The notes beneath the pieces were generated by a model. It saw only the letters and a list, made by a program, of their open reading frames with translations. It did no database searches and was not told the origin of the DNA. A program made the position numbers and the translations under genes. Positions 1-64,000 of a stretch of DNA of 64,000 bases are shown piece by piece. The first letter of the stretch is position 1, and the number at the start of each line of letters is the position of its first letter. The stretch is taken from assembly GCF_004010195.1 (NCBI RefSeq), contig NC_057755.1:8683685-8747684 (forward strand). The letters run 5' to 3'. Source of the DNA: Chiloscyllium plagiosum (Eukaryota).

Positions 1-592
1 CGTTCATTAGTAGAGGGATTGAATTCAAGAGTCGTGAAGTGATGTTGCAACTGTACAGGACTTTGGTTAGGCCGCATTTGGAGTACTGTGTGCAGTTCTG
101 GTCGCCTCACTTTAGGAAAGATGTGGGAGCTTTGGAGAGGTTGCAGAGAAGATTTACCAGGATGTTGCCTGGAATGGAGAGGAAGTCGTACGAGGATCGG
201 TTGAGAGTTCTCGGCCTTTTCTCGTTGGAACGGCGAAGGATGAGGGGTGACTTGATAGAGGTTTATAAGATGATCAGAGGAATAGGTAGAGTAGACAGTC
301 AGAAACTTTTTCCCCGGGCACAACCGAGTGTTACAAGGGGACATAAATTTATGGTGAAGGGTGGAAGGTATAGGGGAGATGTCAGGGGTGGGTTCTTTAC
401 CCAGAGAGTGGTGGGGGCATGGAATGCGCTGCCTGTGGGAGTGGTAGAGTCAGAATCTTTGGTGACCTTTAAGCGGAAATTGGATAGGTACATGGATGGG
501 TGCTTAAGCTAGTACAAATGTTCGGCACAACATCGTGGGCCGAAGGGCCTGGTCTGTGCTGTATTGTTCTATGTTCTATGTTCTATATGTTC
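1..592 (+). mobile_element. CR1-clade (HER1-like) LINE, 3' end: ORF2 C-terminus, 3' UTR and (TTCTATG)n tail
   Basis: ORF 39-512 LYRTLVRPHLEYCVQFWSP...FFTQRVVGAWNALP is typical of the CR1 ORF2 C-terminus; GGGCCGAAGGGCC 3' stem; tail repeats at 566-592. Confidence 0.93.
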
Positions 593-809
593 ACAACTGC
601 GATGTGGATGGTGTAGTGAATGATTCCCTGGCAGGGGTTGTTAACCTGGTCAATCAGGGACCCATGTTGACAGGTATAAACAGGAGGGTCAGGTGTTATG
701 TTCACACTGAGAGCTCGCGCTGAGGAAAACAGATTAGTGTCAAGTACTTTACGAGAGTAAATAAAGTGTGACTTCGTGACGGGAAACCGACGTCTGTGGA
801 GGTATTTCA
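593..809 (+). mobile_element. 5' LTR of Gypsy element copy A (empty TATA site)
   Basis: Homologous to LTR copies at 28385-28610, 40935-41140 and 45645-46057; TATAAACAGGAGGGT at 675-689, AATAAA at 760, ends ...TTTCA. Confidence 0.75.
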
Positions 810-3443
810 TTGTTGATGACAGTGAGGTTAGTGATGTATTCATGCAAAAGTGCCTACTCTCTGAATTCCAAGCAATTCAATCAGAGATTTAAAAAGGCTT
901 TGTTATTCAGAAATGCATCAAGTGGAGCTTAACAGTTGCCGGGTATGCCGATGAAAATGAACACTCCCACCAAGACAACTGGGCTTTCAGGACATCACTT
1001 GAACATAGAACATAGAACAATACAGCACAGAACAGGCCCTTCGGCACACGATGTTGTGCCGAACATTTGTCCTAGCTTAAGCACCCATCCATGTACCTAT
1101 CCAATTTCCGCTTAAAGGTCACCAAAGATTCTGACTCTACCACTCCCACAGGCAGCGCATTCCATGCCCCCACCACTCTCTGGGTAAAGAACCCACCCCT
1201 GACATCTGCCCGATATCTTCCACCCTTCACCTTAAATTTATGTCCCCTTGAGTGAAGCAATTGCTTCGCCTCAGGACATATCCTGAACAGATGGACTCAA
1301 AGTAAGTTCACACCAAAACCCCAAAAGAAAGCCAAATCTTGGCCAAGCCTTTAACATTTTCTTCAGGATCTGAGCAAGCAAGCCATTGTAGTTGCTACTG
1401 AAATGCGGTCTTGTGTCACTAAAAGAGTCCCACGATGCCTGAAGTGAGTAAGAGAACTAATAGGCCGGTATTCAGGAGAGTGCACACCCTGGACAACCCA
1501 CCTGCTACTTTCTTGAAATTGCTTAGCAACATTCAAATTAGAAGCAAATACAATAAACGTCTGTTTAAATAGTCACCAGGTACTAATGGAGTAGATACCA
1601 GTACAGCTCTATCAGAGATTGCAGAATCAATTTTTAACAAAGTTCACTTGGGATTCCAACGCTTACGTTTGCGTAAGATCTCAGCTAGAGTGAGTGCCTA
1701 TCTTGGGGACCCTTTACAGATTTAAGGGTCACCTTAAGTTCTGGGCTCGTATGAGAAGCAGCTGGTTGGGTTTCCACTGATTGTAGTAAAACGAATCAGG
1801 CCCAAGGATCATGCAGCAGAATTCATTGAGAACGATTTACTTTTGTTGGCTGAGCATTTTACACTTAGAAAATAGCTGTTTGGGTGAAATCCCGAAAGAA
1901 ATATCCAGAGCTTTTTCTGGAATGTCTAGGGATTACCAAAGGAGCCAAGGCGAACTTGCATTTTGACCATGAAGCAATTCACCGATTCTGCAAGAGCTAC
2001 CCAGTGCCATTTACACAGAAGGGAAAAGCAGAGGCAGAAATCAAGAGAATGGAAAGGGAAAGAATTATGAAACCAATACAATTTGCAGAATGGGCAGCAT
2101 CTGGCGTACCAATTGTGAGACATATCGGTTGGTTTGCAATTGAGAGAATTTCAACCTAACTGTAAACCAATTCTCACAACTGGATAAGTACGCACTTTAT
2201 AGAGAACAGCATTTTATTATGGGGCGGAAGAGGGATTGTCCCGAGCAAATATCTCCCCCAGCGCCTGTCTGAATACCAGCCGGAGCATCCACTGGTTTCC
2301 AAAATAAATACTTTGGCGTGACGTTATGCCTGGTGGCCAGGAGTGGATGCCAACATAGCCATGTTCGTGGGGTTGTGCTCAGAGTACCAATAAGGATAAA
2401 GCTTACTGCCAGCATGTACGATCTTACTCATGGAAATGGCTCTTTAAACCCTGAACTCGGTTACACGTGGACAATACCAGTCCTTTCATGGGTGTTTGGT
2501 TATTGTGGATGCCCATTGAAGGTGGTTATAGTTCATTTGGCAATCTCCATGATGATGATTGTGAGCATTATCCATGCGACATGGACTTTCAGAAGTATCA
2601 GTCATGGATAATGGGTCAGCGGTTTGCAGCAGGGATATTGAATTTTTGCTCTTATCGCATGGTGTTAATCAAGTTGCCGCCACTAGGTACCATCCATTGT
2701 CCAATTGTCTGGTCAGGAGTGCAGTCCAGACATTGAAGCAGGCTTAAAGAAACAGCGCAGAGTTTCACTTGTGACCAATCTGTCCCAGTTCCTGTTACAT
2801 TATTGGTCCACCTCTCATGCAATCAAGGAAAGCTCCGGCAGAGTTGCTGATGGGGAGAATACTCTGCACCAGGTTAAACCTGATATTCCCTGAATTGGGA
2901 GGCGGCGAGAGAGAAACAGCAACAGGAGCACCAATATGAGCCACATACCTCCTCTAAGCAAGACAAACATTTTTCGTAGGGAATGACATTCAGTGTCAAA
3001 ACCAGGGAAATGGCCCTGCATGAGTACGACGAGACGTAAATTCGAGGTCAGGTCCTGCAACTTTCAAAGTTTGGGGAGGTGAGGCAGTCCTGAACAAACA
3101 TGTCGATCACATGAGAGCTGTTCCTTTGCCAACGAGGTAAGAGCAAAACATACCTGTCCCCTCAGAACAACCAAAAAGTCTGTCAGGAGCCGTGCTCTTA
3201 CCCTTTGTTACAAATCGAAGAAACCTCTGAGTCTGAGATGGATGTAGCCTCGATACTCTTACCACTTATCGAAGAGGAGAAAACTATCCCGACATGCTCT
3301 CGGGGTAAGAGATGATTTATGGTCCAGTAAACGTCACCAGTGTCCGAGTCAGAATCACAGGAACCAGAACTGGGTGAAAACATCCCAGGCGAAGCTACAA
3401 GAGGAAGAGCAATCGTACATCTTCGGACTTTGTGGAGGAGTAA
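810..3443 (+). mobile_element. Degenerate, internally deleted Gypsy (K02A2.6-like) gag-pol region, copy A
   Basis: ORF 1884-2159 resembles the RT N-terminus (FCKSYPVPF...MKPIQFAEWAASGVPIV); integrase-like remnants at 2400-2900; purine-rich tract before the LTR at 3430-3443. Confidence 0.78.
1001..1250 (-). mobile_element. 5'-truncated CR1/HER1 LINE 3' end inserted in the Gypsy internal region
   Basis: Near-identical reverse complement of 331-592; ORF 1072-1260 repeats the C-terminus of ORF 39-512; CTTGA on both flanks. Confidence 0.93.
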
Positions 3444-4080
3444 TGTCGTCATTGGAACGAGCGCCAGGTAGATCACTGACTATGAAATCCTTGGCAAGGA
3501 TCTGGCCCAATCAAGGAACCCTGACTGACAGAGTTTAACTGGAGAATGTCACTACTAAGTGATCGTCCCTCTTCTGCAGTCATGTTTGAGGCCGGATGTC
3601 CTTGGAGAGGGAGCATGCGGTGTCCACCAATGCCCTCGATGCCTTTTGGGAGAGGTTGTCACTGTGGGGGATAGAGTTTTCATTTCATCTTTTCCTTGCC
3701 CTTTTGTTTTCTCAGGTAGGCCTTGTCCGTATTGGACTTTGCTTCTTCGTGGTTTCATGGCCACATGAGTGTTTTACTGATGGCGAATTACAGCATAAAT
3801 TTCTTGAGCATTGTTGTCTTTTTTTACTGAGTCTGTGTCAACACACACACAGCTGCAGGTGTATGAGTGGTGTGGGGGAAATACAAGCGCTACAGCTGTG
3901 TAGTTGTCGTGTTGGGAATATATCAGCCAAAAAGTAAAAAGGAAGGTAAAGAGAAAACACAGGAGGGTTTCCTCACTCTAGGCACTGGCTTTGAGAAAGC
4001 TGGTTAGAGCCCACATACTGTGCGCTTGTAAATAAAGGGTGACTTGTTGAAGGGGTTCCGGCCTCTATACAGTTATTTAA
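3444..4080 (+). mobile_element. 3' LTR of Gypsy copy A, interrupted at the TATA region by a Tx1 fragment
   Basis: Starts TGTCGTCATTGGAACGAG; aligns with 34114-35877; LTR resumes at ACAGGAGGGT (~3958) and runs to AATAAAGGGTGAC...TTATTTAA. Confidence 0.75.
3548..3957 (+). mobile_element. Old 5'-truncated Tx1-clade LINE (ORF2 end, 3' UTR, A-rich tail)
   Basis: SLEREHAVSTNALDAFWERL matches SLEKEHTLSTNTLELFRERW at the end of the full Tx1 ORF2 (18400-18460). Confidence 0.8.
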
Positions 4081-4254
4081 ATTAATGCATTCTATTGTTA
4101 TGAATGAGAATTGATTGGAAAATCGGAATTGGAGTAAAGAAGAACAAGGAACAGATTGAGTCTGCCAGGTTTCTCAAGGGAGGAAGCTAAATACACAAAT
4201 GTTTTTAATCCGTTAGATGAGCACAACTTACCAGGGTAGGATATTTGCTCTGTG

Positions 4255-4720
4255 CGATAGTACAGGCATTGGGGCTGGGCCAGCATTGATAAACCTCCCC
4301 GAGGTGTCCCTTGAGAAGGTGACGAAGTGCTACTTCATTTTCACCTGCTAGTAGGATCGCCCATAATGTCCTGTGGGAGGAAATTACAGGATTGTGACAC
4401 AACGACAGTGAAAGAACTGTTGTATTTCCCAGGCGAGATGGTAAGTGACTTTGAGGGGAACGCGGTGTTCTCATGTTTCTGCTTCCCTTCTCCTTCAAGA
4501 TGGAATTGTCCTGAGTTGGGGATGCTGTCTCAGGATCTTTGATGAACTTCTGCTAAGTTTTTTTTGCAGCAGGTACACACTGCTATGACTGACTGTTCAT
4601 GGTGGAGGGGTTGGATGTTTGTGAATGTGGTTACAATCATGTGGTGTGCTTTATCCTGGATGATGTCAACCTTCTTTAGTGTTGTTGTGTCTGTACTCAT
4701 GCAGGTAAGTGCATTAAGGG
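4255..4720 (-). mobile_element. Old CR1/L2-type LINE 3' fragment, part of the duplicated unit (paralogues ~19260-19680 and ~36060-36460)
   Basis: TTTLKKVDIIQDKA-type peptide (ORF 4530-4727); same position downstream of the LTR in all three units. Confidence 0.6.
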
Positions 4721-6138
4721 GCATCAATACAAGACTGAGATGAGCAGGAATGTCTTCCCCCAGAGGGTTGTGAGACTGGGCAACTCCTTGACTCGGAAAG
4801 ACGTTAGAAAATTGTCCTTATCTAGACTTAAAGCTGAGAGTGTCAGATTCCTGATCATTTGGGGAATAGCAGATTCTCGGGAAATGGCCGGAAAGTGGAC
4901 ATGCGGACTGTCGGAGCCGCCATGATCCTACTGAATGGTGGAGTAACCTCACGGAACCGAACAGCCTCCTCCTGTTCTTACTTATAATAGCATTATGGTT
5001 TGATATAATGTCTTCACAACATCACATTAAACCACCAAATGTCACGTATCACTTGTTAGAGGAGAATGACTGAAGACAATCTCTTAACACTCAGTTCTAT
5101 TCTAATCATCAAATGATTTATTCTACAGCCACCAGGGAGTAAGTCGCTGGTTTTATCATGTGTTTATCCACTGAGCAAGGGATATCATGCACTTTGTTTA
5201 CTTTTCCTTCAGCACATCCTGGCTGCTTCAGGATTTCCTATACATTGATTCTCAGTGACGAAGAATTTTCTTCTCAATTCGTGTCTGTGCTCAGTATTTC
5301 TTTCCACAGTGAATCTTGGTGCTGAGTCTCAATGTTCAGGGAGCTATCAGATGTGGTGTGGTAAGTGAGCATTCACTGTACACTGTAATTAATGTGCCCG
5401 GAAATAAATAGGAGAAAGTAACAGCAAAGAGTCACAATTGTAGACAGGAACTGAAACCTCACCTGGCATTTTATAGTAGCTGAAACAAACCAAACTGCAA
5501 GGCAAACCCAAAGAAGGATGTTCAGGAACGTTGACCATAGAGTCATGATTTGGAGTTTCAATCAAGAATTTTGGGAGATGGTGTACAACAATGGGACAAC
5601 TGGTTGTTTTGAGGAAACAATGCAAGATACTGAATGTGAATTGTGGAAGTCACTTTTAATTATTGAATGTTACGGTCCAAGCTGCTAATAATACTGGTCA
5701 CATCAGATCCCAGAATGACAGTAGTTTGGAACATATTAAGGTTAATCTTTGCATTGGTTGCCATGGTAGTCAGTCACTGAACATATTCACGTGAGGCTGT
5801 CACTGTCCTTTCAGCACAAGAACATAAACTATTAACGAGAAAATGCAAATCTGTAAATATATAGAAAATTGGAAGACAAAAGAGAAGACTCAGTCTTTTG
5901 CCAGAAATAGCCTTTACACATACTCAATCTCAGTGATATATTATCCTAAACTCAATTCATTACTTTCTGCACAAATGTTTAATTCCAATCTTCGTGGCTG
6001 AGAGGCGTCTTTCTCATACAAAGGACCTGGATGTCTTTTCAGTTAATGAAACGAGGCAAATTCCACACGCTCGTTCAGTCTGGAGATCCTGTTGTAAGAC
6101 TGAAAAACCAGCTTCAAGTACAGGTCAGATCTGTATGC

Positions 6139-7345
6139 TTATTTGCACAGTTTAACAATTCGAATAAATGGATATTTTACTCCCCTGATTAACTCCTCTC
6201 TGAATTTCGTTTGTGTTAGAGCGGAAATACAGGTGTTGGTGCATGAACTCAGAAGCCGTAGCATGAATCCAATTTCTTGCAATACAAATATTGGATCACT
6301 CAACGTCTTGTCTTTATAATTAAGGTTTACTTCTCGCCGATTTTAAACTCATGCAATAAACGGTTTCCACAACAGTATAAAATTAACAGACAATGCAAAG
6401 AGCAAGATGATGGATTTTCTCCGGCTGGCCACATCTGGATCATAATTATTCTGTTCAAAGTTTGTGAGAAGATTTTTAGCTCGGGTGCTCGTTGTTGTGG
6501 TTCTGTTCGCTGAGCTGGGAATTTGTGTTGCAGACATTTCGTCCCCTGTCTAGGTGATATCCTCAGTGCTTGGGAGCCTCCTGTGAAGCGCTTTTGTGAT
6601 GTTTCCTTCGGCATTTATAGTGGTTTGTCTCTGCCACTTCCGATTGTCAGTTCCAGCTCTCTGTTGTAGTGGTCGGTATATTGGGTCCAGGTCGATGTGC
6701 TTATTGATTGAATCTGTGGATGAGTATGGATTCTTTGGATTGAATCTGTGGATTATGTCCATTTCCATGAATTTAGAGGCGACAGCGGATGCGGTTGGCT
6801 TTTATAATATTCCTGACAGGCAGAGCATCGAGTATCAAAATCAGTACAATTCGAAGAGATGGTATCATTATAACATTAATCCAGACAGACACTTTTCAAA
6901 ATAATAATGTATGATAGTCTGATTTTGTGATGCAAAACAGTAGTGCATTGTCAATAGCAATTGAAGGAATAAATACAAAATACCAAATAATCGACCGCAA
7001 ACAGCTGACTACACTCGCAGTTACGATAACCATGAATGCAGTTATTGGATTACAATATCTTGCTGTTAGATTCTGGCAACAAACTGCTACAAACCGATCA
7101 AATGTGAAAGCAACTGTGAATCAAATTGAGCAGCTCAAGGCTGAAATGTATAAACAATTCTCAAAGATCACACAGGAGTGATGGATAAGACAGTAACTGG
7201 GAAATACAGATTGTTAATTCGGTTCAGTAAGACATTAAGGGTGACGAGAAGTATATCTGCTGTAGACATTGCCAACAAATAGCAAGTGAAGCATTTGGAG
7301 AGCCCACAATGGCGTGGATTTAGGGTCACAATTCCCACCAAATAA
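6139..7345 (-). pseudogene. GPR139-like class A GPCR pseudogene (exon 2 only), paralogue 1
   Basis: LVGIVTLNPRHCGLSKCFTCYLLAMSTADILL and RRKSIILLFALSVNFILLW align with the intact copy; frameshifts, a Penelope insertion, lost splice-acceptor AG near 7345, no exon 1 found. Confidence 0.88.
6451..6755 (-). mobile_element. Penelope-like element 3' fragment inserted in the GPCR third intracellular loop
   Basis: SSTDSINKHIDLDPIYRPLQ resembles the C-terminal end of a PLE ORF; GPCR sequence continues on both sides. Confidence 0.7.
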
Positions 7346-7999
7346 AATAAAGAAGGTACACTTTTTATGATTCGAGTCACAGCAAAAGCATCAGCTTCGT
7401 TTGTCTGTTAAATCACATGGATTGACTCAGGTTGATATCGTAACTAAATTACACCATACATGGTGAAAAGTTGGAATTGAGGAATCAAGGAAACTGTAAA
7501 TTATGAATGCATGCTTTGAGCAAATAGAGTAAGTAAACAAAGCAATGTGGAATAAAAGTTAAAATAAATGAAATATTTTATTGCAAGTATGTCATGTTGA
7601 CAGATTCACCGAAATGTTCAGTACGTTTTTCGTGCTGATTAAACTGGTAACGGATAAAAATAAACACAAATTAAAGTGGTAATAAGGAAAAGGTATTTTA
7701 CCGCAATGTCTCAATCAGAAATGTAACGCATGAACAGCCACGACAATATATATTTTCTGAAGTGGAACTGAAATGGCTAACGATGTGCTTTTGCTTGTCA
7801 CAGGGGTCGCACACCTTCTCACTTATGATAGCCTGCAGGGTTTATCAAACAGGGAACACAGAAGCAGGAGGTTGGGAAGCATCAGATCACATGAGAATCA
7901 TCCTGGAACTCTCTAAATGTGGTACTTTGACAGAATAGTGCTATGGACAAGACCAAACTGTCCTCAAAATATATAAAGAAAATAGCAGAGACGCTAAAT

Positions 8000-9380
8000 T
8001 TTATTTTTGTTTTCAAATCAAATGCTCGGTATTGTTTTCCAGATGCAATTTGATTGGTCAAACTGCCAGATTTGAAGCAAAGCATTTTATTCGTGCACCA
8101 TAGTTAAATCACAACGGAAGAATTAAGAAGTTAGAATGACTTAATTCCTTATGAACATTTTACAGAATAATAGATTATTTAACGAGTGAACAGTAACTGT
8201 TCTAACATGGTTATATGTCATAAACACACCCTTGAAAAAAAAGGAAACGTCAGTCAAAACAGACGGTCTGAATACAATTCTAGCAGCAGGAAGAGAACCT
8301 CAAGCATTTAGCTGTAACCAAGAATGGGGGAAAATACAGGTTACACATCTTCAAGACCCCAATAACTGATGCGACTGAAAAATCGAACATTCACTACTAC
8401 AGTCTATTTCTGTCCATTTTCCTCCTGCCACCAACCACCCTCAGTCTTTCTCAACTAAATTTGTGACAACACCTCACCAATACGTTCTCTAGTCCTGCCT
8501 TTACATAATTTTCAAATTGAAAGGCTGTAGCAAAAAGCTCCATCTAAAAAGTCTGGAATGCTAGTATGTAAAATTTTCCAAAACTTTAAAGGGTTATGAT
8601 CAATATATACAATCATCTCACAATGTTTCTGGCAGCATTAATGTTGAAATGTTACAACGCCAAGCTGAAGGTCTCCTTCTCAATCGTGATTGAGAAATTT
8701 TAGAATTTTCTTTTAAAAAATACCCAATATGTCTTTCTAACTTCCTGCCCTCTTCTTGCAATAGTACACCACTAACAATCACATCATTGTCATCGATAGT
8801 CACCTTGAGCGTCCAATAACATGGCCCAGAAATGTGACTTGCGATTTTGCAAACGCCTTTTAGTTAGATTTAAATTTGAGCACACCTCCTGAAGATGATC
8901 AAATAGATCTGATAGATGGACCAGACCAGAACCCAACAAAATATGTTAAGACAATAGCCTCGACCCTAAGTTTCGCCTATTTTAAATCCAAATGCCAAGT
9001 GCTGCATTCAGACACAATTCGCTTGGTCAAAATATCAGATTAAAAGCAAAACACACCTCATGCATACAGTATAGTTAAAACATAAAAAATGAAAGAGGAA
9101 ACTGAAGAAACTTAACCCTATTAGAAATCTTAACAAAATTATAGATTATTTACTTACTGGGTATTACCTCAACCAATTTAATAACACCTCCTAGACACAC
9201 GCGTCAAAAAGCAAAGTCAGTAAAACACATTGCCTTACATGTAATTGTAACAGCAAGGAGAGAACCTCAGCTTTGAGCTGTAACCAAGAGAGGAGAAAAA
9301 TGAAAACAATTTCCACATCTTCAGGACCTCATAACTGCTTTCGCTGAAAAGCTAAAAAGAAAAGTATTGTATCGGAGACA
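8000..9380 (-). mobile_element. Degraded Gypsy remnants (RNase H fragment and LTR-like pieces)
   Basis: ORF 8618-8803 DVIVSGVLLQEEGRKLERHIGYF parallels the RNase H at 48505-48702; imperfect direct repeat ~8100-8370 / ~9080-9330. Confidence 0.6.
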
Positions 9381-9469
9381 GTTTGAAGTTGAGTGTTTGC
9401 AATGGTGAGAACGAGAGCCAGGCGAATGTCATGGATGATGAGATCAAGATTGAGGTTGTTATCTTGAGC

Positions 9470-9552
9470 TGAAACTTTATTGCTGGAACAGCACAGCAGG
9501 TCAGGCAGCATCTAGGGAACAGAAGATTCGACGTTTCGGGCACATGCCCTTC
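9470..9552 (-). mobile_element. Penelope terminal fragment with 14-bp TSD
   Basis: TTGTTATCTTGAGC at 9456-9469 and 9553-9566; the insert matches the PLE 3' terminus seen at 35740-35816. Confidence 0.85.
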
Positions 9553-9605
9553 TTGTTATCTTGAGCCATTAAAGCAATCCTGGTTGACAGATATCAACCG
9601 GGGGT

Positions 9606-11213
9606 TTGGAGAAAAGGACAATGTTAATTTTATGGAAAGGCTTAGCCCTTGGACTGTAGTTTTCTTTGTTTTTTGTATGTGCCTTCACTTTTTTTATTCG
9701 TGTTAGGACTGAGCCCTGTGGAAGACATACATTTTACCAGAGAAGCTGTTCCTGTGGGGAGGCCTAGCCCTGGAGCTGGTCTTCTGAAGATTGAACACCT
9801 GTATGTGTGCTGGGAAGTGAGCAGTTGCTGTATCCTGGAGTTTGGGAGAAGACCTTTCCTTCAGGAGTGGACCAAACCCCTACTATGTACTGTGTTCTTG
9901 TGAGTGGGCCTGGCTCTCCAAGGCTGGACCAGGACTCCATTGAGAGTCAACACCTGTGTGCTGTGGGGTGTGTATTTGCTGCCTCCAGGAGTGGACTCTG
10001 CACTTGGTTGTGGACTGTTTTTAACAACGTACTCTGCAGTTCGGAGCGGCCTCTAATTCTGACATTGCACAATGTATACTGGAGTGGACTCTTCCTGGAA
10101 ATTGATTCCATATCTTGAAGACTGTAGAGATTTGGACTGTGTACCAGAAAGGAGTTTTTTTTTTTGGGTAACAAACTGTATTGTGGTGTTTCCTGGGTCT
10201 ATCACCCACACTGTCTTGCGTGTCCCTGGGTCTGGCAGGCCTTGCTGTGAGCTGGGAGGCTCATGGGTCGTCCTGAAAGCTGTCATCCCGAGAGCCGGAG
10301 TGTGGGTAGGCCATCCTGTGAATCTGAAGGTTGGTAGGCTGCCCCAAAGGCCGGAGGGTGGGTATGCCACCCTGATGCCAGTCGCCCCGAGAGCCAGATG
10401 GTGGGTAGGCTGTTCGGAGCACTGTCGTCCCGATAAGGGGTAATCGGGACGGGCTGTCCTAGAGGTGGCCGAAAGGTGTCAGAGCAACTGAGAGCCAGAA
10501 GACGCGTAGGGGCGGGCTGAGATCCGGAAGGCTTGTGGGCTACCCTATACGCTGTCGTCCCAGGGTAGGGGACGGGCTGTCCTCGAGGTGGTCGAAAGGT
10601 GTGCCAGGATAGCCCACTGGTCGGAGGTGCAACGGGGTGGGTGAGAGCCCAATGGTAGGTAGGGGCAGACCGAGAGCCAGAAGGCGGGTAGCCGTCCTCA
10701 GCACTGTACCGGGGCGGGCTGCCGCAGAGGTGGTCGGAAGGTGCTGAGGGTGGTCAGTGAAGCCGGAAGATGGGTATGCCGTCCTGACCGCTGTCACCCC
10801 GGGCGGGTACCAGGGCTGGCTGTCCTAGAGGTGGTCGAAAGGTGTGTCAGGGCGGACAGAGAACTGGAAGGGGCATGGGGTGACCGAGAACCGGAAGGTG
10901 GGTAGGGGCGGGCTGCCTTAGAGTGGTCGGAAGGTGGGAGGGGTGGGAGCTTGCTGAGTCTGTATTGTCGTCACTTTTGTATGTAACAGTACTGTGTAAT
11001 GTACAACTGTCATTGCTGTTGTTTCTTTATATCTTTATGTGAAACTGGGATTTGAGGTTTGTCCTCATGTCCCTGTAAACTGTTTGAATGGTAGAGTTTG
11101 GGGCCTGGCTTTGCTGCTCCTCTCCCTTGTAAAATTGCTATCTCTTGTATGCAGCTGTAATTGTAACTGTTTATTGTAAACTGTTTTTGTAATTTGTTTG
11201 TTTAATAAAATAA
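9606..11213 (+). mobile_element. Unclassified non-coding, A-tailed retroposed insertion
   Basis: Flanked by the imperfect duplication ATATCAACCGGGGGT (9591-9605) / ATATTAAACAGGGGT (11214-11228); T-rich 3' region ending AATAAAATAA. Confidence 0.55.
10260..10950. repeat. GC-rich imperfect minisatellite-like array
   Basis: Recurrent GGGCTGTCCTAGAGGTGGTCGAAAGGTG and GAGAGCCAGAAGGTGGGTAGG modules. Confidence 0.7.
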
Positions 11214-11389
11214 ATATTAAACAGGGGTCTTTTGATGTGAAGGGCAGTGCTTGTCACTGGCCACTCGGGTGTTTGCCTATCTTAAGAGTTGGAGCAGTGT
11301 GAGAGTGTGTTTGTACGTGCAAGGACTCTTCTCCTTGAAGGGGACTGTCCCTGGACTAGCTGAAGAAGGAAGAAGAGGAGGAGGCAGAA

Positions 11390-12200
11390 GCAGAAGGAGG
11401 TGAGAGCTTTTGAGTCTGGGGCCTAGTTTGGAGCTGCAGCCTGGGCCTCACCCAGGTCAAGGGAGTGTTGCTGCTGACCTGGGGCACACTCCCACTGCTG
11501 GCAGAAGGAGGTGAGAGCTTTTGAGTCTGGGGCCTAGTTTGGAGCTGCAGCCCAGGTCAAGGGAGTGTTGCTGCTGACCTGGGGCACACTCCCACTGCTG
11601 GTCTCTGGGACCCCGCCCGGACCTGCCTCAGCTGTTGCTGCTTGGAGCCTGCCTCACTGCTGCTGCCTGGGACTTGCCTTGTGGTCCCTCCCTGGACCTT
11701 CACCACTGTTGCTGTTGTTAGAGGCCCACCTCCACTGCTGCTGCCTTTGACTCAATTTTGGGGCTGCCTGGGACTTGCCTTGGGGACCCACCCCAACAGG
11801 TCTGCCCCCCACCGCTGCGACCGAGGGCCTGCTTAGGACTTGCCAGACGCCTGCCTCCACCACCGCTGCCTGGGACTCGCCTTGTCCCCTCCCCAGGACC
11901 TCCACCACTGCCACTGCTGGAGGCCTACCTCCACTGCTGCTGCTGGCTGGGACTCAATTTTGCGGCTGCCTGGGACTTGCCTTGGGGACCCTCCCCAACA
12001 GGTCTTCCCCCTCCCCATCGCTGCGACAGAGGGCCTACCTGGGACTCTCCAGAGGCCTGCCTCCACCGCTGTTGCTGCCTGAGGCCGGTCTCCACTGTTG
12101 CTGCCTGGGACTCGCCTTGGGTGACTCGCCTTGGGCACCTCGCCACAACCTCCACCATTGCTGCTGCCAGAGGCCCACCTCCACCGCTGCTGCCTGGGGC
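11390..12200 (+). repeat. Internal repeats of the Tx1 5' UTR
   Basis: Tandem ~110-bp duplication at 11390-11500 / 11501-11601, then many CTGCCTGGGACT(T/C)GCC modules. Confidence 0.8.
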
Positions 12201-12222
12201 CTACCAATATCCAGCAGCAGAG

Positions 12223-14470
12223 TATGGCGAGCCGGAAGGTCGCGGGGCCCAGCCGCACCTATGCAGGAGTAGTCGCTGCCTTAGGCTCAGCTGTTCCAAC
12301 CCCTGTCACAACTGCAACCCCCTTCAGGCACCTGACTAAACGCCTGGGGGGGAAAGGCCTATCCCCACCCCAACATGTCCATTGAGGCCTGCAGCAAGGC
12401 CATGGCTAGTGTGGTCGGCCCGGATGTACGGGAAGGCCGTCTTTTTCCTTAAGACCGAGCAGGTGGTCCACCTGGCCGTGGAGAGGGGGCTCACTGTGGG
12501 CGGGACACATTTGCCCGTCGACCCTTTTGAGGTCACGGCCCAGAGGGTCGTGATCTCCAACGTCCCGCCCTTCATTTCAAGTGAGCTCCTTCTTCCCCAA
12601 TACACCACCTTGCGGAAAGATGCGGTCAGGAGTCGAACCGCTCCTGCTTGGTCTTAAGGATCTCGCCCTCCGACACATATACTCCTTCCGCCGCCAGGTG
12701 TTTATTTGCCAGACCCGGGAGGATGTCACCGAGGGCTCTTTCACCCTCCTCCATGAGGGCACGGCCGACCGTGCCTTCTGGACAGCGGTCGGCGTGCGGT
12801 GCCACCTGTGCTGCGAGGTGGGGAACATAAGAAATAACTGCCCCACCCAGAAGGCTGCCCAACACACGCCACCGTCTACTGTGGTGCCGCCACACCCACT
12901 CCCCCTCCCCCGAAGTCAACACCACAAGCCTCGGCACCGGCGGCTAAGCCGGAGGCTTCCAATGCTCCAGCCTCTGGCAGGGAGGGGCGATGGCTTCTGT
13001 CCAGCCAGAAGTCGCTGATGAAGACGCGACACGTCAGGCCCGCCCACGGGGAGACCACCCTATCCCCTTTCCCGACACCTTGCCCACGACCTGCCCCGCC
13101 CGGGAACGACAATGCCCCTGCGGCCGTGCCAGCGTCGCCCTGGCGTGGCAACACTGACCCCCAAACACCCAAACCCGTGCCTGATCCTGGTCCTACTGAC
13201 CCCACATCCACTCCCCACCCTGATAGAGAAACCCCTGGGGCTTCAACACCTGCACCTGGCGCTGTTACACCTGGCCCGGGGGACCCTGATCCCGAGCCCC
13301 GGCCCACCCAGCCACACCCTGGCACTAACCTGGGGGGGACCACCGCTGCCCCACCTCCTGCAGCGACCGTGTCTCTGGGCCCCAGAGAGGGAACTGGGCC
13401 CCTGCCCCGCCCGCCATTACCTGATAAACCGGGGCGAGGCAGCAAGTGACACGGCTGACCCTCCCCACCCTGACCACGCCTCCTGTCTTCCCCCAGTCTA
13501 TCATATTCTGGGAAAGGCTGGGGGGAGGGACCTCGGGCCCCATGACCACCAAGGCGGGCGGGGAGCGGAAGGCCCATAAATTCCCTCCTGTCTCTCTGGG
13601 GAAGAGGCACCAGCCCTTGGAGGGGAGAGACACTCCAGCAGCACTGCCCCTCTCCAGGGGACGAGCAACGGTACCTTTCGATTGTCCCGCACCGCGGCCC
13701 GACCTACCCAAACCCCCAGGGGATACAGCATGGCCTCCTGCTGCCTCAACTCCTCCGGCCCCTGGAGAGGACTTTAACAACCACGAGGGCGGTGGTGCGG
13801 GTGACAACGGAGGACCCTCTGGTGGGTCATCGAGCGGTGGAGGGGAGGAAGGTGTTATCCTCGCTCCTCCCTCCCAGACTGTTTTTCTTGAGGTCTTGCC
13901 CCTGGGGGAGGACCTGTTCACCGAAGAGCCAGGCGTCCCAGTGTCGGGAGAGGAGCGGGCCCCGAACCTCTGCCGCCTGACAACCCGAACCCGGGACATT
14001 CCGGGAAGGCGTGCGCCCAGGATGGTACCGCCAGTGACCCTGGGGGTGGGGTCGCCGGGGGTTTGAAACCAGTTGGCGGCGCCGGACCAGCCCCCATCCT
14101 CTTGGTGGGGGTGGGGTCGGTGACTGAGGGCGACCTCCCGGAGGAGGGTTCGGGATCGATGGCGGACACCGGGGATGAGGCCGACTCTGTCTGCAGTGAC
14201 ATTTTCGAATCCCAGGTGCCCCCCACCGATCTCCCCCTCATCCCCCTTGAGCAACTTCGGGAATTTGTCGAGGAATCTCGGAGTCACCGGGATAGAGTCC
14301 AACTGGCGCTCGACCGCTGGAGCTCCTTTGAAAGAGTTTACTGGTCGGCCCACGCTGCTCGCCAGGCGCCTGGCTCGATGTCAATGAGTGAAAGCGAGTC
14401 AGGAACTTCCTGGGGGCACTCCTGGTGAGGGCGAGGGACTTCTGTGCCCCTCCCTGTAAATGTGTAGATA
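12223..14470 (+). pseudogene. Tx1 ORF1 (gag-like, zinc knuckle, Pro-rich), frameshifted
   Basis: MASRKVAGPSRTYA start; ARMYGKAVFFLKTE, VVISNVPPFI, LRHIYSFRRQV; degenerate knuckle CHLCCEVGNIRNNC; split across several frames. Confidence 0.8.
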
Positions 14471-14520
14471 GGTTTTTAACTATACTGGTGGTGGTTGCAC
14501 AACGCTTCCGACATGGAGAC

Positions 14521-14541
14521 NNNNNNNNNNNNNNNNNNNNN
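14521..14541. other. Assembly gap (21 N) with overlapping flanks
   Basis: 14433-14520 is repeated almost exactly at 14542-14639. Confidence 0.95.
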
Positions 14542-14631
14542 GAGGGACTTCTGTGCCCCTCCCTCGTCCTCCCTGTAAATGTGTAGGTAGGTTTTTAACT
14601 GCACTGGTGGTGGTTGCACAACGCTTCCGAC

Positions 14632-17600
14632 ATGGAGACAACGATAGCCAGCCTCAAATCAACGGCAGCAGGGAGTCACAGCGCAGATTCCAGGCCCTCT
14701 CGGTCCTCTGGGATGGGAGGTATGCGGTGTGCTTCCTGCAAGAAACCCACACCACCCCGGGAGACGAAGCCACCTGGCTCCTGGAGTGGCGAGGGGGGGG
14801 GGGGGGGTCTACATGAGTCACCTCACCCACAGATCTGGCGGGGTGGCTATCCTGTTGGCCCTGCATTTTCAGCCAGAGATCTTGGGGGTCAGGGAGCCCG
14901 TGCCAGACCGTTTGCTTCACCTGACGGTTCGGCTGGGGAGCGCGGTGATTCACTTGGTGAACGTCTACACTGCCCTGGCCGGGCTGAGGCAAGCGAGCTT
15001 CTTTGAAGAAGTATCCACTCATCTTGCTTCCATCGACGAGGACCAGTGCGTTGTCTTTGGGGGAGATTTTAACTGTGTCCTTGAGGGCAGGGACCACGGC
15101 GGTGCCCGCACTGGCTGGGCGTCGGGGAGGAGGTTGGGGGACTTGGTCAAGTCCTTCGACCTGGTGGACGTCTGGCGGAATCTCCATCCCGACTCCATCG
15201 CCTTCACCTTGGTAAGACCTGGGGTCAGAGCGTCTAGAATCGACCGCCTGTACATTTCGCGGGCGTACGCCTCCTGTTTTCTGAAGGCCTCCACGCAGCA
15301 GGTGTCGTGCTCGGACCATCACCTGGTGTGAGCGGAACTCCTTGTGTTCGGCGCCAGGCTCGGCTCCGTGTACTGGCACTTTAACAACCTGCTGCTGAAT
15401 GACGAGTGGTTCCGGGATTCGTTTCGTCATTTCTGGGCCGGCTGGAGAAGGAAGCGGGGAAGCTTCCCCTCCCTGAGGCTATGGTGGGAAGTGGGCAAGG
15501 CTCACGTCCACGTCTTCTGTCAGGAATACGCGAGGGGGTTGACGAAGAGGCGGAAATCCAGGATCGTGGAGTTGGTGAGGGAGATGCTCGACCTGGAGTC
15601 ACGCCTCAGTCAGCCCGACGCGGACTCGGCCCTGCGTGGGGTGTACGAAGAGAAGAAGGCCACGCTCTGGGACCTGCAGCTCGTCGGGGCTCAGGGCGCG
15701 TACGTGAGGTCGCGGATCCAGCTCCTCCAGGACCCGGACCACGGCTCCCCCTTCTTCTACTCGCTGGAAAAAAGGCGTGGCACCCGTCAGCAGTTCCTTG
15801 TGCTGCTGGCCGACGACGGGTCCCTCGTCTCGGATCCGGAGGGCATCAGGGCCCACGTCCGAAACTATTACACGGTTCTGTTATCTCCGGATCCGTCCAG
15901 CGAGGATGCTCGCAAAGTTCTGTGGGAGGACCTGCCACAGCTCAGCCCGGAGGACGCTGTAAGGTTCGACGCTCCCGTCACTTTAGAGGAGCTGACCGGC
16001 GCCCTCGACGGCTCTCGAGGGGCAAGTCCCCGGGGCTGGACGGGCTGACTGTGGAGTTCTTCAGGGCGTTCTGGGGCGTCCTGGGGAGCGACTACGCACA
16101 GGTCCTGTCTAAATGCCGGAGAGCTGCCCCTTTCTTGGCGCAGGGCGGTCATCGTCCTGCTGCCAAAGAAGGGGGACCTTCGTTCCTTGAAGAGCTGGTG
16201 TCCAGTCTCCCTCCTCAGCAACAGGACTATAAAATCTTCGCCAGGGTGTTGTCTTCTCGCCTGGCTTCCGTGCTGGCCCACATGATTCACCCAGACCAGT
16301 CCTACACGGTCCCGGGCCAGAGGATACACGTCAACGTCCACCTGGTCCGGGACCTGATCCATTTCTGTCGATTGGGTTGGTCTGCCGAGCGCCTTCCTGT
16401 CTCTTGACCAGGAGAAGGCATTCGACAGGGTCGATCATAAGTACCTGCTCGGGACTGTGCGGGCATTCGGGTACGGGACGTAGTTTCTCGCCCGATTCCG
16501 ACTTTTGTACGCCGCCGCAGAGTGTCTGGTTAAAGTTAACGGGTCCTTGACGGCGCCCCTTCGCTTCGGGAGAGGAGTGCGTCAAGGCTGCCCCCCTGTC
16601 CCGCCAGCTGTATTCCCTGTGCATAGAGCCTTTCCTGCGCCTCTTGTGGAGGAGGTTGTCAGGGCTGGTTCTGCGCGGCGCGGGCACGGGGGTGGCCTCT
16701 CGGCCTACGCCAACGACGCGCTCCTCACTTTCACCGACCCAGCTGACCTGGGGTGGATGCGCGAGTGCCAGGCCGTGTATTCGGCAGCGTCCTCCGCCAG
16801 GATCAATTGGGCCAAATGTTCCGGACTACTGGTCGGTCCGTGGCGGGTGTACTCTCTGCTGGAGGAGTTACGGGGGTTCAGCTGGAGTACCACCCATCTC
16901 TCTACCTGGGGGTCGACCTCAGCCCGGCCAAGGAATCCTGGCCGGCCAACTGGCAGGAGCTGGAGGCCAAAGTCTCAGCTCGCCTAGGCCGCTGGACAGG
17001 ACTGCTCCGAGTGCTATCTTACAGGAGTCGAGTGCAGGTCATAAACCAGCTGGTGGCCGCCATGCTGTGGTACCGGCTGGTCACTTTGGTCCCTCCTCCT
17101 GGCTTTGTCGCTGACATCCAGAGAACGTTGGTCGACTTCTTCTGGGACAAAAAGATTCACTGGGTCGCTGCGCAGGTTCTGAGTCTCCCTATTGAGGAGG
17201 GCAGTCAGTCGCTGGTGCGCGTCCGCAGCCATGTCGCGACATTCCGCCTTCAGACCTTGCAGTGATACCTTTACGTCGAGCCTCCTCATAGGTGGTGCGC
17301 CCTGGCAACGTATTTTTTCCGCCAGGTGCGAAGCCTCAGCTGCTGTTCATCGACCGTGACGGTTTTGAGGTCGCGCTCAAGACGCTGCCTGTCTTTTACC
17401 AGGACCTGATCACTGTCTGGAACATGGTCGAATCGTGCCGCGCCTACCCTCCGGCAGGAGTAGCGCCTGTTGTCAGGGAGCCATTGCTCAGGAATCCGCA
17501 CCTCCATACTCGCGGTTCGAGTGGCTGTCAGAGGAGAGGGCCGTGGCGGCGAGGGTGACCAGGGTCGGGGACGTGCTGCGTGCCAGGGGCTGGGCTGGAC

Positions 17601-18510
17601 GCTACCGCAGGACATAACGAGCAGGGCAGCGGTAGATATCCGGTACTTGGCCACCGCCATCCGACGCCTTAAAACGGCGGTCCTCGTACCCGACGTAGTG
17701 CACCAGTTGGAGGACGCTCAGGTGTGCAGTGGGATCCCGTCCGTGCTCACCCCAGCCCGGACGGAATTTCACATTGGCCCCAAGGTCCCGTACTTCCCGC
17801 GGAAGCCTGTGCCCCACAACCTGAGCCGTCTCCGGAATTTTAATTTTGTTCCCTTTCAGGAGGTAGAAAGGAGGGCTCTGTATAGAGCTGCTGCACACCG
17901 TCCACCTCTTCTCCCTCATCCACCGTCCGGACACGCCTTGGCGTGCCCAATTGCCACCGGGCGGTGGGGATCCCCAGTGGAGGGCTCTCTACGTGGGTGT
18001 CCCCCACCTTTCTCTCAGGGATCTGGGGTGGAGGGTGCTGCACGCAGCAGTCCCCTGCAACCGCAGGTTGCAGTGGTTCACGGACTCCCAACCCAACTGC
18101 TTGTTCTGTGGCGCTGTAGAGTCCGTGGATCACGTGTATATTGGGTGTGGGCGTTTGCACTTCCTTTTTGATTTTCTGAAAAACCTCCTCCTCTGCTTTT
18201 GGTTGCACTTCAGCCCACGCTCCTGATCTTTGGGCACCCGGTACGGAGGAAGAAGGGCAGGTCTGAAGATCTCCTCGTGGGTCTGCTCCTGGGCCTGGCC
18301 AAACTGGCCAGTAACAGGTCCAGGCAGCGAGCCGTGAAGGGGGTCGTTAGGGCCGACTGCCTGCCCCTCTTCCGCGGTTATGTTAGAGCCCGGGTGTCCT
18401 TGGAGAAAGAGCATACGTTGTCGACGAACACCCTGGAATTGTTCAGGGAGAGGTGGGCGCCACAGGGAGTGGACTGCATTGTTTCTCCCTCCAACTCTAT
18501 TTTGATTTAG
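14632..18510 (+). pseudogene. Tx1 ORF2 (APE endonuclease, reverse transcriptase, CCHC), with stops and frameshifts
   Basis: FLQETH, GGDFNC, SRIDRLY, SDHHLV (endonuclease); KSPGLDGLTVEFF, GVRQGCP, SAYAND (RT); CLFCGAVESVDHVYIGC. Confidence 0.9.
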
Positions 18511-18770
18511 ACCCTACCCTCCCCTTCACGGTTTTGATCACACAGCACTGCCCTTTGATATGAAGGGCAGTGTTTGTCACTGGCCATCCGGGCGTTTTCC
18601 TATCTTCCTGGTGGTGGAATTTGAATAAAGATTCGTGCACTTTGTGTCTTTCACTGTGTCTCACACCTGCACACATACACCATGGGTGCTGGGGAAAAAA
18701 TAAGCATTACCGCAACTATGTGAAAAAAAAGAAAAAAAAAGAAAAAAGAAAAAAAGAAAAGAAAAAGAAA

Positions 18771-18950
18771 AAGGTTCTTGCATAATGCGTTATTTTTTAT
18801 GGAATCTGAATACACACACACACACCCACACACACCCCGCCAAAACTATGGGGGAAATATCAGTGCTGCTGATGTGCAGCGGTCAAGTAAGAGATAAAGT
18901 AATGAAAGGAGAGAAGGGAAACAAAGAAGAGAAGGGAAACAAAGAAAAGA
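18771..18950 (+). mobile_element. 3' part of an older Tx1 3' UTR (its 5' part lies at 11229-11283) into which the full-length Tx1 inserted
   Basis: 11229-11283 matches Tx1 3' UTR 18552-18606; 18771-18950 aligns with the old Tx1 tails at 3800-3957 and 34500-34653. Confidence 0.7.
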
Positions 18951-20034
18951 ACAGAAGGGCCTCCTCACTCCCAGCACTGGCTTTGAGCTGGCTGGTTTGA
19001 GCCCGTGTACTGTGTGCTTGGTAATAAAGGCTGACTAGGTGAAGGTATACCGCCCTCTGCGCATTTATTTCAGTTAAATAACAGTATTCCATTGTTATGA
19101 ATGAGAATTCATTGAAGACCTGAACTGGAATAAAAGAGAAAAGTCGTTTGTGTATTGGCAGATTGATTCCCAGAGTGTCAGAAGGGATGATGCTAAATCC
19201 ACAATTATTTTAGTAAGTTACTTGAGCACAAGTTACCAGGTCATATGATTTGCTTTGCGCAATGGTGCAGGCATTGGGGCTGTGCCGACATTGATCGCTC
19301 ATCCCTAGTTGCCCCTTGAAGTTGGCGCAGTGTTGCATCTTATCCACATGTTGGTAGGCTGACCCACAACGCCCTGAGAGAGGGAATTCCAGGATATTGA
19401 CCGAATGACAGTGAAGCAATAGGGATTTATTTGCTGTCGAGATTGTGAGTGATTTGGAGGGGAACGTGCAAAGGGTGCTGTTCCCATGTATATGCTGAAC
19501 TTGACTGGATGGAAGTAGTCGCGTTTTGGAAGGTGTTGTCTCAAGGTCTTTGGTGAATTTCTGCAGTGCATCTTGAAGAGTTGTTATTGAGCAGCAGTGT
19601 TATTGAGCAGCAGTGGGGGAGGGCTGGACTTTTGTGAATGTAGATACAATCAAGTGGGTTGCTTTTTCCTGGATGGTGTAAATAATTTTCTTTATAATTA
19701 GCGTCAATACTCAGTAATTCTTTAACAGTGAACGTTGGTGCTGACTCTCATTGTTCAGGGAGCTGCTTTGATCTGCTGAGGCCAGTGACCATCCAGTGTG
19801 CATTGAAATTAATATGCCCTGAAATGAACACGGAAAAGTAACATCAAGCGTCACAGTGTAAGACAGGAACTGAAATCTAAGCTTGTGTTTTGTAACAGCT
19901 TAAACAAATCAAAATGTTCACCCAAAGAAGGAGTTTCATGAATGTTGACAATGTGGTAGTTTCAATGATGGATAGTGCGATGAGAACAACTGAACAAGTT
20001 GTGTTTTGGAAACAAGGACAGAGTCTGAACGTGG

Positions 20035-20225
20035 GTCGAAAGTGTGAAGCTGGAAAAACAGAGCAGGTCACACAGTATCCGAGGAGCAAGTGAACATTCC
20101 TAATGAAGGACTGATGCCTGAAACGTGGACTCTCCTGCTCGTCGAATGCTGCCTGAGCTGTGGTGCTTTTGTCGCACCACATTCTCGACTCTGATCTCCA
20201 GCATCTGCACTCGTCACTTTCTCTT
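20035..20225 (+). mobile_element. Degenerate Penelope terminal fragment with 5' inversion
   Basis: GCTGGAAAA..GCAGGTCA inverted part followed by GAAACGTG..GATCTCCAGCATCTGCA..CACTTTCTC; absent from the paralogous units. Confidence 0.7.
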
Positions 20226-20757
20226 CCGGAGTGAATGCGAATTGTGGAAAAGAGCTTTGAATATTACATATTCTCATCCAAAATGTGAATAATGCCAGAA
20301 GATTCTAATTGCAAAATGACCGCAGTTTAGAAGATTTTATGTTTAATCTTTGCATTTCGTTGCTGTGGTTGTCAGTCATTGAACAAATTCACACAAGGGT
20401 GCCACTGAAATTTCAGCTCAAGAACGCAAACTTATTGATGACGGAAAGCAAAGCTTTAAATACATTAGAAATTGGACAAATTCTTCACATGATATACAAA
20501 ACCAAAAACTCAACCTTTTGACCAGCAATGTCCTTGGCAGATACTCTATTATCAAGAAATATTCTAAATGCAACCTGTTAACTGTTTGCACAACTGATCA
20601 TTTCCAATTCTCGTGGCCAAAAATCGTCTTTCCAATTCTGAGGACGTGGACTTCTTTCCAGTTAATGCAGCCAGGGAAATTCCACAAGTTTGTTCAACCT
20701 GGAGATCCAGTTAGAAGACTGGAAATCCAGCTTCAAATATAGGTCAGGCTGAGATGC

Positions 20758-21662
20758 TTATTTGCACAATTTAATAATTCGAGTAAATGGATATTTTACA
20801 CCATTGATTAATTCCTCTCTGAATTTAGTTTGTGTTAAGGCGTAAATGCAAGTGTTGGTGCACGAACTCAGAAGCCGTAGCATAAACCCAGTTTCTTGAA
20901 AGACAAATATTGGATTATTCAATGCCTTGTCTTTATAGTTATAGTTTATTATTTGCCAGTTGAAAGAGTGTATGACATATGTCATCCATAACAGTATAAA
21001 ATTAGCAGACAAGGCAAACAGCAAAGTGATGGATTTTCTCCTGTTTACCACCTCAGGGTCAGTATTATTGTGTCCAGTTCCGTGGACCTGGAGACGATAG
21101 CGGATACGGTTAGCTGTTATAATGTGCCTGACAGTCAGAGCATTGAATATCAAAATCAATACAATTGGAAGCAATGGTGTAATTATACTGTCAATCCATT
21201 CATACACATTCCAGAATAAAGATGTATAATAGGCTGACTTTATGATGCAAAACCATGGTACGTTGTCAATAACAAACGAAGGAATAAATGCAAAATACCA
21301 AGCAATTGATTGCAAACAGCTGACCACACTCACAGTTACTATAACCACAAACGCAGTTTTTGTATTGCAATATCTTGTTCTTAGTTTCTGGCAACAAATT
21401 GCTACAAACCGATCAAACGTGAATGCGACTGTGAACCAAACTGAACAGTCTAGGGCTGCAAGGAACACAGCAAGTCTCAAGGCACACACAGGAGTGATGA
21501 ATAAGAAAGTGACTGGGAAATAAAGGTTGTTAATTCGGTGCAGTAAGACATTAAGGATGACGAGAAGTAGATCTGTTGTAGACATTGCCAACAAATACCG
21601 AGTGATGCACTTGGAGAGCCCACAATTGCCTCGATTCAGAATCACGATTCCTACTAAATTAA
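20758..21662 (-). CDS. GPR139/GPR142-like orphan class A GPCR, exon 2 (intact gene, 324 aa in total)
   Basis: Open frame from late TM1 to TM7 (NLVGIVIL, YLLAMSTTDLL, AFTFDRFVAICC, RRKSITLLF, LSSCTNTCIY); acceptor TTTTTCTTTCAG ends at 21663; TAA at 20758-20760. Confidence 0.92.
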
Positions 21663-23556
21663 CTGAAAGAAAAATCAACAAGTGCACATTTCTTCACGAT
21701 TAGCGTCACAGCAAAAGCATCAGCATAATATGTCTGCTAAATCAGACCAATTGCCTCAGATTAATATGTTAACTCAATTGCACGATGCATAGTGAAAAGT
21801 TTACAATGCAATTACAGACTCAAGCAAACCAGAATGAAATAAAGGCACGTTGCGAACAAATGGACAAGCAGAGTAAATCAACAAATAATTGAGAATACGA
21901 ACCATAAGAAATGAAATATTTTAATGCAAGTAGGTCATGCTAACAGATTTACTGAAATGTTTAGCAGATTTTTCATGTTTGCTAAACTGGTAAGGGAAGA
22001 AAAAATAAATAAAATGGTAATACGGGCAAGGTATTTTGCATCAATGAACTTGATCAGGAACTGAGTACATGAGCAATCACAACAATGTATATTTTATGAA
22101 GTGAAACTGTGATGGTTGAATATGAGGGCTGAGTTGTTGGAGTGAGGTGTCACTGAATTGGATCTCATGCTTTCTCATGTATGCAAGTCACACATCTGTA
22201 GGGGTTGTTAATGAGGTGAGGTAGACCTCAGAGATAGGTAGGCATAGGAGCATATGAGAATCATTAGGGAACATGGTGAATATGGTACTTTACCAGAACA
22301 GTAACACTGTAATTGAAAGGTTTGATTAGAGCCTGCATGATTGGAATCACATCCACAAAAGTATCCATTTCATCTAACACCAAAACCCAGTGCCAGCAGT
22401 GTGTAAAATCGTCAACATTCACAGCAGAAATTCACCAATGATTAACAGACAGCAATAGCCAAACTCACAAACACTTCCATACAGAAGGGCAGAGTGCCTG
22501 ATACATGGTAGTATCTCCCCTTGCAAATTCCTCGAAGACACTCACTATTCTGACTTGGAAATACATCACTCTTCCTTCACTGTCCCTGAGTCACAATCGT
22601 GGAGCTCTCTGCCCGAGGGCATTGTGGGTAAACCCACAGCAGGCAGACTGAAGCAGCTGAAGTTAGTGCCACCATCTTCTCAAGAGGCAACAAGGGATGG
22701 GCAATACAGACTGCTCTGCAAGCCCAAATCCCACACATGAATGAAAAGGATTAGTCAGAATTCAAAATTCATTTGAATATATCAGTTAGTGTTCAGATCA
22801 CCTGTGTCTGCAAGGTTAATTTTGTAGACTGGTGTGAACAGTGGTGTTGGGGAAGAATGACTCAGCACCCGGAGGGTTTATTGTGTTACACCAGAGGGAG
22901 GAAACGTCTGGAGTTCAAAAAGTTTCTTCACTGAACAAATGAAATGCGTAAATGTTTATACATTCATTTCATCTCACCATTATAGAACAATCATGTTATT
23001 AATTTCGTACATACACACTCAATACAATTAGTCACGTGGTTGTAAGGTCAGTGATGGACAGCGTTGTAGGCAGTCCTTGGTCTTCTATGAAGACATGATG
23101 TTTCCCAGACGCTCATATCTCTATCCTTGGAGCCTTCTCAGTGCGTGTAGTAAATAACCACATTTCAATACTGCTGACGTCTGCACCTGTATTTCAATCG
23201 GATCTGAAAGAGTGTGGGTGCTCTCCCTTATGGTCCAGAGGATTTGGCATCTCTTTAATGCCTATTAAATTTTTACGCTTATGTGCATATCGATTCAAAT
23301 TCGTAACTGATTCATCACATGTAACTGTGAACATCTGGACATCTCAACTAATTGAATCTATTTGCACTGGCTGTCAGTCTTTACAGCAGCTGAATATGGA
23401 ATTGTCCTTATCCAGCTGTTTCTGCGTCAACTGCAGCTGCATGCCTCTAACAGGATCCTTTGTTTCTTATCTTAATCTGTCACCTTGGATGTAATCTCTC
23501 TGCAAAGCTACAACTGTACTAACTCATGCACTAACATAATGCAACACCAAACAAGT

Positions 23557-24478
23557 GTCATGAAGTTGAAGACACTTTGTACCTTTAAAAGAGAGGGAAT
23601 TCTGAACTCAACTGATAGATTACAAGCAACTATGCATATGATCAGATGGTAGCTCCAGAGTGTCCTGGAAATTTGAAAGTATGTAATGTTGGCTGTGAAA
23701 TGAATAGGAGAATCGACGTTTCGGGCATGAGCCCTTCTTCAGGAATCAGGGCTCATGGCCGAAACGTCGATTCTCCTGCTCCTTGGATGCTGCCTGACCT
23801 GCTGCGCTTTTCCAGCAACACATTTTCAGCTCTGATCTCCAGTATCTGCAGTCCTCACTTTCTCCTGTGAAATGAATACCCGAGATTTGGTTCATGTTTT
23901 CAGATCAATTCAAATTTAACCAATCGTTTTAAATTATGCTCCTGCATACTAAAATTCAATTGAGTTTAAATTTAAAGTTTTGCCAACACTGAACCAGTGA
24001 GGCGATCCATTGTTGACGTGATGTAAAAATGCAGACATGTTGAAAATTGGTCAGAGAACAACTGCCACACAGAGAAACTACTGGCGAGCTAATTACCCAT
24101 CTAACATCTTGCTCTCAAAATAATTAGAACACGCTCTCTTTCAATGGTACGTTGAACATCAGCTGGAAGAGTGAAGGCACAGAAGAGGACAGAGTTTGTA
24201 TGCTTTTGAAATTAAGTTTAGGTAAGTTTAATAAGTATCCTATTGGAACAGCATATTGTTATAGAGTTGGAGACAGGTAGAAACCTGTTAAGAGAAAGGA
24301 GGGCTTAGACTTGTGAATAGTTTTTTTAATGTTCATTTTCGAGGTTATTTTCTTTAAATAATGGGATTTGGGAGTTTTCGATCACCCATACTGAAACATA
24401 TTACTCGGCAAGTCGATCTGTCCTGTGTGATTGGTTGAAATTTCGACCTCAGCGGGTTTCGACCTCAGTGTCGTAACA
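23557..24478 (+). mobile_element. Probable solo LTR in the GPCR intron (paralogue ~40135-40899)
   Basis: TGTCATG...GTAACA termini; CCAAT/TATA-like internal motifs; shared by two units. Confidence 0.5.
23704..23866 (+). mobile_element. Penelope terminal fragment with short inverted duplication
   Basis: AGGAGAATCGACGTTTCGG..CATGAGCCC / GGGCTCATG..CCGAAACGTCGATTCTCCT inverted pair; flanked by the repeat CTGTGAAATGAATA. Confidence 0.85.
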
Positions 24479-24519
24479 CAATCTATATCTTAATCAACTG
24501 AAAACCACTTTAGACTATC

Positions 24520-24735
24520 TTTATGGCGATGGGAACGGGGTAAGCCAGGGAGCTCTTGAAGAATATGAGATCCCTGATTGAGGCTGTTGACGTTGTCCAA
24601 TCGGGGAGCCCCGTCTGACAAATTTAAACAGGAGGGTGAAGATTTCTGTTCACTCTGAGACCTGGCTCCGAGGAAATCAGATCATGCGATATCTGATGCA
24701 CTTGTAAATAATGGTGAATTAGTGATGGGTCCATG
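24520..24735 (+). mobile_element. Gypsy LTR-family copy in the intron (empty site TTTAAACAGGAGGGT)
   Basis: Aligns to 593-809. Confidence 0.65.
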
Positions 24736-24804
24736 ATTCAATTGCTGGTGTTCTTTAAACTGCTTCCTGATGTCAAACATCTTAATTTTTACGTTGCTTT
24801 TCAA

Positions 24805-25200
24805 TCATAGAGTCACACTGCAGAGTAATAGCAACTTCAGTCCAATTTAGCTATGGCAACTAGGTTTCCCAAATTAAAGTAGTCCCATTTTACTGCGCAT
24901 TGCTGTTTTCTCTCTAAACCTTTCCTGCCCGTCTACCTTCACAAATATATTTTAAATATTGAAACTGTTCCTGCGTCTACCACGTTCCCTGGCAGTTCAT
25001 CTCACATACGAACCAATCTCTGTGCGAAAACCCTGCCCTTAGGTGTCTTTTAAAACGTTCTCCCTTCGCTTTAAAATTATGGTTTCCCATTTTGAGTCCC
25101 CTCTGCCCACGTGAGAGAAAAATACTTTTATTATTCGCCATTCCCTTTGCACACAGGATTTTGTAAACACTTTCAGGTTACCACTCAGTCTCTGACACTG
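24805..25200 (-). mobile_element. Old CR1 3' fragment (paralogue and extension at 41800-42690)
   Basis: Reverse complement of the CR1 ORF2 C-terminal and 3' UTR sequence. Confidence 0.6.
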
Positions 25201-25400
25201 GAGTCAAAAGGCCAGAACGCCATCCAGTCAGGGGTGTGAGGGAATAGTCTCCACTTGCCTGAATGGGTGAAGCTCTAACAACACTAAGGAAGCTCAACAC
25301 CATCCAGGACCATGGAATATTCTGAAGAAGATTCATGCCAGATTTGAAAAACTTAACTTTTGTTTATCTATCAATAGAAACTGAAAGAAACTGAAACTGA

Positions 25401-25901
25401 ATGATACGAAAGTCGGAGGAGTTATGATACGAAAGTCGGAGGAGTTGTTGACAGTGAGGAAGCATGTGGCAGGTTACAGCAGGATATAGAGAAGCTGCAG
25501 AGCTGGGCAGAAAGGTGGCAGATGGAATTCAATGTAGCTAAGTGCGAGGTGATTCACTTTGGGAAGAATAACAAAAAGATGGGGTACTGGGCTAATGGTC
25601 GGATACTTGGTAGTGTGGATGAGCAGAGGGATCTTGGTGTCCATGTACACAGATCTCTGAAAGTTGCCACCCAGGTAAATAGTGCGGTGAGGAAGGCATA
25701 TGGCGTACTGGCTTTTATTGGTAGAGGAATTGAGTTCCGGAGTCCTGAGGTCATGATGCAGTTGTATAAAACTCTGGTCCGCCCGCATCTGGAATATTGT
25801 GTCCAGTTTTGGTCGCCATACTATAGGAAAGATGTGGAGGCACTGGAACGGGTGCAGAGGAGGTTTACCAGGATGTTGCCTGGTATGGAAGAAAGATCGT
25901 A
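25401..25901 (+). mobile_element. Young CR1 ORF2 fragment
   Basis: ORF 25522-25902 MEFNVAKCEVIHFG...RPHLEYCVQFWSP; 23-bp tandem duplication at the 5' junction (25401-25423 / 25424-25446). Confidence 0.9.
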
Positions 25902-26141
25902 GTTCAGGACAACACTAAACTGCAGCAAAATAACAGGCGCTATCAATACAGAAGCAAAGAGAAACCTTGGTGTGGATTGAAAATTATATTGATCGCAATC
26001 AAAGCGAGAGGGATCAAAAAGTAACTACTCTAATCTTGCAGTGAAGGCTATGTAACAGTTCAAATCATTAAAACTCTGCTCTTTGTGATTGTGATGCTGT
26101 CCTTTGATTATTATGACAAACAGAAGGCATTTATTGCTGTT

Positions 26142-26504
26142 AGCTGGAAATGTGTTGCTGGAAAAGCGCAGCAGGTCAGGCAGCATCCAGGGAACAGGAG
26201 TATCGACGTTTCGGGCAAAACCCCTTCTTTAGGAATGGGGAAAGTTTGTCCAGCAGGCTAAGATAAAAGGTAGGGAGGAGGGACTTGGGAGTTTCCACCT
26301 ATCACATTTCCGACGCCCCTCTCCCAAGTCCCTCCTCCCTACCTTTTATCTTAGCCTGCTGGACAAACTTTCCCCATTCCTGAAGAAGGGCTTGTGCCCG
26401 AAACGTCGATTCTCCTGTTCCCTGGATGCTGCCTGACCTGCTGCGCTTTTCCAGCAACACATTTCCAGCTCTGATCTCCAGCATCTGCAGACCTCACTTT
26501 CTCC
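26142..26504 (+). mobile_element. Penelope terminal region with ~150-bp inverted duplication (hairpin)
   Basis: 26142-26291 is the near-perfect reverse complement of 26321-26470. Confidence 0.88.
26376..26411 (+). ncRNA. Putative minimal hammerhead ribozyme motif in a Penelope terminus
   Basis: AUUC-CUGAAGA-A-GGGC(UUGU)GCCC-GAA-ACGU-C-GAUU: core boxes CUGANGA and GAAA, stem II, palindromic ACGU, GUC triplet. Confidence 0.65.
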
Positions 26505-27503
26505 TTTATTCCAAGATATATCAGCCCACTTGATTGCCAACACTTCCACAAACGTCCAGTCTGTCCCCCTCCAACATTGTCGCTCAGTAACAGAAGGGTG
26601 TACCAACTACATCATAGCAACTCATCATAGCATCAGATATAGGGGAATGACACAAATTGCAAGTTCGCTTGAAGACACTCAATTTCCTCGCTTGGAAACA
26701 CTTCACCGTTCCTTCAGTATTGCTGAATCAGTTAAAAGTTATTTTGACAGCTCCATGGAGAGGAAAGGTTTAGAGTGATATGGGTAAAATGCAGGAAAAC
26801 GGGGCTAGTTCAGTTTAGGAAACCTGGTAAGCATGGAAAAGTTGGACCAAAGTGTCTGTTTCCAAGTTCCATGACTCCATATAGGTGCTATAACACCAAA
26901 TGGTCTGCAGTAGTTTTAGAAGGTAGCTCACCACCACCTTCTAAAGTGTAACTCGGGATGGGGAATAGATGCTGATTCAGCCTTCACTGTATTGGAACTA
27001 AATACACTGTTAAACATTTTTAAGTAAACAAAAAAAAAAACTAGTGAAACCACGAGGAACACATACACTGGAAATAATCAAAGTCAAGATTAAAGTGGTG
27101 CTGGTAATGCTCAGCAGGTTAAGCAGCGTCCGAGGAGCAGGAGAATTGAAGTTTTGGTCAAAAGCCTTTCATCAGGAATGAGGAGTGAGCCTGCGGGATG
27201 AAGAGATGACTCAATTTGGGTATTCTAACATCAAATGGTCTTCAATGGAAATAACCAAAGGCAGGGAACGTATGCCAAATTTCAATGTAGAATGATGGAG
27301 TTAAGTAGATTTGACACAAACATAAAAACTGCAGATACTGTAAATCAGAAACAAAATACATAATGCTGGAAAAGTTCTATGAATGAGCTACCAGACCTGA
27401 AATGTTATTTCTGATTTCTCTTCCCAGATGCTGTCGGATTTGATGAGCTGTTCCAGCACATTCTGTTTTGTTTACAGAAACATAACTGGTTTTAAAGACT
27501 TAC

Positions 27504-27573
27504 GAATAATGCCAACAGCTGCAAGTATCGGGTAGTATATACGTGCTATCTGCAAGATTGCTGAGTATTCCAT
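27504..27573 (-). CDS. GPR139-like GPCR, exon 1 (MEYSAILQIARIYYPILAAVGII + 1 nt)
   Basis: 70 nt from ATG to a GTAAGT donor; phase 1 matches the exon 2 acceptor (C+TT=Leu); paralogous exon at 44765-44834. Confidence 0.88.
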
Positions 27574-28384
27574 TCTGTCCCACTCAGGTCTGTTTGTATC
27601 TGTGGAGTCAATGATTCTCTCCAACAAAACATAATAATATTGTCAACATAACCTCATTTTATTTGGACGCTAAATGTCCAGTGAGACATCAAATCTTTTT
27701 GGAGCACTAATTGCATTAGTTGCAGTAATCTGAACAGGCAGGAAATGAACGATTTCCCTCTGAGAATTATTGCAAAATAGAATCTATTTTTAAAAGTAAA
27801 ATGCCACTAATTTCTTGAGAATTCGAATTTGATGTCTTTCTGATGTGTACTCAAATGCAGAAGTACATGAGTACAGTGGAAAGTGTACAATGTCACCATT
27901 TCTGGCGCCATCTTAGGTACAAAGGTACATCGTACAAAATCTTATGTACAAAGTAGAAAAAGGAAGTTAAAAGTTAAAAGATTAATTTTGAAATATTTTC
28001 GAAAGACAGAATAAAACGCCTAGTTTGCAACAAAGCTATTCTGTGCCATACTGAGATGCAATGTTTTCATTCATTATCGCCTTGTAAAACAAAACAAATA
28101 CTGGGACAGATTTTCCGGTGAGTAGGAATCCCACACAGATTGATCCTCTGGCCCTTTTCTTTCTGCTGAAAGAACAGAACTGAGCCTTTCTGAGAGGAGA
28201 TTCCATTCAGGGTTACCCTCGTGCAGGTTGGAAATGTCTTATAATGCATAAAGTCAGAGTGATTTAACAGTGCAGCAAGAGTAAGGTGCTCAGTGGGGAA
28301 TGATAGAGGGCATCATTTAAATAGGGTGCAAGGTGGTTAGGGTGCTAATGTTCCTGGTATGTAGGGTGTCGACTGGTGAGAATT

Positions 28385-30145
28385 TTTAATGCCAAATAGG
28401 ATGTGGTTGAATTCCTGATTGAGTTCCCTGATTGGTGCTGTTAACCTGGTCCAACAGAGAGCCCTGGCTGACAGATATAATCAAGAGTGGCGGGGGATCT
28501 GGTCGCTCTGAGAGCTGGCTCTGATGAAATTGCACCAGTGTCAGGTACTTTACACATATAAATGAAGGTGACTTGGTGACGGAATATTGACCTCTGTGGA
28601 GGTATTTCTTTGACGACGGGTTTGGAATTTGTGATGTATTCATGCAAAAGCACCTACTAGCTGAAATCCAACTGGACTTCAAACAGGCATTTCAAATGGC
28701 TTTGTCAGTCGAAAATGTGGTAATTGGAGCATGTCAGTGGACAGTCTCGCCAGACCAATTTGGCTTTCGGAAACCCCCTTGAGTGAACGCAATCGCATCT
28801 CCTCAGGACACATTGTGAGCAGATGGTCCCGAGGTCAGCTCACTCCAGAACCCCAAAACAAAGACAAAACATGGCCCAGCCTTGAAAACTTGCTTCAGGA
28901 TCGGAACCAGGAAGCCATTCCAGTTGCTGCTGGGATGTGAACTTGTGAAAATGAAAGAGTCCAAATTACCTTGAATGAGTAAGAGACCTCGTATGCCGGT
29001 ATCCAGGAGACTGCAGAGCCTGGAAAACTCATCTATAGCTGGCTTGGAATAGTTGAATTCCTTAACAATATCCAAATCAAAACGAAATCAAATTAAATAT
29101 TTGGTTAATTGGTCATCTGGTTCTAATGGAGGTAAATATAAGCACAGCTGTATCAGTGATTACAGAACCAATCTTTACAAAGTTCGCTCTGGACGCCACC
29201 TCTGAAGTTCGTGTTAGATCTCAACTACACTGAAAATCTCAGGGAACGTTTACACATTAAGAGGATAACTTCGTTTGCGATCTCATTTGAGAATTGTGAT
29301 TAATTTGGATGTCCATTTAAAGTGGTTCGAGTTCATTTGTCAAACTCTGTGATGATGATTGCAAAGTTGTGAGCATCATCTGCAAGACACAGACTCCCTG
29401 AAGTATTGGTGACGGGCAATGGGAAGTCATTTTCCACAACTGATATCGAATATTTTCTGAAGTTGAATGGCATTCGGCATTTTCAGGAAGCTCCATGCTA
29501 TCCACCACACAATGTTTTGGTGGAAAGAGCAGTCGAAACACTGAAGGCAGGCATAAAGGAACAGCCCAGAAGCTTCACTGGATGCCAAACTCTCCTGTCC
29601 GATTATTGCACGACCTCTCACACAAGAGCAGCGATAGCTTCAGGAGAGTTGCTGATGGGGAGAAGATCTGCACCGGGGTTTAAACTTGATATTCCCAGAC
29701 CGTGGGTCAGCTGAAATAGCATCAGGAGCGCGAAGACCAGGCACATGCCTCCTCTAAGTGAGAGAGACCAATTCTTTTGGGGGGCGAAGTTTGCTTTCAA
29801 AACTAATGGTCCTGTATGGTTTCAAGGTGCGATCGTTGCGAGGTCAGGTCCCATGATTTGCAACGTTTGGTTAAGTGAGGCAGTCCTGAACAAACGTGCA
29901 GATCATTCTTGTTCCCGTCAGAATAGCCAGTACCGTTGTCAGAATCAATGGGTTTTCATGTCTGTCTAGCGTTGAATGAATCTGCAAAGGTGAGTTGGAT
30001 GCAGCCTCCATAGCATTGCCATCTGAAGAAGAGGAGGAAACTTTCACGTGACAATCTGGTAGCAAGTGACAGGTTACGGTCAAGTAATTGTCGCCTGTGC
30101 CCGAGTCAGAGCTGGAGGAAACAGTCCTGGGGTGAAAAAGGAACA
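28385..30145 (+). mobile_element. Gypsy copy B: 5' LTR (28385-28610) and deleted internal region with integrase remnant
   Basis: ORF 29406-29714 VTGNGKSFSTTDIEYFLKLNGIRHFQEAPCYPPHNVLVERAVETLK is an rve-type core; colinear with copy A. Confidence 0.8.
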
Positions 30146-30672
30146 ATACTGATTCAAAATAGTGACCCAGTCAGACACCCGGAGACTTTGGCAAGGACTG
30201 AATGACATCACAGGTTCTAAAAAGAGACAGTGCAACATAGCAGACGATGACATTTTCCTCCCAAATTACCTCAACGCCTTGTATGCTCACTTTGCACGGA
30301 ATTATGACAGAGAGCCAACACGCATTCCGACATGTCCTGACAACCCTATCCCAACAGTCACTGCGTCAGGGGTCAGATCAGTTTTCCTTTGTGTGAATCC
30401 AAGGAAAGCGATGGGACCAGATGGAGTAGCAGGCCGTGAACTCACAGCGTGCGCAGATCAACTTGCAGAGGTCTTTTCGGACATCTTCAGTCTCTCCCTG
30501 CAGCAGGCTACAGTTCCTGCCTGTTTCAAGAGGGCCAAAATCATCCCTGTGCCTCAGAAGGCTCATGCAGCATGTCTCAATGACTGTTACCCACTCGCCC
30601 TAAGTTCGGTGGCCATGAAGTCCTTTAAAAGGTTGGTCATGGCATCAATCAACTCCAGTCTCCCCTCTACTG

Positions 30673-31007
30673 ATTAGATTAGATTAGATTAGATTAGATT
30701 AGATTAGATTACTTACAATGTAGAAACAGGCCCTTCGGCCCAACAAGTCCACACCGACCTGCCGAAGCGCAACCCACCCAGACCCATTCCCCTACATTTA
30801 CCCCTTCACCTAACACTACGGGCAATTTAGCGTGGCCAATTCACCGAACCTGCACATTTTTGGACTGTGGGAGGAAACCGGAGCACCCGGAGGAAACTTC
30901 CGCGGACACGGGGAGAATGTGCAAACTCCACACAGTCAGTCGCCTGAGGCGGGGATTGAACCCGTGTCTCTGGCGCTGAAAGGCAATAGTGCTAACCACC
31001 GTGCCAC
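30673..31007 (-). mobile_element. HE1-like V-SINE (tRNA head, V-domain, HER1-derived tail, (AATCT)n)
   Basis: Reverse complement starts GTGGCACGGTGGTTAGCAC..GGGTTCAATCCC and ends GGGCCGAAGGGCCTGTTTC..(AATCT)n; interrupts Rex1. Confidence 0.9.
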
Positions 31008-31742
31008 TCTTGACCCACTCCAATTTGCATATCAGACCAACAGATCCACGTCAGATGCCATATCAATTGCCCTTCACTCCGCGCTAGTACATCTTGACAC
31101 CAAGCACAGCTACGTAAGAATCATACTCATTGACTACAGTTTACCTCCAATGCTATTATCTCCTGATTGCTAAACTTAGTGATCTCGGACAAAGCCCCAT
31201 TCGCTGCAACTGGATCCTCAGTTTCCTGACATACAGGCCACAACCAGTAAAGATTGGGGACAATATTTCATCCTCACTAATACTCAATATTGGAGCCCCA
31301 GAGGTGCGTACTCATCCCCCTTCATTACTCACTGTATACCCATGACTGCGTCGCCAAATACCAGACTAATTACGTTTACAAGTTTGCTGATGACATTACC
31401 ATAATCGATCGAATCTCAGTCGGCGACGAAACAGACTACAGACGGGAGGTGGAAGCCTTGGAAAAATGGTGCACTGTGAACAATGAGCTCTCAATGCCGG
31501 CAAAACCAATGAAACTATTATTGACTTTTGGCGGGGTGTTACTCATACCACCTGCACATTAACAGCACAGAGGTGGAACAAGTGGAGTGTGTCAAGCTAT
31601 TGGAAGTAGTCATCAACAACAAGCTTTCTTGGACTCTTCTTTTGGACGCACTGGTTACTCTTCTTCCTCAAGCAGCTGAGGAAATTTGGCATGATAGCGA
31701 TTAGCCTTGCCAAAATTATAGGTTCGCCATCAAAAACATTCT

Positions 31743-31946
31743 AAAAATGTGTTGCTGGCAAAACGCGCAGCAGGTCAGGCAGCATCCAAGGAGCAGGAGA
31801 ATCGACGTTTCGGGCATAATTCCTGAAGAAGGACATATGCCCGAAACGTCGATTCTCCTGCTCCTTGGATGGTGACTGACCTGCTGCGCTTTTCCAGCAA
31901 CACATTTCTGAGCTCTGACCTCCAGCATCTGCAGTCCTCACTTTCT
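31743..31946 (+). mobile_element. Penelope terminal fragment with inverted duplication, inserted in Rex1
   Basis: Inverted arms ~31745-31820 / ~31836-31908; imperfect TSD CCATC(AA/GA)(A/G)AACATTCT. Confidence 0.85.
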
Positions 31947-32429
31947 CCATCGAGAACATTCTGTCTGGATGTATCACTCCTTGGTCTGGAAACTACACCA
32001 TTCAAGATCAGAGACGGTTGCAGAGAGTGGTGAAAGCGGCCGAGAAAATCACAAAAGCCAACATCCCATTTATAGAATCCATCTACCAAGCCCGCTGTCA
32101 AGGAAAAGCTGCCAGCATTCTCAAAGATCCATTCCACACTGGCAATGTTTTTTGCACAATATCTACCGTTGGGGAGAAGGTGCAAAAGCCTTAACACAGG
32201 CACCTGATAATTTCGTAACTGCTAATGTCCTACTGTTGTTGGAATATTGAATGGACTCACAAGCTCTTAACATTCGCCTGTACCTGTGTTTTTGTTTTTT
32301 TCTGCTGTTTACATATTATTAACTTAACTGTGCTGCTTAACTATGTGATCTGCCTATTGCTCGCAAAACAAAGGTTTTCACTGTGCCTCTTTACACGTGA
32401 CAATAAATTCAATTGAACTCAATTCAAGT

Positions 32430-34066
32430 TAAAAAGTTGAAGTAGAAGGTGTGATTGAGGTTCACAAGGAAGAGGTAATAGAAATCTTGCAGAGTGTGAA
32501 AATAGATAACTCCTCTGAGCCGGATGGGATTTATCCTAGGATCCTCTGGGAAGCCAGAGAGGAGATTGCCGAGCCTTTGGCATTGATCTTTAAATTGTCA
32601 TTGTCTACAGGAATAGTGCCAGAAGACCGGAGGTTAGCAAATGTGGTTTCCCTGTCCAAGAAGGGGACTAGAGACAACATTGGTAATTATAGACCAGTGA
32701 GCCTAACTTCAGTTGTTGTTGAAGTGTTGGAAAAGGTTATAAGAGATAGGATTTAAAATCATCCAGAAAAGAATAATTTGATTAGGGATAGTCAGCACGG
32801 TTTTGTGAAGGGTAGGTCGGGCCTCACAAACCTTATCGAGTTCTTTGAGAAGGTGACCAAACAGGTAGATGAGAGTAAACCGGTTGATGTCGTGTATATG
32901 GATTTCAGCAAGGCAATAAGGTTACCCACAATAGGCTATTGTACAAAATGCGGAGGAATGGAATTATCGGAGATATAGCAGTTTGGGGTGTAGGTTGGAT
33001 CAGTAATTGGCTTGCTGAAAGAAGGCAGAGGGTGGTGATTTATGGGAAATACTCACCCAGGAGTCCAATTACTCGTGGTGTACCACAAGGGTCGATGTTA
33101 CGTCCAAAGCTGCTCGTCATTTTTTTTAAATGACCTGGATGAGAGAGTAGAAGGGTGGGTTAATAAATTTGCAGACGACACTAAGGTGGGTGGAGTTGTG
33201 GATAATGATGAAGGATGTTATGGGTTACAGAGAGACATAGATACGCTGCAGAGCTGGGCTGAGAAGTGGCAAATGGAGTTTAATGCGGACAAGTGTGAGG
33301 TGATTCACTTTGGTCGAAGTAACCGGAATGCAAAGTATTGGGTTAATGGTAAGATTCTTGGTAGTGTAGATGAGCAGAGAGATCTCGGTGTCCAGGTACA
33401 CAGATCCTTAAAGTTGCTACCCAGGTTGACAGAGGTATTAAGAAGACATTCAGTGATTTAGTTTTTATTAATAGTGGGATCGAGTTCCGGAACCATGAGG
33501 TTATGCTACAGCTGTATAAAGCTCTGGTGCGGCCGCACTTGGAGTATTGTATATATTTCTGGTCACCGCATTATAAGAAGGATGTGGAAGCTTTGGAAAG
33601 GGTGCAGAGGAGATTTACTAGGATGTTGCCTGGTGTGGAGGGAAGGTCTTACGAGGAAAGGCTAAGGGACTTGAGGCTGTTTTCGTTGAAGACAAGAAGG
33701 TTGAGAGGTGACTTAATAGAGACATATAAGATAATCAGAGGGTTAGATAGGGTGGACAGGGAAAGGCTTTTTCCAAGTATGGTGACGGGGAGCACGAGGG
33801 GGAATAGCTTTAAATTAAGGGGTGATAGATATTGGACAGATGTCAGAGGTAATTTCTTTACTCAGAGAGTAGTAAGGGTATGGAATGCTTTGCCTGCAAA
33901 GGTAGTAGATTCGCCAACTTTAAGTACGTTTAAGTCGTCATTGGACAAGCATATGGACGTACATGGAATAGTGCAGGTTAGTTAGGCTTCAGATTGTAAT
34001 GACATGTCGGCACAACATCGAGGGCCGAAGGGCCTATACTGCGCTGTAATGTTCAATGTTCTATGT
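32430..34066 (+). mobile_element. CR1/HER1 LINE, RT domain to 3' tail
   Basis: [40 protein letters not shown]; 3' tail GTTCTATG. Confidence 0.93.
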
Positions 34067-34113
34067 ACAAGAGAAATAGGAGGTGAGAATCCCCGGTCTT
34101 GGTGGGGGAGTAG

Positions 34114-35877
34114 TGTAATCATTGGAACGAGGGCCAGGTTTGATCCCACTGACTATGAGATCCTTGGCTGGGGCTGTAAACATGCGAAAATTATGGAGTT
34201 TAACAGGAGATGGTCTCTGCTGAGAGCCTGTCCTTTTTCTGCAGTGATGTTCGAGACCGGGTGTCCTTCGAGAGGGAGCATGCAGTGCCCACCAACACTC
34301 TTGATGCCTCTAGGGAAAGTTTGTCACGATGAGGAATAGAGTGCTTTATTTCCCCCTGCAGATCAATTTTCATTTGGTCCTTACACTTCCCTTCCTTTTC
34401 ACTTTCTTTTCTCACGCACACCTTACCCCTTTTGGACTTTGCTTGTTAATGACTACCTGGCTACATGGATGTTTTTCCTGCTGGTGGAATTATACCATGA
34501 AGTTCTTGTGCAATGATGTCTTTTTTTATTATTGAATCTGTACACACTCACACAGCTACAAGGACATGGGTGATGTGGGAGAAATATAAGCGTTACTGCT
34601 GTGCATTGATCATGTCGGGGATGATCAAAAGGGAAAGGAAATAAAGAAAAAAAGTGGGTCTCCTTACTGTAGGCACTGGCTTTGAGTTGGTTGGTTGGAA
34701 CCCATGTACTGTGTCCTTGCAAATAAACCGACCGACTCCCACAGCTACCTAGACTACATCTCCTCCCAACCTGCCCCCTATAAAAACGCCATCCCATATT
34801 CCCAGTTTCTTTCCCTCTGCCGCATCTGATCCCAGGAGGACCAGTTCAAACACCGAACAACTTAGATGGCCTCCTTCTTCAAAGACAGCAATTTCCCCCT
34901 AGACGTGGTCGACGATGCCCTCCACCGCATCTTCACCACTTCCCGCTCCTCCGCCCTTGGGCCCCGCCCCTCCAATCTCCACCAGGACAGAACCCCACTG
35001 GTCCTCAACTACCACCCCACCAACCTCCATATACACCGTATCATCCGTCGTCATTTCCGCCACCTCCAAACGGACCCCACCACCAAGGATATATTTCCCT
35101 CCCCTCCGGAAATATAAAACTTGGGCCCACACCACTCCCCTTACTTCCCTCCAAGGCCCCAAGGGATCCTTCCATGTCCACCACAAATTCACCTGCACGT
35201 CCATATACATCACTTACTGCATCCGCTGCACCCTATGTGGCCTTCTCTATATTGGGGAGACAGGCCGCCTACTTGCGGAACGTTCCAGAAAACACCTCTG
35301 GGACACCCGGACCAACCAACCCTACTACTCCATGGCTCAACACTTCAACTCCCCCTCCCACTCCACCAAGGACATACAGGTCCTTGGACTCCTCCATCGC
35401 CAGACCATAGCAACACGACGGCTGGAGGAAGAGCGCCTCATCTTCCACCTAGGAACCCTCCAACCACAAGGGATAAACTCAGATTTTTCCAGCTTCCTCA
35501 TTTCCCCTCCCCCCACCTTGTCTCATTCCCAACCCTCGAACTCATCACCACCTTCTTAAGCTGCAATCTTCTTCCTGACCTCTCCACCCCCATCCCACTC
35601 CGGCCTATCACCCTCACCTTATCACCCTCACCTTTACCTCCTTCCACCTATCGCATTTCCAAAGCCCCTCCCCCCAAGTCCCTCCTCCCTACCTTTTATC
35701 TTAGCCTGCTTGACACATTTTCCTCATTCCTGAAGAAGGGTGCATGCCCGAAACGTCGATTGTCCTACTCCTTGGATGCTGCCTAACCTGCTGCGCGTTT
35801 CCAGCAACACATTTTCTGGTCCTTGCAAATAAAGGATGATTTAGTGAGGGGATACCGCTCTCTGTGTAGTTATTTCA
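34114..35877 (+). mobile_element. 3' LTR of Gypsy copy B, interrupted by a Tx1 fragment (34211-34653) and a Penelope element
   Basis: PPT GGTGGGGGAG precedes TGTAATCATTGGAACGAG; aligns with 3444-4080. Confidence 0.75.
34728..35818 (+). mobile_element. Penelope-like element, 5'-truncated, with GIY-YIG endonuclease and pLTR
   Basis: FTCTSIYITYCIRCTLCGLLYIGETGRLLAER..H; 15-bp TSD GTCCTTGCAAATAAA at 34713-34727 and 35819-35833; hammerhead motif at 35726-35761. Confidence 0.9.
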
Positions 35878-38800
35878 GTGTCAAATGAACACATTCCTTT
35901 GTTATGAATGGATGCTAGATGTAAATCTGAAATGGCATAAAAGAGAACGATCACTTGTGTGTTGGCAGATTGTGTCTGCCGGGTGCCACAGAGAAGGAAC
36001 CAAACATCGATTACATGAGCACAAATTACCAGGTCAGGTTCTTTGCTTTGTGCAATGACGGAGGCATTCGGGCTGTGCTAGCATTGACAGCATGCCCCTT
36101 AAAGGTGGAGCAGTGCTGCGTCCCGTCAACAACTGGTAGGCTGACCCACACGCCCTGGGGGAGGGTAATCCAGGATATTCACAGAGTGGTGGTGAAGGAG
36201 AAGCAATATATTTCCCAGTCGAGATTTTGAGTGATTTTATAGGGAAGTGTAGGGGGTGGTGTTCTAGTGTGTCTCTGTCCTTGCCTGGATGGAAGTGATC
36301 ACGTGTTGGAATGTGCTATTTCAGGACCTTTGGTGAATTTCTGCACTGTGTCTTGTAGCCGGTACCCAATGCTGATATTGAGTATTGGTGGTTGAGGGGC
36401 TGGATGATTGTGGGTATTGATACAATCAAGCATGTTGCTTTGTCCTGGAGAGTGTCAAGACCTTTTTTTATAATTAACGTCAGTGCTCAATTTCTCTTTC
36501 ACAGTGAATATTCGTTCTGACTCTCAATGTTCGAGGAACTGCTCAGATATGATGATGTATATGGCCATCCACTGTGTGCTGTAACTAATGTGCCCAGAAA
36601 TAAACAGGTGAAAGTAACAACAAGAATCACAATTGTAGACACAGACTGAAACATAACCTTGCATTTCACAATCGCTGCAACAAAACAAAATGTCAGACAC
36701 ACCCAAAGAAGGATGTCCAGGAATGTTGACAACGGGGTAGTTTCAATGATGGGCAGTGGGAGATGGTAAATAGAATTGTGAACAACTGGACAAGCTTTGC
36801 TTTTCGGAAGCAAGACCACAGACTGAATGTGAGTTGTGGAAAAGAGCTTTGAATATTACATATTTTCATCCCAGCAGCTAATAATGCCAGTAAAATCAGA
36901 TTCCAGAATGATAGCAGTTTCGAAGACATTAAAGTTTAATCTTTTCATTCTCTGGTAGTCAGTCACTGAACATAGTCACACGATTTAGCACACGAATGTC
37001 AACTTATTGGTGACACAAACAAAGCTAGAAGCGCATGAGAAATTGCAAAAGGCTTTCACATGAAACACAAAAGCAAAGACTCAGTCTTTTGCACAACAAT
37101 ATCCATTACAGGTAAACAATATGTGTGAAACATCATTCTAAATACAAATTGTTAATTTTTTGCAGTACTGATTGATTCCAATTTTCATGGCCGAGAGTGG
37201 TCTACCAATTCTGAGGACATAGCTTTCTTTGCAGTTAACACAACCTTGGAAATCCTACAAGTTCTTTCAAGTTGGAGACCCTGTTAGAAGACTAGAAATG
37301 CATCTTCAACTGCTGGTCAGACTTGTATGGTTATTTACACAGTTTAATAATTCGAGTAAATGGATATTTTACTACTTTGATTAATTCCTCCTAGAATTTA
37401 GTTTGGGTTAGAGCGCATATGCAAGTGTTGGTGCATGAACTCAGAAGCTGTAGCATGAATCCAATTTCTTGAAGAACAAATGTTGGATCATTGAAAATCT
37501 TATTTTCATAATTATAATTTATTATTTGCCAGTTGAAACAGTGTATGATATATGTCATCCACAACAGTATAAAATTAGCAGACAAGGCAAAGAGCAAGAT
37601 GATGGATTTTATCCTGTTTACCACCTCTGGATCAATATTGTTCTTTCCATTTCTTTGGATCTGGAGGCGACAGCGGATGTGGTTAACTGTTATAATGTGC
37701 CTGACAGTCAGATCATTGCATATCAAAATCAGTACAATTGGAACCAATGGTGTTATTATACTGTCAATCCATTCATATACTTTCCAGAATAATAACGTGT
37801 AATAGTCTGATTTTATGATGCAAAACCATGGCAAGTTGCCAATAACAACTGAAGGAGTAAACACAAAATACCAAGTAATTGACTGCAAACAGCTGACCAC
37901 ACACACAGTTAATATAACTACAAACACAGTCCTCGTGTTACAATACCTTGCTCTTAGCTTTTGGCAACAAATTGCTACATACTGATCAAATGTGAAAGCA
38001 ACTGTGAACCACACTGAACAATCCACGACCGCAATGAATATAACAAACCTCAAGGCACACACAGGAGTGATGGATAAGAAATTAAGTGGGAAATAGAAAT
38101 TCTGTCTAGTAAGACATTAAGGATGACGAGAAGTAGATTTGCTGTTGACATTGCCAATAAATAGCGACTGATGCATTTGGAGAGCCCACAATGGCCTTGC
38201 TTCAAGATCACAATTGCCACTAAATTAACTGAAAGAAAAATAAATAAAATTACACTTCTTTATGATTAGAGTCACAGCAAAAACATCGGCATAAATGAGA
38301 CCAAGGGCCTCAGATTAAACATGAACTAAATTGCACGATGCATAGGGAAAAAGTTACAATAGATTGATGACCCAAGCAAAAAAAGAATGAAATTAAGATA
38401 TGTTGGGAACCAGTAGACAAGGAGAATAAATTGATAAATAAATTAGATTAAAAACCATAAAAAAGGAAACATTTTAATGCAAGTATATCACGCTGACAGA
38501 TCACTGAAATAGTTAGCAGATTTCTTCCTGCTTACTAAATTTGTAATGGAAGAAAAAATCAAGTAAGAATGGTAATAAGGATAAAATATTTAACATCAAT
38601 AGGCCTCATCAGGAGCTCAGTACATATGCAATCTTGACTATATATATATATATGAAGTGGAACTGAGATGGTTTAACATGATGATTAGGTTGTTGGACTG
38701 GCCTGTCACTGAACGGGTTTCCACGCTTTCTCATGCATACTAGTCATTAATCTGCAAGACCTGTTAATGCGGGGACATAGCTCACGGAGATGGGCAGGCA

Positions 38801-40934
38801 TAGGAGAACATGAAAATCATTTTGGAACTTGGTAATTGTGGTACTTTATCAGAACACTAACACTGTAATTGGAATGTGTGATTACTGTCCGCTTGATTGT
38901 CAACACATCCACAAAAATGGTCACTTCCTTTACCACCAACACTCAGTCGCAGTGTGCACTGTCAACAAAATGTACTGCAGAAATTCACCAGCGATTCACG
39001 GACATCATCAGCCACACTCATAAACACTTCCATACAGAAGGACAGAGTGTCTGATACATGGGACCATCACACCCTGCATGTTCCCTTGAACACACTCACC
39101 ATCCTGACTTGAAAATACATCACCGTTCCTTCACTATCTCAGGTCATAATCATGGATTTCCCTGACCCACGGCATTGTGGATAAACCCACATCAGACAAA
39201 CTGCAGCAGTGCATGAAAGTTCCATCATCGTTTCAAGAGGCAATTAGCGATGGACAATAAATACTGGTCTGCCAGCTCACATCCCACACATGAATAAAAA
39301 AAGGACGAGTCAGAATTCAAAATTCAGTGTTCGGATCACTTGTGTCTGTAAGGTTAAATTTTGTGAAGTGACACGAACAGAAGTCTTCAGGACAGAATGA
39401 CGAAATGAATCAATCAACACCTGGAATCCACTTCCAGCATAAAAAAAACATTGATGTTACAACAGTGGGAGGAAATCCTTGGGGTTCAGACGCTTCTTCA
39501 CATATCAAACGAAAGGCACAATCGTTTATACATTAATTATATCCCACCCTTACAGACGAATCATATCATTAATTATTTGCATCTGCACCCAATCTAATCA
39601 GCCATGTGACTGGCTAGTCAGTGATGGACAGCCTTTCAGACATCTCACGGTCTTCTATAATGACATAATGTTTCCGGATGCCCTTATCTCCATCCTTGGA
39701 GATTTCATAGTGCGTGCTAAGTATAATCACATTCGAATACTGCTGACATTTGCACCTGTCATTGAACCCTCCTTGCAATAGTGTGGAAGCTCTCCCTCAC
39801 TGTCCAGAGGATTTTTAGTGTAATCTCTTGAATGCTTATTCAGTTTTGTTTTTAGGTTATACACATTGTAAATAATTAAAACATTCAAATATGAACATCT
39901 GGAAATCTCAACTAATGTAAATTATTTGTGATGGCTCTCAGACTTTAAAGCTGCTATGTATGAGATTCGTCTGTCAGAATCCTTTCGCATGTCCCTCTGC
40001 ATCTGTTTCTGCATAAACTGCAGTCTCTAAAAGGATTCTTTGTGTATTATCTTAATCTATTATGTTGCATATAATCTATCTGCAAAGCTACATTGTCCTA
40101 ATTCGTGCTTTACTGTAATGCTACACTAAACAAACGTTTCGAAGTTGAAGGCATGTACTGTACATTTAAGAGAGAGAGAATGATGAGCTGAACTGAGAGA
40201 TGACAAGCAACTCTGTTATGGCTGGATGGCAGTCCTGGAGTGTACTGGAAAGTTGAAATATGTAATCTATGGCTGTAAAGTGAATACCTGAGTTTTGGTT
40301 CCTATTTTGAGAACAATCCCACTTTAACCAAACAGCCAAATTATGCCCCAGGATACTAAAACCTAACTGAGCTTGAAATTGCGGTTTTGTGGAAAAAGGT
40401 GGACATTTTGTAAATTGGTCAGACAGAAACTGGCATATAGAGAGAAACTGTTGCAGAACACATTGCCCATCTCACGTCTTGCTCCAAAAAGAATAAGAAA
40501 ACATACTGTATCAGAGCTACCTTCTCAGTTGAAAAATACTCGCAGTGAAAAGGAAGAACACCACTCAGAGAGATAATCAGCCAAACGAGTGCCGACACAG
40601 AAGATGGCAGAGACTGTGTGATTTTGAAATTAAGTTGCTATGATTTCAATAAATGTCTTATTATGGATTTTGAGGCAAATTTTCAGCAGTTAAGAGAATG
40701 GAGGGCTTAGATTTGCGAATTGTTTTTTTTTGTTTACTGTTTGCTTTCACCGTTTAAAAATTAAATTGATTTTATTTTCTATAAACAGTTGAATCCGGGA
40801 GTTCCTTGTCACCAATATTTTAACGGATTGTGAAGCAAGGCGAGCTCTTCTGTGTGATTGTCTTAAATAACAGAGTGGTTCAACCTCCGTGTTGCAACAC
40901 ACGTTATTTCCCAGTCAACTGCAAACTGTTTTAG

Positions 40935-41340
40935 CCATCATTGCAGCAATGGGAACGTGAGTTCCATGATGAGGGCTGTTAACCTGATCTAATCAGGAAG
41001 CCCATGCTGATAGATATAAATAGGAGTCAGGGCTTCCTTTCACTCAGAGAGTTGGCTCTGAGGGAGCTGGATTAGTGTCAAGGACTGTCCATGTATAAAT
41101 AAAGAGTAACTTGGTGACGGGACACTGGCCACTGTGGATTTATATTACAGGGAGTCTACTGTTCTTGATCTGGTCTTGATCTAAATCTGGAACTTCCCTC
41201 TGAAATGGCCTAAAAATAAAAAAAAAAACAAGCAGGAGTGTCCGGGTTTTATTGACTCTGAGAGCTGGCTCCAAGAAAGCCGGACACGTGCAAATAAAGA
41301 GTGAATTGGTGATGTGATACCAGCCTCTGAGGAGTTCTTT
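40935..41340 (+). mobile_element. Gypsy LTR-family copy (40935-41140) plus a second LTR 3' half preceded by an A tract (41212-41340)
   Basis: GATATAAATAGGAG at 41013; A run followed by CAAGCAGGAGTGTC..ACTCTGAGAGCTGGCTCC..AATAAAGAGTGA. Confidence 0.65.
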
Positions 41341-43214
41341 AAACATTGTCTTGGTTTCAGCTAAAGGCAACACATACAGCTACGATGCAAATATGCAATT
41401 GACTGCAACTGAAGAATTATCAACTTGTTCCAATAAATTAAAGCAATTTCTTAACATTTGCCTTGTTGAGGCAAAAGTAATTTTCGGCTACAGATTTGGG
41501 AGCGACATTATGCTGAGCCACACCGAGATTCTGATGAAAGAAATAACTGCTCTTTTTTTTATTATTTCCTTTTGTGAGATATTGAGCTCCAACTGAAGTC
41601 TGGATCATTTTAAATCAGAGAAAGACTCGATCTATACAGGTAGCTTCAAGGATAAAGGGGTAGAACATGGGGAATTTACTTTGCCTCTGAGCTACAGAGA
41701 CCCGTTTCTCTTTAATGAGACATGTGTCCACAATCCAATTAATAATGTTCATTAAACTGTTATCTGATGTGAAGCATCGTAAGTCTTACGTTGCTTTTCA
41801 ATCATGGAGTCGTACCAACGTACAGCACAGAACCAGAGACATCAAACTAGCTCATCCATGCCAACCGGGTTTCCCAAACTAAGGTCGTTCTATTTTCTTG
41901 CGTTTGGGCCCATTTCCCCCTAAAATGTTTCTATTCATGTACCTGTCAAAATATATTTTTAAATGTTGTAACTGTGCCTGCATCCATCATCTTCTCTGAC
42001 AGTTCATTCCACGTAAGAATCACTCTCTGTGTGAAAAACCTACCTCTCAACGGTGTTTTAAATCTTTCTTTTTTTATCTTTAAACTTATGGTCTCCTGTT
42101 TTGAGCCTCCTCGCACATCTGAGAGAAAATAACTTTACTTTTCATATTATCCTTGCCCCTCATGATTTTATAAATCTCTGGAAGGTTACTCCTCAGTCTC
42201 CAACGCTGCAGAGACAATAACTCAAACCTTCCAGTCCTGGCAACATCTTGACCAATTTTAACTGAAACCTCTCAAATCCATTAATATGCTTTCGATAGCA
42301 AGTGGCCAAGACTGCACATTATTCCAAAGCTAGATTCACCAACGCTTCGTACAACGGCAACATGACATCGCAACAACTATATTCAATGATCTGAGCTATG
42401 AAACACGCCAAGTGCCTCCTTTATCTACCTGTGACACAACATGCAAACAAGTATGTACCTGAATACTAAGGTATCTCTGTTTGACAACACTTCCCACGGC
42501 GCTTCCATGTACTACAAAAGCCCTGCCCTAGTTCATCTTACCAAAATGCATCACGTCACTTTTATCTAATTTATGTTCCATCTGCCACGCCTTGGCCAAT
42601 TGACCAAATTGATCAAGATCCCTTAGTTATGTCAGATAACCATCACAGTCTGCTTTACCACTAATGTTGGTGTCATTTGCAAACGTAATAACCATATTTC
42701 AAATGAATGTCTTCTCTCACATAGTAGTAAATGTCAGGAATTCACCGCCCAGAAAATTTTGGAATCCAGATCCCTGAAATTATTTAAGGCAGAGATCGAT
42801 AGAATTTTGAAATATCGAGGAGGTCAGAGCTATGTGGAGCTGGAAAAAAAGAAGTATTGAGACTTAGGTCAGATAAGCCATGACCTTATCGAACAGCCAT
42901 CAGTCTACTTTGGTTCCTGTCTCCATGTCTTTATATCATATCAGGAAATTTTTAAGATCATGGAAGTGTAAGAACTCATGCTTTGGAGAAGATCAACATA
43001 TGACAGGAAGAGCCTCAAACGGAATCAGCAAAATAAACTTAATGTGCCACCATGTTCGATCTTTGAACTATTAGAAGAAATATGGTTAAGAACAGCAGAG
43101 TGCCGATCTCCAAGAAGAAGGCATTAAGGACCACGCTCAGAAATGGAACCTTTGATGTGGGGAGACGAAATATACAAAGGTAGACAGAAACCAAGCCACC
43201 GCTTGGGGTTTGTA

Positions 43215-43330
43215 CAATGGCTCAGTGGTTCGCGCTGCAGTCTCACAGCACCACAGACACGGGTTCAATCCCACCCTCAGGAACCTATCTGTGTGGAGTT
43301 TGAATGTTCTTCTCATGTCTGCTTCCACGC
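43215..43330 (+). mobile_element. HE1-like SINE 5' fragment
   Basis: TGGCTCAGTGG (A box) and GGTTCAATCCC (B box), then TGTGTGGAGTTTG. Confidence 0.7.
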
Positions 43331-45644
43331 CGTCGGCATGCTATGTTTCGATGGGCTGTTCTGCAGAAAGGAAGTCAGGGGGTTTGAAAGTCCTCAAATG
43401 ACAGAACTGACGCAAATCATTCTCATGGAATGTGTTGTCCATTTAAACAACACCCTTTGTTATTCAATAACATTGCCGTCACATAATCCACCACTATCAA
43501 CATGCTGGGGATTACCGATGTCTCAAACCACCCCTAGCTTAGCCACATAAGTATTGTTGCTACAAGATCAGATCAAAGGCTAGGAATCCTACTGTGAAAA
43601 AGTAACCTCCAGGCTTACCAAAGCCTCTCTGCCATCTTCCAGCCACAAGGCAGGAGTTTGAAGGAATACTCCCCACTTTCCTGGATGGGTGTAGTTCCAA
43701 CAACAATCAAGATGCTCAACACCGTCCAAGACCATGGAAAATTCTGAAGAAGATTCATACCAGACATAAAAACGTAACTTTTGCTTCTTTCTCCAGAGGA
43801 ACTGACAGATCCGCCGAATCTCTTTAACATTTCCTTTGCTTATTACAACAGTTTGTCTTTATTCCAGGAAATATCAGCCCATTTGATTGCCACGACATCC
43901 ACAAACCTTTAGCCCATTGTTGCTCAGTAAAAAAACAGTGTGCACCATCTACAAGACTCATTGCAGCAGCTCACAACTTTTCTTCAGACAGCTCTCGCTC
44001 ACCCTCACAGCCCCTAATGTCTAGGAGCAGCAGATGGATGTGAATGATACCACTTGCAAGTTCCCTTCAGGACACTCACCTTCCTGGCTTGAAAACACAT
44101 CACCGTTTCTTCAGTGTTGCTGAATCAGTTAAAAGACATTTGGACAGCTCCATGGAGAGAAACAGTTTAGGGGGATATGGATCAAATACAGGAAAATGGG
44201 ACGAGTGCTGTTCAGGAAACCTGGTGAGCATCTATGATTTTGACTGAGGGGTCTGTTTCGGTGCTCTATGACTCGATGTGGCTGCTCTTACATCAAATGG
44301 TCTGCAGTGATTTGAGAAGGCAACTCACCACCACATCCTGAAGTGTAACTCGGGATGGGGAATAAATGGTGTCTCAGCCTGTTCGATATTAGAACTAAAT
44401 ACTCTAAACTTTTACAAATAAATCTGCTTCAGCGGACGCAAGGAAGCAACAAGAACTACTAGTAAAATTAGCAGGAACACATAGATTGGAAATAAACAAA
44501 GCCAGGGAAAGTATGTCAAATTTCAAAAATATTAAGGGGGTTGAGTTAAGTAGGTTATGCATGAGCATAAAAACGACACAAAAAAACTGTGAATGCTGTA
44601 ATTCAGAAACAAGAATAGAAGATGCTGGAAAAGCTATGAGGAAAGATTACTGGACGCAGAATTTTAACTCTGATTTCTCTTCCCAGATGCTGCCAAACCT
44701 GCTGAGCTTTTACAGCAACTTCTGATTTTTGTTTACACAAACAAAACTGGATTTAAGGACTTACCAATAATACCAACACTTCTAAGTATTGGGTAGTAAA
44801 TACGTGCTATCTGTAGGATTGCTGAGTATTTCATTCTGCGTCAGTCAGGCCTATCTGTTCCTGTGGAGTCAATGATTCTGTCAACCGATATACAACATTA
44901 TCGTCACACAGCCTAATTTTATTTGGAACCTAAATGTCCAGTTACATTAGTTGCAGTAAGCTGAACAAGCATCAATTTAACCATTTTCCTTTGAGGATTA
45001 TTATATAATGGAATCCATTTAGAAGAATAAAATATGACTAATGTCTTCAGAATTAGAATTAGATTTTAATGCCATGTGTTCTCAAATACTGAGGTAAACG
45101 AATGCAGTGAAAAATATACAATGTTTCCATTCTTGTCACCATCCTAGGTGCAAGGGTACCCCAGTGTATAATATTTGGTACAAAGCAGAAAATTGAAGTT
45201 AGATGTTAAATGATCTGGTTTGAAATAGTTTCGAAAGGCAGAACAATGCACGACAATTTGCAATAACGCTATTCTGTGTCAGACTGAGATATAACTTTTT
45301 CTTCATTATCTTCACTTAAATCAATGAATTGCCGGGAGGGGTTTTCCAGTGAGTGGGAAACTCACACGGGTTGCTACTCTGGCCCTTTTTTTCTGATGAA
45401 CGAAGACAGCCCTGCATTTCTGAGAGGAGATTCCATTCAGAGTACCCTCAGCAATGTGGAACCATATTTCCACCCTGACAGATATTTCCTGGTTTGAACC
45501 TATAGTGCATAAAGTAAGTGTTATTTGACAGTGCTGTAAGTGTAAGTTGCCAGGAGAGTAATGATGTAGTGCACCAGGTTAATATGGTGCAGGAGGTTCG
45601 GGTGTCAAGGTGCCAGGTATGTAGAGTACCGATTGGCGAGGCGT

Positions 45645-46389
45645 TTTAATGCCAACTAAGATGTGGGTATTGCAGTGATTGAGTTTCCTGATTGGGGCTT
45701 TTAACCTGGTCCAATCCGGGAGCCCTTGGTGATGGATATAAACAGGAGGGTACACACACACCATGGGTGCTGGGGATAAAATAAGCACTACCACACTTAG
45801 GTGGTAGTGTAAGAAAAAAAAGACAAAAAAGAGAGAAAAAAAGGGGAGGTCCCTCACTGTTTTGATCACACAGCAAAAGAGAAGAACAGGAGTGATCACT
45901 GTAAAAAAATAAATAAATAAAATATAAACAGGAGGGTCAGGAATTCTGCTCACTCTGACAGCTGGATGTGAGGAAGCCAGACAAGTGTCAAACATTTTGC
46001 ATGTGTAAATAAAGGGTGATTGGGTAACGGGATACCAACCTCTGTGGAGTTAATTCACTGGCGAGCAGAGTGAGATTAATGATGTATGCATGCAAAAGTG
46101 CCTTACCAGCTGAAGTCCAATTGGACTTCAACTAGGCATTGCAAATGGCTTTCCCTTTGAAAACTAAGCAAGTAGAGCATATCAGTTGCAGGTTATGCTA
46201 ATGGAAGTGGATACTCTCACGAGATCAACTGGGCTTGCAGGGCACCACTTCAGTGAAGGCAATTGCATCGCCTCTGGACATATTTGCTTGGAACTCCGAC
46301 TCCTCAGTTTATGTAAGACATTGGCTGTACTGAGAACCTATTCCTGAGAACATTTTCAGGTTAAGGGTACAACTTCGGTTCCAGTCTGC
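45645..46389 (+). mobile_element. Gypsy copy C: 5' LTR (to 46057) and start of the deleted internal region
   Basis: Colinear with copies A and B; PBS-like TGGCGAGCAG right after the LTR. Confidence 0.75.
45752..45921 (+). mobile_element. Stack of short Tx1 3'-end insertions in the LTR with a perfect 16-bp TSD
   Basis: ATATAAACAGGAGGGT at 45736-45751 and 45922-45937; the insert matches Tx1 3' UTR 18672-18720 and 18521-18547, with A tails. Confidence 0.85.
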
Positions 46390-46694
46390 TGTGGACCAGG
46401 CCACACGCCCTCAAAACATTTCAAGGAAGGAGGCCTGACGCTAACGTGGCCAGGTATTTTAAGCAAGTATTATTTAGGTAGGCAAGGAGTGATGCAGCTG
46501 TTCAAACAAAACAGAATTTATTTATAAGGTTACCGAATGAAATACAGACAGGAGAGAAGAGAATACTGAATACCACTAGCTATTCGAAAACCCAACAGAT
46601 TGTGGCAATTTCATGATGTTGTCCCCAATACTTTCAAAAATCCCTAAGAACATCCCCAGCAAAAAAAGTTAAAATCAAACCTAGGTTATTACAC

Positions 46695-47770
46695 AGCTCG
46701 TGTCGCTACATTACCAAAAGTATGTGGATGCCTTGGAGAGATTGGAGAAAAGGTTTACGAGGATGTTGCATGGAATGGAAGGTGCTAACTATGAAGAGAG
46801 GTTGAGTAGGTTAGGTTCATTTTCATTAGAAAAAAGTAGATTGAGAGTGGGGGCAGGCGAACCTGATTGATATTTAAAAAATCATGAAGGATATAGACAG
46901 TGTAGATAGAGATAAGCTTTGTTTTCCCAGGGTGAAGGAATCAATAACGAGAGGTCACGCTTTCAGGGTGGGAGTTGGAAAGTTTAATGGGGATACACGT
47001 GGCAAGTAATTCACAAAAAGGGTGATAGGTGTCTGCACCGTGTTTCCAGCAGAGGTGGTAGAGACGGTGTGGTGTAAAATTATGTCCCAATACATGTGTG
47101 AATCATAATGTAACACATGTATTGGGCCAAGCAGTGGAATGTGGTGAAACGGTTAAAAATTATGTCCCAATACATGTGTGAATCTAACCGGAATGGAGGT
47201 GTTGCTTAGTCCCGTGTGAATCTTATTACACACCTCCCCGTGTGAATCTTCTTATCTGTATGTAACCAGAATGGAATGTGTTTTTTAGCCTTGCTCTGCT
47301 GTTCACATGAATGTTTATATCTGGAAAAGAGTATATCAGCTGGAAAAGTCTCCAGTTCGGTGAGTCTGCTCCGGGGTTACGTTTAACCGCCGAGCGTGGG
47401 TTGTTGGCAACCGCTCTACGAGAACTGACGGCTCCCAGTTCCGGTAACATGTAGAGTGAGTATAAGCCAGACCCGTTGGTTGTGGCGACGCTGCGGGGAA
47501 TAAAATGCCCATATTCTAGCAGACTCGCCTCTTGGTCGTTTGTTCTGTGTCAGACTACTCTCCTACGAACCTGACCTTGAGAATTTTTTAAAACAGACGG
47601 GCACGGTAGATTCAGTTAAGATACGTCTGGACAAATGCATGAGCACGTGGGGAGCAATGCTGAGGAATTGACTGACAGATTTAGACCATAGAGTAGCATT
47701 GGTTCAGACTTGGAGGGCTGAAGGGCCTGTTCTTGGTCTGTAAATTTTCGTTGTTCTTTGTTCTTTGATC
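46695..47770 (+). mobile_element. CR1 3' fragment inserted in the Gmr1 3' LTR
   Basis: Similar to 63360-63911, (TTCTTTG)n tail. Confidence 0.85.
47068..47595 (+). mobile_element. Solo LTR (528 bp) with 5-bp TSD inside CR1
   Basis: TG...CA termini, GACGG at 47063-47067 and 47596-47600, TATAA at 47461, AATAAA at 47498. Confidence 0.85.
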
Positions 47771-49548
47771 TAGAAGCCAGAGAGATAGGAGGATCAGCCT
47801 GGATCTGCTTCTGTGGGTCCAGTTCTTACAACATGACTGCTAAAAAAGCAAATCAAACCACAGAAGAGCTGAGCTGCGAGAACTGGACACCCCATTCATT
47901 GTACAAGTGTTTTGTTTGAACTTAATAGCCTTTGTCTGAGGCAATATCTATTAGCTATAATCAAATTCGCTCTAAGACCCTTGAACTCCAGACTTTTTGG
48001 AGCCTGGGTATTTTAAGAGCGCTCTGAAAAAGAAAAGCCAAGGGCACCAATACCTTTTTAAAGGAGCAGCATAGTCACACCTCCCCCCCGCCCCCCCCCC
48101 CCCCCCCCAACCCACCTTAAAAATGAACCATCAATATTCAAATATGACTTCATTTTAAAATCCTACGTTGTCAGTACTCCGTACCACACATACCAATAAA
48201 TTGATTATAATCATGCAAACATGCACTACTATATTTTATTCCAGTATGTTATACACCTGCCACCGAAACGCCTCTGTTTCTCATTCGATTCTCGACAATA
48301 CACAGGCAATCACTTTTTTCCTTCCTGCCACATGCACAATTTTCAAACTGAATAACTGCAATAACAAGCTCGGTCAAAATACACTGGCATTTTTCTCCTT
48401 AAATTTCTCCACAATCTGCAATGGGCTATGGTCAATGCACATTATTATCTGAGGTATGCTACTGGTAATATAAACATTGAAACCTTATAACGCCAATACC
48501 AAGCTCAAAGTCTCGTTCTCAGCTGTTGAATATTCCTGTTGATGAATTTCAATTTCCTGCAGAAATACCCGATAGGTCTTTCTATCTTTTCATTGTCTTC
48601 CTGTAAGAGCACGGCACAAACACCAACATCATTTGCATTGATAGCCACCTCGAATGGCTTTACATCATAAGATGCGGTTAATACTGGGGCAGTGGTTAAC
48701 ACAGCTCTCAGACTGTCAAATATCTGACTGTCCGCTGTCTACTGAAATTCCTGGCTTTTCTTTCACAATTCAGTGACGAGAGCAGCCACACTGCTAACAT
48801 TTGGTATAAGTTTTCAATAAAATCTATTCAATTCCAGGAACTGTAATACTGCTTTTTTTGTCGCTGATATAGGAAATTCACCAATTTCGTATGTTTTTGC
48901 ATTCTGTGGAGTCATTTTCCCAAGTCCAGAAACATGGCCTTGGAAGGTCGCTTGAACTTTGGCAAATTCACTTTTAGGAGAGCCAGGTTTATCACCAAGC
49001 CTGCTGTATGAAATCAATCGAACAATACTGATAATGTTACAAGTCCTCCTTCAATGTCTGACTAAAACTTAACAGGTCATCTATGTTTATGACACAGTTG
49101 GTTAGTTTTGTCAGTGACCTAATTTGTTAGTCTCTGAAAGATGTCTGGCACATGTTTCATATCAAATGGTATGACTTAAAACTGGTACAGTCTATTCAGT
49201 GTGACGAAAGCCGAAATTGTCTTTGCATTTCTGACAATTGTTTTGTACCTGCCAATATCCTCTGAGCAAGTCTAACTTAAACTTATCCATCATTTCAACA
49301 TAATCTTCAAAAGGTGGAATCGGATATGCATCAGTCTTTGTAAATGCATTGATTTTGCAGGAACCTACACATGTCTGTTGGGTACCATCTTATTTTGGCA
49401 CCATTTCTATGGGTGAACTCCTGTCGCTTTTAATTGACACTGATTATGTCATCTTTTAGTATAAGTTCAATCTCCTTTACAACCTTTGCCAAAGTTCGAA
49501 GTATATTCTGATATGAATGATGCTTATGCAGAACAGCATGCATAATTA

Positions 49549-50951
49549 GGAGAAAGTGGGGACTGCAGATGCTGGGGATCAGAGCTTAAAAATGTGTGGC
49601 TGGAAAAGCGCAGCAGGTCAGGCAGCATCAAAGGAAAAGGATAATCAACGTTTCGGGCATAAACCCTTCTTCAGGAATGAGGAGGGTGTGTCAAGCAGGC
49701 TAAGATAAAAGGTAGGGAGGAGGGATTTGGGGGAGGGACGTTGGGAATGCGATAGGTGGAAGGAGGTTAAGGTGAGGCTGATAGGCCGGAGAGGTGGTGG
49801 GGAGGAGAAGTCGGGAAGAAGATTGCAGGTCAAGAAGGCGGTGCTGAGTCTGAGGGCTGGGACGGAGAAAAGGTGGGGGGAGGGGAAATGAGGAAGCTCG
49901 AGAAATCCGCATTCATCCCCTGTGGCAGGAGGGTTCCTAGACAGAAGATGAGTCGCTCATCCTCCAAGAGTCGTATTGCTATGGTCTGGCGATGGAGGAG
50001 GCCAAGGACCTGCAAGTCCTTGGCAGAGTGGAAGGGGGAGTTAAAGTGTGCCGGGAGTGGAGGTTGGGTTGGTGGGGTGTGTGGATCTGATAAGGGAATC
50101 ACGGAGGGAGTGGTCTTTCTGGAATGCTGATAGGGGTGGGGAGGGAAATATATCCTTGGTGGTGGGGTCCGTTTGGAGATGGATATATTGTCAGATCCAC
50201 ACACCCCACCAACCCAACCTCGACTCCCAGCACCTTCCCCTGCAACCGCAAAAAATGCAAAACGTGCGCCCACACCTCCCCCCCCCCTCACTTCCGTCCA
50301 AGGCCCCAAGGGATCCTTCAATATCCATCAGACATTCACCTGCGCCTCCACACATCATTTACTACATCTGCTGCACCCGATGTGGCCTCCTATACATTGG
50401 GGAGACAGGCCGCCTACTTGTGGAACATTTCAGAGAACACTTCTGGGACACCCGCACCAACCAACCCAACCGGCCCATGGCTGAACACTTTAACTACCCC
50501 TCCCACTCCGCCAAGGACATGCAGGTCCTTGGCCTCCTCCATCGCCAGACTATGGCAACACGACGACTGGAGGAAGAGTGACTCATCTTCTGCCTAGGAA
50601 CCCTCCAGCCACAGAGGATGAATGCGGATTTCTCCAGCTTCCTCCTTTCCACTCCCCCCACCTTATCTCAGTACCAGCCCTCAGAGTCAGCACGACTTTC
50701 TTGACCTGGAATCTTTTCCCGATCTCTCCGCCCCACCCCCTCTCAGGCCTATCACCCTCACCTTAGCCTCCTTCCACCTGTCGCATTCCCAACGCCCCTC
50801 GCCCAAGTCCCTCCTCCCTACCTTTTTTCTTAGCCTGCTTGGCACACCCTCCTCATTCCTGAAGAAGGGCTTATGCCCAAAACGTCGATTCTCTTGCTCG
50901 TTTGATGCTGCCTGACCTGCTGAGCTTTTCCAGCAACACATTTTTAAGCAT
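49549..50951. mobile_element. Penelope-like element with large inverted arrangement (minus arm ~49549-50185, plus arm ~50186-50948)
   Basis: GIY-YIG peptide YYICCTRCGLLYIGETGR; inverted pLTRs; 12-bp TSD CATGCATAATTA at 49537-49548 and 50952-50963. Confidence 0.9.
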
Positions 50952-52666
50952 CATGCATAATTATCTTAGTACTTTCCAGTTTATATACACATTTCTTCCC
51001 ATGCGATAGTAATAACTCTTTCAGTTCATGCCAATTTTCCTCTGGAAGGTGACTCAATAATTTATCCGAAGTTTTGGCAAATTCCTCAATGTCCAATTTA
51101 ATTTAAGGAATGTCTAATTCAGAATCCCCTGACGTTGGTTGTTCGCTCTGTGTTGAAGCCAATAGTAAATTGTCCTCTTTATTTCCTTCACTGTGAAATA
51201 AAACCTTTTGAGCCTATTCACATGGCACACTCTGTGAGATTTCTTTTATTCTGGAACTATTGGCAAATAGTTCGCCTCACTCAATTTCGTTTCGACTTGA
51301 TAAGGTCCGCTCAACCTTGCTTAAAAAGGTTCAACTACTACTGGAAGTAGCATTAATACCTTATCCCAGACATCAAAATTTCAAGTTTTTGATTTCTTGT
51401 CTGCTTCCTGTTCCATTTTATGCTGTGAAACATTTAAATGCTGTATAGTCAACTCCTCTGCTCTAATTAATCGTTACTGAAAATTTGCCACATGATCCAA
51501 AAATGTTCTTTCTGCATTCTGACAAACTACTTTCTACTTCATTAATTTTAGTCGTCTTCTGACTTCATGTCCAAACACTAATTCAAATGGACTGAATTTG
51601 GTCTATTTATTTGGTACATTTCTGATTACAAAAAGCACAGATATTTCCTTCTCCCAATCATCTGGATAGTCTTGACTATTATCCTTTAGCATTGTCTTTA
51701 ATGTCAGATGCCACCTTTCTCGAATTCCCGGCGATTCTGGATGGTATACAGTAGATTTGAATTTTTTGATTCAAAGCTGTCCATAATATCCTTGAATAAT
51801 TTCAATGTGAAGTTTGATCCTTTATCTGTTTGTATCGCTGCGGGTAGTCTAAATCTAGTGAAAATTTGAGTAATTCCTCTGCAGACCTTTAAGCTGTGAT
51901 ATTGCATAATGGGATGGGCTCTGGAATTCTAGTAGTACATACTTCATGGCTAACAAAAACCAATTCCCACTTTTTGTTAGGGAGGGCTCCAACGCACTTT
52001 GTAAAAGGTTCCATAAATGCAGGAAGAGGTATTAAAGGTGCGGGTTTTATTACTTTCCATTCGTTTCCTGTTACCTGACATGTATGATATGTCTGGCAAA
52101 ATTCAACTATATCCTTGTGCAGTGCAGGCCAGTAAAGATGTTTTTGCATTTTCGGTTGTGTTTTTCTTACTCTGAAATGTCCCCTAATGGTAGAACATGT
52201 GCCACACAAAACACCTCCTTTCGATCACCCACTGGCAATACGATTTGCTAAACTTCTGTCTATGTCTCATATGTCTGATCATGTGTTCCTCTCCACTTCC
52301 TCGTTATGACAACATTTAGGGATACATTTGAATACTTTTCGTGTATGACATTTGATAGATTTAATGTAAAGTTTCATCGTCCTGCTGTAATTCAGTTTAT
52401 TTACCTGAGCTAAAGATGTCTATTTTGTCAACCTACCTGCTCCTCGTTTGTGTGAACTATTTGATCAATCAGGGTCTCTGCTAATTCCACTTCAACTTTC
52501 TTATCTGTGCTCCTTGTACTCTCTTGCTTCATGTGGTGACTTTGTGACCTCGTTACCACAGAGTCAGGAATAATCTCAGGATATGTGTCCTGCAATATTT
52601 CAGTTGCCTGAGTGTCCATTGGCTTTTCAAACACAATAGGTAGTTTTACTACATGTAAATAAACTG

Positions 52667-53337
52667 CAGAGGAACCTCGATTATCCAAACGAGATGGGCA
52701 GACGCTATTTCCTTCAGACAATTGATTGTTTGGTTAATCTAATCAATGCCTTGCCTGTGCGGCTCTGATTTCAGAAGTTTCCTTTATCCTCGCTCTGCCT
52801 GCCTTGCACCTTCTCTCAGTCTCAGGATGTGTTTCTGAGCAGGCACACATTTGTGTGTAAGGAACCTTCAGCATTTCTGAAGCCTCCTGCATACCCTCCC
52901 CGCTCCCCCACCCCATCAGTTCAATGGGTTTGACAAAGTGAGCATTTGCTCAGTCTGCTCCCTGTTCAGGAGACCAGCCACATCGCACATGAGAGCCTGC
53001 CATCTCATCCAGCTCCACAACCACGTTCATGTTGGAGATATTATCTGGGTAAGGGGGTTTTAGAGTACACCCCTGTGAACATCAGAGAAAGTGTGGAGAG
53101 AGAGAGAGAGGACGGGCGGTCAGTCATTTGGAGATGGTGTCTGGGCTCCCATCGATGACCAGGACTGTTTTAAGCAGGATTTCAGTAAGCTGAGTTCACT
53201 TTTAATCACTGTAAACAAAAGATGCTGTCAGGGTTAGAAACACCACTTTGATATAATGGTTCTATCTGGACCTTGAGATCTTCTTCAGATAATCTGAAAT
53301 TCGGATAATTGATATTCAGATAATAAATGTTCCTCTG
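52667..53337. mobile_element. Tigger/pogo-like non-autonomous DNA transposon (MITE)
   Basis: TIRs CAGAGGAACCTCGATTATCC / GATAATAAATGTTCCTCTG followed by TA; subterminal TTCGGATAAT repeats. Confidence 0.72.
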
Positions 53338-54019
53338 TATATTGTTAGCAAGGTAAAATTCAATCCTGGAGCTAAGAGTTTGTCACATACTCTTACCATG
53401 GCTCCTCCACTCTTCACTGGTCACTATGACTTCACTTTACATAATTGAGTGCTTCTTGCTTCACTGTGAATTCGCATTACTAGCACCTTTTCTGGCAATC
53501 ATCCTTTAGGTATCTCTTCATCTTTCAACATCAAAGATTGAGAGGATCCTATATCTTTTAACCTTGTATCCTCTTTGCCCGTTGCTCCCGTCCTACGCGA
53601 GTAAACTTTACCATTGCAGGAATACGTATTAGAAGATCTAGCACTACCTCCTGAGCCAACCGCCTCCAGCTTATACGTTCCCGTGCTGCTTTCTATCTTC
53701 CACTGTGCTTTCCGTTATCACTCCAACAAAAATTCATACATCTGGCTGGCCAGTGCTTTTCTTCAACCAAAAACACAGTGATTTCACAGTGATTTACTCC
53801 AAACCGGAGTAAATTTGAGCTGGAAGAACTGGCCACTCCTCGTTCATTGTTCAAGTCTTATTTTTAAAACTTAGAAGGTCTTCAAATATATCAAGCCAGG
53901 TATTTCAGAATCTACATTTCGTAAAACACTTTGCAAAAAAACCAAGGACAACATAACCTTGTTGAAAAGGGCAGATCATCACACAATGGCCCCATACTAA
54001 TTCCTGGCAAGTACTGTTC

Positions 54020-57000
54020 TTTTTGTTTGAAATATTTTTATTAGAGATCTTTATAAATCTATTACAAAATATCTACATACAAAAAGAAAAATAATACCAA
54101 AAGAACAGAAAAAAGAAAGGCAGTACAACAAAGCAATATCGTGATACTATTAGTAATAATGACCTTCTATTTTCCAGAACAAACGTATCTATAACTTAAA
54201 CTAAAAATATAACTTAAACTACAGGCAAATTTAATAAAATAAAACTGAATTCAAATCAACTTAAATTATATCACACTACTTTATTCTAGTTCATTCATCA
54301 CACCTCCACTGAGCCTCACATCTCTGGGAGCACCAATCATTGTATTCTGTATTCTTTTTCCAGTCTCTCTCTCCCAGGGCCCGCGGGCACCAAGCCCGAT
54401 TCTAACGCCTAACCACTGCCCTAATTAATATTGCTGATAAATCTGCGTCAATATAACTTCGAAAGGGCCGCCAAGTCTTTGAAAACTGCTCGGTTTTATG
54501 GTGCACCATATTTGTGAGGTAGTCTTGCAGGAGATGCTCCATCACCAGCCTACGCCACTCCATAAGACCTGGTGCTTTATTCTGATGTCCAATTCTTTAA
54601 AATGTTCTTCCTCGCACAGTGGAGAAGAATGTTACGCAATCTCTTCACATGTTCCCCAAGAGAGGGCAAATTTGGCAACCTCGCAAGAAGAAATACTGGA
54701 CCAATTAATTTCAATCCCCAGGATAACTTTTATCTCCCTTATTGTAGCACTCCACTCTGGATCTTACAACATGACCAATAGCAGTGTGTAAGAGTGCCTA
54801 CAATATTTTAACATTTGAAAACCCTGGTGATGCTCCTGTCTTGAACTTAGCTACCCTCTCTGTGACATAGGAACCCTGTATAAGATTTCCAATTGCATGG
54901 CCTGCACTCTGCTACATATTTAAATTTTCCTTACATTTCCCCATATGCCTTCCCATACCTCCAATGAGATATCCTCTCATAGCTCTCGATTCCAGGTCCG
55001 ACAGAGTCCTTTCGCCTCCCCTAAGGTACGTCCTTTCTGTAAATGATACAAAATACTGACGGAACGAGCGCCCTTTCACTGGAGCAGAATTTTCTCCATA
55101 TCTGACTTGTAAAACTGAGCCAGAACTGTGATCTTCCTCTGCATATAATCCCTTATCTGAATGAACCAGAAAAGGTCTCTATTAGACAATCCATATTTCT
55201 GACTTAACTGGCTAAATGACATTTCGAATAAATCTCCCAGACAAGAGATCCCCTTATTCTCCCATAATGTAAAGTCGGAGTCCATTGCCTCAGGCTTAAA
55301 TCCTTGGGCTCCCACCAACGGGGAAACGGCGAGGTCTTAAAACCAATTACCCGCATCTTGCCTCATTATCCTTCAGCCTTTCACCGTATTTAAAACGATT
55401 GGATTCTTACATTGTTCAGTCACGGATTTCATCTTATCCATAAATAATAGACTAAGTAGGTACATCTCGACTGCGGTGCTTCAATGTCAAGCCAAATCCG
55501 AATTCTCCAGTACCCAATCACTAACATATGCTAACAGGGCGCTTATTTGATATCTATTCAAATCCAAAAGATCCACCCCTCCCTCACCCTGCAAAAGTTG
55601 CTATTTGGTAAACCTACTTAGAGGGCGCCTGTGACACCAAAGGACCCTAGCCAATCGTTTATCTTCCAAGACACTCGTCTGGGTAGCAAATACGAGCATT
55701 CTCATGGGGTACAACAGATGAAAAAGAACATTCATTTTAATCAAGGCTATTCTGCCTAACAAATGATAATGGCAAAGCTTCCCACCACTGTAAATCCTGT
55801 TTTATCCTTTCCAGTAGTTACACAGAGTTAGATTTATACAGCTGGTGAAAGGCAAGGGTAATAAAAATGTATTAATATAAAAAGAACATTTTGGCGACCA
55901 TGTAAACGGGAACTGCATTCCATCCTTCCGATCACCTACCCTAATCCCACATTGACATGGCCTCCAATTTTGTAAAGTTGATCCTGTAGCCCGAAATAAA
56001 GCCAAATACATTAATTGTTTGAATCAATCGAGTAACGGACTCCTCTGGACTGGCCAAGAATAAAAGGACGTCATCAGCATAAGCGATGACCTTGTGCTTC
56101 CACATTCCCCACCCGTGTCGTTACAATTTCAGGATCCCTCCTGATAGCCTCAGCTAACGGCTTAATTACCAAGATAAATAATAGTGGTGAAAGAGGACAC
56201 CCCTGTCGATTTCCATTCCCAATATTAAAGCTTTTTGACTTGGTGCCGTTTGTGTTGGATGCCACCTAAGGATCATAATTCAATACTGCCACCCATCTGG
56301 CACAGGATCTCCAAGACAAAGTTGTTCTGGGACTCCAAACAGCTACGGACATAATACCCGGCCAAATGATTTTTCTGCGTCTAGAGAGATCCCCAAACAA
56401 GGGATCAATCTTTTCTGGCATAACTGAACTATGTTCAGTAACCTTCTGATATTGTTAGAGGGGTTATGGCCCTGAACAAAACTCATCTGATGTTCTATTA
56501 TAATATGGGGCAACACCTTTTCCAACCTCGGGGCCAGTATCTTGGATAGAATGTTAAAATCTACCTTCTGGAGTGAAATTGCTCTATATGAAGCATATTC
56601 TTCGTGGTCTTTCCCCTTCTTTAAAATGAGGAAGATGTTAACCTCCCTAAGAAAGGCCAGCAGACAATCCTGTGCATATGAATAGTAATACATGTCCAGT
56701 GGTGGCTCCACCAACACACTTATGAATTCCTTGCAGAATTCACTTGGGAATCCATCTGGTCCCAGTGCTTTGTCACCCTGCGGATGCTTAATTGCTTTCT
56801 GCACATCCTGTACCGTCATAGGTGAATTCAACAGGGAAGCCTGCTCCGGTTTTATACTGGGGAGTCCAGGTTCTCAAAAAAGGATTGCATTTTCGCTGCA
56901 TCATGTTTGCCTCCCTCTGACCGATGTAGCTCTGTGAAGTATTCCCTAAATCTAACATTCACCTTCTTCAACTCACGGGAAACCGTGACAGCCTTCTCTC

Positions 57001-58030
57001 TAACAGACATAATAGATTGGGAAGCTTTTTTCCTCCTATCCAGATGTGCCAGATATCTACCTGGCTTATCACCAAATTCAAACAGTCTTTGCTTAGCAAA
57101 GGAGACCACTTTTTTGCCACGCGTGTGCAATGAGTCAAGAGCCGTCCAGAGGGCCGTGACGCCATTCACCTTCACCAAAGAAGGCCTTTTATAATATGCT
57201 TCCTCAGCTTTCTACAGCCATGGCATTCAGCATTCATTATTGCTCCACCCTCTGCCTCCTTCTAATTGCTGAATACGAAATGATCAGGCCTCGTAAATAT
57301 GCTTTTGTGGCTTCCCAAATTATTGCCAGAGTACTGGCCATACCCGAGTTGATATCTCAAAGGGCCTTGAACACTGTTCTGATGCACTCAACAAATTTGT
57401 TATCCTTTAACAGGAATGGGTCCATGCGCCAGTGCTGTGCATCCATTCCACCACCCTTGCATTTAACATCTAAGTACACTGGCACATGGTCTGAGACAAC
57501 TGTATTCAAAACTTTGTACGCCAATGTTCTGTCCAAACAGTCTGATGGCATTTAAAAGAAGTCATTTCGCGTATGGCACTTGTGTCGGTTGGAGTAGAAA
57601 GTGAAGTATCTTCCATTAAGTCGAGATGCCCCCACACATCCACTAGTTCCAACTCCTCATACATGCCCAAAAGCTGCTTGGATTGCATGGGCGTACCTGC
57701 CAGCCCTTCTGGCATTCTGTCAACCTCGTGATCTATTAGACAACTGAAATCCCCTTTTATGATTGTGCGGCGCACCCCAAGATATATTAATTTAGCAAAT
57801 GCATCAGTTAGAAATTTAGGTGGGTGCACCGGGGGTCACATTCAAGACTCCGTGCTCTTTTCCATGTAATCGAGATTGAAGAATGATGAACCATCTATAT
57901 TCGTCCTTAATTTGATCAGCTACCTGAAAGGGGATGGGCGGGGGGCGTTCCTCCTTTCCAATATAGCCACTGCTCTACTCTTAGAGCTGAAAGAGGAGAA
58001 GAATACCCTGCCATAAAGCTCTGCTGTAGT
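54020..58030 (-). mobile_element. L1-clade LINE ORF2 and 3' UTR, degenerate
   Basis: IIKGDFSC, VSDHVPV (endonuclease); FEFGDKPGRYLA, KALGPDGFPSEF, SLDAEKSFGRV, GNRQGCPLSPLLF (RT); T-rich tail near 54020. Confidence 0.88.
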
Positions 58031-59637
58031 TTCAGATAATCACAGGACGGAAATTCACAGCAGTAGAAATCTGGAGAGTATCACTGGACAAGGTACGAAC
58101 TCTGGACACTTCCAGAGACACAGCCTTTTTTTTTGTTTGGAATTTTGACTTAATTCCAACGTTAATTTGGAAATAGCCACGATCTGTTGTGAGGCTTAAG
58201 GTGTCTGGTTTTGGTTGCTACTTGCCAGAAAGTTTAAAGTTCTCTACAAGATTTCTTAAAGAGTAGATGGATGAGAGGTATCTTGTGGTAATTTACCACA
58301 GTTGTCACCGTAACTATTCATAATTCATTTACCTAATCAACTCGCCAGAAATGGTGCATTACATTTACACGCCATTGACCAAACAAAGAGTTCTGAGGAA
58401 GGGTCAAAGGACCCCATACGTTAACTCTGAGATACCTCCACAGATGCTGCTTGTCCTGCTAAGCTTCCAGAAAGGAAAATCTGGAAAAAAGAAAAACGTT
58501 TTGAATACACATGCTTTTCAAACTTGTATTTCTTTATTAGAAGTTCCTCACCAATATTTGTTTCCATTCTACACTTGTCACATCCCTCATGTTTTACTGA
58601 AGTTAGCATTCACCCATTTTACAATCTCGTCTTGAGATTATCCCTGCTTTTCTCCATCACTTAGAAACAAAGGAGATGGAAGAGGAGTTGGTCATTCGGC
58701 CCGTCGACAGTGCTCCACTATTTAATATGATTATAGCTGATCGTTCAAATCCCCACCCTGTTTCTACTCTCTCCCCATACAGGGGGTCTCCGGTTTACAA
58801 GAGTGCGTACTTATGAACATGATCTCATTGATTGGCATGCCAAGCTTAGACTGAGGTTAGAAAGTTGTGAGCCTTTTCCATAGAGAGTAGTTGGGGCAGT
58901 TTCCTTGTCTATACTGAAGATGAAGACAAGTAGATTCTTGATCAGTCAGGGAAGCAAGTGTTACGTGGAAAGGGTAGGAAAGCAGATATGTGGAATACAC
59001 GATCATCCATATGCCATTCGATAGCAAAGTCGGCGTAAGGGACTGAATTGACTTCTCTCGTTCCATATTTTTTACAGTCGTATGGTCTAATCTCATTTTC
59101 CTGCAATTGACCCATAGCCATTTGGCATTACAAGTGTGAATCTATCACCCTTACAGGAAGTGAGTTCCAGATTCCCACCATGTTCTAAATGAAAACGTTG
59201 CCCAAACCTCCCTTCTTAATCTTCTGACCCTTACTTTAAATGGATGTTTCCTGATCATTGCGCCTTCTTCTAAAGGGAATTATTTCTTCCTTTCGACTAT
59301 GTCTGTGCCTCTCATAATTAAATCCTCAGATTTCACCTTCCAAATACATTGCCACTTCCATCTGGAAGGACCAGGGCTGCAGGTAAATATCACCTCCTAA
59401 AGCACTTGGACAGCAAAGGTTGAGAAGGCAGTTCACCACACTTTCTTAAGGGCAATTTTGGTTGTGTAATAAATGCTGGTCAGTGATGCTTACTCCCCAC
59501 AAGTAAATAAAAAACGGCTCACTCAAGTATATAGAAGACAAATCTGCATATCAAATGCAGATGCATGGTCACAGAGACAGTGTGTATATTCAACATGAAG
59601 TAAAGACATGCATCAAATTACCCAACGAAATTTTGTT

Positions 59638-60048
59638 TCACTTCTGCTTAAGTTTAAGCAATGTTAGAATTAACATTCACGGAGAGATCACTAATTTCTT
59701 CAAGTCTTCCCGCAATTTTCTCTGAGTAGCTGCACGTACTTAGAGAGGAACTCAAATGCTTCAGCATTGCACCGATTTCAGTGGCAATATATCCAGTAGT
59801 TTCGTAGTCACCTCTGCAGTTATTGGTGTTGGTCATTCTGGTCATTAGGAGGCTCACAGCTGTAACCATCTGGAGCAATAAAAATCTGCTTGATATAGTG
59901 AGGACCAAAATGATGGACTTCCTTCAGTTCTCCATCTCACGGTAGCTTTGCATCTGACTGTGGTGACATCGCAGAGCCCTGTGAACTCTGCTGTCCACTA
60001 AAATTCTAGTGATTATCAACGAATTCAATAAAATGATTAAGGCAAACA
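59638..60048 (-). pseudogene. Divergent GPR139-like GPCR pseudogene 4, TM5 to C-terminus
   Basis: FALIILLNSLIITRILVDSRVHRALR..EMEN*RKSIILVLTIS..GAMLKHLSSSLSTC / AATQRKLREDLK; in-frame stop and frameshift. Confidence 0.82.
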
Positions 60049-63000
60049 TTAACGTGTCTGACGTTCCCCACTCTTACACTTGCAAGAAGTGTGTCCAACT
60101 GCAGCTGTTGTTTGATCGCATGAAGGCTCTGGAGCTGAGGATGGAATCATTGTGGAGCATCCGCGATGCTGATGAGGTCGTTGACAGCACGATTAGTGAA
60201 CTTGTCACACCGCAGGTTGGGATTGCTGTAGGAAACAGTGAATAGGTAATCAAAAGACAGAAAAAGAGTAGGAAGGCAGGTGTCCCCTGCCGTCATCTCC
60301 CTCCAAAACAGGTATACTGTTTCGTTGGGGAAATAGGCTCACCAGGGGAGGGAAGCAAGCGTCAAGACCATGGCACCTTGGCGGGCTCTGCTGTTCAGAA
60401 GGGCGGAAAAAAGACTAGTAGGGCCATAGACATAGGGGATTCTATTGTGAGATGAGTAGACAGGCGGTTCTGTGGCCGAACACGGGACTCCCGGATGGTA
60501 TGTTGCCTCCCAGGTGCTCGGGTCAGGGAAATCTCTGATCGGCTGCCGAGCATTCTAAAAGGGGAGGGTGAACAGCCAGTTGTCTTGGTGCATATAGGCA
60601 CCAACGATATAAGTAGAAAGCGAGATGAGGTCCTGAAAGAAGAATTCAGGGAGCTACGAAACAAGTTAAAGGGGAGGACCTCAAAGGTAGTGATTTCGGG
60701 ATTACTGCCAGTGCCACGTGCTAGCCAGCGTAGAAATGAAAAAAAAAGGCAGGATGAACACGTGGCTTGAGAGATGGTGTAGGAGGCAAGGGTTCAGATT
60801 TGTTGGACATTGCAACCAGTTCTGGGGAAATTGGGACTATTAAAAAAGGGACGGCCTACATTTGAACCAGACCAGTACCAATGCCCTTGGGGGAGTTTTT
60901 GCTACTACTGTTGAGGAGATTTTAAACTAATGTGGCAGGGGACTGGAATCAAGAAGAGAAAACAGGTAGGCAGTGAGGTGGAGACTAGAGACTGTAAGAA
61001 TTATGAAGATAGCATTAATAAAGAGAAGAATACGCAGAGAGCACATGAGCACCAAATAACTGGTGGCCTGAAATGCATCTACTTTAATGCAAGGAATAGA
61101 GTGTGTAAGGCAGATGAACTTAGGGCTTGGATTGGTGCCTGGGAGTCTGACAATATTTCCATCACAGAGACTTGGTTAAAGGAAGCGCATGATGATTGGC
61201 AACTAAGTGTTCCAGGATATAGACGCTTCAGACAGGACAGGTAGGGAAGTAAAAGAGGGGGTGGAGTTGAATTGCTGGTCAGGGACGATATCACGTCTGT
61301 GTTAAAGGAGGACACCATGGCGGTCTTGGGTAGTGAGGCATTAGGGGTGGAGCTGAGAAATAAGAAGGGTGCAGTTACATTTTTGGGGCTGTATTACAGA
61401 CCTCCCAACAGTGACCGTGAGGTAGAAGAACAAATAGGTAAACAGATTATGAATAGATGTAGAGGCAATAAAGTAAGGGTGATAGGAGATTTTAATTTTC
61501 CCAACATTGACTGGGATAGACTTTGCGTCAGAGGTCTGGATGGAGTAGAATTTGGACGAAGCATCCAGAAGAGTTTTCTAGAGCAGTATGTCAATAGTCC
61601 GACGAGGGAAGGACCTGGTACTGGCAAACAAGCCAGGACAAGTGGTAGAAGTTGCGATGGGGCATTTCTTTAGGAACAGTGACCACACCTCTGTAAGTTT
61701 TAGAATACTCGTAGATAAAGAAGGGAAGAGTGCCAAACTGGGCCAAAGCCAATTTTATCAAAATTAGGCAGGAGCTGGGAAATGTGGATTTGACACAGCT
61801 ATTTGAAGGGAAATCCACATTTGAGATGTGGGAGGCTTTCCAAGATAGATTAAAAGTAGTGCAGGATAGGCATGTCCCATTCAAGGCAAAGGATATGCAG
61901 GGCAAGATTCGTGAACCGTGGATGACGGCAGAAATTGTGCGACTAGCCCAGAGGAAAAGGGAAGCGTACATAAGGTCTCGGCAGCTAAGAACAGAACGGG
62001 CACTGGTGGAATATTGGATGAGTAGGACAAGTCATAAACAAGGAATCAAGCGGGTGAAAAGTGGTCATGACATAGCTTTAGCAAGCAGAATTAAGGAAAA
62101 TCCCAAGGCATTTTATTCTTATATAAGAAGCAAGTGGCTAACTAGAGAAAATATTGGTCCACTAATAGATAATGAAGAAAGGCTGAGAGAATGAGTGAGA
62201 TTCTGAATGATTACTTTGCATCAGAGTTCACTGAGGAGAGGAACATGATGAATCTTGAGATTAGAGATAGAGGTTTGATTAGTCTGGATCACTTTGGCAT
62301 AAGTAGGAAGATGTGTTGGGTATGCTAGAGGTTATTAAGTTGGACAAATCTCAAGGACCGGATTATATCTATCCCAGGTTCTGAGGGAGGCGAGACAGGA
62401 AATAGCTAGGGCCCTGACAGATATCTTTATGGCATCCTTAAATACAGGTGAGGTGCTGGAGGACTGGAGGGTAGCTTATGTTGTCCCCCTGTAAGAAGGA
62501 TAGTAGGGATATTCCGGGTAACTACAGACCAGTGAGTCTGACGTCGGTAGTGGGGAAGTTGCTGGAGATGATACTAAGAGATAGGATCTTCTTATATTTA
62601 GAAAAGAATGAGCTTATCCGTGATAGGCAACATGGTTTTGGGCAGGGGAGGTCGTGCCTTACCAACTTAATAGAGTTCTTCGAAGAAGTGACCAAGTTGT
62701 TCGATGAAGGAAGGGCTGTTGATGTCATATACGTGGACTTTAGTAAGGCGTTTGATAATGTTCCACATTGTAGACTAATGGAAAAAGTGAAGTCACATGG
62801 TGAGCAGGGTGTTCTCGCTAGGTGGATAAAGAACTGGTTGAGCAACAGGAGACAGAGAGTAGTAGTTGAAGGGAGTTTCTTGAAATGGAGAAAGGTGACC
62901 AGTGGTGTTCCACAGGGGTCAGCATTGGGTCCATTGTTGTTTGTAATATACATAAATGATCTAGAAAAGGGCACTGTTGGTACAATCTGGAAGTTTGCAG

Positions 63001-63911
63001 CATGATTGGTGGAGTAGCAGAAAGAAAAAGGGACTGTCAGAGAATACAGGAGGATATAGATAGACTGGAGAGTTGGGCAGAAAAGTGGCAGATGGCTTTT
63101 AATCCAGACAAATGAGTGGTGATGCATTTATGCATCGAGAGCGAATTATACAATGAATGGAAGAGCCTTGGGAAATTTGATGGACAGAGAGATCTGGGAG
63201 TGCAAGTCCATTGTACCCTAAAGGTTGCTGCACAGGTGGATAGAGTGGTCAAGAAGGCATATAGTATGCTTGCCTTAATTGGACGTGGTATTGAGTATAA
63301 GAGCTGGCAATTCATGTTAAAATTTTACAAGACATTGGTTCAGCATTTAGAATATTGTGTACAGTTCAAGTCGCCACATAACCAAAAGGATGTGGACACT
63401 TTGGAGAGGGTGCAGAGAATGTTTACGAGGATGTTGCCTGGTAGGAATGTGCTAGCTATGAAGAGAGGTTGAGTAGGTTAGCTTTATTTTCACTATAAAT
63501 GAAGGAGATTGGGGGGTGGGGGGGAGGGGGGGGTACCTGATTGAGGTTTACAAATTTATGAAGGGTATAGACAGGGTGGATTGAGACAATTTTTTTCCCA
63601 GGGTGAAGGATCAACAACCAGAGGTCATTCTTTCAAGGTGAGGGGTGGAATGTTTAAGGGGGATACACACGGCAAGTATTTCACACAGAGGATGGTGGGC
63701 ATTTGGAGCGCATTGCCAGCAGAGGTGGTAGAGGCAGGCACAGTAGATTAATATAAGATGCGTCTGGACATATGCATGAGTAGGTGGGCAGCAGAGGGAT
63801 ACATATGCTGAGGAATTGACCAAAAGGTTTGGAAGTACATTTGGATCTGCTCAGATTTGAAGGGCCGAAGGGCCTGTTCCTAGACTGTAAATTTTCTTTG
63901 TTCTTTGTTCT
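60049..63911 (+). mobile_element. Near full-length CR1 LINE (ORF1 with SGNH esterase, ORF2 EN-RT), degenerate
   Basis: CKKCVQLQLL, CLPGARV..VLVHIGTND (ORF1); [34 protein letters not shown] (ORF2); (TTCTTTG)n tail; AACA on both flanks. Confidence 0.93.
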
Positions 63912-64000
63912 AACAGAAACCAGACGACCATGATGCTGTGAAACCAGGAGTAATGTAGTCCAACAGATAAGGACGAGAATTCTGTACTTGTCCAGCTGCC
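63912..64000 (-). pseudogene. Continuation of GPCR pseudogene 4 (ECL2 to TM5), running off the window
   Basis: SWTSTEFSSLSVGLHYSWFHSIMVVWFL joins in frame to FALIILLN once the CR1 is removed. Confidence 0.78.

Follow-up and report, generated by a model that had tools for sequence, protein, structure and literature searches.

What leads a LINE of the Tx1 clade to settle repeatedly at one point of a Gypsy-type LTR, and which signal places its cut there? The question is raised by a filled LTR in a 64,000-nt stretch of Chiloscyllium plagiosum DNA (hereafter the window; features are numbered from its first letter and lie on the + strand unless stated otherwise). By BLAST, the sequences flanking the insertion at 45736/45922 are the two halves of one LTR of about 235 bp. 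The left half (45680..45751) matches unfilled LTR copies at 75-85% and contains a CCAAT box at 45711..45715, 27 nt upstream of the target's ATAAAC when measured from the first C, a spacing that recurs in most filled LTRs. A second, reversed CCAAT box (45691..45695, - strand) displays no link to filling. The right half (45922..46057) starts with the right copy of the target (45922-45937), carries AATAAA at 46008 and terminates in CA, followed by the PBS-like start of an internal region.

The initial annotation had described Tx1 3'-UTR sequence inside a perfect 16-bp target-site duplication at this place. The duplication is real: 45736-45751 and 45922-45937 are the same 16 bases, ATATAAACAGGAGGGT, the left copy spanning the TATA-like motif, and the sequence has 4 matches within 2 mismatches across the window versus 0.10 expected. 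Tx1 3' end sequence is also present, but the enclosed 170 nt turned out to be three stacked A-tailed Tx1 pieces, set apart by worn target copies, rather than one insert. Unit 1 (45752..45843), aligned to locus L036, is a 5'-truncated Tx1 3' end with its A tail, 82% identical to the genomic copy, tail included. Unit 2 (45851..45893) comprises 25 nt of Tx1 3' UTR, 92% identical to window positions 18523-18547, an A tail and a worn target copy. Unit 3 (45894..45921) is a 9-nt piece, below the length assignable by alignment, with an A tail.

The host repeat has the features of an LTR retrotransposon. Its LTR, bordered by TG...CA and containing a TATA motif and a poly(A) signal, was found in 18 unfilled copies of 217-238 bp; a PBS-like motif stands behind 7 of these 18, and an exact 5-bp flanking duplication surrounds 2 of the 11 copies without PBS-like continuation. 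The order protease, RT, integrase was assembled from separate decayed loci (L104, L107 and L115), the protease and integrase Pfam matches lying under the curated cut-off and the RT piece having Ty3 RT as its best PDB match (E 8e-19). No open frame longer than 176 aa was found in the 20 host loci examined, and the host copies seen are decayed. The earlier assignment to a Gypsy-type host is supported by these LTR ends, by the domain order and by the Ty3-nearest RT, and is more probable than one to BEL/Pao.

The inserted element belongs to the Tx1 clade, as had been proposed. The natural EN+RT frame of L193 shares 53% identity with Xenopus TX1 ORF2 over 93% of EN+RT, and in an RT tree of 28 rows (27 of 120 hits, without a named L1 outgroup) the query groups with a sturgeon protein, Xenopus TX1 and two turtle proteins at 100/99 support; another comparison gives 51% over 949 aa. 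Pfam recognized only zf-CCHC, APE (Exo_endo_phos) and RT (RVT_1) in three natural open frames, and neither a Myb nor a C2H2 domain was matched in them. The ORF1 zinc knuckle is a zf-CCHC match under the curated cut-off (E 0.002), and in ORF2 the APE endonuclease occupies the N terminus and is followed by the RT. No uninterrupted full ORF2 was seen, the frames of L192, L193 and L199 entering assembly gaps or starting late. Tx1 insertion by TPRT, with APE endonuclease and RT, is established, and the copies examined here end in an A tail, are variably truncated at their 5' end and are bordered by target-site duplications, which at sites outside the LTR measure 14-16 bp in 33 of 53 cases.

The window contains several other copies of the same LTR. 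Unfilled ones lie at 620..812 (box changed), 24528..24729 (box intact, TATA changed), 28420..28614 (box changed, decayed Gypsy internal sequence behind) and within 40953..41343, where a whole LTR with CTAAT as its box is followed by 80 nt of other sequence, an A tail and a second right half; the box is thus changed in 3 of the 4 unfilled LTRs. The target motif had been reported as intact in all four: it is exact at 675 and has one mismatch at 24623, while at 28475 and 41014 it is absent within 2 mismatches, both nevertheless being LTR copies by BLAST. Similarly, the insert suspected at 41212 is an A-tailed piece (41150-41229), but not of Tx1 sequence. An ancient Tx1 insert (about 3548-3957) splits the LTR at 3441..4082; its duplicated copy lies at 34111..34727, with the remaining LTR at 35824-35880. 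We agree with the previous view that the inserts at 3548 and 34211 are a single event copied by segmental duplication, to which the remnant with a right LTR half at 18772..19074 also belongs (65-70% alike by alignment). To the left of this remnant stand two further elements (9607-18771). The insert noted at 9606/11229 occupies the same LTR site, with a left LTR remnant at 9579-9612, but its portion 9607..11215 represents a separate, apparently non-coding A-tailed family, here called element B. It is followed at 11230..18771 by a near-full-length, frameshifted Tx1 copy ending in an A tail, with a head from its own 3' UTR, ORF1 pieces, endonuclease (14648-15331), RT pieces and 3' UTR (18510-18725); Pfam found no RT in the frameshifted pieces of this copy. 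At a larger scale, window positions 3-46250 are made of old segmental duplications, 63-79% alike, each with a copy of the Gypsy remnant.

To get a global view of the insertions, the 3.56 Gb genome was searched with the Tx1 3' end. One 34-nt pattern gave 2,976 exact matches, and three samples, 191 clusters in total, were picked by the Tx1 3' end alone, ignoring flanks: sample 1 took every cluster (71) present in the first 100 matches of this pattern; sample 2 took 60 of the 80 matches of a variant, after exclusion of small contigs, of three clusters already known and of the final six; and sample 3, drawn from 100 listed matches out of 203 to a further variant, took the first 60 clusters not yet sampled. 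LTR sequence touches the insertions at the target site on one or both sides in 104 clusters; by eye, the 5' flanks of two of these, L153 and L318, do not look like LTR. A further 55 clusters have a duplication at other places, and 32 allow no call either way. The duplication is about 14-15 bp long, its ends being blurred by A runs. All 632 units scored in stacks lie on one strand, with 0 on the other. Seen from the LTR side and by eye, filling is found at 20 left junctions out of 100 listed, and at 32 right junctions out of 95. A Tx1 family is considered target-specific when more than 20% of its flanks are of one sequence type (PMC4494074), a level exceeded by the 104 of 191 LTR-flanked clusters. 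The initial annotation had proposed independent, same-strand insertions at the TATA position of the LTR, and a flank check of a genome-wide 3'-end query bears it out, the flanks being enriched in LTR and not just generic sites. Descent from a single ancestral insertion is ruled out by differing truncation points and flanks. Two other kinds of site were encountered: insertions just outside the LTR 5' end in reverse orientation (L206, L215) and, by eye, one insertion behind a 5S rRNA-like and one behind a tRNA-like sequence (L160:2760-2884 and L246:2980-3067).

Where the element inserts is therefore as first described. How the place is found is probably different, since insertion is tracked by the CCAAT box 27 bp upstream. 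Sites outside the LTR are informative in this respect, and 53 of them with a duplication of at least 11 bp (2 shorter ones dropped) were compared with a background of 473,654 positions with matched cut context. Ten of the 53 have an exact CCAAT 26-29 bp before the duplication versus 0.3 expected, each sample contributing (3/17, 4/20 and 3/16); the lead had been recorded before sample 2 and the test fixed before sample 3. Within one mismatch, the box is present at these distances in 23 of 53 sites versus 4 expected. The peak is narrow, with 13 sites at exactly 27, 3-4 each at 26, 28 and 29, and a mean of 1.5 at other distances, and it coincides with the spacing in the LTR. Among all 5-mer/window pairs tried (34 sites), CCAAT at 26-29 ranks top. 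Reversed boxes occur at only 1 of the 53 sites, and nothing was found downstream. Two of the exact sites, L130 and L151, belong to one other repeat, and the rest show no mutual BLAST similarity. A repeat different from the LTR, with CCAAT and TATA at the same spacing, was likewise hit at its TATA (5' flanks of L130, L151, L277 and L185).

At the cut itself, the off-LTR sites have only a T|A-rich step in common, and their duplications agree with the LTR motif at some 5.5-5.8 positions out of 11. Local sequence contributes to site choice too, since 30 of the 53 sites lack a box-like 5-mer at 26-29 and six insertions (L128, L177, L201, L285, L294 and L310) cluster in a short stretch of the element B 5' region, on its reverse strand, where a second hot spot carries a local look-alike of the target. 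No compensation by a better local match was seen where the box is absent (5.5 vs 5.8 of 11, P 0.59).

Filled and empty LTRs differ in the same box. In most filled copies, 27 bp separate the first C of CCAAT from the start of the duplication, and the box is intact in 73 of 91 filled versus 13 of 36 empty LTRs, after out-of-register rows (14 filled, 3 empty) were dropped. Mismatches per site within the box amount to 25/455 (5.5%) in filled and 39/180 (21.7%) in empty copies (P 1e-8), whereas upstream control columns are close to each other (133/1183, 11%, vs 63/468, 13.5%; P 0.2). The reversed box 20 bp further up is intact in 48 of 91 filled and 19 of 36 empty copies, 53% in both, and filled LTRs show no better conservation of the TATA/target columns than empty ones. 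Restricted to unbiased loci, the intact box counts are 49/60 versus 9/26; in an independent list of empty LTRs, obtained with an R-region 16-mer, 28 of 63 have it intact by eye, and 30 further loci with few filled copies gave 2/3 versus 6/14 (P 0.58).

The same question can be asked in the other direction. When only LTRs without a mismatch in the 24-bp target region are scored, by eye, filling amounts to 27 of 100 for an intact box and to 56 of 341 for a changed box (P 0.02). The effect of the box on filling is thus graded, and changes that arose after insertion are mixed into this contrast. According to the changed position, filling is 14/100 for C1, 14/81 for C2, 5/37 for A3, 15/72 for A4 and 8/51 for T5; only C1 is significant alone, and A4 changes show almost no drop. 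Two single-position tests against unselected filling gave no difference (13/88 and 28/160 vs 20/100; P 0.44 and 0.63); the fair yardstick for such tests is the intact-box set (27/100), against which the pooled difference is modest. Box retention is not higher at worn targets. In the LTR list, C1 is unusually often changed (148 copies vs 571 intact) and A4-to-G is common; these changes could reflect variation between LTR subfamilies, or intact boxes could have been selected against.

The order within stacks gives another view of the signal. If the upstream signal were retained by the left target copy only, stacks would be expected to grow at their left end. Divergence is indeed lower in the 5' unit than in the 3' unit for 76 of 106 stacks (P 9e-6), and for 49 of 63 stacks with the LTR left half. 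The stack order points to an upstream determinant, without telling which one. TATA, or TBP bound to it, was rejected as determinant: TATA columns are equal in filled and empty LTRs, and box-bearing off-LTR sites occur without TATA.

From these data we are confident that the positional rule, insertion about 27 bp from CCAAT, is real. That the box itself positions this Tx1 LINE, most likely via NF-Y bound there, appears to us somewhat probable on sequence evidence. In such a mechanism the endonuclease itself would need only a T|A-rich step, and the box upstream would hold the nick 27 bp away. The Gypsy LTR would be the main target by offering, in many copies, a CCAAT box and a suitably spaced T/A-rich TATA. 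Once an insertion has occurred, the box would remain with the left target copy alone, so that later insertions would pile up there, and full-length copies could then be transcribed from the LTR promoter, which would account for 5' heads resembling the LTR and for element B as a passenger. In its full form, a vertebrate LINE that docks on NF-Y and cuts 27 bp off, behind a ready promoter, with the LTR as its commonest landing pad, this is a tentative proposal.

Who reads the box is the point on which the possible explanations diverge. NF-Y is a plausible reader, with a chance that we place just short of even. Around the ten exact boxes outside the LTR, position -2 is a purine in 10/10 (background 0.47), position +2 is A in 7 and position +3 is G in 6. 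NF-Y prefers a purine at -2, A at +2 and G at +3. Its NF-YB subunit sits about 15 bp downstream of CCAAT, and NF-Y binds LTRs in closed chromatin (PMC3730095); CCAAT-bearing LTRs have been linked to germ cells in mammals (PMC12065363). On the other hand, 13 off-LTR sites have a one-mismatch box, by our own arithmetic some two times the number expected from background and subsequent decay together, and since NF-Y requires all five core bases (PMC3730095), they lean to a more tolerant, direct reader. Direct read-out of the box by the element comes close behind NF-Y, and is likewise less likely than not. The ORF2 protein would then read CCAAT as R2Bm reads its RUM at -34 to -22: the geometry is alike (PMC10499050), single changes are tolerated (the 13 near-matches, and 16% filling with a changed box) and the flanks also fit the LTR's own CCAATCAG, yet R2 uses an N-terminal ZnF/Myb module and an R2-specific RT loop, no such domain was found here, and at -2 and -1, which are G and T/G in the LTR, A prevails in the off-LTR flanks.

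The box could also act with no dedicated reader, the NF-Y-bound promoter opening or bending DNA and a loose endonuclease cutting the first exposed T|A past the footprint. A graded box effect, a merely T|A-rich cut context outside the LTR and the asymmetric binding of NF-Y (PMC3730095) would all be compatible with it, but the narrow and strictly oriented peak and the lack of effect of the reversed box 20 bp away make it improbable. We give still less credit to recognition of TATAAACAGGAG by the endonuclease, the mechanism first assumed for this family. The Tx1L endonuclease alone does nick almost only its target (PMC1950540), 104 of 191 clusters lie at the motif, and L219, L242 and the element B hot spot resemble it. 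However, this recognition predicts neither the CCAAT peak nor the stack polarity, off-LTR duplications match the motif at only about half of the positions, and target columns are no better kept when filled; it is thus very improbable. Positioning by the CCAAT box, possibly through NF-Y, is the preferred reading.

Preference for LTR retrotransposons is shared with the crocodilian families Tx1-8_Crp and Tx1-4_AMi (Kojima 2015, PMC4494074). The passages of that article on them give neither site, sequence nor mechanism, and their targets may appear in its supplementary figures S3-S4; for the shark element, site, duplication, stacking and CCAAT rule have been measured. LTR homing by Tx1 is thus already known, and the fixed-distance CCAAT rule is what is new. 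For APE-type LINEs, the choice of target is generally attributed to recognition, by the endonuclease, of the bases that it cuts (PMC4494074, PMC10499050). This holds for the closest named protein, Tx1L of Xenopus laevis, a member of the same clade that also targets a transposon, the DNA transposon Tx1D, and whose specificity is attributed to its endonuclease reading the nick bases (PMC1950540); in the shark element local specificity is loose and the signal lies 27 bp away. Other transposon-targeting Tx1 families, the frog Tx1L relatives and the crocodilian ones, may share the CCAAT rule.

TRE5-A of Dictyostelium is likewise an APE-type LINE inserting at a set distance from a promoter site; damage to the promoter box abolishes its targeting, and its ORF1 protein binds TFIIIB (PMC5911963). 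It differs in its Pol III gene targets and its window of 40-54 bp, compared with a Pol II promoter box, a distance of 26-29 bp, a vertebrate host and a graded effect in our case. R2Bm also has a bipartite target, one part of which lies some 22-34 bp upstream of the nick on the bottom strand, and it is sensitive to spacing (PMC10499050), but it employs a restriction-like endonuclease and Myb/ZnF readers on 28S rDNA, whereas the shark element has an APE endonuclease and none of these domains was found in it. Among the titles and beginnings of abstracts searched, none described a LINE whose insertion is placed by CCAAT or by NF-Y.

The genome counts point to a targeting signal two and a half helical turns upstream of the cut. 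If NF-Y is its reader, a promoter factor of Pol II would position a LINE, whereas the precedent that we found involves Pol III factors in amoebae; if ORF2 reads the box directly, APE elements would possess an R2-like second recognition module. With either reader, the rule accounts for one-sided array growth, predicts insertions at CCAAT promoters of host genes and provides a plain test of how Tx1 families switch transposon targets.

Insertion behind the LTR promoter may have left traces in the elements themselves. The 5' heads of two Tx1 and two B copies (L220, L195, L005 and L246) align to the LTR just past the target, above shuffles; the head of the window Tx1 copy (11285-11400) gave no alignment to unfilled LTRs above shuffles (34 vs 35). 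At L010 an A-tailed copy of the R region of the LTR starts 30 nt after TATA, the one case of this kind. The LTR-like heads and this retrocopy are indirect support for use of the upstream LTR promoter, which the initial annotation had suggested and which we infer with caution. In one poly(A) single-cell run, reads of the family fall mainly over the 3' UTR and are assignable to no copy or promoter; a second run gave no such reads.

Many full-length Tx1 copies are headed by their own 3' region, which suggests a chimeric master copy transcribed from upstream. In several of them (window 11230-11284, L142, L143, L178, L197, L199 and L200), a variable piece of the ORF2 end and 3' UTR is fused at one point to the 5' UTR.

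Element B, about 2 kb long, A-tailed and with an LTR-like start, occupies the same target site (window 9607-11215, L005, L246, L205, L018 and L177), and Pfam gave no match in the one frame of 9607-11215 tested. With its head probably derived from the LTR, it may be a non-autonomous element carried along by Tx1, as a counterpart of SINEU. Other A-tailed pieces at the target consist of LTR R region or read-through sequence (L010:1450-1600, L012, L020, L023 and window 41150-41229), and are likely LTR transcripts copied in trans.
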